Source: an uncultured Gammaproteobacteria bacterium
Lineage (GTDB): Bacteria > Patescibacteriota > Patescibacteriia > 2-12-FULL-60-25
Length of the DNA stretch: 64,000 nt
Direction of reading: 5' to 3'
Assembly: GCA_964345995.1 (NCBI GenBank)
Contig: CAYFST010000001.1
Location: 269-64,268 of the forward strand
The notes beneath the pieces are model-generated. The model saw nothing but the letters and a program-made list of their open reading frames with translations, searched no databases and had not been told where the DNA came from. Shown piece by piece: positions 1-64,000 of this stretch. The position numbers were made by a program, and so were the translations under genes. Numbering within the stretch: position 1 is the first letter of the stretch; the number at the start of each line of letters is the position of its first letter.

Positions 1-478
1 AGATTTCCACTGTTTGGGTTTTGGTTTCAAGCGCAACAGGCACAATTATTTGCGGGGCATCATCAGTCGCTTTAATAACCAATTGCCCCTTTTGAGATGA
101 GGGTAAATTAGCGTACCAATAATATTTGTCAATATTAGAATCGGAAGATAGTAAACCGGGTATTATACCTGAAGCAAGCAACTTGTCGTTTGTATCTTCA
201 AGAATCCAAGCGCGATCTTGCATGAATGTTGAAGTGGCGTGCATGGTAAAAGGGTTGGAAAGAAAATCCCCCGCTGAATATGGTAATTGCAAGGTGCTGG
301 TTGTATTTTGTGTTTGCTCGGTTTTTTTGTCGATAATGGGATTTTTTTCTTGTGGTAGATCGGTTTGTTGCCTTGAAACAGATTTCTGATTACCAAGAAA
401 AATAATCGTCCAGACTGACGCTGCTATAATAAGGATCAAAAGTGTTAATCCCGCGGTATGCTTAATGGCAGGATTCAT
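1..478 (-). CDS. hypothetical membrane-anchored protein, C-terminus cut by the window edge
   Basis: Absent from the ORF track because there is no stop in the window. Reverse-strand ATG at 476-478 opens a frame that I hand-translated to position 1 without stops (MNPAIKHTAGLTLLILIIAASVWTIIFLGNQ...). One N-terminal hydrophobic helix; no family recognised. Confidence 0.45.
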   Translation of the reverse strand, partial: MNPAIKHTAGLTLLILIIAASVWTIIFLGNQKSVSRQQTDLPQEKNPIIDKKTEQTQNTTSTLQLPYSAGDFLSNPFTMHATSTFMQDRAWILEDTNDKLLASGIIPGLLSSDSNIDKYYWYANLPSSQKGQLVIKATDDAPQIIVPVALETKTQTVEI

Positions 479-504
479 AATTAATAAATCATTCAAACAT
501 TGAT

Positions 505-1398
505 TTATGATTTATCAGGAAGCGCGATTATCATCAGCTTATCGCCTTGGGTAACATTGCCATCATTCCAGTCGTGCGCTGATTCCAATATATTTTCGAA
601 TGTGTAAATAAAATCTTGACCGAGGCGTGTACCCGGGTCGCCGGTGATAAATTTACCATCTGCAGTATAACCTTTTATGACCATCATATGATATAGCGGG
701 CCGCCGTTTCTAAAATTGGGATTTTCCAGCTCTTTGCCGGAAAAAGGAACGATTACCGGATAACCGCGCGCCAGCACGGCTTGGATATCTTTCGCTTGAT
801 TGAGCGGGAATACCCGGACATCTTCATAGCCATAGTAATCACGCATGAGCTGTGCTGTTTCCTCGGCGGTGGTGTCTTTGTAATAACCCAGATTTTCATT
901 TTGATAATCAACAATCTTTTTAATTTCCGCGTCGGCTTCATCGACAGGAATTTTACCCGCGCGCCCCTCATAAAACGCGTCGACCATGATTATAGAAGCT
1001 TCTTCACATGCTTCTTGGTAAGGCATGTCCCAGTTGGCATGCGGAGCTTGGCTCAGCCAGGGAACATCCAAATTAAGCTCGGTGGGAATCTCCACATCGC
1101 CCGCGAGAGGATCGGTAGGTGCGGGCTTTTTATGCGGTTCGGCGTTTTGCGGGCTGGATTCGAGTTTGAAGTTTTCGCTTTCCGAAACTCCACCTTCTAT
1201 ATGCGACGGCGGGCCTTCGGGAATATCCGCATTTACGACATTATCATCTTGCGGTTGTTTTTCTTGATGTGCTGTCGGTGATGGCAAATCCGGCTTGTTC
1301 ATAAGAAACCATTGATCACGCAACCAATGACGTCCAAAGTACAGTGTGGCTAAAAAAAGGATAACGATACCTAAAATAACAGCAATTTTTTTATTCAT
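505..1398 (-). CDS. secreted/membrane-anchored peptidase C39-like (papain-fold) domain protein
   Basis: N-terminal TM (KKIAVILGIVILFLATLYF). C-terminal domain has a Cys context WLSQAP..W..PYQEACEEASIIM and a His context YHMMVIKGY, typical of Peptidase_C39_2-like proteins. Start moved to the ATG at 1396-1398; the upstream terminator hairpin argues against 1437. Confidence 0.6.
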   Translation of the reverse strand: MNKKIAVILGIVILFLATLYFGRHWLRDQWFLMNKPDLPSPTAHQEKQPQDDNVVNADIPEGPPSHIEGGVSESENFKLESSPQNAEPHKKPAPTDPLAGDVEIPTELNLDVPWLSQAPHANWDMPYQEACEEASIIMVDAFYEGRAGKIPVDEADAEIKKIVDYQNENLGYYKDTTAEETAQLMRDYYGYEDVRVFPLNQAKDIQAVLARGYPVIVPFSGKELENPNFRNGGPLYHMMVIKGYTADGKFITGDPGTRLGQDFIYTFENILESAHDWNDGNVTQGDKLMIIALPDKS

Positions 1399-1435
1399 AT
1401 TAGTATAAATAATAACAAAAGCGGTGCTTATTATC

Positions 1436-1461
1436 AAGAAAAGACGCTGTATCGGCGTCTT
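1436..1461 (-). terminator. intrinsic terminator-like hairpin after the PPIase gene
   Basis: AAGACGC (1441-1447) pairs with GCGTCTT (1455-1461) around a 7-nt loop. On the minus strand it is followed by TTCTTG. Confidence 0.45.
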
Positions 1462-1492
1462 TCATTATGCATTATTGATTAGGAGTTATGCC

Positions 1493-2275
1493 TTATTTTA
1501 AAGATTCGACGATAACCGAAGTCATAACATCACCAACTTTTATTTGTTTTACCACATCCATGCCGGATATAACACGGCCGAAGATGCTGTATTTGGGCGG
1601 AAGAGGATTATCGGCCAACATTATAAAAAATTGCGAGCCATTGGTATTGGGGCCGGCATTGGCCATGGCGACTATGCCTTCGTTATATGGAAGACTGACC
1701 GTGTCGTCTTCGAATTTATAACCGGGGCCACCCGTGCCATCGCCCTGCGGATCGCCGCCTTGAATGACAAAGCCGGGTTCCACACGATGAAAGATGAGGT
1801 CGTTGTAGAAACCGCGTTCAGTTAGATAAATGAAGTTGGAAGCGGCCTTGGGACCTTCTTTGCCAAGGATCTCAAATACGATATCGCCTTTTTCGGTTTT
1901 AATACGTATTTGCTTGTTGGCGAGATTTGCTTCGGACAAGGCTCCCGGGAAAGCCAGTGTTTCGGGTTGAATTGGTTCGGGCATAGGTTCTTCTTTAGGT
2001 GGATTAGTTGGTTTTTGAGACTGTTCGGCCGCAGGCTCCGGTTCGGCCGGCGGAGTTGAGGTGACCGGATCTTGAGACTGAGCTTGCTGCGGAGTTTCGG
2101 CGGGCTGAGTTTGAGTTAAAGCTTGCTCATCTACGGCCGTGGGTTGGGGTTGCTCAGTTGTAGTTTCGGGCATTTGATATTTATCCAGCGAGACCGGGGA
2201 ATCGGTCGCATCACAACCAAAGCCCGCAATCACAATAAAGATTGATAGTATAAAAAGTCTTTTATTTACATGCAT
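1493..2275 (-). CDS. cyclophilin-type peptidyl-prolyl cis-trans isomerase, lipoprotein-like, with Pro/Gln/Glu-rich linker
   Basis: Core motifs FHRVEPGFVIQGGDPQGDGTGGPGY and NGSQFFI. N-terminal signal with a lipobox-like IAGFGC. Confidence 0.9.
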   Translation of the reverse strand: MHVNKRLFILSIFIVIAGFGCDATDSPVSLDKYQMPETTTEQPQPTAVDEQALTQTQPAETPQQAQSQDPVTSTPPAEPEPAAEQSQKPTNPPKEEPMPEPIQPETLAFPGALSEANLANKQIRIKTEKGDIVFEILGKEGPKAASNFIYLTERGFYNDLIFHRVEPGFVIQGGDPQGDGTGGPGYKFEDDTVSLPYNEGIVAMANAGPNTNGSQFFIMLADNPLPPKYSIFGRVISGMDVVKQIKVGDVMTSVIVESLK

Positions 2276-2333
2276 AGTGGCTTAATCTTATCGCTAACAA
2301 CTGTGAATGCGAAGTGGAAAACTTCTTCACATA

Positions 2334-3329
2334 TCAAACTTCCCAAGGCAAACTTTGATGGCCGGCTATACCATACTTGGCAACCAGCGACATGAGGTCG
2401 CTTTGCTTCCAGTTATCCATGGTTTTTTGCAGGTGAAACTCAGTATCCGTGCTTTGTGAGCTTAGGTCGCGACCGATCTCATCGCGAATCCAAATTTGCG
2501 CGGGCTCGTCTTCGCCGGGAAGATAAAGTAAACGCGTCATAACTGCTTTGGAGCCGGATTTTTGTAAAACGGTTTTAGCCAGATAGCGTGCCGTTATCGG
2601 TGCCGCGACTTGCGCTTTATGCCAATCGACTCCGCACGGATTAGCGACCGAAGGTAAGATTAAACCGTAAGGACGCAAACAAATACCCGAACGCCCGATT
2701 GCGGTTTTTATATTATGGCAATCCATGGCTCCCAGAGGGTTTATTTCCAATTTATATTCTTGCCGAATGTTAAGTTTTTCAACAACTTTAGAAATCTCTT
2801 GGCGAACCGTACCCAAATCTTGTGCTCCATGATCGAGCCTGATTATAATTTTATAGCCATTCGCATCACGGATAACGCTCACTTGACCCACCCGGCTCAT
2901 CCAGAACCAATTAGTGTCTTGCTCGCGCTTTTCTTCCAGGGATTGCGCGACTAGGTTCGCCAAATGCTGAACCATAGGCAGGGCGGATTCGCTTTCGGTT
3001 GTAGCATAACCGCAGACCATAACAGGATCCACATTGGCTTGTTTTGCATGCATTAAGCGTTCGCTGGGGATTTTTTCCAAAGCTATAAAGGGTTCCAAGC
3101 CTTCCGCGATTCCATAGTGGCCTATGATGCGCCGTACGCTTGCGGAAACATCAAAATCAGACGCTGACTGAAGTTCACCGGCAATAAATAATGCGCCATG
3201 GCCGCCCGAAACCGAAATATCCAACCTGCTGTCCGGATCCCGCTTTTGGTATTCATCAACAATGCCGGCGGCAATGATATCGCAAAGTTTGTTTGGATTA
3301 GCTAAAAAGTGACAATAACCGCTTTGCAT
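2334..3329 (-). CDS. MetK-fold (S-adenosylmethionine synthetase-like) protein with substituted catalytic motifs
   Basis: Collinear with MetK landmarks recalled from E. coli. ANPNKLCDIIAAGIVD matches GHPDKIADQISDAVLD, VMVCGYATTES matches LMFGYATNET, TARYLAKTVL matches AARYVAKNIV, and the C-terminal YGIAGHQSLPWE matches YGHFGREHFPWE. The HPD and GAGDQG motifs are not conserved. The ORF-track start at 3335 is TTG; ATG lies at 3327-3329. Confidence 0.55.
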   Translation of the reverse strand: MQSGYCHFLANPNKLCDIIAAGIVDEYQKRDPDSRLDISVSGGHGALFIAGELQSASDFDVSASVRRIIGHYGIAEGLEPFIALEKIPSERLMHAKQANVDPVMVCGYATTESESALPMVQHLANLVAQSLEEKREQDTNWFWMSRVGQVSVIRDANGYKIIIRLDHGAQDLGTVRQEISKVVEKLNIRQEYKLEINPLGAMDCHNIKTAIGRSGICLRPYGLILPSVANPCGVDWHKAQVAAPITARYLAKTVLQKSGSKAVMTRLLYLPGEDEPAQIWIRDEIGRDLSSQSTDTEFHLQKTMDNWKQSDLMSLVAKYGIAGHQSLPWEV

Positions 3330-3495
3330 GCGCAAAGATTAGCGAACCAAATTGACTGCGTCAAATACGGTCTAAACCAGAGATTAAGATTGATTTCAAG
3401 ATTCCACAACCGCTTTTCTAATAAGAATATTTTATTACTGCGGTAATTAAGCTTAATTAGCTTTATCATTCGTTTGCTAATTAAGATTCGGAGAG

Positions 3496-5646
3496 CTATA
3501 AATCATCCACATCTCGTAAAAATGAAATCTTGGGAGTGTCTTTTTTGGGTTTGGACGATTTCCAAACAGAAGTAACTTTAACGTTTTCCGCTTTGTAGCT
3601 TTTACCTTTGTGGCGGTTACCAAAGCGGTCGAGTTCGATTGTGGGTTCGTCCCAGGAATCCGACCATTCGTCTCCCCAATATTGATTATCATCTTTCCGG
3701 GATAATACGCCGTTTGAAACTGACGTGAAGCGAGCAAGTTGTTCATTTTCCAGAAGATAACCGGGCAGTTCTTCCAAAAACATGGAGGGGCGACAAAAAC
3801 TCATAGTATCATAACCCATGACTTGCGGATAACTGAGGAATAGTTTGTTGCGGGCGCGCGTTGCCGCGACGTAGAACAGGCGACGTTCTTCTTCTATGGC
3901 TCCGTCTTCTTCAAGAGCGCGCGGTGAGGGGAAGCCGGTATTGGTTAGGTGCAAAATAAAAACAGTATCCCATTCCAGGCCTTTTGCTTGATGGATAGTG
4001 GAGAGAACCAATCGCTCATCATTATTACCGCTACCTTTTTCACGGCGGAAAGAAGCGTCATCCAAAGTGACGTCCGCGAGAAATGATGGCGTGTCCGGGT
4101 AAGCATCGGCAAAGACGGCAAGCTGTTCCAAATCTTCCAACCTATCGCGCCAATCCGGATATTCGGCTTCCAAATGATTTTTGTAATTTTCCGAATTAGC
4201 CACGGCACGAACCATTTGGCCGGGCTTGGAATCGCCCATGGCGATTAGGATGGATTGGGCGGATAACCAGCCGCTTTGGCCGCGTGGCGGGATAATGAGT
4301 TCAGTTGTGAGCGGTTGTAGGTCTTTGACGGCAGATTCGCGGACTTGTTCCAATATTACTGAAGCCGTGGCCGCGCCTATGCCGGTTTGCATGTTTAAGA
4401 CTCTAAGCCAGGCTGGCTCATCTTTGCCATTAACTTGTAGGCGCATGTAGGAAAGGACGTCTTTAACGTGAGCTCTTTCGAAAAACTTTAAGCCTCCGCG
4501 ATATTCAAAGGGCACATCGCGCTTCATAAGTTCAAACTCAAGAGCTTGAGAGTGCGATGAAGCGCGGAAGAGCACGGCCATGTTGGCCAGCGCTACGCCT
4601 TCGGATCGAAGCGTAAGAATTTTGTCGGCCAGATAGTTGGCCTCTTGGCGCGCAGACGGGCAAGCCGTAACCCTGGGCTTGATGCCGGGATCTTTCAAGC
4701 CAATTAAGTTTTTTTCAAATTGGTTTTGATTATAACTAAGCGAAGCATTGGCAAGATCTAAGATTTGCGGAGTTGACCGATAGTTTGATTCCAGTTTAAA
4801 TATTTTGGCACCGGGCCAAATATCCGGAAAAGATAAAATGTTTTTTACATCCGCACCGCGAAAAGCATAAATCGATTGCGCGTCATCGCCAACCACAAAA
4901 ACGTTTTTATGCTCTTGGCCGAGTTTTGAGATTATGCGAGCTTGGAGTGCGTTGGTGTCTTGATATTCATCGACGAGGACATAGCGAAAACGCGAGCTTA
5001 TTTGGCTTGCGATGGCCGGCTGGGTTTGCATTAGCTTAAGCCAATTCCAAAGCAGATCGTCGAAATCCATTGCATTGGCACCTTGTTTGCGCTTTTGGTA
5101 TTCATTGCAAACCCATTCCATATCATTTACACAATCAATAAAATTGGGGTGCTTTATTTCCAACGTTTCTTTCATCGTGCTTCCGGTATTGCGCGAGAAT
5201 GAATAGACGTTTTTAAGCACGGCCGGCGATGGGAAGCGGCGAGCTTTGGGATCGATCTTAGCATCTTTTAACACGGCTTTCATGAGAGCCTTGGCATCTT
5301 CTTCATCGAGTATGGAAAACCCGGTTGTGTAACCCACGGCCGGCGCGAACGACCTTAGCAAGCGATTGGCGACAGCATGGAAGGTCCCGCCCCAAACGCC
5401 TTTGGCCTCCGGGCCGACGAGGAGGGATATGCGGTCGAGCATTTCGCGTGCGGCTTTATTGGTGAAAGTAAGTAAGAGGATTGAGTTGGGTTCGACACCT
5501 TGTTCCAAAAGATAAGCTACGCGATAAGTGACAGTGCGGGTCTTGCCGGAGCCGGCGCCGGCCAAAACCAAACAAGGCCCGTCGCCATGCAGGACCGCGT
5601 CCAATTGCTCTTGATTCAATTCACTTGAAAAATCGATGTTCTTCAT
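3496..5646 (-). CDS. uvrD: UvrD/PcrA/Rep-family ATP-dependent DNA helicase
   Basis: Walker A GAGSGKTRT, motif II DEYQDT, VGDDAQSIYAFRGA, TIHQAKGLEWD, YVAATRAR. Confidence 0.92.
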   Translation of the reverse strand: MKNIDFSSELNQEQLDAVLHGDGPCLVLAGAGSGKTRTVTYRVAYLLEQGVEPNSILLLTFTNKAAREMLDRISLLVGPEAKGVWGGTFHAVANRLLRSFAPAVGYTTGFSILDEEDAKALMKAVLKDAKIDPKARRFPSPAVLKNVYSFSRNTGSTMKETLEIKHPNFIDCVNDMEWVCNEYQKRKQGANAMDFDDLLWNWLKLMQTQPAIASQISSRFRYVLVDEYQDTNALQARIISKLGQEHKNVFVVGDDAQSIYAFRGADVKNILSFPDIWPGAKIFKLESNYRSTPQILDLANASLSYNQNQFEKNLIGLKDPGIKPRVTACPSARQEANYLADKILTLRSEGVALANMAVLFRASSHSQALEFELMKRDVPFEYRGGLKFFERAHVKDVLSYMRLQVNGKDEPAWLRVLNMQTGIGAATASVILEQVRESAVKDLQPLTTELIIPPRGQSGWLSAQSILIAMGDSKPGQMVRAVANSENYKNHLEAEYPDWRDRLEDLEQLAVFADAYPDTPSFLADVTLDDASFRREKGSGNNDERLVLSTIHQAKGLEWDTVFILHLTNTGFPSPRALEEDGAIEEERRLFYVAATRARNKLFLSYPQVMGYDTMSFCRPSMFLEELPGYLLENEQLARFTSVSNGVLSRKDDNQYWGDEWSDSWDEPTIELDRFGNRHKGKSYKAENVKVTSVWKSSKPKKDTPKISFLRDVDDL

Positions 5647-5647
5647 A

Positions 5648-5725
5648 AGCGTCGAGCGTCCGATGTCTAATGTCTAGCGCCGCAGTACTGTGACTTTTGA
5701 CGTTTGACATGCGACATTTGACGAA
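5648..5725. repeat. cluster of short tandem direct repeats in the helicase upstream region
   Basis: AGCGTCG/AGCGTCC at 5648-5661. (G)ATGTCTA x2 at 5662-5676. TTTGAC x3 at 5696, 5703 and 5717. Confidence 0.6.
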
Positions 5726-5821
5726 GTGGTTGATAGAGCATATCAAGCCGGATATTTTTGAACAAACTTACTACCACATTGCCCCGCGAATATACGATCT
5801 GTAAAAAATTGACAATAATCG

Positions 5822-6568
5822 TTATGGTTTGCGTGTACTTTCAGTCAGCAGTTTAGATTCCCCCTCTTTGAGATCGCCGAGTTTGACTTTGCCGATTCGG
5901 GTACGGATGAGATCCGTGACTTTGAGCCCCAAGGACGCGAACATGCGGCGGAGTTGTCGTTTTTTACCTTCGGTGAGAGTGATACGGAATTTATTATTGC
6001 CAAGATAGGTTACCTTTTTGGCGATGAGGAAATCGCCGTCGTCCATGATGCCTTTGGTAAGGCAAGATGATACATCTTTGTAATAATCTTCCTCCACCTC
6101 CCCCTTTTTCAGAGGGGTTTTTACAGTTACTTCATAAACTTTTTCGTGGTGATAGCGGGGGTGAGTCATTTTTTGGGCGTAGTCGCCGTCATTTGTGAGG
6201 ATGACTAAACCGTGGCTGTTTTTATCTAAACGGCCAACGATAAAAAGACGTTCATCGACGTTTACCAGGTCGAAAATATTTTTTTCTCCTTTGAAACGAC
6301 GGCTGGTGCAGGTATAGCCTTTGGGCTTGTTTAGAGCAATGTAGATTTTTTTTAATTGACGCTTGAGAGGTTTGCTGTCGATTGTAATTTGATCACTGCT
6401 TGCGACAGGTTGGCCCGGCTCCGCGGCTTTGTTATTGACTTTAACCTTGCCTGCTGCAATTAATTCCTCGGCTTTACGACGTGAACAATAGCCGGATTCG
6501 GCGATGACTTTTTGTAATCTCGCTCGACCTAAAGCGTGGGACGAGGAACGTGGAACGTTATTCTCCAT
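5822..6568 (-). CDS. rluB: pseudouridine synthase, RsuA/RluB family
   Basis: S4 domain (RLQKVIAESGYCSRRKAEELI) and catalytic GRLDKNSHGLVILTNDG. Overlaps mltG by 11 nt. Confidence 0.88.
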   Translation of the reverse strand: MENNVPRSSSHALGRARLQKVIAESGYCSRRKAEELIAAGKVKVNNKAAEPGQPVASSDQITIDSKPLKRQLKKIYIALNKPKGYTCTSRRFKGEKNIFDLVNVDERLFIVGRLDKNSHGLVILTNDGDYAQKMTHPRYHHEKVYEVTVKTPLKKGEVEEDYYKDVSSCLTKGIMDDGDFLIAKKVTYLGNNKFRITLTEGKKRQLRRMFASLGLKVTDLIRTRIGKVKLGDLKEGESKLLTESTRKP

Positions 6569-7580
6569 ATGCTTTCCAACGGTTTAACTTATGTTCCTCG
6601 GCATTTTTGGCGTAGTAAATATTCCCGTCTTGGTCGTGAAGATAGAAATAATAATCATTATCCGCGGGATTTAACGCGGCATCCAGCGCATCTTTGCCGG
6701 GGTTGCAGATTGGCCCGGGGGGTAACCCTTCATTGCGATAAGTATTATACGGCGATTGAATTTCGAGTTCATCTAAAGTGGGCCTGGGGTTATTGGCACC
6801 GGTGACGTAGTTGACCGTGGCATCGGATTGCAGGCGCATGCCTATTTTTAGCCGATTTAAAAAGATACGAGCTATATTACGACGCTCTTTCGAATTACGA
6901 CCTTCTTTTTCCACGATGGATGCGAGAGTGACAACTTCGTGCAATGTCCGACCTTGACTTGTGGCCGTCGCCGCGAAACCTTCGGTCCGGCTTTCAAATT
7001 CATTCAATTGCTTAAGCGCGATACCAAGCGGAAGCTGATCCTTCCAAACTCGATATGTATTGGGAAAAAGATAGCCCTCTAAAGACGTGTCTTCGGGAAG
7101 TTTGGCCAAAAAATCGAATCGTTCTTTTAAACCCTCGGCAAATGATTGACCCTCGCGCGTGTCACCGACTAAATCTTGCACGGATGTGGCGGAGACTCCT
7201 TGCAAAATAAGTTGAGATTGCCAATCATCAAGAGTTTGCCCTTCGATGAATTGTATGGTGATTTCATCACGCTTGGGGCCGCGGGAGAGCTGACGCGCGA
7301 TTTGCTGATACGAACTTCCGGGTGCCAAATCATACTCTCCGGGTATCATGTTCACAACCGATTGATTGAATAGGGCAAAAATCTGATAGCCATAGGCGGA
7401 AGTAATAACGCCTTTTTGTTGTAATAGTAATGCTATATCGGAAACTGAACTGTCGGCGGGTACATTGAATAAAATGGTGGATTCGGCGGGTGAGCCGATA
7501 TAAGCCGAAGGAAAAAACCAAGCCAAAAAAATGCCACTAACCAGCAATAAAATGCCTAAAATAAACAGAAATTTACGCAT
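6558..7580 (-). CDS. mltG: endolytic murein transglycosylase MltG (YceG-like)
   Basis: N-terminal TM, then YLFPNTYRV, ASIVEKE, LQSDATVNY and SPYNTYRNEGLPPGPICNPG. ATG at 7578-7580. Confidence 0.9.
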   Translation of the reverse strand: MRKFLFILGILLLVSGIFLAWFFPSAYIGSPAESTILFNVPADSSVSDIALLLQQKGVITSAYGYQIFALFNQSVVNMIPGEYDLAPGSSYQQIARQLSRGPKRDEITIQFIEGQTLDDWQSQLILQGVSATSVQDLVGDTREGQSFAEGLKERFDFLAKLPEDTSLEGYLFPNTYRVWKDQLPLGIALKQLNEFESRTEGFAATATSQGRTLHEVVTLASIVEKEGRNSKERRNIARIFLNRLKIGMRLQSDATVNYVTGANNPRPTLDELEIQSPYNTYRNEGLPPGPICNPGKDALDAALNPADNDYYFYLHDQDGNIYYAKNAEEHKLNRWKAYGE

Positions 7581-7621
7581 AAACTTATTATATTTACCGC
7601 AATGTACCACGCGGTTGATGA

Positions 7622-8143
7622 TTATTTGATGGGTTTGCGCAGAGCTTTGTGACCCAGGCGAACCAAAACGAATGATAGCAGACCCAGAACCGCACCGCCA
7701 AGTATGTCGGTTGGATAATGAACGCCTGCGGCGACACGGCCGATTATGATGCCGATGACAATTAAGGTGCCGATACGGCCGGCTGTTTTGTTAGTAAAGT
7801 ATAAAGCCGCCAAAATGGCAACAGAACAGGCCGTGTGCGCGGATGGAAACGAAGTGGTTAAAGGTGAAGGAATAAGTGTTATAACTTGTTCGATAGCTAA
7901 AAAAGGCCGTTCTCTCAGAAAGAGCATGGCGATTAACTCTGATGATAGGACCGCGATACCCGCCGACCAAAGAGCTTCTTTTACGCTGTGCTTTTCATTT
8001 TTTGATCCATGCGCCCAAAGCCAAGCTAAAACCGGTAAAAATAAAAAAATCCAAACACGCGCCAAAGCGATGGTGATCCATTCGCCGACTTCGGAGGCTA
8101 AAAAAATACTTTGCAGCAAAATAACTACTTCCGCATCGATCAT
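7622..8143 (-). CDS. PAP2-family membrane phosphatase (undecaprenyl-diphosphatase BcrC-like)
   Basis: Polytopic protein with the acid-phosphatase motifs LRERPF, PSAHTA and HYPTDILGG. Confidence 0.8.
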   Translation of the reverse strand: MIDAEVVILLQSIFLASEVGEWITIALARVWIFLFLPVLAWLWAHGSKNEKHSVKEALWSAGIAVLSSELIAMLFLRERPFLAIEQVITLIPSPLTTSFPSAHTACSVAILAALYFTNKTAGRIGTLIVIGIIIGRVAAGVHYPTDILGGAVLGLLSFVLVRLGHKALRKPIK

Positions 8144-8201
8144 GAAGTGTATTATAGCACGATAAATAAAATATGTTTGCTAATAATGATCTTTAAAAAA
8201 A

Positions 8202-9281
8202 TTAGATCTGTTTGATTTTATCTACCATGTCACTTGCGCCGACTTTTTGATAATAATCTGCCAGTTCTGCGGTTAAACTATCTTTAAGTTGAGAATCTTC
8301 TAAGAGCTTAATTAATTGAGCTACGTATTTTGACACCTCTTCTTTAAGATTGGGGAATTCTATTATCAGTTCATTGATTTTAGCATTAACTGCATCAAAC
8401 ATTGCCTTTTTTGAAGCTCTTGCAGCTAGCATGTCTGAGTTATGTGCATAGAATAAATATGTTCCTATTTTTTTAACCAGAGCTTTCTCCAAAGCTTTTT
8501 TAAATTCTTCACTTTCCGGATCTTTATGTTTTTTAAGAATCTTTTTTCTTTGTACCTGATCACAATCTCCAACATTATCCAATTTATCGATAGGAACCAC
8601 AATCTGCATTAATTTTGAAGAGCGCATCATTATTCCAAAGCAGAGAGTCTCTAGATCTTTTCTACTATAACCTGTTTGTTCGCTTAATCGATCATAATCG
8701 ACATAGGAATCAAAATCTGGATTTTCGATTTTTCCATCTTCTTGGTAATTTGGTTCTGTTAGCATTATCAATTCCTCAATGTCAGATGAAGCTAGATTTG
8801 GCAGAAACTGCTTAAAAGCAGTGATCGCATGACCTGAAATACCTTCCCCTTCTTCAATATAGTCATGAAGTAAAGCACCGATAAGGCCCATTTTTCTATC
8901 TTGGGGATTTTCCGGAGGATGTTTAAGTAACTGAAAAGCGGCCATCTGTGGATGAAGATAATATCGTGAGCCATCCTTACGTATCTTGTTTTTTTCAATC
9001 ATCTTTTGGATATTCATTAAAAATGCCATTTGAACATCAAAATCCTCTGCGAGTTCTGGACTTAAATATTTACCATAGCATTGCTCTAAGGCGGAGGCGA
9101 TTTGCGCGGCATGATTCCGTAAATACTCTTGTAATTCCTCTGGACTTATACTAACGTCCTCTGCAAAACCAAGTTCATTTGCCAGTTGAGCTGACTTGAT
9201 ATTAAGATTTTGTTTTATTTGATCCTTGTTTGGAGCCTCATGTTCTTTTATTGGCTCTCGAAAGGGATTTTCTTTGGTCAT
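8202..9281 (-). CDS. HD-domain protein, SpoT/RelA-type hydrolase-like N-terminal half plus helical extension
   Basis: RYYLHPQMAAFQLL...LIGALLHDYIEEGE matches the Y..HP..VA.IL....AALLHD.IED pattern of (p)ppGpp hydrolase HD domains. No synthetase domain is present. Confidence 0.5.
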   Translation of the reverse strand: MTKENPFREPIKEHEAPNKDQIKQNLNIKSAQLANELGFAEDVSISPEELQEYLRNHAAQIASALEQCYGKYLSPELAEDFDVQMAFLMNIQKMIEKNKIRKDGSRYYLHPQMAAFQLLKHPPENPQDRKMGLIGALLHDYIEEGEGISGHAITAFKQFLPNLASSDIEELIMLTEPNYQEDGKIENPDFDSYVDYDRLSEQTGYSRKDLETLCFGIMMRSSKLMQIVVPIDKLDNVGDCDQVQRKKILKKHKDPESEEFKKALEKALVKKIGTYLFYAHNSDMLAARASKKAMFDAVNAKINELIIEFPNLKEEVSKYVAQLIKLLEDSQLKDSLTAELADYYQKVGASDMVDKIKQI

Positions 9282-9292
9282 AAAAAATAAAG

Positions 9293-9919
9293 TTATAAAT
9301 AATTTTTATTAGGGTAGTTGCAATATTTTTCTATTGGACACTTGTGACAAAGCGGATGCCCGGCTTTGCAGATATCGCGGCCGAAGTGAACGAAAGTGCG
9401 GTTGATGTCGGACCAGGATTTTTTAGGTACCAAGTCCGCGAGTTCTTTTTCGACCGTAACCGCATCTTTGCCTTTGGCCCAGCCCAAGCGATGCGCGATG
9501 CGGAAGACGTGCGTGTCGACGGCTATTGCGGGCTTGTTAAAGCAAGCGGAAAGGACGCAACTCGCGGTTTTGCGTCCAACACCCGGCAAGGCGACGAGTT
9601 CATTCATATCGCCGGGGACTCGACCTTGGTGGTCAGTAATGATTTTTCGCGCCAAGGATTTAATGGATTTGGATTTGTTACGATATAGGCCGATGGTATT
9701 AATAGCGCTTGCTATCTCGTCTTCTTTTGCATTGGCGAGACTTTGCCAGGTGGCAAATTTTTTACGAAAGTTGGGAAAAATCTTTAAAACCTGCGCATCC
9801 GTGGTTCGAGCACTCATAAGGGTGACAAGTAAACTATCAGCCGGATCGCCCAAATTCATATCCGCTTTTTGAGGATAACGCTTTTTGAGGATTTTTAAAA
9901 TTTCAGGATGATACCGCAT
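9293..9919 (-). CDS. nth: endonuclease III (HhH-GPD base-excision glycosylase/lyase)
   Basis: HhH LVALPGVGRKTASCVL, AVDTHVFR, and a 4Fe-4S cluster loop CKAGHPLCHKCPIEKYC. The ORF-track start at 9928 is TTG; ATG lies at 9917-9919. Confidence 0.9.
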   Translation of the reverse strand: MRYHPEILKILKKRYPQKADMNLGDPADSLLVTLMSARTTDAQVLKIFPNFRKKFATWQSLANAKEDEIASAINTIGLYRNKSKSIKSLARKIITDHQGRVPGDMNELVALPGVGRKTASCVLSACFNKPAIAVDTHVFRIAHRLGWAKGKDAVTVEKELADLVPKKSWSDINRTFVHFGRDICKAGHPLCHKCPIEKYCNYPNKNYL

Positions 9920-9956
9920 ATGTAGCAAAGATGCGCCGTGGCGTAACTTTATGCCA

Positions 9957-11531
9957 TTAGATCAGAGTTCTCCCGATCATATCTTCGGGTTGTTGCAATT
10001 TCATCAAACGTAATACGGTAGGGGCGATATCAGCAAGCATGCCGGTTGGAGGGGTCATACTTAAATCCCCGCCGATCACATCACCCGTGGGCGCTTTAAC
10101 ACCCTCCAGTTGTTTGCCAACAATTATGAAAGGCACCGGATTAGTTGAATGCTCCTTATCCATTTCGCCGGTAGTGAGATTAATCAGTTCTTCAGAATTA
10201 CCGTGGTCGGCGGTAATTAAGACGATACCGCCAACCGCGAGAGCGGCGTCTATTATGCGACCCAAGCATTTATCAACGGATTCGTGCGCTTTAACAGTAG
10301 CTTCAAAGTTGCCGGTATGTGCTACCATATCAGGGCTGGCAAAGTTAGCTACTATAAAATCATAACCGCTACCCGCAATTTCTTTAACGATTCGATCCGC
10401 GATTTGCGTATTGGCCATTTCCGGAGCTTGGTCGTAACTGGAAACTCGAGGAGATGGAATGATAACCCTGTCTTCACCGGGATATTCGTCTTCGATCATG
10501 CCATTTAGAAAAAAAGTGACGTGCGCGTATTTTTCCGTTTCAGCAATATGTAATTGTCGTAAACCCGCGTCTGAAATTATTTTAGCTAATGAAGTATCGA
10601 TAATCTGCGGCGGATATCCAACTTCCACAGGCAAATCTTTTTCATATTCCATCATGGTGCTCATGTGAAAATTTTCAATCTTGGGGCGCTCAAATTTATC
10701 AAATTCGGGTAATGCAAGCGCTTTGGTGATTTGGCGCGCGCGATCAGGACGAAAATTAAAAAAGATTGCCGCATCGCCACTTTGGATTGTTGCGACAGGT
10801 TTTCCGCCTTTTTTTATAACCGTGGGTACGAACTCCTCATCATAAACTCCATTGGCATAAGAAGCTTCGATAGCTTCTACGGCCGAAGAGGCTTCTTGGC
10901 CCAACCCTTTAACCATGGCTTCATACATTTGCTCAGTTCTTTCCCAGCGATGATCGCGATCCATGGCATAAAAACGCCCTCCCAAAGTTGCTATTCGCCC
11001 TACGTTTAATTCCTTGATTTTTGCTTCCAGTTCTTTAATAAAACTTAAGCCACTGTTATAAATCGTATCGCGACCATCTAAAAAAGCATGAATAGCCACA
11101 TCTTTAAACTTATGGCGCTTGCATAATTCCAGTAAAGCGTAAAGATGCTCTATATGCGCGTGAACTCCCCCGGGCGAACATAAGCCCATTAAATGCAAAG
11201 TGCTTTTGTTCTCTTGGGCGTGTTTCAAAGCTTTGAGTAAAGCTTGATTTTCAAAAAAAGTTCCATCTTCGATGCTCATGTTGACGCGCGGTAAACTCTG
11301 AAAAAAGATACGGCCCGCACCGATTGTGAGGTGGCCGACTTCAGAGTTACCCATCTGCCCCCACGATAAACCCACAGCCTCTCCCGAAGCGCGAACCGAC
11401 ATTGACGGATAATGTTCGATTAAGTTTTTGTATACGGGCATTTTTGCTCGTGTTATGGCATTGCCGTCCGAATCGGGCGCAATACCAAAACCGTCTAAAA
11501 TAAGCAGTACTATTGGTTTGGGTCTATCCAT
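9957..11531 (-). CDS. gpmI: 2,3-bisphosphoglycerate-independent phosphoglycerate mutase (copy 1)
   Basis: LILDGFGI, GNSEVGHLTIGAGR (catalytic Ser), FLDGRDT, MVAHTGN, TADHGNSEE. Confidence 0.93.
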   Translation of the reverse strand: MDRPKPIVLLILDGFGIAPDSDGNAITRAKMPVYKNLIEHYPSMSVRASGEAVGLSWGQMGNSEVGHLTIGAGRIFFQSLPRVNMSIEDGTFFENQALLKALKHAQENKSTLHLMGLCSPGGVHAHIEHLYALLELCKRHKFKDVAIHAFLDGRDTIYNSGLSFIKELEAKIKELNVGRIATLGGRFYAMDRDHRWERTEQMYEAMVKGLGQEASSAVEAIEASYANGVYDEEFVPTVIKKGGKPVATIQSGDAAIFFNFRPDRARQITKALALPEFDKFERPKIENFHMSTMMEYEKDLPVEVGYPPQIIDTSLAKIISDAGLRQLHIAETEKYAHVTFFLNGMIEDEYPGEDRVIIPSPRVSSYDQAPEMANTQIADRIVKEIAGSGYDFIVANFASPDMVAHTGNFEATVKAHESVDKCLGRIIDAALAVGGIVLITADHGNSEELINLTTGEMDKEHSTNPVPFIIVGKQLEGVKAPTGDVIGGDLSMTPPTGMLADIAPTVLRLMKLQQPEDMIGRTLI

Positions 11532-11635
11532 ATTATTTACAAATCATACCAAAATTTTTATCAAATATCTTAAAATGTAATTATTTCGTGAAACTGTTTA
11601 TATAAATTTGGTGACATCTGATAATGTTTAATGTT

Positions 11636-13195
11636 TTATTTAATAAGGTTTTTTCCTTGCATCTCCTTTGGCAACTGTTCGTGAAGTAAAAATAATACGG
11701 TGGGCGCGATATCGGCCAGCGTTCCTTGACGCAGTTTCTTTTTGCGCAAACTGTTATTAACCAAAACAAAGGGCACTGGATTGGCATTGTGATGCGTATC
11801 CGTTTCACCGTTTTCGGCCATGACTTCTTCAGCATTGCCATGATCGGCGGTAATGATACACGTTCCTCCCGTTTTATCAAGAGCGGATATTACTTTTTTT
11901 ATAGCTTTATCCGTGACTTCGCAGGATTTAACAGTTGCGGAAAAATTTCCGGTATGAGCAACCATGTCCGGATTGGCTATATTGGCGCAAATGAAATCAT
12001 AACCACTTTGCAAAGATTCGGCTATTTCTTGACTGATTTCTTTGGCGCGCATTTGCGGTTTGGTATCGAATTTGACTACTTTGTGCGAAGGAATTTTTTT
12101 GCGGGATTCGTCAAAACGAGGTCGATCGAAACCGCCATTAAAAAAATAAGTTACATGAGCGTATTTTTCGGATTCGGCGATATAGATTTGCTTATATGAT
12201 CTGAGTGCTTCAACCAAAGTGCCATTAATTTCATGATGCGGAAAAACGGCTAGCGCATGGTCGATTTGTTTGCCGAATTCAGTTAATGTTACAAAAAATA
12301 AGTTGGAAATTTTTTTACCTCGATTAAAACCTTGCTTGCCTTTGGCGTTAAAAGGCTTGGTCACGAAAGGCTTGGTCAGTTGGCGAGCGCGATCGGAGCG
12401 CAGGTTCCAAAATATTAAACTATCACCATTTCGTACACGAATAGACTTGTGAGAATTTGCGATAATTGTAGGTTCGATGAATTCGTCACTTTCCCCTCTT
12501 TCATAAGCTTCTTCGATGGCAGCCGCAGCCGACTCTGCTCGGCGGCCTTTTCCGTGGACAATAGCATCATAGGTTTTTTTGGTGCGTTGCCAGTTGCGGT
12601 TTCTATCCATGGCGTAAAAGCGACCGCTTACACTGGCAATATACGCGTTTTTGGGTAGATCGGCTTGCAATTCAGTTAGCAATCTTAGGCCATGATAGGG
12701 TGGCGTGTCTCGCCCGTCGGTAAAGACATGCAAAGCGATGCGCGGAACTTTTTGCTTACGCATCAGCTTGGCCAAAGCCGTGATGTGTCCGGTGGCTGCG
12801 TGAGCGCTTTGAGTGTTGGTCATCAATCCCATGAGATGCATGGTTGAATCGTTTTTTTTGGCATGTTGCGCCGCTTCCAACAAAACCGAATTTTTAAAGA
12901 AACTTTTATCTTTAATAGCCTTGTTAACTATAACCTTGTCAGATAAAACCGCCCGACCGGCGCCGATAGTTTGGTGCCCGGCCTCGCTGTTTCCGACCTC
13001 ACCCGTTGGCAAGCCCACCGCTTCACCATCGGCTTTAAGCTTGGTGTGAGGATATTTTTTTAACAATGATCTATAAACCGGCATTTTAGCTTTATTTATG
13101 GCATTGCCTTTTTTATTGCGTGAAATACCAAAGCCATCAAGAATTAGCAGGACTATAGGTTTATGCTTTTGCTTGTTTTTGGTAGCTTGAGGCAT
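11636..13195 (-). CDS. gpmI: 2,3-bisphosphoglycerate-independent phosphoglycerate mutase (divergent tandem copy 2)
   Basis: Same landmark motifs retained: LILDGFGI, GNSEAGHQTIGAGR, FTDGRDT, MVAHTGN, TADHGNAEE. Alternative start at 13231. Confidence 0.88.
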   Translation of the reverse strand: MPQATKNKQKHKPIVLLILDGFGISRNKKGNAINKAKMPVYRSLLKKYPHTKLKADGEAVGLPTGEVGNSEAGHQTIGAGRAVLSDKVIVNKAIKDKSFFKNSVLLEAAQHAKKNDSTMHLMGLMTNTQSAHAATGHITALAKLMRKQKVPRIALHVFTDGRDTPPYHGLRLLTELQADLPKNAYIASVSGRFYAMDRNRNWQRTKKTYDAIVHGKGRRAESAAAAIEEAYERGESDEFIEPTIIANSHKSIRVRNGDSLIFWNLRSDRARQLTKPFVTKPFNAKGKQGFNRGKKISNLFFVTLTEFGKQIDHALAVFPHHEINGTLVEALRSYKQIYIAESEKYAHVTYFFNGGFDRPRFDESRKKIPSHKVVKFDTKPQMRAKEISQEIAESLQSGYDFICANIANPDMVAHTGNFSATVKSCEVTDKAIKKVISALDKTGGTCIITADHGNAEEVMAENGETDTHHNANPVPFVLVNNSLRKKKLRQGTLADIAPTVLFLLHEQLPKEMQGKNLIK

Positions 13196-13349
13196 AGATA
13201 AATTACAGCTTTTACCGGTGAACTTGTGCAAAATTATTGCTGTTTTAAATTAGTTTACAGTTTATGCAAAGAATAAACAAGTGGAAATTTTGCTAAATTG
13301 AGATAAATTGTATTGTTAGTTGATTGACAGTGATTTTTTTACGACACTG

Positions 13350-13378
13350 TTGACAAAAAGCAAAAATTGTGCTAAGTT
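13350..13378 (+). promoter_or_regulatory. sigma70-like promoter candidate for the coiled-coil gene
   Basis: TTGACA (13350-13355), a 17-nt spacer, then TAAGTT (13373-13378). AGGAG sits 8 nt before the ATG at 13446. Confidence 0.3.
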
Positions 13379-13445
13379 AACACATCGTCAATGAGATTTT
13401 GGACGGACGACCGTCCTTTTACAATAAAAAAAAGGAGATATCGAC

Positions 13446-15203
13446 ATGCCCATGAACCCAAGGATGAACCCCAAAATGGGGGGCGGTATGCCCCAACCCC
13501 CGACTCCGGCAACAAAAGAAACCGCACCCAAGAACGGCCTGGACAATTCAGCCGAGCTTAAGGAGACTCAGAACCTGCTGAAACAGCAGGGGGAAGAGGC
13601 CAAGCGATTGGCCACTGAGCTCCAACTGCGCACTGAAAAACACCAAAAGGCGCTCAAGGCGGCCAAGGCCAAGATCGACGAGCTCAAGCAAGAGCTTGCC
13701 GATGCCAAGGGCGCGGGCGACGCAGAACCGGCCAAAGCCCAAGCCGAGGTCAAGCGCCTTGAGGGCGAACTGGCCAAAGCCAAGCGCGAGGCCGAGAGCG
13801 CCAAGAATGAGCTCTCGAGCACCTTGAGCCAGCTCGACGAGCTCAAAAAAAAGCTCGATGAAGCTCAACGTTCGTACGATGAAGAAAAACAGCGCTTAGA
13901 GACCGAGGTCAAGCGCCTGAAGAACGCGGCCTCCGCGACTGTGCCGGCAGGTGCAGACCATACGGCTTGCGAGAAGCGCATCGGGGAACTGGATGCCGCT
14001 CTTGCCAGCGCGCAAGCGAGTTATGCGGAGCTTGAGAAAAAAGCAAATCAGGCAGTCCAACAAGCTCGCCAAGAGCGCGACAAGTTGGCCGCGCAAGTCA
14101 AGAACTTGCAAACCGCCGCAAAGAGCGGTGGAGCTGACGCGGCCGAACTCGCGCGCTTGCAACAGCGCGCGGATGAGCTCGAGCGCTCTGCGCGCTACCA
14201 GAGCCAGCTCAAGGATCAGGCTCTGGCCGAGGTAAAGCGTCTCGAAGCCGCGTTCGAACAAATCCGCCAAGAACGTGACGGGTTTGAGGTGGATATCGCG
14301 AGCTTGAGCAATGAGTTGAAACAAGCTCAAGCCAAGATTGCGGATCTGGAGCAAAGCAACCCGCAGGTCGTTGTAAACAAGCGGCGTGAGGCCATACGAG
14401 CCGAAGCGCGCGATGAGGCCGCCAAGTTGGATCCGAATCTGAGTGATGAGGATCGTGACGAGGCGATCTCGGAAATCAACGATCGGGCGCGCCGTGAGCT
14501 CCAAAAGCTCGAGGCAAAGCAGACCAGATTATCGGGCAGGTTCGTGCTCATCGCCGGGCTGATTTTGACTGTGATCGTCGGTGTACTTGGTTACATTGTC
14601 GGGGCACAGAGCAATAGGACGGCGGACACGGCGGCGCCCGCGGTTACGCCGGCTCCGGCAAGTTCGTTGCCCGCGCCCGAGACAACCGGAAGCACGGCGC
14701 CCGCGGGCACCGTGCAAGAGCCCGAGGCAATCGAGACTGAGACGCCCGTACCGCCGGGTTTGCCCGAGTACGAGGAGGTCTGCTATCCGGTTTCCGCCAA
14801 GGTCATGTCTTTGCATCATGGTCGGCAACTCAAGGACGGCAAGATCTTCGGACAGCTTCGCGATGATGTACCGGAAGGCTATCATCGCATCGTCTGCGAC
14901 GGCTCACGTGAGCCGGATGAGACGGGCTGGACGGACGTGAGCGACTGTAAGAGCTGTGGACCCAAGCCCGGCTCTTACCCGGTGGAAGATTATCTGGAGG
15001 TGTTTACCGGGCAAAGCGACCCGAGTTGCTACACCTCGCCATCGAACTTCTCTTTTCACCGTTGGAGCAAGAACTCATTGCATTTCGACTGTGGCGGCAA
15101 GCCCCAGCCGTATGACGCATTGAGGGAATGCTCCGACATGCGTGGCTGCAAGCTCGTTTTGCCGGATCCCAAGGAGACGGCCTGCGAAGTTTGCGGCGAC
15201 TAA
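13446..15203 (+). CDS. high-GC single-pass membrane protein: long cytoplasmic coiled coil, TM, Pro/Thr linker, Cys-containing ectodomain
   Basis: About 360 aa of A/E/K/Q/L heptad-like sequence. TM FVLIAGLILTVIVGVLGYIVGA (about 14541-14606). C-terminal ~190 aa contains 12 Cys. Codons are GC3-rich (AAG, GAG, GCC, CTC), unlike the neighbouring genes. Confidence 0.8.
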   Translation: MPMNPRMNPKMGGGMPQPPTPATKETAPKNGLDNSAELKETQNLLKQQGEEAKRLATELQLRTEKHQKALKAAKAKIDELKQELADAKGAGDAEPAKAQAEVKRLEGELAKAKREAESAKNELSSTLSQLDELKKKLDEAQRSYDEEKQRLETEVKRLKNAASATVPAGADHTACEKRIGELDAALASAQASYAELEKKANQAVQQARQERDKLAAQVKNLQTAAKSGGADAAELARLQQRADELERSARYQSQLKDQALAEVKRLEAAFEQIRQERDGFEVDIASLSNELKQAQAKIADLEQSNPQVVVNKRREAIRAEARDEAAKLDPNLSDEDRDEAISEINDRARRELQKLEAKQTRLSGRFVLIAGLILTVIVGVLGYIVGAQSNRTADTAAPAVTPAPASSLPAPETTGSTAPAGTVQEPEAIETETPVPPGLPEYEEVCYPVSAKVMSLHHGRQLKDGKIFGQLRDDVPEGYHRIVCDGSREPDETGWTDVSDCKSCGPKPGSYPVEDYLEVFTGQSDPSCYTSPSNFSFHRWSKNSLHFDCGGKPQPYDALRECSDMRGCKLVLPDPKETACEVCGD

Positions 15204-15219
15204 CCACAACCTACTACAT

Positions 15220-15260
15220 CCCGTAGAATGGCTAAACCAAGCTGTTTTACGGGTTTTTTT
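15220..15260 (+). terminator. intrinsic terminator candidate
   Basis: CCCGTA (15220-15225) pairs with TACGGG (15248-15253) and is followed by T7. The loop is long (22 nt). Confidence 0.45.
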
Positions 15261-15462
15261 GACTTTGAGTTACAAGATCTTGTGGATTTGTATGATTTTA
15301 ATTGATGAATAATCTAATAATATTTGTAATCAAAGTACTCTAGCGTCACTCATGCTTATTTGTTGTTTTGCCATATCGATATTGACGTTTAGAGCAAATT
15401 ATGCTAAAAAATTGTATTCTTAAAGAAAAGAAAAATGGCTCTTTTGACAAACGGAGGGCAAG

Positions 15463-16917
15463 ATGACAGACAAGCAACAAGCGTTTCAGATTATTTTTGA
15501 TGGTGGTATTAAGACTTTCGCGGCCGTGGATAGGCGGGATGATGGTACAAGTGTACATTGCGAGCTCACCCACATGAATCCGCATGCCAATCTCAGCTAC
15601 ATGACTGAAACCGGTGAAAGAGTTTCTTGCTCGGTTATCAGTGATGCAAGGGTGGTAAGAGTTGCCAAAGAACCGACAAATGCTGATACACCTCTTACCT
15701 TGAGAGTCACGCTCAGCAGGGCATTGAAAAACGATTGCAGCCCCTTACCTCAAAAGGGAGAGGTGCTGACACTCTTACCTGAAAACGGAAAGAACGCGAT
15801 TCGGACCACATGCGTGGAAACCAGTGAGGCGACGGGAACTTTTGCGGTCACCTACCCGTTTCATCATATTTACCAAGGTGCCGAAGCTTGGCTGGTAGAT
15901 CAAAACGGCAACCGTAGCCGGATTTCGATCAAAAATGTCGATGTTCACTGCTACAATTCGGGCATCAATCAATCTATCTGTGTATTGCATGTTTCTGAGG
16001 CAGACGAGGTCAATCCCCTGTCCGGAACGATCGACAACAGCGACCGTGAAGATGACAAACGGAATGATACTCAAACCGAGCAAACGAAGGAGCAGCCGGG
16101 CGACCATGCACCGGATAGCGATCCAAGTGATCGGAATGACACGGTGAACTACTCGAATATCAACATCCCGCCCAATCCGGCACCCAAGAATCTGGGAGAT
16201 ATGCAACAAAGTGGAGGTAATGACTCGGATTCCGGCGAAAAGGACTCTGACTCAATCATGAACGGTAATAAAGCTATCAAGCCGCCACTTTTGAGCTTAA
16301 GCGCTCGGGGTAAGAGTGTGATGCAGTTACTCATCGCTTGTTTGGCAACCGCGGTCTTTGTGCTAATTCTGGTTCCGGCCGGGGCAAAGCAAACCGTCTT
16401 GCACACGGGGCTCGTAACCACGCAGGTTCAGTCCAGTGTGGCGACAAGCGAATCCAGCACTCCTCCGACCGTATTGAGCTCCCTTATGGTTTGGGGTCAG
16501 AGCGAGCACGAGACGATTGCCATGAACTCCGCGAATCTGCACAAGTTCTTTGGTCAGAGCGATCCATCACGACTGGCTGGCAGTCTGACAGGCGAGGTTA
16601 TGCCGGGCACGCTTGGCATCTATTGCAAAAAGACGCCGTCCTATAACGTAAACGACCGCACAACGGACGCGAGCATTTGCGAGATCGCCATGCCGCATGA
16701 TGCCAAACCCGGAGTCTTCAAGCTCACACCGGCGAATTCGGCGACATGGTTCCATCAGACCGATCCGTCCTGCTTTCGTGAGACGCTTACTCCGTATCAC
16801 ACGGATGATACCGCAAACGCTTTACATGTGAACTTAGATTCTTGCGACTGGAGCTTTGACCCGGTACGCAAGTGCTTCGACTATTCGGAATGCACTTTTA
16901 CAGTTCCGAATTTTTGA
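15463..16917 (+). CDS. single-pass membrane protein with beta-rich N-terminal region, acidic low-complexity segment, TM and Cys-containing ectodomain paralogous to the upstream gene
   Basis: GGAGGG 6 nt before the ATG. TM VMQLLIACLATAVFVLILVPAGA (about 16318-16386). The C-terminal 56 aa align with the C-terminus of the 585-aa neighbour. Confidence 0.75.
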   Translation: MTDKQQAFQIIFDGGIKTFAAVDRRDDGTSVHCELTHMNPHANLSYMTETGERVSCSVISDARVVRVAKEPTNADTPLTLRVTLSRALKNDCSPLPQKGEVLTLLPENGKNAIRTTCVETSEATGTFAVTYPFHHIYQGAEAWLVDQNGNRSRISIKNVDVHCYNSGINQSICVLHVSEADEVNPLSGTIDNSDREDDKRNDTQTEQTKEQPGDHAPDSDPSDRNDTVNYSNINIPPNPAPKNLGDMQQSGGNDSDSGEKDSDSIMNGNKAIKPPLLSLSARGKSVMQLLIACLATAVFVLILVPAGAKQTVLHTGLVTTQVQSSVATSESSTPPTVLSSLMVWGQSEHETIAMNSANLHKFFGQSDPSRLAGSLTGEVMPGTLGIYCKKTPSYNVNDRTTDASICEIAMPHDAKPGVFKLTPANSATWFHQTDPSCFRETLTPYHTDDTANALHVNLDSCDWSFDPVRKCFDYSECTFTVPNF

Positions 16918-16935
16918 TGCGGAATGAGAACCGCT

Positions 16936-16966
16936 CCCCTTTCAGCTTTGGAAGGGGTTATTTTTA
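16936..16966 (+). terminator. intrinsic terminator
   Basis: CCCCTT (16936-16941) pairs with AAGGGG (16952-16957) around a 10-nt loop, followed by TTATTTTTATTT. Confidence 0.6.
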
Positions 16967-17061
16967 TTTAACGCCGTATAGTAGAGACTAACCCTGTGTT
17001 CGCCCGGTGCTTTGATACACAACGAGCAAACACAAGGTTCGTTGCTACGGGTGAGTATATG

Positions 17062-17364
17062 CTAATTATCTCGCGGATCTTGGACGGAGATTTTGATAAG
17101 TTCTTCGCGGTCATCACTCGGCAAGACGGGTGCCGGGCGAGTAAAGCCACATTTTTGGCATCTATGTATTACACGATCAATTTCTCCACGATTAACCTCC
17201 ACGCCCACAGGTTTCATTAAACCATTACATTCCTCCGCTCTGTCGCCGGGAGTTTTATCGACATGCTTGGACCACAAGCAAACCGGACAATGATTTGTGT
17301 AACCATTGCCTTTGACCGAAGTGCCGCATTTTTCGCAGATAAAATCTTCAATCGTACGCTTCAT
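17062..17364 (-). CDS. RNHCP-domain zinc-ribbon protein
   Basis: CEKCG...YTNHCPVCLWSKHVD...CNGLM...HRCQKCG matches the RNHCP family layout. Confidence 0.75.
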   Translation of the reverse strand: MKRTIEDFICEKCGTSVKGNGYTNHCPVCLWSKHVDKTPGDRAEECNGLMKPVGVEVNRGEIDRVIHRCQKCGFTRPAPVLPSDDREELIKISVQDPRDN

Positions 17365-17398
17365 AAAATAAATACAAAATACCTATTTTAATTACCGA

Positions 17399-17782
17399 TT
17401 AACGATGATTGAAATCGCTTACGCGATTATTACCTTTATTTTTTGTGGTTAATTGTATTTTTGAGATTATCCGACAAATACTTTGACATTCAGATAGTAG
17501 ACTAGATGCCATATTCTCCGGAAGAAGCTTTGAGTCTTTTAGCAGGCATAGCCAATACTCTGTCTCCAGGGCTTCTTTATATGCAATGGACATCTTTGAG
17601 ATAAAATCTGCACGTAATTGGGCTCCTATAGCCTCACGAACATTAGCTCCAATAGAAGTACCCCTTCTTAATAGTTGTTTAGCTAGAACGTACTCTTGTT
17701 TTTCCTTAGTTAAAAATAGATATGCCTGAATGATGTTCAAAGCAAAAACATAGCTCTTATCCGCAATCAAATTATCTTTCAT
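17399..17782 (-). CDS. four-helix-bundle protein (23S rRNA intervening-sequence protein family)
   Basis: QLLRRGTSIGANVREA......F..KMSIAYKEALETEYWLCLL is the signature of this family. Confidence 0.8.
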   Translation of the reverse strand: MKDNLIADKSYVFALNIIQAYLFLTKEKQEYVLAKQLLRRGTSIGANVREAIGAQLRADFISKMSIAYKEALETEYWLCLLKDSKLLPENMASSLLSECQSICRIISKIQLTTKNKGNNRVSDFNHR

Positions 17783-17810
17783 AAATAAATTTCGCGAAGC
17801 GACTCCTGCA

Positions 17811-17838
17811 TCGGTAATTGATAATCGGTAATTGATAA
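17811..17838. repeat. perfect 14-nt tandem duplication (TCGGTAATTGATAA x2)
   Basis: Units at 17811-17824 and 17825-17838. They fill the gap between the lysS stop (17839) and the four-helix-bundle gene start. Confidence 0.95.
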
Positions 17839-19317
17839 TTAGGGTTGGTTTTCCGGTCGCATGATTGGGAAAAAGATAACATCGCGAAGATTAGGCTGGC
17901 CGGTAAGTAACGCCAAGATGCGGTCGATACCCATGCCCCAGCCCGTAATCGGCGGAAAGCCCATTTCCATGGCTTGGATAAAATCTTCATCAAGTTCAAA
18001 ACTTTCTTCATCTCCGGCTTCGCGGAATTCGGACTGGCGCACCATGCGCTCGCGTTGGTCCACGGGGTCAACAAGCTCGGAATAGGCTTTGATAAGTTCC
18101 CAGCCGGCGATGATGAATTGAAAGCTGTCGACAAGTCGAGAGTCATAGCTGTTACGACGCGCAAGCGGGAGCATGTCGGCAGTGTGATTGGTGAGGAACA
18201 TGGGCGCGATCAGCTCGGAGCGCACGGTATGCTTGTAGAGTTCGTCGACCAGTGTGCCCAAACCCTTGTTTTCCGCGTCTTCAACCTCGATGCCGCGAGA
18301 TTTCATGGCAGTGAGCAGTTCGGATGCTTCGTTGAATTCCAGCACATCAATGCCGGATTTTTGTTTGATAAGATCGGTGAGGCGGTAGCGCGGAATGGGT
18401 TGCGAAAGGTCGACAGTGTGTTTGGCGCCGGTTTTACCGACAACTTCGAATTGCAATGTACCGAATGTTTTTTGCAAAACTTCACGTAAGAATTTTTCCG
18501 TGAAATCCATGTTCCATTCGTAATCTTTATAGGCGACATAGTATTCGATTTGGGTGAATTCTTGCACGTGCGACGGGTCGGATCCTTCATTGCGGAAACA
18601 TTTGGCGGTTTCAAAAACACGGTCATAGCCGCCGCCGATTAAGCGCTTGAGATATGTTTCGGGCGAGATGCGTAAAACCATGTCCATATCATAATCATTA
18701 TGATGCGTGTTAAATGGTCGAGCGGCGGCGCCTGTGGCGACAGAGGTGAGGATTGGAGTTTCGACCTCCATAAAGCCTTCGGACTCTAAGTAATCGCGGC
18801 AGTTGGAGACAAATTTACCTCGTAGTTTGAAGCGCTCGAATGATTCGCGGTTGGCGGCCAGATCCATTTCACGATGGCGGTAAATGAGTTCAACATCGCT
18901 TAAACCATGGAATTTTTCGGGAAGCGGGATAAGGCTTTTGCCCAGGATTTTGATGGAAGTCGCCCAAACGGTAGGCTCTCCGGTTTTGGTTGTGCCAAGC
19001 TTGCCGGTTACACCCAAAAAATCACCGCGATCGAGCAGGTCGGTGAGTTCGTAGTTTTCCGAGCCCACGTCGTCGACTTTGACGCCGACTTGGTGACGAC
19101 CGGATTCATCTTGCAGTTGGTAGAAAGCGAGTTTACCGATTACGCGTTGAAACATTATGCGCCCGCAGACTTTCACCTCATCCCCTTCTTTGAGATCCGC
19201 AAGGTCGATGAGTTCGTATGTGCGGTTGAATCTGGCCGGATGCGGTTCTATCCCCTTTTTAATCAGCGCCTCGCGGCGGTTGAGGCGATCTTGACGTTCG
19301 TCTGTTTGTTGTGCCAT
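17839..19317 (-). CDS. lysS: lysine--tRNA ligase, class II
   Basis: N-terminal OB anticodon-binding domain, FRNEG motif 2 region, GWGMGIDRI motif 3. The ORF-track start at 19326 is TTG; ATG lies at 19315-19317. Confidence 0.93.
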   Translation of the reverse strand: MAQQTDERQDRLNRREALIKKGIEPHPARFNRTYELIDLADLKEGDEVKVCGRIMFQRVIGKLAFYQLQDESGRHQVGVKVDDVGSENYELTDLLDRGDFLGVTGKLGTTKTGEPTVWATSIKILGKSLIPLPEKFHGLSDVELIYRHREMDLAANRESFERFKLRGKFVSNCRDYLESEGFMEVETPILTSVATGAAARPFNTHHNDYDMDMVLRISPETYLKRLIGGGYDRVFETAKCFRNEGSDPSHVQEFTQIEYYVAYKDYEWNMDFTEKFLREVLQKTFGTLQFEVVGKTGAKHTVDLSQPIPRYRLTDLIKQKSGIDVLEFNEASELLTAMKSRGIEVEDAENKGLGTLVDELYKHTVRSELIAPMFLTNHTADMLPLARRNSYDSRLVDSFQFIIAGWELIKAYSELVDPVDQRERMVRQSEFREAGDEESFELDEDFIQAMEMGFPPITGWGMGIDRILALLTGQPNLRDVIFFPIMRPENQP

Positions 19318-19660
19318 ATGAGCCAAATCTTAGCTTTTTCGCTAACTTTTGGCAATAACCAACAAAATTTCAAGGACACAAGATATAAATAAATTTCAAA
19401 TCTCAATACATAATAACCATATGGCTCGGTTTCTATTTTGTAACTTGATGATTGTAATTTGTTTGTACCCTTGATATTTAGGGGTGCAGAGTCTCGACAC
19501 ATCGGTTAAGGTTTAGCGCATACAAGGAGGTTTCCCGATAAGTAGACCTCGTCCCCGCACCTGAAAACAAAAAGCTTTCACACTTGCTCACGAGCGGACC
19601 CGTGGTGAAGGCTGTTTCCTATCATACTCTTGTTCAAATCCGATCGTATTCCACGACCAT

Positions 19661-19699
19661 ATGAAAAATCGCCCTATCTGAATGGTAAAGCGATTTTTC
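19661..19699 (-). terminator. A/T-rich hairpin immediately 3' of the tRNA
   Basis: AAAATCGC (19665-19672) pairs with GCGATTTT (19690-19697), followed by a minus-strand T-run. The loop is 17 nt, so this is weak. Confidence 0.35.
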
Positions 19700-19777
19700 T
19701 GGCGGGTCCGACCGGATTCGAACCGGCGATCTTCACAGTGACAGTGTGACGTGTTAACCAGGCTACACCACGAACCC
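19700..19777 (-). tRNA. tRNA-Asp (anticodon GUC), CCA encoded
   Basis: Hand-folded reverse complement: GGGTTCG TG GTGT AGCCTGGTTA ACAC G TCACA CTGTCAC TGTGA AGATC GCCGG TTCGAAT CCGGT CGGACCC G CCA. All four stems pair, with one G-U in the acceptor stem. Discriminator is G73. Confidence 0.93.
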
Positions 19778-19872
19778 ATATTCTTTTGTGAGCCGTAATG
19801 TATCATAAGGCTAAAAATATGGCAAGATGAATGACACGATATTTAAAACAGCCATTACGGCTGTTTTTGGGT

Positions 19873-21285
19873 TTAGTCTATGGGGACAAACTTTTTGATG
19901 GGGATATGGGCCAAATCTGAGTTTTTAATACCCAAGCTGTGATAACGCATGAGTCGGTAGGCTTCGGTGCCGTCTTTTAGGTAGATGACCATACCGTCGG
20001 CAGGGTTGATGTAATATGCTTCGCCGTGAGCTGCCACTTGCAAAACAATGCGACCTTTGAGCCTGTTAACAAGATTTGTATCGCCATTTTTGATTTTTTC
20101 CAAGTCAGCGTTTGTGATACCCAAACCAAAAGCGCGAAGCATTTCATACGCCGTGGGGCCGTCTTTCATGTAATAACGATTCTTGGTTGTAGGGTCCAGA
20201 TACCAAGCCTCGCCGTGGTCTTCGACTTGCAGAAGAATGTGGCCGGCGAGGCGGTCCACCAAACGAGCATCATCGGGTTGTAATTTATCAATTTCTGATT
20301 GCACGTAAGCGTCGTTGGTTTGATCGGTATCGATTTTAATTTCCGGAATTTGTATTTCATCTTTGGTAATCGGATCTTTGATTGTATCGCTATTATCATC
20401 GGTAAGAGGCATGCAAGCGTAAGCATCATCATCCCAAGCATAGCCTTCGGTGCAAAAACAATCATCGACTTCAGTGTCAAAATAGCCGTTTTCCAAATCT
20501 ATGCACATACCGGAAGAACCGGATAAAGTGATATCGTTGGCTAAAAGAAAATAATTTATTATTGGCAGAGAGATTAAATAGCCCACGCTGTCTGAATCGA
20601 CGGCTATTTCCGTGGGAATGCCCACAAAATTGTTAAAATCGTCAAATGCGGCTCCGCCCGACGAGCCATGGTCGATATCAGCATCGGTTTTAACGCGCCA
20701 TTCATAATATTCACCGTCATGAAACAGTGTTTCAAACCCGCTTACAGTTCCTTTGGTGTAATTGATGCTATCGCCTCCGGTGCCGGGATATCCCAAAATG
20801 GTAATACTTTCGCCTATGGAGAGGCCGTAACCTTCGTAAAGTTCGGGAACATGGGCTGAAGGTAAAAACGTGCCGTATTCGCTTTTGAACTGTTCGAAAG
20901 TGATTTTATTTTTATCTTCTTCGATAAAATATTTTATTTTCATTACCGCTACGTCCAGATCTTCGTCGTAAGCTACAGATTCCAAGACAAAATTGCATAA
21001 AGGAGTTTTGGTTTCGTCGTATGTAAAACAAAAAATCGCTTCCCGGTCCGAGTTTATTAGAACGTCTTGAACTACATGATAGTTTGTAAGAATGTGACCG
21101 TCGTCATCAATAACCGTGCCCGAACCCGAGCTTACAACTTCACTGTACTCAAATTTATCTGTAAAGATCATGATACGGCCCACGGAATATAATTCGTTGT
21201 ATCTAATTGAAGCTTCCGCCGGATTGATGCTTGCAAAAAGGATAAACGTTAACGGTAATAAAAAAACACTATAAAAAAGTTTCAT
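19873..21285 (-). CDS. secreted trypsin-like (S1-family) serine protease with a Cys-rich spacer and two C-terminal 63-aa repeats
   Basis: Signal peptide. Triad contexts LTNYHVV (His), DVAVMKI (Asp) and GSSGGAAFD (Ser). Confidence 0.8.
   Translation of the reverse strand: MKLFYSVFLLPLTFILFASINPAEASIRYNELYSVGRIMIFTDKFEYSEVVSSGSGTVIDDDGHILTNYHVVQDVLINSDREAIFCFTYDETKTPLCNFVLESVAYDEDLDVAVMKIKYFIEEDKNKITFEQFKSEYGTFLPSAHVPELYEGYGLSIGESITILGYPGTGGDSINYTKGTVSGFETLFHDGEYYEWRVKTDADIDHGSSGGAAFDDFNNFVGIPTEIAVDSDSVGYLISLPIINYFLLANDITLSGSSGMCIDLENGYFDTEVDDCFCTEGYAWDDDAYACMPLTDDNSDTIKDPITKDEIQIPEIKIDTDQTNDAYVQSEIDKLQPDDARLVDRLAGHILLQVEDHGEAWYLDPTTKNRYYMKDGPTAYEMLRAFGLGITNADLEKIKNGDTNLVNRLKGRIVLQVAAHGEAYYINPADGMVIYLKDGTEAYRLMRYHSLGIKNSDLAHIPIKKFVPID
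19900..20253 (-). repeat. two tandem 63-aa protein repeats (RL.G.I.LQV..HGEA.Y..P......Y.KDG..AY..(M/L)R...LGI.N.DL..I)
   Basis: aa 345-407 and 408-462 of the protease align residue for residue. Confidence 0.85.
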
Positions 21286-21401
21286 AATAATTGCATAATC
21301 TTTATAAATCCATTATACCTAAATTTGATTAAAAAGCGACTCTTGTAGCATTCTCAGTCAAATACTAGTCAAATTCTGTTGATGTGCTAAATTGTGGATA
21401 T

Positions 21402-21815
21402 ATGGCATATTGGCTCATGAAGACCAATCCTGAGGTTTTTAGCTGGGATAGGTTAAAAGAAAACGGAAAAACGCGTTGGGACGGTATTAGAAACTACCAA
21501 GCACGCAATAATATCCGGGAAATGAAGCCCGGGGATTTAGCGTTTATGTTTCATACGGACCCGGAACCCGGAGTAGTCGGAGTGATGAAAATCATGAGTG
21601 AGGCTTATGACGACCCCACCACAAGCGAAGGAAATTGGTCGGTTATTGATGTTGAGTCGGTTGTGGAGATGACAAGAATGGTAAGCCAAGACGAGATCCG
21701 TAATACACCGGTGCTAAATATCTTGCCGATTAAAAGCCAGCCAAAGTTGACAGTGATGCCGGTTTCGGAGGAACAGTGGGAGCTGATATTGAGGATCGGA
21801 AAAACCTCACTATAA
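21402..21815 (+). CDS. EVE (PUA-like) domain protein
   Basis: YWLMKTNPEVFSWDRL...RWDGIRNYQARNNIREMKPGDLAFMFHT. The ORF-track start at 21384 is GTG; ATG lies at 21402. Confidence 0.75.
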   Translation: MAYWLMKTNPEVFSWDRLKENGKTRWDGIRNYQARNNIREMKPGDLAFMFHTDPEPGVVGVMKIMSEAYDDPTTSEGNWSVIDVESVVEMTRMVSQDEIRNTPVLNILPIKSQPKLTVMPVSEEQWELILRIGKTSL

Positions 21816-21884
21816 ATTTCAAATTAAATCTCGATGCCGATTACGAACGAATTCCTATGTCGACAAAGGGATATTTTCATATAT

Positions 21885-21914
21885 AAAAACCCCCGCAAAA
21901 AGATTCGCGGAGGG
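21885..21914 (-). terminator. intrinsic terminator, about 380 nt downstream of the pyk stop
   Basis: Minus strand reads CCCTCCGC-gaatcttttt-GCGGGGG-TTTTTATATAT. The stem is 7 bp including one G-U. Confidence 0.6.
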
Positions 21915-22296
21915 AAAAGTGACACAGTGCGGTTTGGCGACCGCGCAAACGGCGAGACCAAGAATCCTCCCACATTCTAAACTCATTGTGCCACCCATGG
22001 ATATTTGCCTGGGTTCTGCGTAGCCTTGCCTAATAAGTCAATTTTATACAGGATTAGAGCCTATACGTGGCCAAGAAATAACATGCTTTGAAAGATAAAA
22101 AATCGAATACTATTTAAGAGGCAAAGTAAAGAAAAGGCGGATAGCCAAATAAATTGATGAGGCGGGTCAATTAAAAAATATTTTGGTAGCCATAATAACC
22201 AAATCAGCAAAATGAATATTAAAATTTGGAGCTTGTGATTTGTTTGTATCTTGAAATTTGTTTCCCGGTTGGTTACATGCTTGTGATTTTAATTAA

Positions 22297-23733
22297 TTAG
22301 ATTTTCACGATTTCGACTGAATTGATATTACCCGGGACTCCCACCGGAGTGCCGGTGATGAGGATTATATGGCTACCGGGTTTAGCATATTTATTGTCTT
22401 TGAGGTAAGCGATCGCGCCCGCTACCAAAGAGTCCGCATCTTTGTATTTGGGCAATGTGAAAGGGATTACGCCCCAGGACATGGCCAGTTGGCGGCGAAT
22501 GCGTTTATCGTGCGTGGCGACCAATATCGGAAGCTCGGCACGGTAGCGGCTCACGACCCGCGCGGCATTACCTGTCATGGAAGTAACCAAGATGAGCTTG
22601 GCGGCAGTTGACTTGGCAAGAATTGCGCCCACATTGGTGACGGCTTCTTCATCACTTTTGAAGCGTTTGATTTCGGTAAGGTTGGCATCGTCAAACTTGG
22701 AGCTCTCGGTTTTTTGAGCAATACGCGCCATGGTTTTTACAGCATCGACGGGGTAACTGCCGACCGCGGTTTCACCTGAAAGCATGATGGCATCCGTATG
22801 ATCGATGATTGCATTTGCCACGTCGGAGACTTCGGCGCGCGTGGGGCGCGGGTTACGAATCATGGAATCAAGCATTTGCGTAGCAACCACTACGGGCTTG
22901 GCGGCATGGCGAGCTTTTTCGATTAATGATTTTTGAATTAACGGTACTTCCTCGGCCGGAATTTCGATGCCCAAATCGCCGCGCGCGACCATAATAGCGT
23001 CCACGGCTTTGAGGATGTTATCGATATCGTCCACTGCTTCGCGTTTTTCTATTTTGGCTATAATGCGAATTGAATGGGCGGATTTTTTCTTGTGCTTTTT
23101 CTCGTATTTAGCGATGAGTTTGCGCAGATCTTCGACCTCGGAGGCGGAGCGAACAAAGGAGAGCGCCATCCAATCAACATCGTTTATAACGCCAAACTCG
23201 GCATCTTTTTTGTCTTTCGGGGACAGGGCCGAAGTGCTGACTGTGGTATCGGGCAGATTGATGCCTTTGTGGGATTTGAGCAAGCCGCCCGTGCCGACCC
23301 GGCAGTGAATATCCCGGCCGCTGACTTTTACGACTTTTATATCCAAAAGGCCATCGTCCATGAGTATTTTTTGACCGACTTTGGCATCTTTGTGCAAATC
23401 TTTGTAGGTGACGGGGATCTTGTTTTTTGTTGGTTTGGATGCGGTTGTGAGGACGAGTGTTTGACCAGATTGAATTTCCATGCCCTCGCCTAAATCACCG
23501 GTGCGGATCTTGGGACCTTGTAAATCCTGCAGAACCGCTACAGCCAAACCTTTTTTCTTGGATGCTGTTCTTATGCGCTTGAGCAATGTTTTATGATCTT
23601 CGTGCGTGCCATGGGAAAAGTTTAAGCGAGCCACGTTCATGCCCGCGTCTATAAGCTCTGCGAGTGTATTTGGACTGGATGAAGCCGGACCGATAGTGCA
23701 GACGATCTTTGTGCGTTTTTTGTGTTTACTCAT
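22297..23733 (-). CDS. pyk: pyruvate kinase
   Basis: RLNFSHG, IIAKIEKREA, MVARGDLGIEIP, ATQMLDSM, plus the C-terminal regulatory domain. Confidence 0.95.
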   Translation of the reverse strand: MSKHKKRTKIVCTIGPASSSPNTLAELIDAGMNVARLNFSHGTHEDHKTLLKRIRTASKKKGLAVAVLQDLQGPKIRTGDLGEGMEIQSGQTLVLTTASKPTKNKIPVTYKDLHKDAKVGQKILMDDGLLDIKVVKVSGRDIHCRVGTGGLLKSHKGINLPDTTVSTSALSPKDKKDAEFGVINDVDWMALSFVRSASEVEDLRKLIAKYEKKHKKKSAHSIRIIAKIEKREAVDDIDNILKAVDAIMVARGDLGIEIPAEEVPLIQKSLIEKARHAAKPVVVATQMLDSMIRNPRPTRAEVSDVANAIIDHTDAIMLSGETAVGSYPVDAVKTMARIAQKTESSKFDDANLTEIKRFKSDEEAVTNVGAILAKSTAAKLILVTSMTGNAARVVSRYRAELPILVATHDKRIRRQLAMSWGVIPFTLPKYKDADSLVAGAIAYLKDNKYAKPGSHIILITGTPVGVPGNINSVEIVKI

Positions 23734-23871
23734 AATGACTACATATTAACACAAAGTGCTCGAAGATCGAACTACAAACAAGCAACAAGCGACACGTAAT
23801 AAGTGACAAAAGTAATCGGAATAACCGTAAAACTTAGTAGCTCTTGTAACGTGTTACTTTTGACTTGTTAC

Positions 23872-23897
23872 AAAATAACGAGCTTATGCTCGTTATT
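23872..23897 (-). terminator. strong hairpin overlapping the htrA-like stop codon
   Basis: AATAACGAGC (23874-23883) pairs with GCTCGTTATT (23888-23897) around a 4-nt loop. On the minus strand the T-run is partly inside the stem (..GTTATTTTG). Confidence 0.5.
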
Positions 23898-25170
23898 CTC
23901 TTTCTTCGAGTGTGACTTTAATCGTTCGTTCTTCGCCGGCACGGGAGATCTTGAGAATTATTTCCTCGCCCGGAATTCTACCGGCAATGGCGCGAACCAG
24001 CGAGTGTTCGGGAGTAATTTTCTTATCTTCGACTTCGAGGATGATGTCATTTTCTCTAAGGCCGGCTTTATCGGCCGGAGAACCGGGAATGACAGCCAGC
24101 TCGGACGGATCTTGGCCGCGGAGGATAATGGCCCCGTGCTCAACTTGAAGATTGTTTTTTTTAATAAGTTCATCTGTAACGAGTTGGTAGCGGACTCCGA
24201 GCCATGCTCTGGCAATTTTACCGGTTTCTCTAACCTGTTTTAATCCGCGTTGGATAAGATTGGAGGGCAGAGCAAAACCTATAAGCTGACCACGAAGCGA
24301 CATGGCAGTGTTGACGCCAATGACTTGGCCATCGAGATTTAAAAGCGGACCGCCGGAGTTGCCCGGATTGATAGCCGCGTCGGTTTGGATAGCCTGCTCC
24401 AGCACCTCGGAGGTTCCATTGCCCGTACCGGCCATGAGCGTGCGGTTAAGGCCTGAGATGATGCCGCTTGTCACGGTATTGCGGAATTCATCCAGGGCAT
24501 TGCCAATGGCGAGCACGGATTGGCCGAGTTTGATTTGGTCGGAATCGGCAAATTCGAGATAGGAAAAATCTTGTCCTTCAATTTTTAGATACGCTAGGTC
24601 GTAAACAGGGTCACGGGCCAACACACTCGCCTCGTACTCCTCTCCATCATTTGTTATAACCGTATAATCCGCATCAACCTGATCGACCACGTGTTTATTT
24701 GTCACTATCATACCGTCGGAACTAACGAGAAATCCCGAACCGCCGCCGATTTGAGTTTCTTCGTATTCGGTCTCACCTTGAGGCGCGGAATCAAATCTCC
24801 TTTGCCCAAAAAAGTCTTGAAAAAACGGATCATTAAAGAATTCTTCAAAAAACGGGTTATTGATACCGCGGCGGTACTTGGGTAAATCTTTGGTTACGGC
24901 AATAGCGACAACCGCGGGCTGAACCTTTTCGATGACAGCGGGCACATGTTCATCCCATGAGCCGAATTCTTTTTCTGCTGTTTCAGCCGGTACTTTTGCA
25001 ACATTGTTTTGCGGCGAAACGACCTCTTCGGCCATATTGCCGGGCAAGGCAAAGAAACCACGGAGCTCTTCATTGTCCGCGTAATTGATGAAAAGCGCCA
25101 ATGCGACAGCGGTACCTAAAATACCGGTCGCAAAAGACGTGATAATTACGGAAAATTTGCTTTTATCCAT
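23893..25170 (-). CDS. HtrA/DegP-family serine protease with one PDZ domain
   Basis: N-terminal TM. TNKHVV (His), DLAYLKI (Asp), GNSGGPLLN (Ser). PDZ segment GSPADKAGLRENDIILEV. Confidence 0.9.
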   Translation of the reverse strand: MDKSKFSVIITSFATGILGTAVALALFINYADNEELRGFFALPGNMAEEVVSPQNNVAKVPAETAEKEFGSWDEHVPAVIEKVQPAVVAIAVTKDLPKYRRGINNPFFEEFFNDPFFQDFFGQRRFDSAPQGETEYEETQIGGGSGFLVSSDGMIVTNKHVVDQVDADYTVITNDGEEYEASVLARDPVYDLAYLKIEGQDFSYLEFADSDQIKLGQSVLAIGNALDEFRNTVTSGIISGLNRTLMAGTGNGTSEVLEQAIQTDAAINPGNSGGPLLNLDGQVIGVNTAMSLRGQLIGFALPSNLIQRGLKQVRETGKIARAWLGVRYQLVTDELIKKNNLQVEHGAIILRGQDPSELAVIPGSPADKAGLRENDIILEVEDKKITPEHSLVRAIAGRIPGEEIILKISRAGEERTIKVTLEERE

Positions 25171-25230
25171 AATAAATGCGGGTTAATTGTATTGTTGCTT
25201 ATTACGGTTTAACTTTGTAATTACTTTCAA

Positions 25231-25695
25231 TTATTTACGTTTTTTGCGGGTTCTTAATTCATCCAATGCTTTTTGAAAAGTTTGCACGTCTTCAAAAGCT
25301 CGGTAAACCGAGGCGTAGCGGATATAGGCTACTTTATCAAAACCTTTGAGGTGGTTCATGATTATTTCACCAAGATCGGAACTGGTTAACTCAGTGGAAC
25401 CCTTTTTAGCAATATCACTTTCCATGTGGTGCACTAAAGAACGAAAAGAATCCTCGGTGTAAGATCTTTTCTCGAGAGCTTTACGCAAACCCGATGTTAG
25501 TTTATCACGATTATATACTTCGCGGCGTCCATCTCGTTTTATAACCACAGTGTCCAGTAAAACAATTTCTTCAACCGTAGAGAAGCGATGACCGCAAGCA
25601 TCGCATGCCCGACGTCGGCGTACCGTAATACCGTCGTTTAAAAGCCTTGAATCCACGACTTTAGTATCTTCATTATGACAAACCGGGCAATGCAT
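25231..25695 (-). CDS. nrdR: transcriptional repressor NrdR
   Basis: MHCPVCHNEDTKVVDSR...CDACGHRF zinc ribbon followed by an ATP-cone. Confidence 0.92.
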   Translation of the reverse strand: MHCPVCHNEDTKVVDSRLLNDGITVRRRRACDACGHRFSTVEEIVLLDTVVIKRDGRREVYNRDKLTSGLRKALEKRSYTEDSFRSLVHHMESDIAKKGSTELTSSDLGEIIMNHLKGFDKVAYIRYASVYRAFEDVQTFQKALDELRTRKKRK

Positions 25696-25816
25696 ACACT
25701 AATTATACAAACATAATCAAATTTTCATCAAATATTAATAAATTATAACAAACATGTTTCATAATATTTGTTTCTTGGCTATGTTTGGAAAAGTTTGTTT
25801 TTTGCTATGCAAAAAA

Positions 25817-27121
25817 TTACATCATTTTTTTGCGAAACCAAGCCGGAATATCGGCAACCTCTTCTTCCTCGGATTTTTCTTTTTCAGAGGATACGCGAGG
25901 CGGAGGCGTCGATTGCTTAGAATCTTTATCCACAGGCGCGTAACTGGGAGGTTGGATATGCGGCTGATGCGTAGACGGCTTAGGTTCTGGAGATACTTCG
26001 GAACGTGACTGTTCTTCGGTTCGATTTGGAGTGGATGGAATTTCGACGTCTTGGGAAAATTGAACTTGTGGTTGTCTTTCAGGCACGGGCTTTTGAAAAG
26101 ACAACTTTTCGGAAGGCGCTTCTGTTTTATATGAACCTCCGGCGACAACAGACCTGTTTTGACCGGGCCTTTCATCAAAACCCGTGGCCATAACGGTAAC
26201 CTTGACTTCATCTTTTAAAGATTCGTCCAAGATCGCGCCAAAAATAATTCTAGCCTGAGAGTCAGCTGATTCGGTGATAACTTTGGCAGCTTCAGTGACT
26301 TCGTACATGCCCAAATTAGAACCGCCGGTTACTGTAAAGAGTATACCTTTGGCACCGTCGATGGATACCTCAAGAAGTGGCGAAGCAATGGCGGCTTTAG
26401 CGGCATCCGCGGCTCGATTCTCGCCGTTACCTTTGCCTATACCCATGAGCGCGGAACCGCGGTTTTCCATAATGGAGCGCGCATCCGCAAAATCAACGTT
26501 AATCAGACCCGGTACTGAAATGATGTCGGAGATACCCTGAACACCTTGGCGCAAAACATCATCAACTATTTCAAAAGCATCCATAATTGAGGTTTTACGA
26601 TCTATGATTTGTAAGATGCGGTCGTTGGGTATTGTAATAATTGTGTCAACGTGCTGATTTAGGCGTTCATGAGCTTGATCGGCTATAGCTTTACGTTGGT
26701 AACCTTCGAATTGAAACGGACGAGTAACAACCGCGACCGTCAGTATGCCCTGTTCGCGGGCTATTTCAGCTACCTTTGGAGTGGCGCCCGAGCCGGTTCC
26801 GCCGCCCAGACCACTTGTAATAAAAACCATGTCTGCGCCTTTGAGGGCTTCACGAATTTCATCAGCGCTTTCCTCAACTGCGCGCGCGCCGACTTCAGGG
26901 TTCATACCCGCGCCCAAACCGCGCGATACGGTTTTGCCAAGCTGTATTTTTTTATTCGCCATTGAAGCATGCAAAGCCTGGACATCAGTATTCATGACAA
27001 TAAATTCCACGCCGCGAATCTTAGCTTGAATCATGCGATTAACAGCCGAGCCACCCGAGCCACCAACGCCTATGACTTTGATTTTGGCTGAAGTTTCAAT
27101 CTCTGGTTTAATTTCTGGCAT
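25817..27121 (-). CDS. ftsZ: cell division protein FtsZ with long Pro/Ser/Glu-rich C-terminal linker
   Basis: GVGGSGGSAVNRM, tubulin signature GGGTGSG, NVDFAD. The ORF-track start at 27145 is TTG; ATG lies at 27119-27121. Confidence 0.95.
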   Translation of the reverse strand: MPEIKPEIETSAKIKVIGVGGSGGSAVNRMIQAKIRGVEFIVMNTDVQALHASMANKKIQLGKTVSRGLGAGMNPEVGARAVEESADEIREALKGADMVFITSGLGGGTGSGATPKVAEIAREQGILTVAVVTRPFQFEGYQRKAIADQAHERLNQHVDTIITIPNDRILQIIDRKTSIMDAFEIVDDVLRQGVQGISDIISVPGLINVDFADARSIMENRGSALMGIGKGNGENRAADAAKAAIASPLLEVSIDGAKGILFTVTGGSNLGMYEVTEAAKVITESADSQARIIFGAILDESLKDEVKVTVMATGFDERPGQNRSVVAGGSYKTEAPSEKLSFQKPVPERQPQVQFSQDVEIPSTPNRTEEQSRSEVSPEPKPSTHQPHIQPPSYAPVDKDSKQSTPPPRVSSEKEKSEEEEVADIPAWFRKKMM

Positions 27122-27289
27122 ATAATGAGTAATAAAAGTATACAAAGTAATGTCTATTGAGCTAAAAAACTGCTCTTTCGTCTTATGAGCTTACCCACTT
27201 GCAATATATGCGTCAAGCGTTTTTATATTGTTTGCTTTTATCGTTATCCACAACTTTTTCAAGTAAAAAATAGCAGTTCGTGGTTTGCA

Positions 27290-27316
27290 TCAAAACAATA
27301 AACCGACTTTAGTCGG
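27290..27316 (-). terminator. small hairpin after ftsA
   Basis: CCGAC-TTTA-GTCGG (27303-27316). On the minus strand it is followed by TTTATTGTTTTG. The stem is short. Confidence 0.3.
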
Positions 27317-27425
27317 CCTTTGATTTATAATTTTCCTTACGATCAAGTCAATACTTTGTATAGCAGGCCTCTAAATTCCGCATACTTGTGGCAGATTATG
27401 AATACAATATCTTGTAAAGATGTAA

Positions 27426-28685
27426 CTAGGGCATGAAACTTTCAAAAATCTTTTTTAGAGGCGCAGAAGCTTTGTCGATTAATCCTCCGATTTTACCGCC
27501 GCTAAAACCCGCCCCCGAATCTTCTTGCTTTTCAGCCTCGTAACCCCACTCAACCAAACCAACCGCAACCGCAAAAGCCGGATCTTGAACCAATTCAGGC
27601 ACAGAACTTTCGATGGAAGAAGCGCCAACGGTAGCCGGCAAATGAAAGACTTTGCGCGCAACCTCTGTTATGCCGGGAAGTTTGGCGCCGCCGCCTGTTA
27701 TGATAATACCCGCAGGAAGCATACCGGAACGCTCAAGACTTTGTAATTCTTGTTCCACTTTTTCAAAAATTTCTTCTACCCTGGCTTCTATTACTTCTGA
27801 GACAAATTTTAACTGAACTTCTTCACTGGTTTCAGCGCCATAATCTTTAAGATTAGCCATATCCTCTTTTTTTAGATCATCAGGTAACGCGTTCCCGCGG
27901 GCTCGCTTGAGCCTTTCGGCGACATCAAATGAAGTACGCAAAGTGTAAACCAGATCCGATGTGATGTGATCCGAACCTATTAGAAAGGTATTAGCATGCG
28001 CCAATTCATTATCTTCATAAACAGCCATACCCGTGGTTGTGGCACCCAAGTCTATAACGCAGACTCCTTGCTCTTTAGCTCGTTTGCTCATTACGGCCTC
28101 AGCGGCAGCAAGTGGCGAATAGACCAATTCCACTATATCGACTTTGGTGCGAAAAACCGCCTTGGTAATGTTGCGCAAATGATTGGCAAGACCTTGAATG
28201 ATTTTGACCTCTGACTCTAAGCGGATTCCCTGCATACCAACAGGATCTTTAATATCGGTTTGACTATCGACTGTAAATTTTTTGGGCAAAACATGAATCG
28301 CTTCGTAATTGGGAGTTTGCGCGCAAGCCTTGGCCGCTTCTATGGAACGTGCGATATCTTCTTGACGAACGGTTTGATCGTTGCGTGATACTCCAATGAT
28401 TCCTTTTGAGTCTTCGACTTTTATTTGCGTTCCTCCAATGCTTACATAAACCTCTTCTATTGGGATGCCGATAACTCGCTCGGCTTGATCGAGACAAGAA
28501 GAGATTGAACTCACAACATCTTCAAAAGAAGTTATGTTGCCTTTGGAAATGCCTTCGGATCTGGTTTCAGCGGCGCCAATGCATGTAATGGGACCCAATG
28601 CGCCCTTTTCCGGCATTATTTGGCCGGCGACTATTCTTATGGCTGATGAACCTAAGTCCAATCCTACTATTAATTGCCCTTTCAT
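27426..28685 (-). CDS. ftsA: cell division protein FtsA
   Basis: Actin-like ATPase motifs VGLDLGSS, DLGATTTG, ITGGGAKLPG. Confidence 0.9.
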   Translation of the reverse strand: MKGQLIVGLDLGSSAIRIVAGQIMPEKGALGPITCIGAAETRSEGISKGNITSFEDVVSSISSCLDQAERVIGIPIEEVYVSIGGTQIKVEDSKGIIGVSRNDQTVRQEDIARSIEAAKACAQTPNYEAIHVLPKKFTVDSQTDIKDPVGMQGIRLESEVKIIQGLANHLRNITKAVFRTKVDIVELVYSPLAAAEAVMSKRAKEQGVCVIDLGATTTGMAVYEDNELAHANTFLIGSDHITSDLVYTLRTSFDVAERLKRARGNALPDDLKKEDMANLKDYGAETSEEVQLKFVSEVIEARVEEIFEKVEQELQSLERSGMLPAGIIITGGGAKLPGITEVARKVFHLPATVGASSIESSVPELVQDPAFAVAVGLVEWGYEAEKQEDSGAGFSGGKIGGLIDKASAPLKKIFESFMP

Positions 28686-29056
28686 ACTCTAGCTAACAAA
28701 TATAAATGCGGCCAAAAAATAATTATAGCCAAAATAACCGCTGTTATGGCCATTACAAGCACCGCGGCCGCGGATATATCTTTAACCATACGCGCGTAAT
28801 CGTGTACGCGTGGTTTAACCATATCCACAAATCGCTCAATAATGCTGTTTAATAATTCTAACACAAGCACAGCACCGATGCATAGTATCAATATAGCCAC
28901 TTCCCATCTCTCCAGAGGAAAAAGCAATATGAGTATAGCTACAACGATAGCGACAGCCACTTGATAGCGAAAACTCTTTTCCTCTCTAAAAGCCAAAAGC
29001 AAACCTTTCCAAGCATTAGTAAAACTTTTATTTAAATCATTGATTGTTGTTTTCAT
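28682..29056 (-). CDS. dgkA: diacylglycerol kinase (DgkA-family small membrane kinase)
   Basis: Three TM helices and ELLNSIIERFVD. 4-nt overlaps with both neighbours. Confidence 0.75.
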   Translation of the reverse strand: MKTTINDLNKSFTNAWKGLLLAFREEKSFRYQVAVAIVVAILILLFPLERWEVAILILCIGAVLVLELLNSIIERFVDMVKPRVHDYARMVKDISAAAVLVMAITAVILAIIIFWPHLYLLARV

Positions 29057-29493
29057 AGTTGTGTTAGTATTTGTTCCTGCCGAGCAAACATCACATCCGC
29101 CTCAGAGCTTGTCGCGTGATCCATGCCCAATAAATGCAGGGTTCCGTGTGCGAGCAAACGTTTGATTTGCTTGGCAAAATCAGCACCACTTTTTTTTATA
29201 TCTTTCTTTACATACGCAGGACAAATAATGATATCGCCCTCTAAAAAAGCTTTACTAACGGCGGATGGATATAGGAATGATAAAACATCCGTGGGTTTAT
29301 CTTTTTTTCGATAAGCTTTGTTATAAACCGTGATTTTCGCTTCACTCACAAAAGCTATGCCTATGCTATATTTTTTTACCTTTATTAAGTGTAAAATCTT
29401 GCGCATTATATTGTTGATTTCTTGTTTACTAAAAGGAACGGGAGTTTTGCCCTGAACAGTTATTTCCTGCATTATTATTTTTTGTTGCTTCAT
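29053..29493 (-). CDS. ybeY: rRNA maturation endoribonuclease YbeY
   Basis: HGTLHLLGMDH zinc-binding motif. Confidence 0.9.
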   Translation of the reverse strand: MKQQKIIMQEITVQGKTPVPFSKQEINNIMRKILHLIKVKKYSIGIAFVSEAKITVYNKAYRKKDKPTDVLSFLYPSAVSKAFLEGDIIICPAYVKKDIKKSGADFAKQIKRLLAHGTLHLLGMDHATSSEADVMFARQEQILTQL

Positions 29494-30914
29494 TGCGTGC
29501 TTGTAGTGTTGTTTGTAGCAGGCTCGGGAATATCGGTTGTTTCTCCGGTTTGCGATGAAGTGGCTTCTTTTACTGATACGGGTTGAGTCATTTCTCCTTG
29601 CTCGGTGGCCGCCGGTTCAAAAGGAAGCTGACCCGTACCTGCCGGAATTACATTTTGCGACAAGCCTTGCAATTCCAAAGAATTCAGTATCATAGAATAG
29701 GCTGTACGGAAATTTATAAATGGCTGTTCGTTCATTTCATAGCTAAGAATAAACACTTTACCGTTCCATGCTATATATGTTGTTAACAAATCAACTCCAA
29801 TTATACCTTCATATCCGCCTTTAGAACGGTATATTAGAATCTGCGATTCATCAATGTCGGGTTTTTGATTCTTGTACCATTCTATTACTTCAATGCCTTG
29901 GGGATTATCTTCAACTTGAATCGTGAAAGTTTCTCCGTGTTTTGAGGCTATGGTGGCTTTGGTACCGTCCGGAGTATCAAGCTTTAAATTCCATTCTTTG
30001 GGAATGAGTATTGACCAACCAATATTACCGTTAATTTCTTTCATTAAGCCGCTTTCCATGAGTTTTGCCGGAGCGCGCCCATTGGGATTATATAAATTAA
30101 ATACTTCATTTCCATCTAAAAAGCCGTCTCTATCGGTATCCGGAGACCTGGGATCGGCTCCAAAAAGCGCCTCTTCCAGATCACTTAACCCATCTGAATC
30201 GGTATCCAAGCCCGCCGGTGGTAAGGGTTCCACCTCGGGCGGAGGGGGCGGTAAAGCAAGCGTGGTAACTTTAGCTTCATTGCTGGATGGGGATTCTCCT
30301 TGTTCGTTACGCGCAAAAATACGATAAAAATACGTTGAGCTGGCCTGCACCGAATTATCCTGAAATCTGGTGCTATTAGGAGGTAAGTCAGTAATACGCG
30401 AAAAAATCGTTTGTTCTTCAGTTCTTCGTTCGATTCTAAAAGCGGATTCATTATCCGAATTATCAGCCCAAGACAAAGAGATGCTGCGCGGATTGGTTGA
30501 TGTGGCGGTTAACTCGTTTGGAGCTTCGGGCAGAGGGGGTGGCGGTTCGGGTTCAGGCTCGGGTTCGGGTTCGGGCTGTGCTACCTGCTCTGCGGGAGGC
30601 GCGCCAAATAACGCGTCCCTGTTTGTATACACAAAATAACCCCCGACGCCGACTAAAAGAAGAAGAACAATAGCGATAGCTATGGGCAAGACAGGAGATT
30701 TTTTCGCGGGCTGACTTTGGTCTTCGGAATCTTTTTTCTTGGATTGCAAATTGGTCTTCAGTGCCGCGCCATAAAATTGATCCGGTATAACATGGATCTC
30801 CGCTCCGCCCGCGCTTTTAATTTGTTTGGATTTGTCTTGGACGGCGTTTTCCTGTTTTTTTGAATCGGCCTTGGGCTCATTGTCGGCCCGTTGCTTTTGT
30901 TGTTCTTCAGGCAT
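29490..30914 (-). CDS. single-pass membrane protein: (PE)n linker, fibronectin type III domain, thrombospondin-type-3-like Ca-binding repeats, C-terminal beta domain
   Basis: TM VLPIAIAIVLLLLVGVGGYFVY. FN3 at about 30261-30524 (ISLSWADNSDNESAFRIERR...YFYRIFARN). DTDSDGLSDLEE...DTDRDGFLDGNE at 30090-30206. Confidence 0.7.
   Translation of the reverse strand: MPEEQQKQRADNEPKADSKKQENAVQDKSKQIKSAGGAEIHVIPDQFYGAALKTNLQSKKKDSEDQSQPAKKSPVLPIAIAIVLLLLVGVGGYFVYTNRDALFGAPPAEQVAQPEPEPEPEPEPPPPLPEAPNELTATSTNPRSISLSWADNSDNESAFRIERRTEEQTIFSRITDLPPNSTRFQDNSVQASSTYFYRIFARNEQGESPSSNEAKVTTLALPPPPPEVEPLPPAGLDTDSDGLSDLEEALFGADPRSPDTDRDGFLDGNEVFNLYNPNGRAPAKLMESGLMKEINGNIGWSILIPKEWNLKLDTPDGTKATIASKHGETFTIQVEDNPQGIEVIEWYKNQKPDIDESQILIYRSKGGYEGIIGVDLLTTYIAWNGKVFILSYEMNEQPFINFRTAYSMILNSLELQGLSQNVIPAGTGQLPFEPAATEQGEMTQPVSVKEATSSQTGETTDIPEPATNNTTSTQ
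30544..30573 (-). repeat. hexanucleotide tandem repeat (GGYTCR x5) encoding (PE)n
   Basis: ggttcg ggttca ggctcg ggttcg ggttcg, read directly from the sequence. Confidence 0.85.
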
Positions 30915-30921
30915 AGTATTA

Positions 30922-32154
30922 TTATTCTGCTAAAGTTGCGCTTTTAATCATATAATTGAATAAAGCTGCAAAGTCCATGGTTTTAGCTCCGTTTGCGGTG
31001 TATTCTAATGTGTATACAGTATCTTTTATGAGCAACCAAGCTGTTAGCATATCTTTGGAATAAACAACTTGAAATCCGTTCATACTATTGCCCGGTATAT
31101 AGTCGGTAGCTGAACTTCCTTGATTATTATTTATAAGCCAGTTTTGCAAATCCGATACTTCATTATTTTTTTGCATTGAGATGTTGATACTGGCGGGCGT
31201 ACCCGTATAAATTATAACTGACCCACTTGGCCCGGGATTTCGACGCCAAGCTTGTGGCAGAGCGAATATCGCTAAACCGATTTTTTCTGTTTTCATGGCG
31301 TCTGAGACCGCAAGAGTTGCATTCGCTAAAGCAGGATCATAGCCGTTTTCCACTTCACTACCATCCTCGAAACCGTCAGCATCCGAATCGACGACATTGG
31401 GGTCCGAACCAAGCAATAACTCTTCGGAATTGGTTAAGCCATCAGCATCAGTATCCGTGCCCGGTTGCATTTTAACCATTTCATCCTCATCACTTTCCAT
31501 TATTTCCATTTCCGGAGCATCAGGATCTTGCATTTCGAATTCATTTTCAGGCTGAACCGGCTCCATAGAATCCATAGCCGAACCATCGGTTTGCGCATTC
31601 ATCATTTCTTCCATCATTCCTACGCTTGTTACTTGTGCCTGTTGTTGCTCCGCTTGGGCTTTTAACAATTCCATCGAAGTCTGAGAGGCGGCCAGCTTGT
31701 CCTCGTCAGGCTTGGGTATAGGCGATTTCACAGGGGCTTCGTCGGATGGTTCGCTTGTGGCCGGTACCGTGGTTGGTGCAACGGATCGGCCAGAATCGGT
31801 AATCAATGAGCCATCTTCTGCGGCAAAATAATTTTGGTAAACAAAATATGTAGCTACTCCCAAGCCGATTACGAGTAGCGGAATTCCGATGCCCAGTACT
31901 ATTTTCCAGGGAAAGCTACTTTTGGGCGCAGCCGGGCTGGCGTTTGGCGCAGGTGTTTGCGGAGTTGGTGGCGCAGGTTCGTTAATATCCGCAAATATAT
32001 CCTCGGGCTCTTTGGTGCCGGATACGTTAATACCCCCTTCTATCTTTTGCGGTTGAGGTGCGGTCGCGTGAGACTTTGCGGGAGCTTGAGACGGCTGTGT
32101 GTTGCCGGAACCTTGATTGGGTTCTACGGGGAGATTATCGGGGGCGTCGAACAT
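30922..32154 (-). CDS. paralogous single-pass membrane protein: Pro-rich N-terminus, TM, Met/Glu-rich acidic segment, thrombospondin-type-3-like repeats, C-terminal beta domain
   Basis: TM IVLGIGIPLLVIGLGVATYFVY. DTDADGLTNSEE...DSDADGFEDGSE at 31333-31458. The C-terminal domain aligns with that of the 474-aa neighbour (..TAWLLIKDTVYTLEY.. vs ..TYIAWNGKVFILSYE..). Confidence 0.7.
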   Translation of the reverse strand: MFDAPDNLPVEPNQGSGNTQPSQAPAKSHATAPQPQKIEGGINVSGTKEPEDIFADINEPAPPTPQTPAPNASPAAPKSSFPWKIVLGIGIPLLVIGLGVATYFVYQNYFAAEDGSLITDSGRSVAPTTVPATSEPSDEAPVKSPIPKPDEDKLAASQTSMELLKAQAEQQQAQVTSVGMMEEMMNAQTDGSAMDSMEPVQPENEFEMQDPDAPEMEIMESDEDEMVKMQPGTDTDADGLTNSEELLLGSDPNVVDSDADGFEDGSEVENGYDPALANATLAVSDAMKTEKIGLAIFALPQAWRRNPGPSGSVIIYTGTPASINISMQKNNEVSDLQNWLINNNQGSSATDYIPGNSMNGFQVVYSKDMLTAWLLIKDTVYTLEYTANGAKTMDFAALFNYMIKSATLAE

Positions 32155-32289
32155 AACTTTGAATAATTAGGGATTAGGATTGAAGTTATTATCAATTACT
32201 GTCATTTGCTTTCAGTTGTTTTCAATGTCTTTCAGATGTAAATAAATGAGAAAAAAATCTGAGAAAATGTAAGTAATTATAAGTATTTT

Positions 32290-32550
32290 TTATTGAAGTC
32301 CGGGAGGGAGGGTTGGCGGAAGAAGCTCGGATTCGCTGGGTTCTAAAGTTGTAGTGGCTCCGGATTGTTGGCCCGGGGGCGTATAATCGGACGGCGGGTC
32401 GTAGCGATTTTCTTGAGCCGGTGAGTTGTTTGCGCCAAATGGCTGATATATGGGACTGTTCGGGTTGGAACTGCGCAAATACCATACCACCCCGGCGATG
32501 GCTAAGACAGCAAGACCCGCGAAAAAGATTATGTAATAAATATATTTCAT
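32290..32550 (-). CDS. small single-pass membrane protein with Pro-rich tail
   Basis: MKYIYYIIFFAGLAVLAIAGVVWYL followed by P/S/Q/G-rich sequence. The ATG lies 1 nt after the giant gene stop. Confidence 0.5.
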   Translation of the reverse strand: MKYIYYIIFFAGLAVLAIAGVVWYLRSSNPNSPIYQPFGANNSPAQENRYDPPSDYTPPGQQSGATTTLEPSESELLPPTLPPGLQ

Positions 32551-32551
32551 A

Positions 32552-35500
32552 TTACCAGTTTATTACGTTAAAGCGTTGGATATACTCGGGATAGTTATTA
32601 TATATTTTCCTGTGATCAGCACCCGAAATGCCATATACAGACCAAAAAGTAGCACAGAATTCTTGGCGTTCAGAATCTTTTAACTTAGTATTATTATCAA
32701 AAATACTTATGATATCTTTTACCCCTGGTTCAAAAGGGCCTGTACAAATATGTTTTGCAGGTTCATCGTCAATGTATTTACAAGAGGCACCAAAATTATT
32801 CCAGCATGCCATGCCTTCGGGTCTGATTGCGGTTTGAGCATTGTTGTATTCATCAGCTGTATTGGGAAGCAGATATCCGCCCAAAACATTTTGTGAGTAA
32901 TCAAGGTCAGCCGCGCCTTGCCAATCATTATGGACAGTCACTTGACCTTGCGGTGAGACGCTGGCCATGTGCCAAAATGGCTTTTTAAAATCTTCCCGTG
33001 TCGAAATATTGTCTTGAGATTGGAAGGTTTGGATAGTATCAGCCGTGGCCAGATAGATTTGAGTCGCGGTTTTAGCCCAATATTCGCGCCAAGACAGGAT
33101 TTTGTTGGGATACTCGTCGATAGATGCATAGGCTTGCGGTTTATTGCCCGCTACCCAGGCCTCCACTTCCGTATCTGATAATGGCGCGGTAAAAAAGCTT
33201 TCTTTCATAAACGGTTCGTAACCAGGTGCCGCGAAATAGAATTCAATAGGTTTATCAAGACCTGATATTGGGGAATCCAAATCGTTTGGATCGGCATAGC
33301 GGAACAAGGCTGTGGCTTGGGCATTGTGTATTTCCAGATGGCAACGAGATAGATCCATAGGTTGTACCAATGGTGATTGCGAGCACACATCCTTGGGGTT
33401 GCAGAAATTCTGACAATTGGGTTGCAGGTTCAAATCCCACTCAGCAAACAATTTCCAAATTCCCAAACCTTGAGTACAGTTATCCATACAAGCATTGACT
33501 CCGATTAACGGACAATTATTATTTTTGGCGCGATCCCATTTAAGCGTGGGGCAGATTAGAGCCGTATGCGGTGCCTGACGCAGATTCAAGACGCCTTGAT
33601 TCAGCCAATTGTAATCACGGGCGCAGGTAAGTCTTTGTGCTGAGTTCTCGGCGTGAACCTGGTCGGTGCCTCTATTTGTATATGAGCAAAGATCGCCGCC
33701 GAATTGATCTACCGTTGTTTGGTACAAATCACCACCTCCCACGCCGGAATTTAACATGTTACGCGCAAGACGTGCTTGGTTATTGGGCCAAATTACGTGC
33801 GGGGTCCACATTTTATCCCAAGGGAACCAGAGATTGACTATTTGATCTTGACAACCCGGGCTATTGGGATTCTCTTTGCAGGCTTTGAGTTTTTGCCAGC
33901 CTTGGCTATCGAGCAGAGTTGGGCGACCGTAGCTTAAATAACCTTCGCCCCGGGCCGGGCGTGGGTAAATGAAGATCATGCCTAGCATTTCTTGAAAGGG
34001 GAAGCTCTCGGCCGAGAATTCATCAGTGGTGAAAGACCAGTAACCGCCACGCTCGCCTTCGTCGATATCCATATCGAATTCATGCGCGATTGAGGGCAGG
34101 CAGCCGTCAGCCGGACGTTCGTTGACCGGTTCGGTGCAGATGTTATTATCGAACATGTCGATGGTTAACTTGTATTTATCGCATTCACCGCGCGAGGCCA
34201 GATTATTGAATTCGAAGCGGCCATTTTCATCGGTTAGTTTTTGGTCTACGACTATGTTGCGGTATTGCAAGGATACACGCGCGCTTGGTACGGGCTGGAG
34301 CCACACGCGATCCATGATATAGCCATGAATTGTGGCATCGCCGATTTCATCCGAACAGCGACCGCAACCACCGGGTTTACAATCGGGCGTGCAAATTGGC
34401 TTATCATTAGATTCGTAAACCGTTCTAAAACCGTTTTGGGCTCCGATTTGATTGACACAGCGATAAAATGTTGTTTTGGACGGCCATTCGTTTTGTGGTA
34501 ACCAATATGACTCCAACGTAAGGATGTTTGTGTTTTTTACTGGATGAAGTGCCGTTGTAGATTCCGTTCCCATTAAGCCGCAGTCTATAAGAATTTGATT
34601 TAATAGTCTATTATTATTGACATCGTTAATTATCTTTTCCGCTTTCAATACACAGCTCTTGAATGATGGGTCATCGCAAGTGTAATTTTTAGCCGCTGTA
34701 GAAGATGTTATTTCAATAGCACGATTAAGCTGGCTGTTAAGCGCGAAATCATAACCTAATTGTTCGCAAGTTAAATCGGTTGGATTATCGCCCTCAGCCA
34801 TGATTTGGCAGGGCGGGTTTTCGCAAACTTCGCCAATATATCCTTTAACGGCAATTGTGTTGGCATTTGCGGTGGTGACCTCTGAGCCTAGGACGTAGTT
34901 AGCAGGGTCATAATCGGCCGGCTCAACAGGGATATTGCCGTCACACTGCTCGCCCGGTTCTTTGATGCCGTTACCGCAATAACCGCCGGCTTTAGCCAGG
35001 ATTTTGCACTGAAGCGAGCAATCGTTGCAGGTTGAGCCGTATTGGGCTTGGCAGACGGATTTACCGTTGTTCACACCATGGTCGCATTCTTCGACGTTAG
35101 TGTAGAGGTGGCCGTCGCCGCAGACGTTTAACTTACAGGTGGGCAGGCAAGCTTTGTTGTTGCCATTTTCAAAACCATCATCGCATTCTTCACCGGGATT
35201 CAAGATACCGTCTCCGCAATAATTGGCAATTATGCATTTACTCCATGTAGACTCCCATTTACATTGATTGGTAACACCCGGTTTTTTACAACGTCGAATA
35301 TGTTCTGTTGCGTAATCGCGACAAATGCCTTGAGAAATATTATTGGAACATTGCGCGTCTGTGTCACAATTTATGCCAAGATTAAGAGCTACACACTCCT
35401 GTCCGTCGCCACAACCTGAATCTGTTTGACAGGCTTGATAGGTTGATACGATGTTTGGATTATTGGCAAATAACGTGCCTGTAATTAATGATTTGCGTTC

Positions 35501-38500
35501 GGCCGAACTAAGGCAAACGCTGGCCGCGGTTGCGCAACGAGTTTGAGTAAAGCCTTCGCAGGATTGATAATTCAGTCCTTTTTTGTTGGGTATTGGATTA
35601 ATTATACAGCTGGTACCGGGGCAATCTTCGTCGGTTCTGCAAAGTTTTTGAAATCCTGTATTTTGATCACAGATGCCAGTGGCTGGTCCGCAAAGATAAT
35701 CTCCGCAATCGTCGTTGGATACGCAGGGCTGTTCTTTGTATGGACCTTCGGAACAGATGGCTGTGATTGTGCGCAGTACCTCACCGTCGCATTGTTCGGG
35801 TCCGTTGGTTTTACCATCACCGCAGTAAGGCGCTTTACCAGTACAGCCAAGGCCGCAGGTATCGGCAAGAGGCGTAGTGCCGTAACACATGGCCGTATCG
35901 GCGCAGTAAGCGCCGTTACCGTTGGCAGGGTCGGAGCCGGCGTCGCAATCCTCACCCGGACTTAGTTGGCCGTCGCCGCAGTATTTATCGTAACCCGTGC
36001 AATCGAGGTTGCAATGGCCGTATGTCCCGTTTAACACGCCGTCATCACATGTTTCTTGAATTTCACAAGTTTGACCAGCTTCACAATCAGCGTCGCTTGT
36101 GCAGGCTCCGTCTGTGATATTGCCCCCGCAAAGCCCATCCAGGCGACCATTACCGCAAGCAACTTTGGGCCGGCAAACCGATAGAATAGGATCTTGAGCC
36201 CAACGTTGGCAATCTTCGCAAACAGTGAGCATAAAACCATCGGCCTCGCCCGGTGCGGAATAATCACAAGTTTGGATTTTGGTTTCGCCAAGTTCGCAGA
36301 ATTCTTCGGCCGAACAAGTTGAGCCCGGGCATTCGGAATCATCCGCACATTGGTTACCGGCATTAACACCGCCGGCGCAGACCAGGCCTTTGATGCCGTC
36401 GCCGCAAATACCACTTATACCCATAACATCGTTATTGCAGATATTTTTGAATTTATAACGGAAACCGGCCGGTTGGCAGGAATTTACCGGGGCGGGCTCG
36501 GTACAAGATGCGGCCTTCGGATCTAAACAAGGCTTACAATCAGCATCAACCGTACACCAGCGTCCGTCGCTGATCGGGTTGTCGGTACGGCAATATTTAA
36601 GCTCCACATTGCCAATATTAACGGCGCTCCACCATTTTTCTGCAAAAAGAGGATTGCCTTGCGGATCGGTTACAAAGCTCATGGGCGGGACTTCGAAATT
36701 GGCAGCCAGTTCATAACGACGGCCGGCGTCAAAGGAACGGTATTTATAGAACCTGGAGGGAGCAAACGGTTCTTCGCTGCCATAAGGATCGTAGTTTGTT
36801 TGTGGCTGTGAGCCGTCGGCTTCCATATACGGGCACTTGAATTGGAGTTCCTCCGGATTCCAGCAAGTTTGCGTGTTATAACCCTCCTGCTCTTCGCAGA
36901 AATAGCCTTCGTTACAGTCTTCATCGGTTGCGCATGGCACGGTGCTTTGCGTGGCCGGGTTATCAACCGGCTTACAAAGTCCGCAAGTAATGAGACGATT
37001 AACAGGATCTAAGGGCATGGTGATGCCTAATTGATTGCCGAGTTGTTCTTGCCATGAGGGCCAACGCGAATTGGTGCGGGATTTTTGAAAAGTACCCTCG
37101 GATAAAACAGGGTAACGTTGGTTGGCGCTGTAATAATCATCCATGGCTTTACGAATGGATTTAAAATCGGCCAAGCGCTTGATATCGTGTTGTAATTTGT
37201 ATTTGAAGCTGGCGCAACGCAATTTGTCATCAGGAGAATTGTCAATTTTAAGACAATCCCAATCAGAAACACAAGTAACCGGAGCCGCCATAGCAGGATT
37301 GAGATAAATCTCACCCTGGCTTACGCCGGTTTGACCGCCTTTAACACAAACATTGCTGTTGTCAAAATTAAAATTAATGTTAAAGGCTACGTTATTGACC
37401 AATTGTTCAAAAATTTCTTGTGTAATGGTTGAAGCGCCAATGTTATGTGAAATTACCAGAATATTAGGATAGATGTTTCGTTCGATACCGGTTGTGTTAG
37501 GGAAGCTGATGTAAACCGTACCGCCATCGCGCACAGCCGGGTAGCCATCGATTTCGAACTGCTCGGGAGAACCCAAGAAGCCCTGCCTGCGATACCATTC
37601 AAGCGGGGTATCCATGTAAGGATTGCGGTATACGCGGATACCGATACCATCTGATTTATAAGCCGGGACATTGAAAGTAAATAGATATTGCCTCAAAATA
37701 CCTGAATCGATGTCGGACTGGGATAAGGGAATCAAGCTGGGATTTAGCGCCGGCATTAAACCATTTTCATGGTCGCGACAATACATGGTTTGAAAATTGA
37801 AAAAAGGTCCGTTGGGATAAGTTGCGTAAAGATCATCATAGAGCTGGCTGAGCCACAGCTCATTCGGGTTGCTAACAATGCTTTGATCGGCATCGCGAAA
37901 GGGATCAAAGCGTTCACCTTGGCGCGGAGGCCACGGGTATTCGCAAATAAAGACGGTAACCGGTTTTGAAGCGCTTACGAGACTGCCCTTTGTATTACCA
38001 TTACCCAAAGTGTCTTCAGTTATTTTTAAAGAAGCGAAAACCCAAGTATAACCGCTTTTATCTGATACTCTGACGGCGGATTGTGTTGTTTCTTGGCTGT
38101 AACTGGCTTGCTCATCATTGGTTTGAGCCAACTCGGGATTGTTGATTACCCATGGTTCCCATTGCCAATTATATAAACCGGGTATAGGGCTGATGGCCTG
38201 AGCTTGACCGTTTTGCACCGATTTGGCGCTGGCTTGCAATATATGCTCTTCGAAAGCTTGGTCAAAATAGAAAGGGCTGTAATCAACAGTCGGATCAATA
38301 GGTCCGTTATCTTGTATATTAATGGTATTTATGCGACAGATATCGGAACCGGTTTCAAACCACCAGGAAAATTCCCAGTCGTTACTATTGGCAATTTCAC
38401 CTCCCACATCGGCTATAGCAGTGACGTTGACCGCAGTACGTATACCTTGTTTGATATTGTCATCGTCTGCGGTAAGCAAATCGTCATCGCCTTCGAAGCG

Positions 38501-41500
38501 GACGATGTAGCGGGTATTGGGCTCAAGAACCTCGCTGAGTCGATAGACAAAAGCTTTGGTAGATGTTCCTTTGGTGGATAAATTACCGGGAACGGACTGC
38601 GTGCAATAAATCGCACGGGTCGGAGTGCCCGAAATCCAGGTGATTAAGGTGTTCCATCCATATACAATCCAATTCCAAAATCCTTTGGGTTCTTCCAATG
38701 TGGCCAGCGGTTCTGTTCCATCCGGGCAAGCTGTGCCACTAATTTCTTGGGCAATGGTAAAATTGCCGGCCACACTTTGCACATCCATGGGATGTTCAAA
38801 ATAAGCTTCAACTAAGATGTTACGGCAGAATCCTTGGCCGGAATTATCACCCTGCGGAAATGGCGCTTGGTTTTCATCCAGCGCGGGGCGGGGCGCGCAA
38901 CAACCGTTTTCATCTAAACCAAATCCAGAATCGCACTGGGATTCATCAGTTTTGCCACAACCGACTCCGTAGACAGCGGCGCCATCAACTTGATCATAAA
39001 CGCAGCTTAAGTCGGTGGACATTACTTGGGTCTCGGGATCAGGAGTGCCGGTACCAGGCTCTATGACGGCCAATTGTATTGGATCTGTCAGACCATCTCC
39101 CTCGCCAGCAGTGGCTCCACTTACTGTTAAGCCTGTGGTATGAAGAATACTTTCGCAAAGTTCGCCAGTTTCCAGAATTCCGTTGCCACAAAAACTGGGG
39201 TTTACGTATTTCCAAGATGAGCCCTCCAACAGGCAATTGGGTGAGCAGTGATCGCCGGCGATATTGTTTCCATCATCGCATTCTTCGCCATCTTCGAGCA
39301 CATTATTACCGCAACAATTGGGGAATGATGGATCGGGGCAAGCTTGAGAACCCAACTTAACGCATCTTTGATTATCGCAATAAGCGGGAACAGGCGAACC
39401 GGCCGCGGGAGCTTCGCAATTTTCACCGGCTTCCAAAATACCATTACCGCAAATGGACGCGACTTCCGGAGAGGATCCTGTGTGCAGGCAATTATTGGAA
39501 CAGCCTCGGCCGTTTTGATTCCCTAAATCACAATCTTCGCCTTCGGCGATATCTCCGTTGCCACAAGTGGTGCCGGGCATGGAGGTGGCTCCCAGGTTTT
39601 TGCAACCCGCTGAACAGCCGTTGTAATCACGAACTTCGCAAACACCGCCCGCATCATAACAATCATCAAATATTTGCTGAGTATTACACAGTTGACCCTC
39701 TAGACCGGAGGCTGTACTGGTTGTATCAAAACATCTGGTACCGGGGTCGCACATTTCACCTTCGGCATATTCGACAGAGTTATTACCGCAATTACCGCCC
39801 GGGACTTCTTTTAATAGACACGTGACCGGGTCACAAAGCCCGCCGCCGTCGCATTGTTCGCCAGCTCCGGATTCTATAGGTAAAAGTACGCAAGGTTGAC
39901 CGGTTTTCGCTAAACCGCCTTGGCAGAAATTATCGTCTACGGTTTCCACTATGCCGTTGCCGCAAAGAGCGGTTTGTCCAAAAATACCGTCAGAGCCTTT
40001 GGCCAAACAATTATTGGAACAGCCGTGAGGCAAAGACGCGCCCGTGTCGATAGCCGAAAAGAGGAAAGACGCAACTTGCTGATTAGGATCGTCAAATTCC
40101 CAATTGAAAGCTTGGTTGGTTTTTAGCATTTGACCATCGGCGCGACAATCGTCGGGAGCACTGATGACCTGAGCACTGAACAATTCCCTGTCGCCGATTT
40201 TTTCTTCGATTCTGCGAGTCGGCGTGATGTTTACGGCATCCGGTTGGCACTCTTCGTTTTCCAAGCGCGTGCGGAATTCCCATGTTTCAGATTGGTTCAT
40301 GGGCATACCGTGCTTGCTTTTGATCGGGTTGCCCGCGCCACCGTTTAGCCTAACATGGTAATAAGTAGCGCGCTTTAAATTTTGCACGGGTTCGATACGA
40401 ATGAAGCTATAAGGTGTGTTTTGATACTGAAGCAGAGGCGGGGTTTCGGGCAAAGTTACATTAATCGGAATTTCGACAAGATCTTCGGGCAGGCAATTTT
40501 CGGTGGCACATTCATAAACTTTGACATTTTGATAATAGTCGCCGGCTTTAATAGGATCGGCAATTAAAACCGAATTTTGACCGGCGGGCGGAGGATCGGC
40601 CCAAAGCGATGTATTCATTTGCGCCCAAATGTAGATATTTGAGCAAGCCGTATCGCAATCCGGGAATTTATCGACAACATGCGGAGTTATAAATTGAATA
40701 TAGAGATCAGCGAGGCCTGTAATTTTAGAGACATCTTCTTGAGCGCTAACGCTAACCGGAGGGTTCATGGCTTCTGAATCACCGGCGACCACTGTTTGAC
40801 TGCAAGCATTGGGAGTTGGCGAATTTTTAACCCAAGCTTTGGTTAGAGGATCTGCGGACCAATTAAATTCAAAGCCTTCGCATTTCATCAAGTTACAAAC
40901 AGCGTCTTTGGTGGCCGGTAACGCCTCGAATTCTTGCTCTTCATTACCCTCAACATAAGCTTTCCAAGGATTCACGTAAACATCGCCGATTTCACAAGGT
41001 CCGGTATCGGAACGTGTGCGAAAGCGGTAGCAATAACCGAGACCGGGTTCGGGACAATTGGTATTTTCATCCATGGTTGTTCCGTAGATCAAATCCTCGG
41101 AGCGGATTTCACTGGATACAAAGACGTAATAAGTTGTTTCAGGTTCGAGCGCGGCAGTGGGCTCGAAGGATACATAAGGATCGCCCCCGGAAATCATGGT
41201 GGGCTCCGTAGTTGACAGTTCTTCCAGCTCATCGCAGGGGTCGGCGCCTTGGCCTGTGCATTTTTGTAAGCTAAATAGAGTATTGGGACTTTGCTCGGGA
41301 GGCCAATTGATGGGAATATCAAAAAGAACTCCGATACGCGGGACCGGATCGATGCAGACTTGGTCACCGCCGGGATGATTTTGCCAAGGAGTCGGTGAAG
41401 GTAATTGATTGCCGGCGCCTGATACATCACAAAATTCGACAACGCGCGGAGTTTTGGGGACCACACCGGTGGAAAACTGCCACGAATACTGAGCTTTAAA

Positions 41501-43963
41501 GGAAACGGCTTGGCATTCTCCGTCGGCGCAGGTGCCATTAGGGCAACAGGTTTGACCGGAATCACAAACGGAAGCGTCATCGCGGCAATCGGCAACGGCA
41601 AATTGCATTGAGTTGGTATCTACTCCGGAGATACTCGCGAAAACCGGACCCGTAACCGCTTGATTGGGAACGGTAACATCGATCTGATTATCTTGCCAAG
41701 CTTGTATGTCCGCGCTCTGTCCGCTCGTAAAGACGACTTCATTACCGGGCGAAGATTGGCCTAAATTTTCACCATAGAGGGAAACATAGGAACTCGCGGG
41801 ACCGGCACTGGGATTGATGGTACATAATCCCGGGCCGGCTTGACCGTCTGTATAAGTAAAGTCAACTTGATTTGAGTTTTCAGAATCCGACCGTTCGATG
41901 TAGATGGAAAATTGAGCCGGTTTAACCACATTTGCATCCACGGAAGGAACTTTGATGACTATATTGTTATTTTTCCACCAACCTTGAGCACAACCCTCAC
42001 TAAAAGCCGAATCACCCACATACGTTTTATCCGCCGCTTTATCATAGAAATAAACTACGCCGGGGTTATTACCAAAGCGTTCACCTACAATGGACAGCAT
42101 TTGGCCACGTGGCGCTTGACCCGGATCCACATAAGTAATTACAGGCGCGGGTTGAGGCGCGTCTTTGCTTTCAATCGTAAAAGGAACCTTGTTTGATTGC
42201 AGGCCGTTTTCATGAGCGACCCAAACCGGATAAAGGCCGGGGTTGACTATGGGGGCTAAGAAGTCGATAGATGTATCACTCCAGTTTTGGCCGGCAACAC
42301 TCATGTTGCCAAAATTAATAGTACCAGCACTAGACCCCAGGTTAGCGCCATCCAATGTGACGGAAATTCCGGGTTCGCCCTGATTAGGATTGGCGGCGCA
42401 AAGGCCCGGTACCTGTTCGTCGGTTAACGTAAAGGTGAATTGTGGACCCAAAGAATCATCCGTTTGGTCGGTTAAATTACTATTGGCGTTTGTAAGTTTA
42501 ATGGGGCCGGTAGCAGCTCCTTGTGGGACTTCGACTAAAACGTAATTATCAGACCAAGTTGTGGCGCCGGCGGCCACGCATGCTTGAGGGGCCGATGCTG
42601 TAACCTCGGGAGGGCCTAAAAACGAAACTTGACCGGTATCGCCAAAATTATCACCCCATATGGATACATATGTACCTTCATCACCTGAAAGCGGTTTAAC
42701 ATCCGTAATTACAGGTTGCTCAACGCAGACTCCGTTTATGCAAAGTCCGGAAGCGCATTGACTATTAGTTTGACACGCGCCACCCGAACAAGCCAGACAA
42801 TCGGCGCCGCCACAATCCATGCCGGTTTCATCATAATTTTGCAAGTTATCAAAGCAATGCTCAGCCAATACCACAACATCAACCGATGCCGAACCTGTAT
42901 TTGTGTCTAAATCAGTGCCTAAAACATTGATTGTGTACGATTGTTTAGGTGTCTTGCCTACCGTATCCCAGAAACCTGATGATTCGAATGTCTGCGGACT
43001 AGGAGAGCTCAAAGGCCCGTCACTATGAAATAATTGACCACCTTCTTCCCATTCCATACCCGAGACACCGATATCATCTTTAGCTCGCGCCAAAACCTCT
43101 ACAGCGGTGTCGACAGGTACGCTTTTTCCATTGTATAGATTTAAGATATTGATATCAGGCGCTTGGCTGTCGACAGTATCGCCTGATGTAAAGGTAAAAT
43201 CACAACTGGGATAAAAGCCACCACAACGCAATTGCTGATTGGCTATGGAGCGTAGATCGGTTGTAATGCTTACTTGGTATTGGGTGTCAAACGCAAAACA
43301 AGTTTTTTGCGGTGCGCCGGGGCATGGGTCGGTAGGCGTAAAGATAACGCGTTTTGGGTTTCCCGGATCAACCTGCCAAGAACCGCTAACTTGCGGTGCT
43401 ATGGAAAATGCATCAAGCGTGGCATCGTCCACCTCTCTATTGAATAAAACACGGATAATCAAATTAGCATTGCCGACAGAACCTTCGGGGCTTTTGGCCA
43501 TTACTCGAAAAACATCACCGCCACCGGGGCCAAAACCTCCGCCACCGGAACCTCCGCCACCGGAACCTCCGCCACCGCCCCCCGTGCCCGTGGCCGCATT
43601 AATCAGCGAGTTGATGATGAATGAAGCTATAGCCCAGGAAAACAAGATGATAATTACTCCGATAATACCATTTCTAAGCCAAGCTTTAGCTTTATCTACC
43701 TTGGCGGCGTCTCCGCCGGCAGTCATCCACAAAAAACCGGCATAGAGTATGATGACGAGAAGCACAACACCCAAAAAGCCGAGCACTATGTTTATAAGGC
43801 GCGCGGCAATGATGCGCGGGTCAGTATCAGGTAGTTGCACGGTTTGACCCACCGCATTGAGTCCGGTATCCATCTGAGCAAAAACAGGCTGTGCAAAAGC
43901 CAGACTTGTTAATTGCAAGACTGTAAGAAATACTATAGTGATGAGTAATTTGCGGATTTTCAT
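32552..43963 (-). CDS. giant (3,803 aa) secreted/membrane-anchored Cys-rich multidomain protein with N-terminal VirB2/TrbC-like pilin module
   Basis: Uninterrupted 11,412-nt ORF with ATG at 43961-43963. I counted the residues in blocks of ten and reached exactly 3,803. The domain calls are listed as separate features. Confidence 0.85.
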   Translation of the reverse strand: MKIRKLLITIVFLTVLQLTSLAFAQPVFAQMDTGLNAVGQTVQLPDTDPRIIAARLINIVLGFLGVVLLVIILYAGFLWMTAGGDAAKVDKAKAWLRNGIIGVIIILFSWAIASFIINSLINAATGTGGGGGGSGGGGSGGGGFGPGGGDVFRVMAKSPEGSVGNANLIIRVLFNREVDDATLDAFSIAPQVSGSWQVDPGNPKRVIFTPTDPCPGAPQKTCFAFDTQYQVSITTDLRSIANQQLRCGGFYPSCDFTFTSGDTVDSQAPDINILNLYNGKSVPVDTAVEVLARAKDDIGVSGMEWEEGGQLFHSDGPLSSPSPQTFESSGFWDTVGKTPKQSYTINVLGTDLDTNTGSASVDVVVLAEHCFDNLQNYDETGMDCGGADCLACSGGACQTNSQCASGLCINGVCVEQPVITDVKPLSGDEGTYVSIWGDNFGDTGQVSFLGPPEVTASAPQACVAAGATTWSDNYVLVEVPQGAATGPIKLTNANSNLTDQTDDSLGPQFTFTLTDEQVPGLCAANPNQGEPGISVTLDGANLGSSAGTINFGNMSVAGQNWSDTSIDFLAPIVNPGLYPVWVAHENGLQSNKVPFTIESKDAPQPAPVITYVDPGQAPRGQMLSIVGERFGNNPGVVYFYDKAADKTYVGDSAFSEGCAQGWWKNNNIVIKVPSVDANVVKPAQFSIYIERSDSENSNQVDFTYTDGQAGPGLCTINPSAGPASSYVSLYGENLGQSSPGNEVVFTSGQSADIQAWQDNQIDVTVPNQAVTGPVFASISGVDTNSMQFAVADCRDDASVCDSGQTCCPNGTCADGECQAVSFKAQYSWQFSTGVVPKTPRVVEFCDVSGAGNQLPSPTPWQNHPGGDQVCIDPVPRIGVLFDIPINWPPEQSPNTLFSLQKCTGQGADPCDELEELSTTEPTMISGGDPYVSFEPTAALEPETTYYVFVSSEIRSEDLIYGTTMDENTNCPEPGLGYCYRFRTRSDTGPCEIGDVYVNPWKAYVEGNEEQEFEALPATKDAVCNLMKCEGFEFNWSADPLTKAWVKNSPTPNACSQTVVAGDSEAMNPPVSVSAQEDVSKITGLADLYIQFITPHVVDKFPDCDTACSNIYIWAQMNTSLWADPPPAGQNSVLIADPIKAGDYYQNVKVYECATENCLPEDLVEIPINVTLPETPPLLQYQNTPYSFIRIEPVQNLKRATYYHVRLNGGAGNPIKSKHGMPMNQSETWEFRTRLENEECQPDAVNITPTRRIEEKIGDRELFSAQVISAPDDCRADGQMLKTNQAFNWEFDDPNQQVASFLFSAIDTGASLPHGCSNNCLAKGSDGIFGQTALCGNGIVETVDDNFCQGGLAKTGQPCVLLPIESGAGEQCDGGGLCDPVTCLLKEVPGGNCGNNSVEYAEGEMCDPGTRCFDTTSTASGLEGQLCNTQQIFDDCYDAGGVCEVRDYNGCSAGCKNLGATSMPGTTCGNGDIAEGEDCDLGNQNGRGCSNNCLHTGSSPEVASICGNGILEAGENCEAPAAGSPVPAYCDNQRCVKLGSQACPDPSFPNCCGNNVLEDGEECDDGNNIAGDHCSPNCLLEGSSWKYVNPSFCGNGILETGELCESILHTTGLTVSGATAGEGDGLTDPIQLAVIEPGTGTPDPETQVMSTDLSCVYDQVDGAAVYGVGCGKTDESQCDSGFGLDENGCCAPRPALDENQAPFPQGDNSGQGFCRNILVEAYFEHPMDVQSVAGNFTIAQEISGTACPDGTEPLATLEEPKGFWNWIVYGWNTLITWISGTPTRAIYCTQSVPGNLSTKGTSTKAFVYRLSEVLEPNTRYIVRFEGDDDLLTADDDNIKQGIRTAVNVTAIADVGGEIANSNDWEFSWWFETGSDICRINTINIQDNGPIDPTVDYSPFYFDQAFEEHILQASAKSVQNGQAQAISPIPGLYNWQWEPWVINNPELAQTNDEQASYSQETTQSAVRVSDKSGYTWVFASLKITEDTLGNGNTKGSLVSASKPVTVFICEYPWPPRQGERFDPFRDADQSIVSNPNELWLSQLYDDLYATYPNGPFFNFQTMYCRDHENGLMPALNPSLIPLSQSDIDSGILRQYLFTFNVPAYKSDGIGIRVYRNPYMDTPLEWYRRQGFLGSPEQFEIDGYPAVRDGGTVYISFPNTTGIERNIYPNILVISHNIGASTITQEIFEQLVNNVAFNINFNFDNSNVCVKGGQTGVSQGEIYLNPAMAAPVTCVSDWDCLKIDNSPDDKLRCASFKYKLQHDIKRLADFKSIRKAMDDYYSANQRYPVLSEGTFQKSRTNSRWPSWQEQLGNQLGITMPLDPVNRLITCGLCKPVDNPATQSTVPCATDEDCNEGYFCEEQEGYNTQTCWNPEELQFKCPYMEADGSQPQTNYDPYGSEEPFAPSRFYKYRSFDAGRRYELAANFEVPPMSFVTDPQGNPLFAEKWWSAVNIGNVELKYCRTDNPISDGRWCTVDADCKPCLDPKAASCTEPAPVNSCQPAGFRYKFKNICNNDVMGISGICGDGIKGLVCAGGVNAGNQCADDSECPGSTCSAEEFCELGETKIQTCDYSAPGEADGFMLTVCEDCQRWAQDPILSVCRPKVACGNGRLDGLCGGNITDGACTSDADCEAGQTCEIQETCDDGVLNGTYGHCNLDCTGYDKYCGDGQLSPGEDCDAGSDPANGNGAYCADTAMCYGTTPLADTCGLGCTGKAPYCGDGKTNGPEQCDGEVLRTITAICSEGPYKEQPCVSNDDCGDYLCGPATGICDQNTGFQKLCRTDEDCPGTSCIINPIPNKKGLNYQSCEGFTQTRCATAASVCLSSAERKSLITGTLFANNPNIVSTYQACQTDSGCGDGQECVALNLGINCDTDAQCSNNISQGICRDYATEHIRRCKKPGVTNQCKWESTWSKCIIANYCGDGILNPGEECDDGFENGNNKACLPTCKLNVCGDGHLYTNVEECDHGVNNGKSVCQAQYGSTCNDCSLQCKILAKAGGYCGNGIKEPGEQCDGNIPVEPADYDPANYVLGSEVTTANANTIAVKGYIGEVCENPPCQIMAEGDNPTDLTCEQLGYDFALNSQLNRAIEITSSTAAKNYTCDDPSFKSCVLKAEKIINDVNNNRLLNQILIDCGLMGTESTTALHPVKNTNILTLESYWLPQNEWPSKTTFYRCVNQIGAQNGFRTVYESNDKPICTPDCKPGGCGRCSDEIGDATIHGYIMDRVWLQPVPSARVSLQYRNIVVDQKLTDENGRFEFNNLASRGECDKYKLTIDMFDNNICTEPVNERPADGCLPSIAHEFDMDIDEGERGGYWSFTTDEFSAESFPFQEMLGMIFIYPRPARGEGYLSYGRPTLLDSQGWQKLKACKENPNSPGCQDQIVNLWFPWDKMWTPHVIWPNNQARLARNMLNSGVGGGDLYQTTVDQFGGDLCSYTNRGTDQVHAENSAQRLTCARDYNWLNQGVLNLRQAPHTALICPTLKWDRAKNNNCPLIGVNACMDNCTQGLGIWKLFAEWDLNLQPNCQNFCNPKDVCSQSPLVQPMDLSRCHLEIHNAQATALFRYADPNDLDSPISGLDKPIEFYFAAPGYEPFMKESFFTAPLSDTEVEAWVAGNKPQAYASIDEYPNKILSWREYWAKTATQIYLATADTIQTFQSQDNISTREDFKKPFWHMASVSPQGQVTVHNDWQGAADLDYSQNVLGGYLLPNTADEYNNAQTAIRPEGMACWNNFGASCKYIDDEPAKHICTGPFEPGVKDIISIFDNNTKLKDSERQEFCATFWSVYGISGADHRKIYNNYPEYIQRFNVINW
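34178..34366 (-). other. carboxypeptidase-regulatory-like (transthyretin-fold) domain candidate, aa 3200-3262
   Basis: IHGYIMDRVWLQPVPSARVSLQYRNIVVDQKLTDENGRFEFNNL matches the G.V........A.V.L.......TD..G.F.F..L pattern. Confidence 0.45.
34934..36586 (-). repeat. Cys-rich repeat cluster II, aa 2460-3010
   Basis: Examples: CGDGIKGLVC, CGNGRLDGLC, ETCDDGVLNGTYGHCNLDCTGYDKYCGDGQLSPGEDCD, YCGDGKTNGPEQCDG, YCGDGILNPGEECDDGFENGNNKACLPTCKLNVCGDGHLYTNVEECDHGVNNGKSVC, YCGNGIKEPGEQCDG. Confidence 0.7.
36998..37198 (-). other. embedded pseudopilin/type IV pilin-like globular-head segment without the N-terminal hydrophobic helix, aa 2256-2322
   Basis: KLQHDIKRLADFKSIRKAMDDYYSANQRYPVLSEG......W......L..QLGITMPLDPVN. 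This follows the RD..R..D...I..AL..YY...G.YP......LP.DP pattern of T2SS-G/T4P pilin heads. Confidence 0.5.
39149..40024 (-). repeat. Cys-rich repeat cluster I (CGNG[IV].E.GE.CD...C...C type), aa 1314-1605
   Basis: Examples: CGNGIVETVDDNFC, CGNGDIAEGEDCDLGNQNGRGCSNNCLHTG, CGNGILEAGENCE, CGNNVLEDGEECDDGNNIAGDHCSPNCLLEG, CGNGILETGELCE. These resemble the Myxococcus cysteine-rich repeat / DUF4215 family (name recalled from memory). Confidence 0.7.
41594..42718 (-). repeat. four IPT/TIG-like Ig repeats, aa 416-790
   Basis: Recurring P(V/L)I(T)..P..G..G..V.I.G.NFG....V.F pattern. Examples: PVITDVKPLSGDEGTYVSIWGDNFG, PVITYVDPGQAPRGQMLSIVGERFG, CTINPSAGPASSYVSLYGENLG. Confidence 0.55.
43178..43516 (-). 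other. Ig-like (SbsA/Big-type) domain candidate, aa 150-262
   Basis: VFRVMAKSPEGSVGNANLIIRVLFNREVDDATLDAFSIAPQVSGSWQVDPGNPKRVIFTP resembles bacterial surface-layer Ig modules. The 645-aa neighbour carries similar modules. Confidence 0.4.
43517..43591 (-). repeat. Gly/Ser linker (TGTGGGGGGSGGGGSGGGGFGPGGG) encoded partly by 15-nt tandem repeats
   Basis: The plus strand reads cctccgccaccggaa twice, then cctccgccaccgcc (43536-43579). Confidence 0.85.
43592..43828 (-). other. VirB2/TrbC-like (T4SS-pilin-like) two-helix hairpin, giant protein aa 46-124
   Basis: DPRIIAARLINIVLGFLGVVLLVIILYAGFLWMTAGGDAAKVDKAKAWLRNGIIGVIIILFSWAIASFIINSLINA. Confidence 0.7.
43874..43963 (-). other. signal peptide of the giant protein
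   Basis: MKIRKLLITIVFLTVLQLTSLAFAQPVFAQ. Confidence 0.6.
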
Positions 43964-43965
43964 GA

Positions 43966-44340
43966 TTATTTTAAAGCATCGATGATTGAATCAATCGAAA
44001 AAGTGGTTATAGCCCAAGCCGAAAGCACGATAATTAAGCCGATAATGGCATTACCGATAGCGCGTTTAGCATAGTCCGTTTTTTCTTTATTGCCACCTGA
44101 TATCATAAAGAGAAAACCGGAGTGAAGGATCAGAATCACGAATATAAGTGACAGGAAACCAATAATAACATTGATGATTTCGGCCACGATCAGCCTAGGG
44201 TCTTTTTCGGCGAGATTTAACCATTCAGACAGAGCTTCTTGCCCGATATCCAATGTGCCGGCATGCGCGGGCAATACAAAAGCAACCACAGCAACTAAGC
44301 TGAGTACGAATACTGTATTTTTTTTTGGATAGTATTTCAT
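43966..44340 (-). CDS. stand-alone VirB2/TrbC-like (T4SS-pilin-like) protein, 124 aa
   Basis: Signal peptide VFVLSLVAVVAFVLPAHA, then DPRLIVAEIINVIIGFLSLIFVILILHSGFLFMISGGNKEKTDYAKRAIGNAIIGLIIVLSAWAITTFSIDSII. Start moved to the ATG at 44338-44340, 4 nt after the upstream stop. Its stop lies 2 nt before the giant gene ATG. Confidence 0.75.
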   Translation of the reverse strand: MKYYPKKNTVFVLSLVAVVAFVLPAHAGTLDIGQEALSEWLNLAEKDPRLIVAEIINVIIGFLSLIFVILILHSGFLFMISGGNKEKTDYAKRAIGNAIIGLIIVLSAWAITTFSIDSIIDALK

Positions 44341-44344
44341 AGAA

Positions 44345-46282
44345 TTAGGGTTTCCAACCCGGTGAGGATTCGCACTTCGCACTCCAAGGAGTTTCATTAC
44401 ATAAATTGGGATTATTGGGTCCGCCTGAATAAGGCACACCATCGCCATCCAAATCAGAAGCAGCGGGGTTAAAGCAATTTTGATATACATTCATGAGTCC
44501 CTGGGTGATACTGGGTGAATAGATACTCATAACCGTCCAGGGATCTTGGTTAATCGCCGGTGTTTCGGATGGCAAAAACGGCCTATGCTTGATATTAATT
44601 TTGGAGGCCACGGGTTCTTCGCCAAAAGTTACCGGATCACCGGCGGCATTCAGTTGTTCCAAAGACGAATAGTAGTACCAGGTATTGGGTCCAACACCTT
44701 GTTCGGCCGGGCCGGCTCTGCCGAGAGTGACATTGGCCGAATTTACAGTATGACTCAACAAAACAGCATCAAAACTGATTGTGGCCGGATCATCAGTCGC
44801 TACGCCACCGGCTAAAACATCAGGAACAATGCCAGTTACAACAGGTGCGTCTAGAAAGATTTCATCATTGGTGGCAAATGTGAAAAAGGCGTTGTCATTA
44901 CCTCCGGGAGGCGGACCTTGAGCTACACCGTTGCCATTACCATCTAAAGAATTACCGGCCATATCAACAATTCCATCAAAACCGAAGGGTCCGACTTCGG
45001 CGGCCAAAGGTGGTGTATTACTTAAAGTCGCGGCTTTTATGTTGACATCAATCGCGCTGGAGGCGGGTAGGCAATACATGGTTATAAGGCACGAATTGGT
45101 ACCGCATTCATCCGTGGTAATAAATTCAACCGTACGATAACCGTTACTGATACGATATTCTCCGGCAACGACATCGGCTCCATTGCCCGAGTCGGCCGAT
45201 ACAGTGATGTTTTGGAAGTTGGCCGAACTGTTGGCGGGATCGTAATAACCCGAAGCACTCATGGGAAGTATAGGCTCGTTAAAATTGATTTGTACCACAA
45301 TGTTACGAGCATAAGTTCCGGCGGCATATGGGATGTGAGACGTAACTTTTGGGGGTGTGTTATCAATTTCGGTGGAAACTTCAAAACTCCAAGAATATCC
45401 ATTATCAAAATCGCCAACAAACATAGCTGTACCTGATGCATTTTGTATTCCGCCGGAACCGCCCTCCAAAACAACTTCGTACCAAGTGTTTGAATTGGCG
45501 TTGCCCAGAGGATCGTTTGGTTTGATTACAATAGATTTGCCATCAGGTGAAATACTAACGCGGGCTTGATCAGGAAGTAAATTTTGCGACGCATTGTCTT
45601 GAGGGTGTATTTTAACCAAATTATCATTCAACTGAAAAGGCGGCGGCGATTGGTTAGCATCCCAATTACCGATAAACGACGCCGGATCAACAGGATCTTT
45701 AAAAGTGATGGTAATAGCCGTATTGCGCGCTACATTTTTTTGATCGCGCTCGGGAAAATGATATTCAATAACACCTTCACCCAAAGAACCTGAATTACCC
45801 CATTGACCAAAACCGCCGGGTCCGGCCCAATTGACCCCTGATGATTGAAAAAAACCTCCGCCACTATCCGGATCGAAAATACCTAAAATAAAGTTAACTA
45901 TGGCAAACGATAAAAAGATGATAACAAGGCCTATAACGGCATTACGGATTCGCTTAACCGCGTTGCTGACTTTTTCAGGATTACCGCCGGCTGTCATGTA
46001 CTCAAAACCGCTATAAAGCAAAATTATGAGAAGCACCACACCCACGAAGCCGAGTGCGATATTGATGATGCGACCTATGATGGTAAACAAATCTTGGCTT
46101 TCACCCACACCCGCGCTTTGCGCGACCGCATTGACATTTTCTTGTCCGCTTTCGAATTGTGCCAGAGCGGGCAGAGCTTGTGATAAACCCGCCAATACAA
46201 CAAACAAAAGCAAGACGGTTATTAATATCCGTTTTCCAATAAAAAACTTTTGTATTCTTGTTACAAATTCCTCCCTCTGCAT
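44345..46282 (-). CDS. 645-aa fusion of a VirB2/TrbC-like pilin module, Gly-rich linker and several Ig-like (SbsA-type) domains
   Basis: Signal ITVLLLFVVLAGLSQALPALA. Pilin module at 45881-46096 (IIGRIINIALGFVGVVLLIILLYSGFEYMTAGGNPEKVSNAVKRIRNAVIGLVIIFLSFAIVNFILG), followed by GGGFFQSSGVNWAGPGGFG. Ig-like segments include NTAITITFKDPVDPASF and PPKVTSHIPYAAGTYARNIVVQINFNEPI. Confidence 0.75.
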   Translation of the reverse strand: MQREEFVTRIQKFFIGKRILITVLLLFVVLAGLSQALPALAQFESGQENVNAVAQSAGVGESQDLFTIIGRIINIALGFVGVVLLIILLYSGFEYMTAGGNPEKVSNAVKRIRNAVIGLVIIFLSFAIVNFILGIFDPDSGGGFFQSSGVNWAGPGGFGQWGNSGSLGEGVIEYHFPERDQKNVARNTAITITFKDPVDPASFIGNWDANQSPPPFQLNDNLVKIHPQDNASQNLLPDQARVSISPDGKSIVIKPNDPLGNANSNTWYEVVLEGGSGGIQNASGTAMFVGDFDNGYSWSFEVSTEIDNTPPKVTSHIPYAAGTYARNIVVQINFNEPILPMSASGYYDPANSSANFQNITVSADSGNGADVVAGEYRISNGYRTVEFITTDECGTNSCLITMYCLPASSAIDVNIKAATLSNTPPLAAEVGPFGFDGIVDMAGNSLDGNGNGVAQGPPPGGNDNAFFTFATNDEIFLDAPVVTGIVPDVLAGGVATDDPATISFDAVLLSHTVNSANVTLGRAGPAEQGVGPNTWYYYSSLEQLNAAGDPVTFGEEPVASKINIKHRPFLPSETPAINQDPWTVMSIYSPSITQGLMNVYQNCFNPAASDLDGDGVPYSGGPNNPNLCNETPWSAKCESSPGWKP

Positions 46283-46311
46283 GGGTAGAAGAAAGCTAGC
46301 GGAGATTGATT

Positions 46312-46342
46312 AAAAAAATATAATCCCCATGTTGGGATTATA
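46312..46342 (-). terminator. intrinsic terminator of the yqeY-rpsU unit
   Basis: 9-bp stem TATAATCCC (46319-46327) pairs with GGGATTATA (46334-46342) around a 6-nt loop, followed on the minus strand by T7 (46312-46318). Confidence 0.7.
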
Positions 46343-46345
46343 TCA
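46337..46345 (-). promoter_or_regulatory. extended -10 candidate (TGATATAAT) embedded in the 5' arm of the terminator hairpin, about 55 nt upstream of the pilin-locus ATG
   Basis: The minus strand reads ..tttTATGATATAATCCC... TATAAT is the reverse complement of 46337-46342, with TG at -15/-14. The -35 is poor (TCGCAA). Confidence 0.3.
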
Positions 46346-46365
46346 TAAAATGTATTCGTTTGCGA

Positions 46366-46812
46366 TTATTGTGCTAATATTTTTTGCACAATTGCACGGA
46401 CACGATTTCCGTCGGCAGTACCTTGAGCCTGTTTCATAACCGCGCCCATGACTTTACCCATATCAGAGGCTCCAGCGGCGCCGATTTGTTCAATTGCGTC
46501 GCGAACCAATTCTTCTATGCGCTCATCGGTAAGTTGCTTCGGTAAAAAACGCTCTAAAAAAACAATCTCCTTTTCTTGTTTTTCGGCCAAATCATCACGA
46601 CCAGCTGATTTAAAATCGGCCAAAGCATCTTTACCTTGCTTAACCATGGTTTTAATGACCGCTAACGTTTCATCATCGGAGAGCTCCCGGTTCAACTCGA
46701 TTTCTTTGTTTTTTAGCGCCGAATTTAACATTCGCAGGATGGATGTAGTAAATACATCTTTAGCTTTCATGGCCGTTACCAATTCTTGTTTAAGATCGTT
46801 TTTTATTGACAT
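46366..46812 (-). CDS. yqeY: GatB/YqeY-domain protein
   Basis: MSIKNDLKQELVTAMKAKD....ILRMLNSALKNKEIE. Located downstream of rpsU, as in many bacteria. ATG at 46810-46812. Confidence 0.8.
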   Translation of the reverse strand: MSIKNDLKQELVTAMKAKDVFTTSILRMLNSALKNKEIELNRELSDDETLAVIKTMVKQGKDALADFKSAGRDDLAEKQEKEIVFLERFLPKQLTDERIEELVRDAIEQIGAAGASDMGKVMGAVMKQAQGTADGNRVRAIVQKILAQ

Positions 46813-46875
46813 AGATGCATGATTTTTATAACACAAAGTCGAGCTTAGCTCGACTCCATGTTACGGATTATTATT

Positions 46876-47103
46876 TTACTTACGTGTATCTCTGAGCTGA
46901 CCGGTTTTATACAAATATTCGTATTCGGAACGTTTGTTTTCACGGCGCAAGGCGCTTTCGCGAATTTGATTCTTATTCTTGCCGGGTTTATGGAAACGCT
47001 TTTTGCGTACTTCCAGCATAACGCCGCTTTGCTGTTGACGACGCTGAAAACGACGCAATAGGGATTCAAATGTTTCGCTCTTTTTTCGCTTAACTTCAAT
47101 CAT
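46876..47103 (-). CDS. rpsU: 30S ribosomal protein S21
   Basis: MIEVKRKKSETFESLLRRFQRR....G...EVRKKRFHKPG..KN. Confidence 0.9.
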   Translation of the reverse strand: MIEVKRKKSETFESLLRRFQRRQQQSGVMLEVRKKRFHKPGKNKNQIRESALRRENKRSEYEYLYKTGQLRDTRK

Positions 47104-47301
47104 TTTATAACTCCTTTCTAAAAAATATCAAACAGTCGCATCCATATAACGGATACGTCAATAAAATAACTTAATACTGCTTAGATGTCAAATCTGCAAT
47201 TTTCCAAAACATTACAGTAATCATTCGTTACGCTTCACCTAATCATGAAAATATTAAACGCAATAGTTTCGTAATTTTGCTTCTTAGGGGGTTTTAAAGT
47301 T

Positions 47302-48657
47302 TTAGCTCGCGGCTTCGCTGTTTTTTTGTATCATTTTCTTTTTCAGTTCTTGAATCATTTTTTGAGCGTCAATAATTTCTTGAGTACCGGCATCCATGTC
47401 ACGGATAATGACCGTGCCATCCAAGACCTCTTTTTGACCTATGATTATTGTCCATTTGGCATCCAAACGATTTGCGTTATCCATTTGAGTTTTAATTGAG
47501 CTTTTAGAAAATGACTCGGAAGCCTTGATGCCGGCGGCTCGAAGTTCCTCAAATAAAGCCAAAGCTCGTTTGCGCCCGCTTTCGCCCAGTTGAGCTACGT
47601 AGACTTCCACGGGCTCGCTGGTTGGCATAATATCTTCTCGGTTTTTTAAAACACTGACTACGCGATCTACACCAACGCTGAACCCGGCGGCCGGCGTTTC
47701 TTTGCCACCCAAAATTTCCATTAACCCGTCATAGCGACCTCCTCCGCCCAATGCGTTTTGGTTCTGATTTTGATCGTCAGAGGCTTCGTAAAGTTCAAAA
47801 ACCGTGCGAGTGTAATAATCGAGTCCGCGCACCAGAAAGGGATCCAGCTGATAGGGAACTCCGACTTCATCAAGATATTCCAAAACTTGCATAAAATGAT
47901 TTTTAGAAGACTCGTCCAACCAATCAACAATTTGCGGTGCTTCTATTTTCATTTCGGCTATCATGGGATCTTTGGAATCCAGTAATCGGAGCGGATTTTT
48001 TAGCAGGCGTTTTTTATCTTCATCAGACATGCGACTGCGCTTGGGACGAAAATAAGCCACTAAGGCATTGCGATAGTTGAGGCGGCTTTCCGGGGTACCA
48101 ATGGAATTGATGCGCACAACCGAATCAATGCCTAAACTTTGCATATATTTCCAAGAAACGAGTGCCAACTGAGCGTCTACGACCGCGTCTCCATCACCCA
48201 GCATTTCGGCGCCAAATTGCCAGAACTCGCGATAACGGCCCGATTGCGGCCGTTCATGGCGGAACATGGGACTCCAATACCAAAGTTTGACGGGTTGTGG
48301 CTGATTAAGCATTCCGTGCTGGATATAAGAACGGCAAATAGCCGCCGTGTTTTCCGGACGCATGGTCACCTTATCTCCACCGGCCGTTTCAAAATTGTAC
48401 ATCTCTTTTTCAACTATGTCGGTTTGTTTACCGACGCCACGGACGAAGAGAGGAGTTTCTTCCAAGACGGGAGTTTCGATACGATCAAAGCTATAAGCGT
48501 CGCAAATATTTTGAGCAGATTCAAATGCCATACGCCAATATGGCTGATCCGCAGGCAGTATATCGCGCATTCCTCTAACTGAATTTAAAGGTTGAGGAGC
48601 TTTTTTCGCAGGAACTTCGCTTGCTTTTTTAACAGTATTTTTACTATTTGTGCTCAT
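47302..48657 (-). CDS. hisS: histidine--tRNA ligase
   Basis: VRGMRDILP, MFRHERPQSGRYREFWQFG (motif 2), GGGRYDGL, GFSVGVDR (motif 3), and the anticodon-binding C-terminal domain. Confidence 0.93.
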   Translation of the reverse strand: MSTNSKNTVKKASEVPAKKAPQPLNSVRGMRDILPADQPYWRMAFESAQNICDAYSFDRIETPVLEETPLFVRGVGKQTDIVEKEMYNFETAGGDKVTMRPENTAAICRSYIQHGMLNQPQPVKLWYWSPMFRHERPQSGRYREFWQFGAEMLGDGDAVVDAQLALVSWKYMQSLGIDSVVRINSIGTPESRLNYRNALVAYFRPKRSRMSDEDKKRLLKNPLRLLDSKDPMIAEMKIEAPQIVDWLDESSKNHFMQVLEYLDEVGVPYQLDPFLVRGLDYYTRTVFELYEASDDQNQNQNALGGGGRYDGLMEILGGKETPAAGFSVGVDRVVSVLKNREDIMPTSEPVEVYVAQLGESGRKRALALFEELRAAGIKASESFSKSSIKTQMDNANRLDAKWTIIIGQKEVLDGTVIIRDMDAGTQEIIDAQKMIQELKKKMIQKNSEAAS

Positions 48658-48660
48658 AAA

Positions 48661-49266
48661 TTATAGATTATAATCGGGATTATTAAATACTTTCCATCTA
48701 TCCAGAGGCCAGCCGCGCACCCACACGCGACCAACAACTTCATACTCCTGAATTGGTCCGAAAAAACGGGAGTCCAAGCTGGAGGCGCGATTATCGCCCA
48801 AGACAAAATATTCGTCGGTTTTTAGGGTATCGCGGCGAGTTTGAGCTGTATAGCTATCGTTTAAATACTTACTTTCGTCCAAGACGATACCATTGGGATA
48901 TTCATCGTTATAAATTTTTACCTGACCATTGGCCACTTCCACGGTTTCACCGGGCAAACCAACCAAACGTTTAATAAAATAATTTTTTGGTTCATTGGGA
49001 TAGTGAAAGACCAAAATATCTCCACGTTCGGGTTCGGAAAAGCGATAAGATATTTCATCGATGATTAAATATTCGTGATCAAAGAAATTAGGTTCCATGG
49101 ACGCACCCTTTACATAAAAGGGTTGGATGAGAAAATAACGAACCGGAATGATGATGGCCAATGATATTGCCACCACTTGTACCAATTCAAGAAAAAAATT
49201 CAATGCGACTTTGGGCGTCGCGCCATCAAGATCGCTATTACTTGTTTTTCTGTTGAATATTCCCAT
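48661..49266 (-). CDS. lepB: signal peptidase I
   Basis: TM anchor, GASMEPNF (Ser), IKRLVGLPGE (Lys), GDNRASSLDSR. Confidence 0.9.
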   Translation of the reverse strand: MGIFNRKTSNSDLDGATPKVALNFFLELVQVVAISLAIIIPVRYFLIQPFYVKGASMEPNFFDHEYLIIDEISYRFSEPERGDILVFHYPNEPKNYFIKRLVGLPGETVEVANGQVKIYNDEYPNGIVLDESKYLNDSYTAQTRRDTLKTDEYFVLGDNRASSLDSRFFGPIQEYEVVGRVWVRGWPLDRWKVFNNPDYNL

Positions 49267-49359
49267 AAATTATTACGGATAAGTGGTTGTTTAAGCAAGA
49301 TCACGATAAGTACTTTAGCTTATTAATACAGTCTTGTCCAGAGTGTTAAATTGCTTACT

Positions 49360-50616
49360 TTAGGTAATAATCGCAATTTTAAGCAAGGTATTAATTCTAC
49401 GCTCAAACCTAATACCCAAGATCAGGCGCCAGATACGCAAAATTACATAAAACAATAAATAAGGCATAATCGCCAAAGCGACCAGTATCCATCCGTTGGT
49501 GAGCATGGAGGGTGCCAAAGAAAAGACGGTTATAACCGTGACAAGAGTTAATATGAGATTTAGACCAAAAGCCCACCAAAGAGGCCCGTAATAAAGCTTA
49601 AGCCAAGTAAAACGAGAAGCTGTTTGTACCTTACCCTGTTCGGATAAAACTTGATAAATTTGTTTAGATTTTCGCAAACGCCTTAATTCATGACCGGTAA
49701 TGAAAGCGACCGAGGCCACAAAAAAGGCCAGAGATGCGAAAAAAGTTAAATTCGAAGCAAGAAAAAAGTTCAATAAAGCGGCTCCCGCAAATAAGATTAG
49801 GTATTCGGGCCATTTACTTTTAATCTTACCCACAATCTGCCAACTTGCCATACCCATAATATACGATCTGGCGTGAATAAATATTTCATAAAACAGTACT
49901 GGTAAAATTAATACACCGACCTTGCCTAAGCCGGGCAGGAGTATCTCTAAAACATGCGCCAAAGGTGCTATAAAAACAAAGGATGCCAAAACCAAATAAA
50001 TCCAATCTTGACCGCGACCAAGATAATCGCACAAAATCCGGTAGGAAATTTCCAGTGCGGATATCTGGCGCATGTCTTTTTCCAGAGCTTGAGTAAATTC
50101 ATGCGCTTCGGGGCTGATACTCTGCTTGGGCGATTGGATTAATTTAACCTGCAGGCATGTATCGCAGTGATTGATAATGGATTGGGCCGCGTCTTTAAGA
50201 TCAATATTCATTGCATCAGCCTCTGCGTAATCCGCTTCGCTCCAGCGGGGCATGACCCGTTTATCGATTAAATCCATAAGCCAAGGGTAAACGGCGCCAT
50301 CATGCGTGTCGGCTATTATGCCGACCGCTTTATGTATACTTGGAGGAATCTGTTTTTGCCTGCCGATAGCCAGGCCGTGACCCTGATTTAATAATTTTAG
50401 CAATGTTTCATTTCGAGTGGGGTGGATAGCCAGAGCATAGCGCAGTTCAACGGGCGTTTGGCGGGTACAAGAAATCGACGTATGTTGGTTTAATACGGTC
50501 CAGCTAATATATTTATTCTGATTATGAAAACGGCGGTTAAGCCCACCTTTAATACCACGCATAAAATTTTGCATGCGCATGTTTGTATTATAGCACAAAA
50601 AAACTCCAATATTCAT
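49360..50616 (-). CDS. hypothetical polytopic membrane protein with ~200-aa soluble N-terminal domain
   Basis: The C-terminal half has about 6 hydrophobic helices (e.g. WIYLVLASFVFIAPLAHVLEILLPGL, LILFAGAALLNFFLASNLTFFASLAFFV). No family recognised. Confidence 0.5.
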   Translation of the reverse strand: MNIGVFLCYNTNMRMQNFMRGIKGGLNRRFHNQNKYISWTVLNQHTSISCTRQTPVELRYALAIHPTRNETLLKLLNQGHGLAIGRQKQIPPSIHKAVGIIADTHDGAVYPWLMDLIDKRVMPRWSEADYAEADAMNIDLKDAAQSIINHCDTCLQVKLIQSPKQSISPEAHEFTQALEKDMRQISALEISYRILCDYLGRGQDWIYLVLASFVFIAPLAHVLEILLPGLGKVGVLILPVLFYEIFIHARSYIMGMASWQIVGKIKSKWPEYLILFAGAALLNFFLASNLTFFASLAFFVASVAFITGHELRRLRKSKQIYQVLSEQGKVQTASRFTWLKLYYGPLWWAFGLNLILTLVTVITVFSLAPSMLTNGWILVALAIMPYLLFYVILRIWRLILGIRFERRINTLLKIAIIT

Positions 50617-50640
50617 TTAGAGTTTTGTGAGAAGTTAGAT

Positions 50641-51219
50641 TTAAGGTTTTTTGTTCTTGGCGGGCGTGGCAATATTAATGACTTTGCCGTTGGGATCCAA
50701 GAGCATGCGTTTATCCGTAATTCTTTCCGAGCGATAATGCTCATGGGAATCGGGATAGGGCATTAATTCTGGGGGCTCGTAGAGGGTTCCGGTAAATCCG
50801 AGTCTGCGCAAAGCTCTGCAGAGCAGTTGGAAGCTGTTGTCATGCACATCGTTGCATTTGGATTTGGAATTAAGTTGAAAGCCTTCACTTATAACAGCCT
50901 TATTACCGTTTATTGAGCACAGTGCTTTATCTAGATATTTACACAAATCGTTATAAACGAGGCTACTTGGCTGTTTTGCCAACATAACGCAAACCAAGAT
51001 TTTTTGACCGGTACCACGAAAATAAAAAATGGAACCGACTTTTTGAGCCAACCTAATGCGTTCAATGGTTTCTCTGCGCAGATTTAATGCTCCTCGAAGA
51101 TAAAACATGCTTTTGGTTTCGCAAACCGGAATATCCAAAAATGCGGGAACAATATAAAAGTCATGATCCGTTGATAGGTGGCTGAAAGTTTTAATTGCAA
51201 AGAGCCTATATCTGGACAT
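50641..51219 (-). CDS. hypothetical cytosolic protein (192 aa)
   Basis: Strong SD (GGAGGT 5 nt before the ATG). No motif recognised. Confidence 0.55.
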   Translation of the reverse strand: MSRYRLFAIKTFSHLSTDHDFYIVPAFLDIPVCETKSMFYLRGALNLRRETIERIRLAQKVGSIFYFRGTGQKILVCVMLAKQPSSLVYNDLCKYLDKALCSINGNKAVISEGFQLNSKSKCNDVHDNSFQLLCRALRRLGFTGTLYEPPELMPYPDSHEHYRSERITDKRMLLDPNGKVINIATPAKNKKP

Positions 51220-51612
51220 CTTTAACCTCCAATGTGCATTACAGGAGTAACATAAACTACCGCTTAGGTCAATCTTGGTTGGCTGTATAACAATTAGGGT
51301 GGCGCATGACTAAAACATGGCGGTAAAATTAGGCAAGAATCTAACACACATATTTAAACCACCACTCAATGCAGTTAGTTTTAATTTAGAGACTTGTAAT
51401 AATTACAACCTTACGACTTAATTTTATTGAGCTATTTGGCTGGAATAGGCTGAAAATAACATTGATAAAAAACATTTCTATCTTAATTGTCATTTATCTT
51501 GATCAAATTTAAATTAGCGAATATATCACCCCGCTTGACGTAGAGCCTCTTAGTTTTCATTTACCGCATGTAAAACATTGACTTTTACAAAAAAACTGAT
51601 CAGTATACTAAT

Positions 51613-52491
51613 ATGTTGCGGATAAAAACATTACTCGATAAAGCTATGCTACCCGATCCCAGAGAGGCTGTATTGTTATTAGCTCATGTAATGGATAAGG
51701 ATGAGGCAATAATAAAAGCACGCTTAGACGATAAAGTTTCCGCTAAGCAGGCTAAGGTTTTTTTACAATTGGCGAAAAGAAGAGCCCGACACGAACCTAT
51801 CGCGTATTTGCTAAGAACTCAGCCATTTTGCGGAGTCAATATAATGGTAAATGAAAATGTTTTAATTCCTAGATCGGAAACGGAAACTCTGGTTGAAATT
51901 GTAAAGGCTGATATCAGAAGGGAGGTAGCCGGTAATAAAAAAAATATTATTATTGATATTGGAACAGGAAGCGGTTGTATCGCCTGTACGTTAAAAAAGA
52001 ATTTTCCTAAAGCAAAAGTTTTAGCGTCCGATTATTCCCCTGCTGCATTAAGCGTCGTAAAATATAATGATAAAGTTCTGCACACGAATTTAAAAATTAT
52101 CCACAGCGATCTATTGGGAATAGAAATCGTACAAGAGCTGAATCGAATTTTTTCTAACCGGAAGAGCGTAGCTGTTTATGTGGTTGCCAACCTCCCCTAC
52201 CTCCCCCACTCTGATGCGGACACGATGCAAAAAGATGTATACTCTTATGAACCCAAAGATGCTCTTTTTGCTGATGACGACGGCATGTTGTTGATTAAAA
52301 AATGTATACAACAGTTTAAAGTGTTTATTTCTCATTACTCTGCCAGAGATATTAACTGGAAATTGTATTTTGAAATCGACTCCAGACAAGCGAATAAGTT
52401 GTGGGGTTTTGCGAAACAAGTTTTTAATGACACAAATTCTGAAATTAAAAAAGATCTCTGTGGCAGAGATCGTTTTTTATTGATTGGCTAA
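51613..52491 (+). CDS. prmC: release-factor glutamine N5-methyltransferase PrmC/HemK
   Basis: SAM-binding DIGTGSGCIA and the NPPY-type motif VVANLPYLP. Confidence 0.85.
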   Translation: MLRIKTLLDKAMLPDPREAVLLLAHVMDKDEAIIKARLDDKVSAKQAKVFLQLAKRRARHEPIAYLLRTQPFCGVNIMVNENVLIPRSETETLVEIVKADIRREVAGNKKNIIIDIGTGSGCIACTLKKNFPKAKVLASDYSPAALSVVKYNDKVLHTNLKIIHSDLLGIEIVQELNRIFSNRKSVAVYVVANLPYLPHSDADTMQKDVYSYEPKDALFADDDGMLLIKKCIQQFKVFISHYSARDINWKLYFEIDSRQANKLWGFAKQVFNDTNSEIKKDLCGRDRFLLIG

Positions 52492-53792
52492 GCTTGTGAA
52501 ATATCAGCTCCCAAATTTTTCAATTTTTCAATAATATTTTCATAACCGCGCTCAACGTGTTCGACTCCGGTGACTGTTGAGCGTCCCTCGGCCATCAAAG
52601 CAGCCAAGATATAAGAAAAGCCGGCACGCAGATCGGGTATTTCAATATCGGCGGCTTTAAGCGGAGTGGATCCGACTATAATACAAGAATGCAGATAATT
52701 CCTGTGCTTGTAACGGCACTCTTTAGATCCCAAGCAATCTGAATGCAGTTGAATTTTGGCACCCATTTTATTTAAGGCTTCCGTATAACCAAAACGATCT
52801 TCAAAGATGGTTTCATGTACTATGGATACCCCTCGCGCCTGTGTCAACAACATCACGAAAGGTTGTTGCCAATCTGTCATAAAACCGGGGTGAACATCAG
52901 TTTCCAGCGTAATGGGGCGGTAATCTTCAGCTGAACCGAAAACAATACCATCGGGTTTAACAGTAAACGGAACTCCAGTGCGACGCAGTGCGTTTAAATA
53001 TGATAAAAGATGATCCTGCTGTGCGCCTTCAACAAAAACTTCACCCTTGGTGATGGCGGCACTGATACCAAAAGAAGCCGCTTCTATTCTGTCGGATATA
53101 ATTTTATGCTCAGCGCCATGCAATTTTTCCACTCCTTCAATAACCCAAGTACGATTGGCTTCCAGATTTACAATAGCGCCCATGGATTGCAGTAATTTAG
53201 CCGTATCCATAATTTCGGGTTCGATGGCCGCATTGGCGATGGTGGTGATACCTTGGGCGCGAGCGGCAGCGAGCATGAGGTTTTCGGTCGCGCCGACCGA
53301 GGGGAAAGGAAGTTCTATTATGGCGGCTTTTAAACGATCGGCCTTGATAACATAACAATCTTGCTGTTTTTCGATATGAGCGCCCATTTGTTCAAACCCC
53401 TGCAAATGAATGTCAACCGGGCGAGCGCCGATTCTACAGCCACCCAGCATAGGTATACGCGCTTCGCCAAAGCGGTGCAGTAGCGGACCAATGAGTAAAA
53501 TTGGTATTCGATTTTTGCGACTAAACGCCGAGGCTACGTCGCCGTTTTTAATAGTTGAAGCACTGATAGTTACGTTATCTTGATTTTGTTCAATCATAAC
53601 TCCCAGATCTTTTAAAAGCTCTATAGTGGCGCTCACATCCCCTATTTGAGGCACATTGGACAGAAAGACTTGTTCATCGGTTAAAAGAGCGGCCACCAAT
53701 TGTTTGGTTGCGGCATTTTTGGCACCGCTTAAGCGAACCGTACCCTTAAGAGGTATGCCACCGCTGACGATATAGCTGGGAGTTTGGGACAT
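52488..53792 (-). CDS. murA: UDP-N-acetylglucosamine 1-carboxyvinyltransferase
   Basis: GAKNAATKQLVAALL and the catalytic-Cys loop MLGGCRIGARPVDIHL. ATG at 53790-53792. The stop overlaps the prmC stop (convergent). Confidence 0.93.
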   Translation of the reverse strand: MSQTPSYIVSGGIPLKGTVRLSGAKNAATKQLVAALLTDEQVFLSNVPQIGDVSATIELLKDLGVMIEQNQDNVTISASTIKNGDVASAFSRKNRIPILLIGPLLHRFGEARIPMLGGCRIGARPVDIHLQGFEQMGAHIEKQQDCYVIKADRLKAAIIELPFPSVGATENLMLAAARAQGITTIANAAIEPEIMDTAKLLQSMGAIVNLEANRTWVIEGVEKLHGAEHKIISDRIEAASFGISAAITKGEVFVEGAQQDHLLSYLNALRRTGVPFTVKPDGIVFGSAEDYRPITLETDVHPGFMTDWQQPFVMLLTQARGVSIVHETIFEDRFGYTEALNKMGAKIQLHSDCLGSKECRYKHRNYLHSCIIVGSTPLKAADIEIPDLRAGFSYILAALMAEGRSTVTGVEHVERGYENIIEKLKNLGADISQA

Positions 53793-53883
53793 ATTTAGAA
53801 ATATTAAACTAATCCAGAAAGTTTTCACGTTTATAACATAAAGCACATACCTTGATTAAAACTTTTCTTGTTTGGTAATTATT

Positions 53884-54987
53884 TTAAAATTGAGGTTCGT
53901 ATTTTTGTAAGGAGGCAATTTCTATCCAAGTATTACCCCGCAAAAACCCAACATCACGGCCGTCTGGGGTTTTAATTGTGTAAAAACTACCGGCTTGTCT
54001 GTTCCAGACGATTTCTTTAACATCTGCGCCGGAAAAATACCAGCCTTTGCCTTGGCCTGTTGTACGGATAAATAAACGCCCCACTTCATCTAACGTTCTT
54101 TGTTCGGTGCTTATGACAAGCACGTTTTTAGCATTGATTTTTGAGCCATCTTTATCTTTATTTCTTGTACCGGCTACATATCTGGCATATGAATTTGATT
54201 CTTCATCATAAACCCATTTAACCTTATAAGATCCGTCAAACGGAACAACGATCTCTCGCACTTCCCCGGGAACAAAGTCTTCGTCTTGATCCATAAAAAT
54301 CCAGGGTTCGAATTTGCCTACTTGCCAGTTTTTATCTGCAGTCGCTTGAGACAACTTATCACCGCTAGTAAAAACATTGTGCGGAGCCAGACGATATTTA
54401 GAGCGCCAGAAGTAAGCTTCACCCGCCATTTCATCCAAGTTGCGAAAACCTATGAGGCCACCAATACGATTTAGAGCTTCGGGGCTACCGCCCACATGCG
54501 CGTAAACAGCGTCTAAAGATCGCGCCCATTCAACATAATATGGTCTGGCTGAACGAACAGGTCCGATCTCGGCTACAGTGGTTGACGCGTCAAAGACAGC
54601 CATAAGGCGCGTAATACCACCTTCTACAGGAGCCTCAAAAACAAGGCTGGCTTGTGAAACACCTGCCAAAGGTCTAGCTTGTACGTGGTTTTCGATCATC
54701 ACGGCTCTTGGTAAAAGACGCGCTTGATTGAGTTCGACTTTGATACCGTCTAACCAGCGAGCTTCAAGTCCGTCATCAACTTTGGTACTGGTTGGCGTAT
54801 TAAAACCATCTTGCTCGGCTGGAGCAACTTCTTCGGTATTAAATAGCGCGAAAATAAGAAAACCCGTACTTAACACCGTAATCAAAAAGGCGCCTACGGC
54901 GAAATACAACCAATGGCGCCTTACCCAAAGTTCAATTTGTAAAATATTAAGGGATTTTGTCTCTTTACCCTCCTTACGCTTAATCAT
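53884..54987 (-). CDS. DUF3048-family secreted/membrane-anchored protein (YerB-like)
   Basis: TM anchor, then VMIENHVQARPLAGVSQASLVFEAPVEGGITRLMAVF and RSARPYYVEWA. Confidence 0.7.
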   Translation of the reverse strand: MIKRKEGKETKSLNILQIELWVRRHWLYFAVGAFLITVLSTGFLIFALFNTEEVAPAEQDGFNTPTSTKVDDGLEARWLDGIKVELNQARLLPRAVMIENHVQARPLAGVSQASLVFEAPVEGGITRLMAVFDASTTVAEIGPVRSARPYYVEWARSLDAVYAHVGGSPEALNRIGGLIGFRNLDEMAGEAYFWRSKYRLAPHNVFTSGDKLSQATADKNWQVGKFEPWIFMDQDEDFVPGEVREIVVPFDGSYKVKWVYDEESNSYARYVAGTRNKDKDGSKINAKNVLVISTEQRTLDEVGRLFIRTTGQGKGWYFSGADVKEIVWNRQAGSFYTIKTPDGRDVGFLRGNTWIEIASLQKYEPQF

Positions 54988-55000
54988 GGCGTTATTTTAA

Positions 55001-55690
55001 TTACTCTTCTTTTTTATCGTTTGATTCTTGCTTTGAATTTTTATCTCCCTCAGCTTCCTCGCCTTCTTTCTTTTCTTCACCTTCGGTTTGAACCTCGGAA
55101 ATATCGCCTATTTCTTGTTCTTCAAGTTTTTTGAGTTCTTCTTCGGAGAGCGGTTCTTCGACTGTGGCGATCAATTCATCGGGTTCATGATTGATGGTGA
55201 TACCTTCGGATACGGACAAAGAAGATACTTCGATGCGATCGTTATAAGTTGCCAAGGCTGAAAGATCGACTACAAGTTCTTTGGGTAGCTTGGCAGGTAA
55301 GCATACAATTTCCACTTCGTCGAGATTTTTAATTAACGTACCACCCATTTTTACCGCATCTGATTCGCCTTCAAAAACAAGTGGCAGATTAACCGTGATG
55401 GGCTGGTCCATGCGAATTTGACGCAAATCTACGTGAATCGGTCGCATACTTACAGGGTCAACTTGCACGTCTTGAATAATGGCTTTCACGGGTTCGGTGT
55501 CATTTATTATCAAATCAAAAAGTGAATTGTATTTGACTTCGCGATACAGATGCAAGAAATCCGTTGGGTTAATGCTAATCGAGCTTGGCTCAATTCCCTT
55601 GCCGTAAACCACGGCTTTAATGGGTTCGCGACCATCAATTGGAGCCGGTCTTTGACCGGGTTGGCGTGTTTTTACTGTTAGTGCAGTCAT
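55001..55690 (-). CDS. rplY: 50S ribosomal protein L25 / general stress protein Ctc, with acidic C-terminal tail
   Basis: IKAVVYGKG, IIQDVQVDPV, PIHVDLRQI, and the beta-barrel C-terminal domain. The ORF-track start at 55732 is TTG; ATG lies at 55688-55690. Confidence 0.85.
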   Translation of the reverse strand: MTALTVKTRQPGQRPAPIDGREPIKAVVYGKGIEPSSISINPTDFLHLYREVKYNSLFDLIINDTEPVKAIIQDVQVDPVSMRPIHVDLRQIRMDQPITVNLPLVFEGESDAVKMGGTLIKNLDEVEIVCLPAKLPKELVVDLSALATYNDRIEVSSLSVSEGITINHEPDELIATVEEPLSEEELKKLEEQEIGDISEVQTEGEEKKEGEEAEGDKNSKQESNDKKEE

Positions 55691-55802
55691 AAATTTTAAT
55701 CCAATGTCCGTCAAGTTCTTCAATTCCTTCAAGCTTGAATATGTTGCTTTATGGACTTGATAGACTTTTTACTTGATGAACTTTTTGTATAGTGTGCGTA
55801 TA

Positions 55803-56141
55803 TTAAGCGAGTTTTTCCCGCATGTCAAGTAGATTTTGGCACAAATCACGACTTTGGCCGGAAATAATTTTATGTGCCAAAATGCAGTCTTCGGCGCTGA
55901 CCGCTTGAGTTTGAGCCAGACGAAGCGCGTCATCGCTATTAGCATCCGTAATCAAACCTATAGCGCTTACTCCGGCTTCATCTTGAACAATATAATAAAA
56001 CAAGCCATGCGAACATGATGGACATGTTGAATGGAATAATTTGACATTACCTTGTTCCAAAACCAGTTTTACTTGTTCGGTCGGGTATAAAGCTTTGCAA
56101 ATAGGGCAATGTGTCATTAGTGGCAACATTTGCTTCATCAT
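55803..56141 (-). CDS. small zinc-ribbon protein, hypothetical
   Basis: CPICK...(26 aa)...CPSCSH pair of CxxC knuckles. No family recognised. Confidence 0.5.
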   Translation of the reverse strand: MMKQMLPLMTHCPICKALYPTEQVKLVLEQGNVKLFHSTCPSCSHGLFYYIVQDEAGVSAIGLITDANSDDALRLAQTQAVSAEDCILAHKIISGQSRDLCQNLLDMREKLA

Positions 56142-56172
56142 GGCTTAAGAATATCGCCAAAGGCGCTTCGGG

Positions 56173-57297
56173 TCAATCCAAGGCCGTAGCTTTATTAAAA
56201 CTACCCGCACTGACTTTCATGTTTAATACTATACCTATCGCTATATAACCGGCCACCAAAGACGAAGCGGCCGCCGAGGCAAAAGGCAATGGGATACCGG
56301 TCACGGGCATAATCCCCATGTTCATACCCGCATTAACCAAAATATGCATGGCGAACATTCCGGCTATCATTATAGTAAAGGTCTGCACAAAAGTGTCGCG
56401 CGAAGCATAACCGACAGCTAATATTCTGATTAAGATGACACTGAAAAGGATTAGTATTAAGGCCAAACCCGCAAAACCCAGTTCCTCGCCCATAACAGCG
56501 AACATGAAATCGGTTGAAGCCTCGGGCAGAAAACGCAAGCGCGATTGGCTACCCTCCCCTATTCCTTTGCCAAACCAGCCTCCGGAGCCAATGGCTGTTT
56601 GTGCTTGAATGACATTATAGCCGGCACCGAGCGGATCGGCTTCGGGGTTAAGAAAGCTGGTTATACGATCTTGTTGATAAGGAGCTAAGATAAAAGCCCA
56701 GGATAAATACATGGTTGCGGCTCCGGCAATAATCAGTAAAAGCCAAATACGTTTTTTTAAGCCCGCAAAAGCAACCCCTACTAACCAAATAACCAAAACC
56801 ACCATGGCCGACCCCAAATCCGGTTGTAGCATTATAAGCCCCACATAGAGCGCCATGGCAATAAAGCTTCCAAAGAATGTTGTCCAATTAAGGCGCCGGT
56901 GTACTTGTTTATAAAAATATGAAGCTAAAAATAAGGCAAACAAAACTTTAGCGATTTCGACGGGCTGAATACTAACAGTACCCAACCGAAACCAACCCTG
57001 CGTACCCCTAACCTCGACGCCTAAAAACAAAACTCCCAAAAGCATTAAAAAACCGATTATATATGCTATCAGACCGTAAGCTCGTAAACGCTGGTAATCC
57101 CAAAGTATGAGCACAACCATAAAGATAACACCCAAAGCTATGGCAATAACTTGTTTGCGGAATTGCAGTAAGCTGGTTATCTCATAGGATGTACCAATTC
57201 CGTATATCATCAGAAGGCCGATGGAAGAGAGCGCGAATAAACAACCGATAAGCAACCAATCGACTTTGCGTAAAAATTCAGGCCACGATGTATTCAT
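56173..57297 (-). CDS. FtsW/RodA/SpoVE-family peptidoglycan glycosyltransferase (RodA-like)
   Basis: About 10 TM helices. Motifs VDWLLIGCLFALSSIGLLMIYG, QPVEIAKV, QPDLGSA, PEASTDFMFA, GIPLPF. Confidence 0.85.
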   Translation of the reverse strand: MNTSWPEFLRKVDWLLIGCLFALSSIGLLMIYGIGTSYEITSLLQFRKQVIAIALGVIFMVVLILWDYQRLRAYGLIAYIIGFLMLLGVLFLGVEVRGTQGWFRLGTVSIQPVEIAKVLFALFLASYFYKQVHRRLNWTTFFGSFIAMALYVGLIMLQPDLGSAMVVLVIWLVGVAFAGLKKRIWLLLIIAGAATMYLSWAFILAPYQQDRITSFLNPEADPLGAGYNVIQAQTAIGSGGWFGKGIGEGSQSRLRFLPEASTDFMFAVMGEELGFAGLALILILFSVILIRILAVGYASRDTFVQTFTIMIAGMFAMHILVNAGMNMGIMPVTGIPLPFASAAASSLVAGYIAIGIVLNMKVSAGSFNKATALD

Positions 57298-57402
57298 GCA
57301 ATGTAATTTACATTAAGCGCGGGACGCGTCAAACCCTAAGTGTAAATAGGCTAAAAAAGCAGCCTACGGACTACCGGAGACTGCTTCAATTTAATTTAAA
57401 CA

Positions 57403-58299
57403 TTAATTGGTAAGCCTGTTTGAAGGTAAATAAGCATTAGGATCAAGCAGGTTAACAACAGGCATAATCTCGGTTTTAGTGACTGAGGTGATGGTGTCGT
57501 ACCAGAATAAATCTACTTGTCTAGTTTCGCCGGGTTTGAGTTCGCGAATATTTATTTTATTGATGGCTACCAAAGTATTGCCGCGTTTTAGCTTGATAAT
57601 GTAATCGATGGACCAAAAACCATAAGCGCTGTTATTAACCACTTCAAAACTGGTTCTGGATGCGGTTTGCCCGCCTGTCCGAACTTGGCGTTCAAAGTTG
57701 ACATTACGCACCGTAACATCACCAAAGCGTTTGTTGATGAATTTTTGATAATCGTATTCAACCTCCGAAGGTTCAATGCGGTGCCAGCGGATGTTATCGA
57801 TAAGTAGCTGAGCGACACGCACGTTGGGCGATGAAGATTCAAAACCCAATTCGGATAAAGTTGTGAGTTCACCGGGTAAAACAAAGCCTTGGCGCGCCGG
57901 AGTTTGTTCGCCGGCCACGCTGAATTTATAAGAAAATTCAACCCACCAATCTTGGTTGGAATTTTCGATATCTACCGCGATATCTATGCGATCATCGGTC
58001 GTAGCGAAAACTTTTACAGCCGAGGTGCCCACATTCGTAGGGCGATCTTGCATTAAGCGGTTGAGATTTTGCTGGTTACTCGCAATTTCCAAGGTAAGGC
58101 GCGATTCGCGGGGGTAGCTGATGGCATAAGCATCTAAAAGACCCCAGCCAACATAGCCCCACACCAACACGTTTAAAGCAATGAGCGTGATACGAAACCA
58201 ACGTCTAATAGTGATGCGGTTACGCACCCACCAACTTGCCGCTTGGAGCTCACCTTCAGTGAAACCGCGACCTGTTGCTGAATTTACTGCCATACCCAT
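57403..58299 (-). CDS. hypothetical single-pass membrane protein
   Basis: TM WFRITLIALNVLVWGYVGWGLL followed by a ~230-aa beta-rich domain. No family recognised. Confidence 0.5.
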   Translation of the reverse strand: MGMAVNSATGRGFTEGELQAASWWVRNRITIRRWFRITLIALNVLVWGYVGWGLLDAYAISYPRESRLTLEIASNQQNLNRLMQDRPTNVGTSAVKVFATTDDRIDIAVDIENSNQDWWVEFSYKFSVAGEQTPARQGFVLPGELTTLSELGFESSSPNVRVAQLLIDNIRWHRIEPSEVEYDYQKFINKRFGDVTVRNVNFERQVRTGGQTASRTSFEVVNNSAYGFWSIDYIIKLKRGNTLVAINKINIRELKPGETRQVDLFWYDTITSVTKTEIMPVVNLLDPNAYLPSNRLTN

Positions 58300-58349
58300 C
58301 TATTATACCACGTCCCACGTCACCCGTCCCAATCGTCCCGCGTCGATGG

Positions 58350-58922
58350 TTAGAGGAAGCGTTTTGCGGATTTAAATTCGCAATCTTTAAAGACGAGTTC
58401 CCAGACACTGCCCATGGGCATATCGATGTTGTGAATTTCGTGCCAGGGCAAATTTTGTAGTTTGACAATTGCCGAGGCCATTGGTTCGCGGTGCGAGCAG
58501 ATTATAATATCACCCTCATTGCGGGAAGATGCGGCATCTTGGATTGCTGAGATGACGCGGCTCGCGAGATCGTTTAATGGCTCCATTCCGTCGGTGACAA
58601 GATCAGGTGAATAGTAGCCGGAATTTTCATAAAAATCTTGCATAGTGCGACCTGTCCATTTGCCCGTGTCCCATTCAATTAGGCGTTCGTCGGTTGTGAC
58701 CGGCGTTTGAAGTGCTTGCGACAAGATGGAGGCGGTTTGCTGAGCGCGCTTTAAAGGTGATGCGACGATGCGACATATCTTAAATCCTTTGTCTTTTATC
58801 TTTTGACCTACGGCGGTGATTTGATTCTCCCCTGTTTGTGATAGATGCCAGCCGGGCTGGCAACCGTAATTGATTCTTTTGGGATTATTAACTTCGCCAT
58901 GGCGGATGAGATAGATTTTCAT
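58350..58922 (-). CDS. histidine phosphatase (phosphoglycerate mutase-like) family protein
   Basis: MKIYLIRHGE (RHG motif), SPLKRAQQT, and a C-terminal CSHREP histidine. ATG at 58920-58922. Confidence 0.8.
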   Translation of the reverse strand: MKIYLIRHGEVNNPKRINYGCQPGWHLSQTGENQITAVGQKIKDKGFKICRIVASPLKRAQQTASILSQALQTPVTTDERLIEWDTGKWTGRTMQDFYENSGYYSPDLVTDGMEPLNDLASRVISAIQDAASSRNEGDIIICSHREPMASAIVKLQNLPWHEIHNIDMPMGSVWELVFKDCEFKSAKRFL

Positions 58923-59038
58923 AACGTCTGAACCTTGATTAATCATGATTTTCGCATATATTAACATGATTACTGATGGAGTTGAATTTTACACTTTTAA
59001 CCATATCACGCACAAAGTACAAATCGAGGTCAGAGGGA

Positions 59039-59067
59039 TTGACAGAAAGCGAGATTTGTGATTAAAT
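59039..59067 (+). promoter_or_regulatory. sigma70-like promoter candidate for an orphan plus-strand unit
   Basis: Perfect TTGACA (59039-59044), a 17-nt spacer, then TGa-TTAAAT (extended -10, 59062-59067). Confidence 0.4.
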
Positions 59068-59073
59068 AGGTAT

Positions 59074-59493
59074 TAATCGTGGGTTAAGCGGTATTTTCAA
59101 CCCTCGAGAGGGCGAATATTGATTGATGCGACCGCTTTGCATCTTTCGTACGTTGAGGAGTCATATGACTCTCTTCGAGCCAACTCGCACCGCACACGCA
59201 TCAGGCGGCGGACACTTGCATGGGCAATATGCCCGATTGTTGATCGCCCAAACCTTTGATACGGTGCGCATTCTATAGGATACTAGACCAGAGCCTCGTA
59301 TGGGGCGCGCATACGGTTGCGTTAGATGGTCTTGTAGTTGGTTATCCCGGCCGTTACAGGGATGAACCGACGCGCCCTCGGCTTATGGCCGATAATTATC
59401 GGAACATAAGAGAGTGGCGCGAATACTGTACACGCTGCCAGTCTATGGGCGACATGAGTTAATGCCCCAAACTGATTGCAGCGTGATTTTTTT
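59074..59493 (+). ncRNA. candidate structured non-coding RNA of unknown class (about 420 nt), or carrier of a 37-codon small ORF
   Basis: Bounded by the promoter candidate and a terminator. G+C looks higher than in other intergenic DNA. Several nested helices: AGCGGT/ACCGCT 59087-59137, GGGCA/TGCCC 59222-59234, and GGGCGCG-CGGTT...AACCG-CGCGCCC 59303-59377 with an inner ATCCC/GGGAT. No class-defining motif recognised. Confidence 0.35.
59431..59493 (+). terminator. terminator-like helix closing the orphan unit
   Basis: CACGCTGC (59431-59438) pairs with GCAGCGTG (59478-59485), with an inner GGGC/GCCC hairpin, followed by ATTTTTTT. Confidence 0.45.
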
Positions 59494-59512
59494 ATACAAA
59501 TTTCACCCCTTC

Positions 59513-59535
59513 CCTCCCTTTGACAAGGGAGGTTT
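59513..59535 (+). terminator. hairpin CCTCCCTT-TGAC-AAGGGAGG followed by TTTAT
   Basis: 8-bp perfect stem at 59513-59532. Confidence 0.4.
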
Positions 59536-59574
59536 ATGATCCCTCTAGTCAAGCGGTTAATTTACGGGATTACT

Positions 59575-59596
59575 CCCCTTTTTTAAAGGGGTTTTT
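59575..59596 (+). terminator. hairpin CCCCTTT-TTT-AAAGGGG followed by TTTTT
   Basis: 7-bp stem at 59575-59591 and T5 at 59592-59596. Confidence 0.5.
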
Positions 59597-59670
59597 GTAG
59601 GGGCGAATTCTGTGTTCACTTAGCCCGAACCTATAACACAGAGTGAACACCTGGTTCGTTCCTACAAAAA
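59592..59670. repeat. nested imperfect inverted repeat upstream of gyrB
   Basis: TTTTTGTAGG (59592-59601) pairs with CCTACAAAAA (59661-59670). These enclose GTGTTCACT (59612-59620) paired with AGTGAACAC (59642-59650). Confidence 0.7.
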
Positions 59671-59733
59671 AACATAATGATGCGGGAAGATTGGGACGAA
59701 AGACGCGGGACGTGTGTACCTTGACAATTCTTC

Positions 59734-61834
<2,101 letters not shown>

Positions 61835-62047
61835 CAGCGACCACGCATAATGCGTGCACAGTAGTGTATAATAAAGATCGGACGGATCGTGTTTGACGCG
61901 ATACAAGTACGGTCTTTTTTGTTTGCGGTGATACGATTAATCCGGTTCTATACGCACGTGATGATTTCAAGTTAAATGACAGGTAGCGACCATCTTTTCA
62001 CTTCGGTCGGCATTGACGTTTGAGGGTTTTAATGATACGCAAAGATT

Positions 62048-62893
62048 ATGCGAGCTCATGAACCAGTTAAAGAAGAGTATCATTTCAGCGTTTATCTTTT
62101 ATATAATGACAGCGGGCGTTTTTTATTGCAATTAAGACCTCGTAATAGAAACTTTTTACCGCATTATTGGTGCACGTTCGGAGGCAGGGTTGAGGTCGGA
62201 GAAACACCGTATCATTCGGTCAGACGTAAAGCTTATGAAGAGATGCGTTATAAAGCTAAAAATCTCAAGTATGTTTTAAGTACCACTTTTGAACATAAGG
62301 AGTTTAAAGCGCATCTGCATATTTTTGTGGAAAAATTCAGCCAAAAACAAAAGCTCAATATCGTTGATGGCGAGAATTGGGGCTGGTTTGACGCGGATCA
62401 TTTGGAAACTTTGAAAATACAGAGGCATGACAGAGAATTGCTAAAATATGTAAACGCTTGGTTAAAAAATCTGAAAGAAAGAGATGTGGTTATATATTTT
62501 TTATACGATAAAAAAGGACGCATTTTACTGCAAAAAAGAGCAAAAGATCTGGCATTCTTACCCGGCAAGTGGTCTTTTTTCGGCGGAGGTGTTGAACCGG
62601 GCGAAACTCCAACCGAAGCATTAAAGAGAGAGGCTCTTGAAGAGCTGAATTTCAGAGTAATACGACCGCAGTTGATTATGAAGACTTCGTTTCAGCATCA
62701 TGCACAAAAAGCCAATATGCAGATTTTTTTGGAGCCTTGCCATAATAAGTGGGGTATGAAATTACAGGAAGGCGAAGATTGGGTTTGGATAAGTGAAAAT
62801 GAGATGGATGGCTTGGATATGATTGAAAGTGATAGGTACATTTTGAGTTACGCTTTTGAATACATAAAGAAATTGAAAGTTAACGGAAGCTAA
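62048..62893 (+). CDS. tandem double-NUDIX hydrolase
   Basis: Two Nudix boxes in one chain: GGRVEVGETPYHSVRRKAYEEMRY and GGGVEPGETPTEALKREALEELNF. Confidence 0.85.
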   Translation: MRAHEPVKEEYHFSVYLLYNDSGRFLLQLRPRNRNFLPHYWCTFGGRVEVGETPYHSVRRKAYEEMRYKAKNLKYVLSTTFEHKEFKAHLHIFVEKFSQKQKLNIVDGENWGWFDADHLETLKIQRHDRELLKYVNAWLKNLKERDVVIYFLYDKKGRILLQKRAKDLAFLPGKWSFFGGGVEPGETPTEALKREALEELNFRVIRPQLIMKTSFQHHAQKANMQIFLEPCHNKWGMKLQEGEDWVWISENEMDGLDMIESDRYILSYAFEYIKKLKVNGS

Positions 62894-62958
62894 AAATTTT
62901 TGCAAAAGTGCCATTGCGAACTATTATAAAACCTCCCCTTAGTTGGGGAGGTAAAAGC

Positions 62959-64000
62959 CTAGTCCTTACGCGGACGGATGAGATAGATGAAAGTACTAAG
63001 CACGGCAAGCGAGCCGCCCATCAGTATCCAGAGATAGCCCACCGAATCAGCAGTTGCCGGCCGGCCGCGCAATATGTAAGACATGAGCAGGTAAAGGCAA
63101 AAACTGGTTAAGCTGGTGGCCATGGTTTGCATGGATTTGTAAGTGGCGCGGTATTTGCTTTGGATGAAATTTTGGATATAAGGATCCGCCGAAGGACCAA
63201 TCAGCCCTCGGCCGAGTTCATGCACGCAACAGAATAAGAGTACCGGACTTAGGCGGGTTGCGTAACCGGCCAATGCCAGACCGGAGCCACTTAGAAAAAG
63301 AGCGATAATAATGCCCAGTTTGCTGATTGTACGCTGTTTGTTTTCGCTTTTTTGTTTATCTTGTTTGGATTTATTGTAACACCGAGATAAAATCCAGGGC
63401 CCTACCATGGTCATCGAGTAGATTAATATCCAGATTACACTCAGGTATTTTTGGTCTCCGGATATCTCGCGCAGGTAAACGGGCCAATAATGGTTAAACG
63501 CGAAACTCAGTGTAAAGCAACATAATGCCAAAGTCGTCCACTTTAACGGCCAGCTCGCGCGCCAAGCATTATAGCTATCTTGCGTGGTACTCCACAGCTT
63601 TGCTTTTTTATTTTCCAGTTGGCTATTTTCATCTCTAATGACTTCGCCTTGACCGTTAATTTGCCAATAAGCGATAAAGAATGAGAAAGTCAAAGACACG
63701 CTACCCAAAAGCCACACACATCTGTAGCCGGCGAGATCGGCGATAAGCGCTCCCAATGAACCGGAGACCAGCGCGGTTACGCTCATCCACTTAATTGCCT
63801 TTGACTTGATTTCTCCAAAATCACTAAGTCGGCCTTGGCGGTCGAGCGCATCGGCCAGCCAGGCATCGTCGGCTCCGGAGATGAATGCCATGCCAGTGGC
63901 CACGAACATTTCGGCAAAGAGAGCGGAGTAGAAGTTGTAAGCAAAGACATAGCTAAAGATGCCCAAGCCAAATACGGCGGTACCCACTTTGATAGACCAA
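62959..64000 (-). CDS. MFS-type transporter, N-terminus beyond the window edge
   Basis: Polytopic protein. An ADALDRQGR loop resembles the MFS motif A region. The ORF-track start at 63987 is GTG, and the frame stays open to position 64000. Confidence 0.6.
   Translation of the reverse strand, partial: WSIKVGTAVFGLGIFSYVFAYNFYSALFAEMFVATGMAFISGADDAWLADALDRQGRLSDFGEIKSKAIKWMSVTALVSGSLGALIADLAGYRCVWLLGSVSLTFSFFIAYWQINGQGEVIRDENSQLENKKAKLWSTTQDSYNAWRASWPLKWTTLALCCFTLSFAFNHYWPVYLREISGDQKYLSVIWILIYSMTMVGPWILSRCYNKSKQDKQKSENKQRTISKLGIIIALFLSGSGLALAGYATRLSPVLLFCCVHELGRGLIGPSADPYIQNFIQSKYRATYKSMQTMATSLTSFCLYLLMSYILRGRPATADSVGYLWILMGGSLAVLSTFIYLIRPRKD

Follow-up and report, generated by a model that had tools for sequence, protein, structure and literature searches.

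What does a small pilin module do at the base of a very large protein? The question is raised by three adjoining minus-strand genes of an uncultivated ultra-small bacterium, Candidatus Uhrbacteria, which encode products of 645, 124 and 3,803 aa, each opening with a Sec-type signal peptide followed by a two-helix hairpin. The whole stretch of DNA that was analysed, 64 kb in length, is referred to as the window. Our preferred answer, which we hold tentatively, is that the locus encodes 'modular VirB2-type pilins', surface fibres that may be anchored and co-assembled through the pilin-derived hairpin.

Organization of the locus

Features of the locus and its surroundings are presented in Table 1. 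The three genes are separated by gaps of 4 nt (TTCT) and 2 nt (TC), and the stop of the giant gene lies 1 nt from an 86-aa ORF; ORFs, coordinates and spacings are as given in the first-pass annotation, made from the sequence alone. The likeness of the three N-termini claimed there is borne out by alignment, which gave 36–48% identity over ~90 residues with 29 invariant columns, well above chance. For the short gene, the mechanical ORF runs to 44490 while the gene callers of three sources choose the 124-aa start. The locus sequence is identical across three independent assemblies and is orthologous in 22 loci; the fusions are therefore genuine, and the earlier worry about an assembly artefact can be excluded.

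Table 1. Features of the locus and its flanks, ordered by position.
Feature	Position	Strand	Remarks
Two acidic membrane proteins (410 aa, TSP3-like; 474 aa, fn3)	29490..32154	-	downstream of giant
86-aa ORF	32290..32550	-	one TM helix; starts 1 nt past giant stop; called by four sources
Giant modular pilin, 3,803 aa	32552..43963	-	187 cysteines; signal peptide, PF18895 hairpin, poly-Gly linker, ectodomain
Conserved internal block of giant, aa 2088-2432	36668..37702	-	orthologue comparison
Hairpin module of giant, ~aa 47-120	43604..43825	-	PF18895
Stand-alone short pilin, 124 aa	43966..44340	-	signal peptide ~aa 1-27, PF18895 hairpin ~aa 47-116
Mid-size modular pilin, 645 aa	44345..46282	-	signal peptide, PF18895 hairpin, Gly linker, Ig-like chain
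Hairpin module of 645-aa protein, aa 64-136	45875..46093	-	PF18895, 50.4 bits when scanned alone
Terminator-like hairpin	46317..46344	-	11-bp stem and T run, 3' of yqeY; upstream locus edge
Weak promoter-like site, ATGATA-18-TATATT	46346-46317		overlaps terminator-like hairpin
Signal peptidase I (S26, lepB)	48661..49266	-	upstream of pair; conserved synteny

A strong terminator had been placed at the upstream edge. A terminator-like hairpin is present there, but terminator counts in the locus region are no higher than in shuffled sequence, and the terminator data are therefore weak evidence on operon structure. As had also been claimed, no terminator precedes the downstream genes: none was found between genes on the minus strand from the locus down to 27400. 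The 86-aa ORF forms a singleton cluster; more distant loci showed no counterpart 3' of the giant. The 410- and 474-aa proteins each contain a single TM helix (about aa 75–103), and their relatives occupy the equivalent position in five of the related loci (L008, L014, L017, L019 and L022).

The shared hairpin module

The PF18895 T4SS_pilin profile matches all three locus proteins (E = 1.8e-11, 1.2e-7 and 7.1e-6). When hairpins were scanned alone, 29/29 matched PF18895 and 11/29 also matched TrbC/VirB2 (PF04956; best E = 1.4e-5), the latter with scores below the Pfam cut-off. The hairpin of the 645-aa protein gave E = 2.5e-4 with PF04956 in a profile search and 46.3 bits with NCBIfam NF045849 'pilin-like conjugal transfer protein' (cut-off 40). 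In the AlphaFold2 model of this protein (overall pLDDT 86.5), helices at residues 65–97 and 102–136 (pLDDT 82–89) are followed by a disordered linker (140–157) and beta-sandwich domains with pLDDT > 90. The module, first described from its layout as VirB2/TrbC-like, is thus a PF18895/VirB2-like pilin hairpin, with significant matches to PF18895 and weak ones to TrbC/VirB2. No sequence match of the hairpins to any solved pilin was found.

Membrane-spanning hydrophobicity is reached only by the signal peptide and the two hairpin helices. On average, the segment before the helices carries a net charge of -2.2 and the loop +1.6 (3.6 K/R). The hairpin family is very large and widely distributed, with 52,927 cluster representatives; at least 21 giants (2,400–3,850 aa) bearing one hairpin at the N-terminus belong to it, as do polypeptides with 6–16 tandem hairpins. 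The ectodomain-fused arrangement is common in metagenomes.

Ectodomains of the two fusions

In the 645-aa protein, a signal peptide (aa 1–41) precedes the hairpin, and a Gly-rich disordered linker (aa 137–168) leads to a chain of Ig-like/Big_5 beta-sandwich domains (aa 170–645). Its predicted cleavage site, A41/Q42, is invariant across 86 homologues. In a fold search of the ectodomain the S-layer protein SbsC was the best match (E = 1.7e-9), Ig-chain adhesion molecules were also found, and no enzyme folds were among the matches.

The giant follows the same order, with signal peptide, hairpin and poly-Gly linker (aa 121–150) succeeded by Big_5 and 4 TIG domains. Further along are myxo-type Cys-rich repeats (TIGR02232; CG[ND]G motifs at aa 1334–1620 and 2520–3010), conserved blocks at aa 1663–2065 and 2088–2432, and a CarboxypepD_reg-like domain at aa 3211–3267. 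The second block gave no significant fold match (model pLDDT 63); in three loci (L017, L018 and L020) a second, separate ORF carries its counterpart close to the N-terminus. The hairpin is the best-conserved segment of the giant, with 36–49% identity in distant orthologues as compared to 23–30% for the ectodomain.

Conservation of the pair and concerted evolution

The mid-size and giant genes are adjacent and co-directional in 22/22 related loci examined. They belong to the core genome, in the order lepB-hisS-yqeY-[pair]-ybeY-dgkA with ftsA/ftsZ on the downstream side; lepB is upstream in 19/22 loci, and the other three (L009, L010 and L021) carry too little upstream sequence. The short pilin, whose hairpin is nearest to those of the giants (45–53% identity), was found only in the closest Uhrbacteria relatives (L001–L006) and is missing from L007–L022. 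It is lineage-specific and stands outside the core of the system.

The mean identity between mid-size and giant hairpins is 55.5% within a locus and 45.8% across loci, and in five isolated lineages the nearest neighbour of each hairpin is its own-locus partner. The two hairpins of one genome evolve in concert. In several loci, identical codons at identical residues reach 0.55–0.69 against an orthologue baseline of 0.28–0.4, which makes gene conversion at least part of the cause; concerted evolution alone is therefore no proof of physical interaction. Divergence of the pair is moderate and clock-like, at a pace close to that of yqeY. A host-specific adhesin would be expected to change faster, and this pace is just as compatible with a general envelope component.

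Proposed role of the modular pilins

On our preferred reading, Sec would export the proteins and signal peptidase I would cleave them at a conserved site between A-x-A and Q/G, the lepB product being a candidate for the processing enzyme. Sequence and model together suggest that the hairpin lies in the cytoplasmic membrane with its N-terminus outside, basic loop inside and C-terminus outside. In both fusions, the flexible Gly-rich linker would tie the outward C-terminus to a long rod, built as an Ig-like chain in the 645-aa protein and from Ig-like/TIG domains and disulfide-rich repeats in the giant. As an adhesin-like fibre, the rod may extend outward from the surface of the monoderm cell.

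Since the hairpin is the module also found as free T4SS pilins of Patescibacteria, shows the highest conservation within the giant and evolves in concert between the two fusions of a genome, we propose that it serves as membrane anchor plus lateral assembly module; its strong conservation and concerted evolution argue that it may be more than a passive anchor. The fusions, together with the short pilin in this lineage, would pack via their hairpins into a hetero-oligomeric surface structure that may make contact with a host cell or a substrate. Domain architecture, synteny, conservation, topology signals and a wide distribution are documented by the data, while surface display, oligomerisation and an adhesive role are inferred. 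For tethering alone, an ordinary single-pass signal anchor would suffice, and conservation of the hairpin could therefore reflect recognition by a T4SS instead.

Alternative explanations

The strongest rival, somewhat unlikely in our judgement, is a T4SS pilus. A VirB3/VirB4/VirB6-type machine, with its genes in another part of the genome, would extract the hairpins from the membrane and polymerise free short pilins into a filament, with the fusions as minor or tip subunits; incorporated rarely or first, they would reach the tip and do an adhesive job like that of VirB5 in diderms and PrgB in Gram-positive bacteria. Pfam scans of the main long ORFs in the window revealed housekeeping genes only and no VirB4, VirB6, VirB10, VirD4 or pilus ATPase, so the earlier remark that no secretion machinery is nearby holds. 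It describes nothing unusual: pilin genes are near virB4 in only 1,135/1,948 assemblies (PMC12102498), and in the Uhrbacteria genomes of Table S3 of that study VirB2-like genes usually lie far from virB4, hundreds of genes away. Since such distances are normal in the clade, a 64-kb stretch lacking the machinery is no evidence that the locus works without a T4SS. VirB4 is encoded in most Patescibacteria (2,417/3,035 assemblies) and was detected in 25/44 Uhrbacteria MAGs examined. It went undetected in the remaining 19 (~1 Mb), including GWF2_39_13 (1.16 Mb), which still has two adjacent VirB2-like genes, a counter-argument that MAG incompleteness weakens.

The hairpin belongs to the same family as the essential pilin arrays of the Southlakia T4SS locus (PMC10633639; PMC12857230). 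Better conservation of hairpin than ectodomain, the short pilin between the two fusions in this lineage and the flexible linker on the predicted outward C-terminus would also suit a pilus. F pili display C-terminal peptide fusions to F-pilin. However, the core locus of 16/22 relatives has no free pilin, the locus is set in housekeeping synteny away from T4SS genes, family members with 6–16 tandem hairpins fit poorly into a helical pilus, and a monoderm T4SS pilus is yet to be demonstrated for any system.

It is improbable that the pair instead forms an envelope scaffold, an S-layer-like or wall-spanning coat of constitutive Uhrbacteria/ABY1 components tethered to the membrane by the hairpin and not acting as an adhesin. 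The core-genome position between the same housekeeping genes in every relative, the yqeY-like divergence and the disulfide-rich nature of the giant would agree with such a coat, as would SbsC as top fold match; that match, however, has a low TM-score (0.15) and reflects the Ig-like domain chain only. Domain scans revealed neither an SLH domain nor any other that binds the wall, TIG, Big_5 and myxo-type Cys repeats typically occur in adhesins and other proteins of the cell surface, and a single-copy 3,803-aa protein is an unlikely lattice subunit.

Least probable of all is a pilin relic now acting as a passive two-pass TM tether, neither taking part in assembly nor linked to a T4SS: the predicted topology and a window devoid of secretion machinery are compatible with it, but a passive anchor needs hydrophobicity only, while the polar/small-residue motif D-P-R, N, G-F, Y-G-F-x-M-T-x-G-G, K, A-K, N-x-x-I-G is kept (about 50% identity as compared to ~25% for ectodomains) and the profile scores of the fusion hairpins match those of free pilins.

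Comparison with known systems

The first-pass annotation knew of no characterised system with this arrangement. Tandem arrays of 2–11 VirB2-like genes (441 arrays) have been published for Patescibacteria (PMC12102498), as has distance from virB4; the novel element is the fusion of the hairpin to huge ectodomains, of which no description was found in the literature searched. These arrays (PF18895; Wang et al. 2023, PMC10633639; Quinonero-Coronel et al. 2025, PMC12102498) share with our locus the Pfam family, the signal-peptide-plus-hairpin layout, a position often far from virB4, and tandem divergent paralogues (36–48% identity here; reported mean 25%, maximum 54%). They are discussed as small pilins, and no fusion to a large ectodomain came to light in PMC12102498, whereas two of the three members here carry ectodomains of ~500 and ~3,650 aa. 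It is the fusion pair, not the short pilin, that is conserved as a unit, and the locus lies in housekeeping synteny.

TrbC/VirB2/TraA pilins (PF04956) likewise combine a Sec signal peptide with a pair of hydrophobic helices and a short basic loop, and the profile similarity, though sub-threshold, extends across the whole hairpin. The canonical pilins are small, in contrast to the fusions, and the organism here is a monoderm. VirB2 and TrbC pilins are cyclised head to tail, which a large C-terminal fusion would make impossible unless it is cleaved off. The Mbov_0395-family protein of Mycoplasma ICEs (NF045849), whose profile the 645-aa hairpin matches above cut-off, also comes from a monoderm, MPF-FATA-related T4SS lineage. 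It is small and ICE-encoded, whereas our locus has no ICE genes, lies in chromosomal core synteny and encodes large ectodomains.

Extended VirB6 proteins and the Gram-positive T4SS adhesin PrgB offer a parallel in their large surface-exposed domains, which are tied to a T4SS or cooperate with one in reaching target cells. A VirB2-type hairpin is used by neither: polytopic VirB6 has 5 or more TM helices, whereas PrgB carries an LPXTG anchor. No homologue of PrgB was detected among Patescibacteria (PMC12102498). In modular type IV pilins, such as PilB and PilC of Streptococcus sanguinis, and in two-domain tip adhesins (FimH), a functional or adhesive module is grafted on the exposed end of a filament-forming pilin, as may be the case here. 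Their pilin folds are unrelated to the hairpin and their machinery is different (prepilin peptidase and type IV pilus ATPases; chaperone-usher), the class III signal peptide of type IV pilins is absent here, and the modules grafted in the present fusions are about ten times larger or more.

Locus organization and neighbouring genes

The region 32290-46282 holds four closely packed minus-strand genes with successive gaps of 4, 2 and 1 nt, and three of their products carry a two-helix hairpin behind an N-terminal signal peptide. Two are fusions, termed here mid (645 aa) and giant (3,803 aa) together with their orthologues, and the third is the stand-alone short pilin (124 aa) which lies between them. 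Three assemblies made independently, an ENA microbial-mat metagenome, JGI 3300012002 and Logan, carry exactly the same 645-, 124- and 3,803-aa genes, and therefore the fusions are not assembly artefacts. Orthologous mid and giant pairs in 22 related loci fetched for comparison also rule out such an artefact, and the pilin fusions described in the first-pass annotation are genuine.

Genes of the locus and divided giant genes in three related loci (L017, L018 and L020)
Feature	Position	Strand	ORF
mid	44345-46282	minus	645 aa
short pilin	43966-44340	minus	124 aa
giant	32552-43963	minus	3,803 aa
86-aa protein	32290-32550	minus	86 aa
divided giant	L017:13245-21604		2088 + 699 aa
divided giant	L018:12689-21794		1968 + 1069 aa
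divided giant	L020:12487-22868		2409 + 1053 aa; second ORF opens with its own hydrophobic N-terminus

A strong terminator before the locus and none downstream had been proposed earlier. Our scan does contain a terminator-like hairpin at 46344-46317, directly after yqeY (11-bp stem and a T run), and no further one in the minus-strand intergenic sequence from there down to ftsA, but the counts of the scan in this region are not above those of shuffled sequence. Since this is the case, and since nearly all genes from 58967 to 19873 share one strand, the operon structure is something that we infer rather than observe.

Pfam scans of the 64-kb window identified neither VirB4 nor its T4SS partners, and its unannotated ORFs yielded no T4SS component even at E <= 1, which agrees with the initial remark that secretion machinery is missing nearby. 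Integrase and relaxase genes are also absent from the window. The synteny lepB-hisS-yqeY ... ybeY-dgkA, shared across Uhr-, Buchanan-, Falkow- and Magasanikibacteria, rules out a mobile element or ICE origin of the locus.

The gene for signal peptidase I (S26, lepB; 48661-49266) is located upstream of the pair in all fetched loci whose flank extends there. Maturation of RP4 TrbC involves a LepB-like peptidase, TraF. The linkage of lepB to the pair may be simply a conserved housekeeping gene order. Upstream of lepB, two conserved proteins are encoded in 49360-51219, one of 418 aa that has about 5 TM helices at its C-terminal end, the other of 192 aa, basic and containing Cys; the two genes are syntenic in nine loci (L001-L008 and L011) and neither product matches a family even at E <= 1. 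Elsewhere in the window, two adjacent same-strand paralogous genes (9957-11531 and 11636-13231) encode cofactor-independent phosphoglycerate mutases (iPGM_N and Metalloenzyme). The GC-richest stretch (13446-16917; 52.7% at 14001-16000 compared to about 45% overall) carries on the plus strand two ORFs (585 and 484 aa), each with a single central TM helix and without a Pfam family, the former apparently coiled-coil-like. At 17062-17782, the gene of an RNHCP-domain protein adjoins that of a 23S rRNA intervening-sequence protein (PF05635), beside a lysS/asnS-type tRNA synthetase gene.

The hairpin belongs to the T4SS_pilin family

The N-termini of mid, short pilin and giant are 36-48% identical over ~90 aligned residues. 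Their earlier assignment to the T4SS_pilin family (PF18895, gathering score 26.6 bits) is borne out by profile search: mid scores 44.4, short pilin 32.1 and giant 26.4 bits in full-length scans, the last slightly below the cut-off. When the hairpins of the window and of the orthologues were scanned alone, all 29 matched PF18895 at E <= 1, that of the giant included (best E = 1.8e-15), and the score of the mid hairpin rose to 50.4 bits. PF18895 is also precomputed for all three genes in the source databases. These E-values, together with a conserved polar motif, rule out a similarity arising from signal-peptide and TM composition alone. The family layout, in which a short basic loop connects two hydrophobic helices behind a signal peptide, is present, and the stand-alone size of ~100-180 aa is found only in the short pilin.

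TrbC/VirB2 (PF04956, gathering score 27.9 bits) is by far the commonest second family, with sub-threshold matches in 11 of the 29 hairpins (best E = 1.4e-5). The best match in the window itself reaches 21.7 bits (E = 2.5e-4, profile positions 27-98 of 98), below the gathering score, and at the level of sequence profiles this is consistent with remote homology rather than membership. A direct sequence link to the solved conjugative pilins was also sought, and profile searches against all PDB sequences gave no relevant match, whether to VirB2, to TraA or to any other solved pilin. NCBIfam NF045849, the Mbov_0395-family pilin-like conjugal transfer protein of Mycoplasma ICEs (cut-off 40 bits), is exceeded by mid (46.3 bits) and not by short pilin (26.8) or giant (24.3); unlike an ICE, the locus sits in housekeeping synteny.

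Topology and ectodomains

In the AlphaFold2 model of mid (86 homologues, mean pLDDT 86.5) a signal-peptide helix (residues 2-34) precedes the hairpin helices (65-97 and 102-136). The Gly-rich linker after them (140-157) is disordered, and the beta-sandwich domains beyond it have pLDDT above 90. Hydropathy analysis gives exactly three hydrophobic segments able to span the membrane, one in the signal peptide and one for each helix of the hairpin. All 86 homologues keep A41 and Q42 at the predicted signal-peptidase site. The segment preceding helix 1 is acidic (net -2.2) while the loop is basic (3.6 K/R on average, net +1.6). This fits a topology with the N-terminus outside, the loop inside and the C-terminus outside, which would place the fused ectodomains outside the cell.

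Foldseek matches of the mid ectodomain are the S-layer protein SbsC, Ig-chain adhesion molecules and CopC-like single domains, with no enzyme fold among them; an enzymatic ectodomain has no support in Pfam, NCBIfam, PDB sequence or fold searches. The giant carries a Big_5 domain, four TIG domains, Cys-rich repeats of the myxo type (TIGR02232) and a domain resembling CarboxypepD_reg, and its cysteines number 187. Four blocks are conserved in its distant orthologues: the hairpin, a TIG region at about 400-1035, and residues 1663-2065 and 2088-2432. Within the last block (window 36668-37200, giant residues about 2250-2432) lies the motif K.K..RD.KR.aD...i..AL..Y....g.YP ... WPSW...LG..lP.DPVN ... 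FYxYR...G..YEL.AnFE, in which we see a likeness to type IV pilin or pseudopilin heads. Such a head (residues about 2250-2440) is unsupported by Pfam, PDB sequence search and Foldseek: the 2088-2432 block gave T2SSG at E = 0.17 in 1 of 14 orthologues and no match among PDB sequences, and its model, of low confidence at pLDDT 63, had no fold match better than E = 0.07. This second structure model is shallow because the searches with fragments of the giant were dominated by Cys-repeat proteins and found few true orthologues.

The mid and giant pair is vertically inherited

The closest relatives of the 645-aa protein come from Candidatus Uhrbacteria MAGs (82% and 76% identity) and the remoter ones from Buchanan-, Falkow- and Magasanikibacteria, class ABY1 of Patescibacteria. 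In all 22 fetched loci mid (618-1,056 aa) is directly followed by giant (1,711 to over 3,480 aa) on the same strand, within the conserved order lepB-hisS-(rpsU)-yqeY-[mid]-[giant]-(fn3/TSP3 membrane proteins)-ybeY-dgkA. The pair is a vertically inherited core-genome locus. Three distant loci have the giant divided into two adjacent ORFs, with the break immediately before the block matching residues 2088-2432 of the window giant. One pair-bearing contig (L021, DATJQC010000067.1) is labelled 'Candidatus Nanoarchaeia archaeon'; its hairpins share 78-84% identity with the hairpins at the Patescibacteria loci L019 and L022, and it is probably a mis-binned Patescibacteria contig.

The short pilin is present only in the six closest of the 22 loci and its hairpin is nearest to those of the giants, so it is most simply explained as a lineage-specific duplication. 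Its absence from the other 16 loci weakens the proposal that it forms the major subunit of a conserved three-part system.

Hairpins of distant orthologues retain 36-49% identity compared to 23-30% for their ectodomains. The hairpins of mid and giant are on average 55.5% identical (up to 79%) within a genome and 45.8% between different genomes, and in five isolated lineages the nearest neighbour of each hairpin is its own-locus partner. Concerted evolution with signs of gene conversion is seen in seven loci (L012, L013, L016 and L019-L022). Codon identity at identical residues reaches 0.55-0.69 in several loci as compared to a baseline of 0.28-0.4 between orthologues, indicating that gene conversion contributes and that the concerted pattern is not clean evidence of physical co-evolution. 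It shows that the mid and giant hairpins are kept interchangeable.

Distribution of the hairpin

Searched against 1.84 billion proteins, a profile built from the three hairpins matched 52,927 cluster representatives, and E was 1e-10 or lower for 12,898. The best 150 of the 52,927 include at least 21 giants of 2,400-3,850 aa with a single N-terminal hairpin, about 20 proteins of 540-1,100 aa and many short pilins. About half of these 150 are polypeptides with 2-16 tandem hairpins (P0001, P0027, P0069 and about 70 others); in P0001 (552 aa), for instance, six complete hairpins come after a single signal peptide. Judged from sequence, such polypeptides would be topologically consistent, as every hairpin starts and ends outside, and they do not easily fit the picture of a subunit in a classical helical pilus. 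The mid family comprises 326 clusters at 90% identity, nearly all annotated with PF18895 and PF13205 and named 'Ig-like domain-containing protein' or 'pilin' by NCBI. The locus represents a modular VirB2-type pilin, which is widespread and of which we found no published description.

Possible roles and comparison with known systems

Overall, what the first-pass annotation observed is confirmed and its interpretation is supported in part. The facts support surface-displayed, adhesin-like fibres joined through a flexible linker to a pilin-derived membrane hairpin. Our tentative preference is that the hairpin serves as both anchor and lateral assembly module. The main rival, which we consider somewhat unlikely, has the fusions as tip or minor subunits of a filament extruded by a T4SS whose genes lie elsewhere. 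VirB4 was reported in 2,417 of 3,035 Patescibacteria assemblies (Quinonero-Coronel et al. 2025, PMC12102498), and the accessible part of Table S1 of that study gives it for 25 of 44 Uhrbacteria MAGs. In Table S3, Uhrbacteria VirB2-like genes lie hundreds of genes from virB3-virB4-trsD, and one 1.16-Mb assembly has two adjacent VirB2-like genes without VirB4. We found no demonstration in the literature of an extracellular pilus built by any PF18895 member. A general envelope-scaffold role appears improbable. Least probable is a passive membrane anchor, over which anchoring with lateral assembly is favoured because the hairpin is better conserved than the ectodomain, is alike between partners and cannot be distinguished by profile from free pilins.

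Apart from the anchor and assembly module that we prefer, it is conceivable, although rather doubtful, that a Patescibacterial T4SS filament is nucleated or tipped by a complex of the mid and giant fusions, a new class of modular conjugative-type pilins which would take over the roles of VirB5 and PrgB. If true, the surface of the host cell would be physically linked to a monoderm T4SS through a fibre made of a protein of ~3,700 residues, and such a tip complex would explain how epibionts aim their essential T4SS at the host.

Patescibacteria depend on host-cell contact. The T4SS and arrays of VirB2-like pilins are essential in the sole genetically tractable species. Essential predicted pilins lie within the Southlakia T4SS locus (Wang et al. 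2023, PMC10633639). No adhesin has been found for the Patescibacterial T4SS, and a pilus has yet to be demonstrated in any monoderm T4SS. The survey (PMC12102498) states that it detected no adhesins of the PrgB kind. A concrete candidate for this missing contact apparatus, either as a pilus tip or as a hairpin-assembled surface fibre, is the vertically inherited pair, in which the pilin module is covalently joined to ectodomains that are very large, Ig-like and rich in Cys.

The same survey searched PF18895 and PF04956 in the 3,035 genomes and reported 441 tandem arrays of 2-11 pilin genes; 1,948 assemblies had VirB2-like genes, and only 1,135 of these had them near virB4 (PMC12102498). Tandem arrays and machinery that is not nearby are therefore not new, and the unusual arrangement claimed in the first-pass annotation holds for the fusion of PF18895 to large ectodomains, of which we found no published mention. 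The locus agrees with the survey's definition of an array (2-11 divergent VirB2-like genes, in tandem or one gene apart), and the hairpins of its three adjacent PF18895 genes are 36-48% identical, where the published arrays average 25% and reach at most 54%. The PF18895 hairpin is a reusable building block, which occurs alone, in 2-16 tandem copies per polypeptide or fused to giants, and this reuse bears on how the 'pilin' counts in surveys of Patescibacteria genomes are read.

What the first reader, a model, noticed from the sequence alone, without database searches (positions are those of the whole stretch)
32552..43963. 3,803-aa multidomain Cys-rich surface protein encoded by a single 11.4-kb ORF
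Seen: an uninterrupted ORF. The domain order I could read is as follows. Signal peptide, pilin-like hairpin (43592-43828), then a GGGGS-type linker. An Ig-like module, a short Cys knot (DCGGADCLACSGGACQTNSQCASGLCINGVC), then four IPT/TIG-like repeats (41594-42718). About 500 aa of further Ig-like modules, then Cys-repeat cluster I (39149-40024). About 650 aa with no recognisable domain, then the pseudopilin-like segment (36998-37198). Cys-repeat cluster II (34934-36586), then a transthyretin-fold-like segment (34178-34366). Last comes a 540-aa Trp/Cys/Asn/Gln-rich C-terminal region (32555-34177) with no feature I recognise. Inference: if the genome is about 1 Mb, as the gene content suggests, this one gene is over 1% of it. 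That argues for strong selection, and attachment to a host or partner cell surface is the obvious hypothesis. The unassigned stretches (roughly aa 1700-2250 and 3263-3803) are where a new fold or activity could hide.
Basis: partly seen in the sequence, partly recalled or inferred. Interest (0 to 1): 0.75.

Follow-up and report, generated by a model that had tools for sequence, protein, structure and literature searches.

The report
Giant pilin-anchored surface protein of Uhrbacteria
This is a real 3,803-residue gene for a membrane-anchored, cysteine-rich surface fibre that is conserved in at least 80 species of the tiny Uhrbacteria, and it probably lets the cell reach and hold a partner cell, though that role is untested and its central domain and fast-evolving tip match no known structure.

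Summary
The 11.4-kb ORF (32552-43963, minus strand) is real and intact. It is not an assembly artefact: it has no long DNA repeats, and intact orthologous ORFs of 2,930-3,857 aa occur in more than 50 independent MAGs.

It belongs to a single-copy, end-to-end colinear family in Candidatus Uhrbacteria (Patescibacteria/CPR). The gene order is fixed: hisS-yqeY-[pilin+Big_5 paralog]-(small pilin)-GIANT-(small TM ORF)-TSP3 proteins-ybeY-dgkA-ftsA.

The N-terminal 150 aa are a genuine VirB2/TrbC-like "T4SS_pilin" hairpin, 41-64% identical to stand-alone 120-145-aa CPR pilins. The rest is extracellular: four Big_5-like modules, Big_7, four TIG domains, two clusters of myxo-type Cys repeats and a transthyretin-like domain. 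137 of 187 Cys are conserved.

The "pseudopilin-like" segment is not supported statistically. Part of unassigned region 1 is Big_5-like. The rest is a strongly conserved orphan alpha/beta domain with only weak PsbP/DcrB-like fold matches. The C-terminal ~500 aa folds with moderate confidence, matches nothing in PDB or BFVD, and evolves fastest.

Best reading: a lineage-core tether or adhesin with a conserved stalk and a variable tip. That function is inferred, not shown.

The parts
43874..43963 (-). Sec-type signal peptide (aa 1-30, ...SLAFAQPVFAQ)
   Evidence: Read from the sequence, plus the hydropathy scan. The cleavage site is inferred.
43592..43828 (-). VirB2/TrbC-like T4SS_pilin hairpin: two transmembrane helices with a basic loop (aa 46-124)
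   Evidence: PF18895 at 30.4 bits, cutoff 26.6. It hits 14 of 14 relatives, best 8.6e-12. 299 stand-alone CPR pilins match, with E down to 1e-34. It is 43-44% identical to the hairpins of the two upstream genes. It is the best conserved part of the family.
43514..43591 (-). Gly/Ser-rich flexible linker (aa 125-150)
   Evidence: Read from the sequence. A 15-nt DNA repeat lies here. The linker is conserved in the family consensus.
43178..43513 (-). Big_5 Ig-like module 1 (aa 151-262)
   Evidence: Pfam PF13205, 4.5e-11.
42860..43168 (-). Big_7-like Ig module (aa 266-368)
   Evidence: The Pfam hit is weak here, 0.0019. 12 of 14 relatives hit, best 1.2e-11.
42719..42859 (-). Short Cys-knot DCGG..C..C (aa 369-415)
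   Evidence: Read from the sequence. All its Cys are invariant in the family.
41594..42718 (-). Four IPT/TIG domains (aa 416-790)
   Evidence: PF01833 in 4 stretches, 7e-25. hhalign TIG1 against TIG2 gives 97% probability.
40979..41470 (-). Big_5-like module 2 (aa 832-995)
   Evidence: hhalign gives 94% probability to Big_5 module 1 and 99.1% to aa 1093-1262.
40178..40687 (-). Big_5-like module 3 (aa 1093-1262)
   Evidence: hhalign, 98-99% probability. There is also a weak Pfam Big_5 hit.
39134..39937 (-). Cys-repeat cluster I, myxo-type CGNG..GE.CD repeats (aa 1343-1610)
   Evidence: TIGR02232 and the motif scan.
38273..38896 (-).
   Evidence: hhalign, 96.6-98.1% probability to modules 2 and 3. 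Pfam Big_5 hits the equivalent place in P0019.
37364..37945 (-). Conserved orphan alpha/beta domain (aa 2007-2200; CENPWP...GILRQYLFTF...DGIGIRI...FNIN)
   Evidence: The AF2 model of aa 1990-2430 has mean pLDDT 84.6, mostly 85-97 here. Foldseek gives only weak PsbP/DcrB/Tsi3/BT_1490-like hits: E of 2.9e-3 or worse, TM-score normalised to the target of 0.20-0.41 for those hits. The family profile finds nothing in PDB or Pfam. Identity to distant orthologs is 40-52%.
36674..37246 (-). Helix-led conserved domain with a Cys-rich insertion (aa 2240-2430).
   Evidence: The model has a 29-residue helix followed by strands. PulG is the only PDB hit but at E=1.5, and it is lost after splicing out the insertion. 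No pilin appears in the Foldseek top 50.
34934..36586 (-). Cys-repeat cluster II (aa 2460-3010)
   Evidence: TIGR02232 and DUF4215, plus the motif scan.
34094..34366 (-). Transthyretin/CarboxypepD_reg-like beta-sandwich (aa 3200-3290)
   Evidence: The Pfam hit is weak here. 9 of 14 relatives hit. pLDDT is ~90-97. Foldseek gives transthyretin/HIUase/CnaB matches.
32555..34093 (-). C-terminal orphan region (aa 3291-3803): 16 Cys, Trp-rich, ends in ...NW. It is the fastest evolving part.
   Evidence: The AF2 model of aa 3190-3803 has pTM 0.77. In it, aa ~3209-3369 are at pLDDT ~80-97, aa ~3450-3690 are mostly at 64-96, and the last ~110 aa are below 50. No PDB or BFVD match extends beyond the transthyretin-like part. 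There is no PDB sequence hit. Only 5 representative clusters share the whole region. Identity to close orthologs is 33-49%, against 52-70% overall.
44345..46282 (-). Upstream paralog: T4SS_pilin hairpin + Gly linker + Big_5 (645 aa)
   Evidence: Pfam. The hairpin is 44% identical to the giant's. It is syntenic in 66 loci.
43966..44340 (-). Bare T4SS_pilin gene (124 aa). Its stop lies 2 nt before the giant's ATG.
   Evidence: Pfam. It is 43% identical to the giant's hairpin. It is present only in the closer clade.
32290..32550 (-). Small ORF (86 aa) with a transmembrane helix and a Pro-rich tail. It starts 1 nt after the giant's stop.
   Evidence: Called on the source contig and visible in the sequence. 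BLAST detects it in only 6 loci plus L002.
29490..32154 (-). Two single-pass membrane proteins with TSP3 repeats, one also with fn3 (410 and 474 aa). They always follow the giant gene.
   Evidence: Pfam. Syntenic in 69-70 loci.

Best explanation
The gene encodes a lineage-core surface appendage of Candidatus Uhrbacteria.

Proposed mechanism:
- After Sec export and signal-peptide cleavage, the N-terminal VirB2-like hairpin (two transmembrane helices with a basic cytoplasmic loop) holds the protein in the cell's own membrane.
- A flexible Gly-rich linker then leads into about 3,650 extracellular residues. These form a long, mostly rigid stalk of four Big_5-like modules, Big_7, four TIG domains and other beta modules. 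Two blocks of disulfide-stapled Cys repeats and two conserved globular domains (aa 2007-2200 and 2240-2430) are set into it.
- The stalk ends in a transthyretin-like domain and a fast-evolving, Cys- and Trp-rich tip of about 500 aa.
- The stalk projects the tip far from the tiny cell. The tip, possibly with the conserved central domains, binds a structure on a partner or host cell or on a surface.

Shown: the ORF, its topology features, the domain identities, the pilin-module homology, family-wide colinearity and synteny, and the conservation gradient.

Inferred: disulfide formation, the extended shape, surface exposure, and binding to a partner.
For: - The ORF is intact and has no collapsible repeats.
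- Orthologs are intact in more than 50 MAGs. Nineteen full-length representatives align colinearly from residue 1 to ~3340 at 32-56% identity. 137 of 187 Cys are at least 80% conserved.
- Synteny is strict in 63-70 loci.
- N-terminal module: PF18895, homology to stand-alone CPR pilins, and a paralogous hairpin in the two upstream genes. There is no other hydrophobic segment in the protein.
- Extracellular module types.
- Conservation gradient: the hairpin is 72-89% identical among close orthologs, the last 300 aa only 33-49%. Tip length varies from 195 to 549 aa.
- Context from the literature: cultivated Patescibacteria are obligate epibionts and need adhesins and T4SS pilins (PMC10633639). 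Giant membrane proteins were proposed as host-attachment devices in the CPR bacterium Vampirococcus (PMC8080830).
Against: - There is no experimental or expression evidence.
- No known carbohydrate-binding or adhesin tip domain was detected.
- End-to-end conservation and fixed synteny next to ybeY-dgkA-ftsA-ftsZ are unusual for adhesins. They could instead point to a structural envelope role.
- No disulfide-forming enzyme (DsbA/VKOR) was found in the 64-kb window.
- The lifestyle of Uhrbacteria (host-bound or not) is not established.
Confidence: 0.5

Rival explanations
1. The protein is a modular T4SS-type pilin. The VirB2-like hairpin is not just an anchor. It polymerises with the neighbouring small pilin (124 aa) and the 645-aa pilin+Big_5 paralog into a conjugative-type pilus. 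The giant subunit is then a rare or tip subunit that displays its 3,650-aa cargo at the end of the filament.
For: - The hairpin is a bona fide member of the CPR VirB2-like family, 41-64% identical to free-standing 120-145-aa pilins.
- Three consecutive genes carry it.
- The closest stand-alone relatives sit in arrays of six PF18895 genes of graded length, 130-395 aa.
- VirB2 arrays are widespread in Patescibacteria (PMC12102498), and such predicted pilin subunits are essential in Southlakia epibionticum (PMC10633639).
- The hairpin is the best conserved part of the protein, which is what a polymerisation interface would predict.
Against: - No VirB4, VirB6 or other T4SS gene lies in the 64-kb window or within 10 kb of the two pilin arrays I inspected.
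- The bare 124-aa pilin is missing from most orthologous loci.
- To my knowledge, no VirB2-type pilin with a large cargo has been shown to assemble into a pilus.
Confidence: 0.2
2. The protein is a structural envelope component. It acts as a conserved scaffold, spacer or coat of the Uhrbacteria cell surface (S-layer-like or linked to division), not as a partner-binding device.
For: - It is a single-copy core gene with end-to-end colinear conservation.
- It sits in a fixed position in a co-directional cluster running into ybeY-dgkA-ftsA and, in the window, ftsZ, in 63-70 loci.
- It is always accompanied by other membrane-anchored TSP3/fn3 proteins.
Against: - No S-layer homology or other lattice-forming domain was detected.
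- The protein is very long and modular, with a hypervariable distal end, which fits an exposed interaction surface better.
- Synteny with division genes may only reflect low rearrangement rates in these small genomes.
Confidence: 0.15
3. The protein is a contact-dependent effector of the polymorphic-toxin type. A conserved filament delivers a variable C-terminal toxin or enzyme domain, and the small downstream ORF acts as an immunity or helper protein.
For: - The C-terminus is variable on a conserved body.
- A small, fast-diverging ORF starts 1 nt after the stop.
Against: - The tips are not swapped cassettes. 51 of 53 fall into one similarity cluster.
- There is no toxin or enzyme family hit in 14 members, and no conserved catalytic-looking triad among the invariant residues.
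- The tip has 16 Cys. I infer these form disulfides, which is untypical for translocated toxins.
- The downstream ORF is a transmembrane helix with a Pro-rich tail, not a globular immunity protein.
Confidence: 0.05
4. The ORF is an artefact: a pseudogene, or a misassembled or chimeric ORF.
For: - It comes from a metagenome assembly.
- In a few related loci (L058, L064, L067) the ORF is split in two.
Against: - The reading frame is uninterrupted, and intact orthologs occur in more than 50 independent assemblies.
- It is colinear with 19 full-length representatives.
- It has no long internal DNA repeats.
- It is tightly packed in an operon-like cluster.
Confidence: 0.01

Closest known systems
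VirB2/TrbC-like pilins of Patescibacteria (Pfam PF18895 T4SS_pilin, PF04956; NCBIfam NF045849 Mbov_0395/MMCAP2_0565 pilin-like proteins)
   Same: Both have a signal peptide and a two-helix hydrophobic hairpin with a basic loop. Sequence homology is clear, with E down to 1e-34. Both occur in tandem arrays of pilin-module genes (PMC12102498).
   Different: Those pilins are 120-145 aa. This protein carries ~3,650 extra residues after the hairpin. It is not next to virB4 within the window. Assembly into a filament is untested.
Modular type IV pilins with grafted adhesive modules, such as Streptococcus sanguinis PilB/PilC (recalled from my own knowledge, not checked here)
   Same: The principle is the same: a pilin module fused to a functional extracellular module.
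   Different: It is a different pilus class, with a class III signal peptide and a single alpha1-N helix instead of a VirB2 hairpin. The cargo is tens to hundreds of residues, not thousands.
Giant Ig-repeat adhesins of bacteria, such as the RTX adhesins LapA, SiiE and MpIBP, and staphylococcal Ebh (recalled from my own knowledge)
   Same: They are also megadalton-scale, built of long runs of Ig-like modules, and have a ligand-binding region at the distal end.
   Different: They are built from many near-identical repeats, are Cys-poor, use T1SS/RTX or YSIRK/C-terminal anchors, and vary between strains. This protein has heterogeneous modules, 187 Cys, an N-terminal hairpin anchor, no RTX domain, and colinear conservation across a whole lineage.
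Myxococcus-type cysteine-rich repeat proteins (TIGR02232 / DUF4215)
   Same: The two Cys clusters are made of this repeat.
   Different: The repeat makes up only ~20% of the protein. The function of these repeats is unknown in any organism.
Giant membrane proteins of the CPR predator Vampirococcus lugosii (PMC8080830) and giant genes of Omnitrophota (bioRxiv 10.1101/2023.11.21.568195)
   Same: These are also very large predicted surface proteins in ultra-small, host-dependent bacteria, and they were proposed to mediate attachment.
   Different: Their domain content differs (WD40, PKD, integrin, saposin and others). No homology with them was tested or claimed here. Those papers do not describe a VirB2-hairpin anchor.

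Membership tests
T4SS_pilin / VirB2-TrbC-like pilins (PF18895, PF04956) | Profile match above the curated cutoff, and homology to recognised members | tested here: met
   The N-terminal segment scores 30.4 bits against a cutoff of 26.6; scanning the whole protein gives 26.4 bits. 14 of 14 relatives hit, best 8.6e-12. 299 stand-alone pilins match with E down to 1e-34.
T4SS_pilin / VirB2-TrbC-like pilins (PF18895, PF04956) | Signal peptide followed by two hydrophobic helices joined by a short basic loop | tested here: met
   The hydropathy scan finds helices at aa ~50-80 and ~95-120. The loop is TAGGDAAKVDKAKAWLRNG.
T4SS_pilin / VirB2-TrbC-like pilins (PF18895, PF04956) | Small protein (about 70-150 aa) consisting of the hairpin only | tested here: not met
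   The protein has 3,803 aa, and the hairpin is 3% of it.
T4SS_pilin / VirB2-TrbC-like pilins (PF18895, PF04956) | Encoded with T4SS machinery (VirB4, VirB6 and others) and polymerised into a pilus | tested here: inconclusive
   No T4SS gene was found among the window ORFs I scanned. The rest of the genome was not available. Polymerisation cannot be tested in silico here.
IPT/TIG and Big_5/Big_7 bacterial Ig-like domains | Pfam profile matches above the cutoff | tested here: met
   TIG has 4 stretches at 7e-25. Big_5 scores 4.5e-11. Big_7 hits 12 of 14 relatives. Three further Big_5-like modules were found by hhalign.
Myxo-type cysteine-rich repeat (TIGR02232 / DUF4215) | Repeat profile match above the cutoff, in multiple copies | tested here: met
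   TIGR02232 scores 33 bits against 20.8, in 6 stretches. DUF4215 hits 7 of 14 relatives, best 7.2e-11.
Type II secretion pseudopilin GspG / type IV pilin fold (for aa 2240-2430) | Class III signal peptide and hydrophobic alpha1-N | tested here: not met
   The segment is internal, and there is no hydrophobic stretch beyond aa 120.
Type II secretion pseudopilin GspG / type IV pilin fold (for aa 2240-2430) | Significant sequence-profile or fold match to pilins or pseudopilins | tested here: inconclusive
   There is no T2SSG or N_methyl Pfam hit in 15 proteins. PulG (5wda) is the sole PDB hit but at E=1.5, and it is lost when the insertion is spliced out. There is no pilin in the Foldseek top 50. 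The model does have a 29-residue helix followed by strands.
Transthyretin / CarboxypepD_reg-like beta-sandwich (aa 3200-3290) | Profile or fold match | tested here: met
   The score is below the cutoff in this protein, 17.6-20.4 bits against 32.3. However, 9 of 14 relatives hit, best 8.9e-8. Foldseek gives transthyretin/HIUase matches with probability of 0.98 or higher.
PsbP / DcrB / Mog1-like alpha-beta sandwich (aa 2007-2200) | Fold match with a convincing score | tested here: inconclusive
   Foldseek gives E of 2.9e-3 to 9e-3 and a TM-score normalised to the target of 0.25-0.41. There is no sequence-profile hit in PDB or Pfam.
RTX / T1SS giant adhesins | C-terminal RTX nonapeptide repeats and near-identical tandem Ig repeats | tested here: not met
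   No RTX or HemolysinCabind hit was found in this protein or in 14 relatives. There are no long DNA repeats.
Polymorphic toxins (CdiA/Rhs-like) | Unrelated C-terminal cassettes swapped on a conserved body, each with a cognate immunity gene | tested here: not met
   51 of 53 tips form one similarity cluster. No toxin family hit was found.

The most novel reading that the evidence does not exclude
The VirB2-type hairpin is a working pilin module. On this reading the giant protein would be, to my knowledge, the first 'modular T4SS pilin': a subunit that is built into, or caps, a conjugative-type filament. In Uhrbacteria that filament would have been turned into a permanent tethering organelle. 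The orphan C-terminal domain would be a new receptor-binding fold, and the conserved central alpha/beta domain a new assembly or interaction module.
Probability: 0.2. Interest if true: 0.75.

Novelty: new variant of a known kind. Interest (0 to 1): 0.5.

Why it matters
How ultra-small CPR bacteria recognise and hold their partners is largely unknown outside Saccharibacteria. This family offers a concrete, conserved and easily recognised candidate for a whole lineage, Uhrbacteria. The gene takes about 1% of the genome and is kept intact and in the same place in at least 80 species.

It also shows that the abundant CPR 'T4SS pilin' hairpin is used as an N-terminal module on proteins ranging from 124 to 3,857 aa. 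That changes how the VirB2 arrays of Patescibacteria should be read. Finally, it marks two domains (aa 2007-2200 and aa ~3290-3803) as targets for structure determination, because they have no detectable relatives of known structure.

Tried and rejected
- A full-length word-index homolog search timed out.
- Segment searches with that tool found only 2-3 fragments and missed every full-length relative. The exhaustive HMMER search then found them.
- phmmer of the middle and C-terminal regions against PDB found nothing.
- Pseudopilin test: I made a family profile of aa 2240-2345 and a version with the Cys-rich insertion spliced out. The GspG hit did not become significant and disappeared, so I do not file the segment as a pseudopilin.
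- A profile of aa 2007-2200 against PDB and Pfam gave only chance-level hits to Kelch and others.
- Foldseek of the C-terminal model against PDB and BFVD matched only the transthyretin-like part.
- The polymorphic-toxin idea is not supported, because the tips form one homologous cluster.
- I found no DsbA/VKOR and no T4SS machinery in the window. This says nothing about the rest of the genome.
- Literature searches found no description of this family.
- hhalign did not link the three smaller beta modules (aa 996-1092, 1263-1342, 1898-2006) to each other or to any other segment compared.
Full report
**1. The observation.**
The window holds one uninterrupted minus-strand ORF, 32552-43963, with an ATG start and 3,803 codons. 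The same gene was called on the source contig, JGI metagenome 3300012002, Ga0153774_1000096, 75.6 kb. By my own arithmetic, a stop-free run of this length has a chance of about (61/64)^3803, roughly 1e-79. The product has 187 Cys (4.9%). Its only hydrophobic segments are an N-terminal signal-like stretch and two helices at aa ~50-80 and ~95-120. At the DNA level there are only short repeat families (25-32 nt, 63-84% identical) and the 15-nt Gly-linker repeat. Collapse of repeats during assembly is therefore not a concern.

**2. Domain map.**
- T4SS_pilin (aa 55-116)
- Big_5 (aa 166-245)
- weak Big_7 (aa 269-347)
- four TIG stretches (aa 416-790)
- six myxo-type Cys repeats (TIGR02232), plus DUF4215
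- a weak CarboxypepD_reg match at aa 3211-3267

Scanning 14 full-length relatives strengthens the weak calls:
- Big_7 hits 12 of 14
- CarboxypepD_reg hits 9 of 14 (best 8.9e-8)
- T4SS_pilin hits 14 of 14 (best 8.6e-12)
- TrbC hits 1 of 14

Profile-profile comparison of family sub-alignments shows that aa 832-995, 1093-1262 and 1690-1897 are homologous to each other (96.6-99.1% probability). aa 832-995 also matches the Pfam-validated Big_5 module at aa 150-262 with 94% probability, and aa 1690-1897 does so more weakly, at 57%. The protein therefore has four Big_5-like modules.

**3. The N-terminus is a true CPR pilin module.**
The first 150 residues hit 299 proteins with E down to 1e-34 in a 5.8-billion-sequence database. 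The 120 listed are nearly all stand-alone 95-250-aa proteins with PF18895, often also PF04956. Some are named pilin or MMCAP2_0565-family pilin-like conjugal transfer protein, and they come from Patescibacteria.

The two genes directly upstream carry the same hairpin. The 124-aa bare pilin is 43% identical (3e-30), and the 645-aa pilin+Big_5 protein is 44% identical (2e-27). Two of the stand-alone relatives I looked up sit in arrays of six PF18895 genes of graded size, 130-395 aa and 131-319 aa, with no virB4 within 10 kb. Such VirB2 arrays have been described across Patescibacteria (PMC12102498). The predicted T4SS pilin subunits are essential in Southlakia epibionticum (PMC10633639). Neither paper mentions giant fusions.

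**4. A conserved family, not a one-off.**
The word-index homolog search found only fragments. These were named Candidatus Uhrbacteria. An exhaustive HMMER search with a C-terminal profile found 72 representatives, about 20 of them 3,175-3,850 aa long.

Local BLAST shows that 19 of these align with the query as essentially one colinear alignment from residue 1 to about 3340:
- P0006: 56% identity over aa 1-3729
- P0019: 41%
- the others: 32-37%

P0006 is NCBI MFZ6015822.1, 'IPT/TIG domain-containing protein [Patescibacteria group bacterium]', on a 741-kb contig. Other members are named 'Ig-like domain-containing' or 'cysteine-rich repeat protein'.

In a 20-sequence alignment, 137 of 187 Cys are at least 80% conserved. 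The hairpin region is the best conserved, at 60% identity. The last ~450 aa are the worst, at 4-19% identity and low occupancy.

A scan of one genome per GTDB species with the central domain returned 90 confirmed loci, of which 80 were kept. Nearly all are labelled Candidatus Uhrbacteria or Patescibacteria group. They include complete chromosomes of 1.08 and 1.19 Mb (lineage).

More than 50 loci have intact stop-to-stop ORFs of 2,930-3,857 aa.

**5. Fixed gene order.**
The gene order is hisS - yqeY - pilin+Big_5 paralog - (bare pilin, close clade only) - giant - (small TM ORF) - one to three TSP3 proteins - TSP3/fn3 protein - ybeY - dgkA - ftsA. It holds in 63-70 loci. In the window the genes are 1-4 nt apart around the giant gene. 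The rest of the window is housekeeping: ftsZ, gyrB, tRNA synthetases, glycolysis, murA-like, ftsW. I found no T4SS machinery and no DsbA/VKOR.

This is a vertically inherited core gene, which is not what a typical accessory adhesin looks like.

**6. The unassigned regions.**

*Central part, aa 1990-2430.* With a 31-sequence alignment, AlphaFold2 gave mean pLDDT 84.6 and pTM 0.82.
- aa 2007-2200 is a compact alpha/beta domain, mostly at pLDDT 85-97. Against PDB it has only weak matches to BT_1490, PsbP, DcrB, Tsi3 and TplEi. The best E is 2.9e-3, the TM-score normalised to the target is 0.20-0.41, and no hit reaches E of 1e-3 or better.
- A family profile of this domain finds nothing meaningful in PDB sequences or Pfam.
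- It is nevertheless one of the best conserved parts of the protein, at 40-52% identity to distant orthologs.

*The 'pseudopilin-like' segment, aa 2240-2430.*
- It begins with a 29-residue helix followed by strands, with a Cys-rich insertion.
- A profile of aa 2240-2345 returned PulG/GspG as its only PDB hit, aligned over alpha1-C and the LPxDP motif. The E-value was 1.5.
- After I spliced out the insertion the hit disappeared.
- No pilin appears in the Foldseek top 50, and no pilin family hits any of 15 proteins.
- I therefore treat the resemblance as unproven.

*C-terminal part, aa 3190-3803.* With 22 sequences, AlphaFold2 gave mean pLDDT 72.5 and pTM 0.77.
- aa ~3209-3369 are at pLDDT ~80-97.
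- aa ~3450-3690 are mostly at 64-96.
- The last ~110 residues are below 50.
- Foldseek against PDB and BFVD matched only the transthyretin/CarboxypepD_reg/CnaB-like sandwich at the start of the model. The best E-values were 2.9e-3 and 1.5e-3.
- Nothing matched the remaining ~450 residues. This is compatible with a new fold, but multi-domain queries and a shallow alignment limit that conclusion.

**7. Evolutionary pattern.**
Seven close orthologs are 52-70% identical overall. Against these:
- the hairpin is 72-89% identical
- the central domains are 57-81% identical
- aa 3010-3190 are 38-49% identical
- aa 3500-3803 are 33-49% identical

Across 57 orthologs the region after aa 3340 varies from 195 to 549 aa in those that extend past it. 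Even so, 51 of 53 tips fall into a single similarity cluster, so the tip diverges in place and is not swapped as a cassette. Fifteen of them end in ...NW. Only five representative clusters share the query's whole tip.

**8. Interpretation.**
The anatomy is as follows:
- a Sec signal
- a VirB2-type hairpin
- a flexible Gly linker
- about 25-30 extracellular modules, with roughly 90 potential disulfides
- a conserved membrane-proximal end and a fast-evolving distal end

This is best explained by a long surface fibre that is anchored in the cell's own membrane and presents its tip to the outside. In a lineage thought to depend on other cells, the most likely role is to tether or recognise a partner.

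The role is an inference. It is in line with what was proposed for the giant membrane proteins of Vampirococcus (PMC8080830) and with the need for adhesins in Saccharibacteria (PMC10633639).

The rivals are:
- Modular-pilin reading: the hairpin polymerises with the neighbouring pilins. It cannot be separated from simple anchoring with these data and is the most novel possibility.
- Structural envelope role: suggested by the core-gene behaviour and the neighbourhood of division genes.
- Polymorphic toxin: disfavoured.
- Artefact: excluded for practical purposes.

**9. Novelty and score.**
Members of the family are in public databases under generic names. I found no paper that describes them.

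Giant surface proteins in host-dependent ultra-small bacteria are a known theme, so this is a new variant of a known kind. What sets it apart:
- the VirB2-type pilin module as anchor
- lineage-wide colinear conservation and synteny
- the heavy Cys content
- two domains without detectable relatives of known structure

Most of the protein is ordinary adhesin-type modules and the function remains inferred. It still gives a clear, testable candidate for cell-cell contact in a large uncultivated lineage.

Noticed in passing
window 29490-32154 (-): Two paralogous single-pass membrane proteins (410 and 474 aa). Each has a disordered cytoplasmic N-terminus, one transmembrane helix, TSP3 calcium-binding repeats (one also has fn3) and a C-terminal globular domain. 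They follow the giant gene in 69-70 related loci, sometimes as three genes. They may form a surface complex with it.
   Followed up: partly
window 32290-32550 (-): An 86-aa ORF with one transmembrane helix and a Pro-rich tail starts 1 nt after the giant gene's stop. BLAST recognises it only in the closest clade (6 loci plus L002). It diverges about as fast as the giant's tip.
   Followed up: partly
L083 2682-6405; L084 6622-10402: Two of the stand-alone relatives of the giant's hairpin lie in arrays of six consecutive PF18895 pilin genes of graded size (395, 240, 134, 137, 134, 130 aa and 319, 262, 197, 131, 149, 133 aa). No T4SS ATPase lies within 10 kb.
   Followed up: partly
L058, L064, L067 (also L004, L033, L077): In a few related genomes the orthologous ORF is split or shortened, for example 1,586 + 2,068 aa in L058. 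This could be frameshift errors in those assemblies or real gene splits.
   Followed up: no
loci L004, L007, L019-L022 and many others: Many TPA MAG records titled 'uncultured Gammaproteobacteria bacterium' carry this Uhrbacteria-type locus with full synteny. The organism label in those records is probably a placeholder or an error.
   Followed up: no
window 9957-11531 and 11636-13231 (-): Two adjacent full-length paralogs of cofactor-independent phosphoglycerate mutase (iPGM_N + Metalloenzyme). This is unusual duplication for a ~1 Mb genome.
   Followed up: no
window 13446-16917 (+): This is the highest-GC stretch of the window (52.7% at 14001-16000, against 40-49% elsewhere). It holds two plus-strand ORFs (585 and 484 aa) with no Pfam family. 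The first gives only weak coiled-coil-type matches.
   Followed up: partly
L002 1-245: On the contig that carries the C-terminal homolog P0002, the reading frame has two stop codons within the first 35 nt. The preceding ~50 residues also differ from the family. This may be a contig-end error or a truncated copy.
   Followed up: no
method note (against 35, 38): The word-index homolog search returned none of the ~20 full-length (more than 3,000 aa) relatives, including one 56% identical. The exhaustive HMMER search found them all. Very long proteins seem to be under-reported by the first tool.
   Followed up: no
window 505-1437 (-) and 1493-2275 (-): A Peptidase_C39-like protein lies next to a cyclophilin that carries a ~120-aa N-terminal extension. 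Neither was studied further.
   Followed up: no
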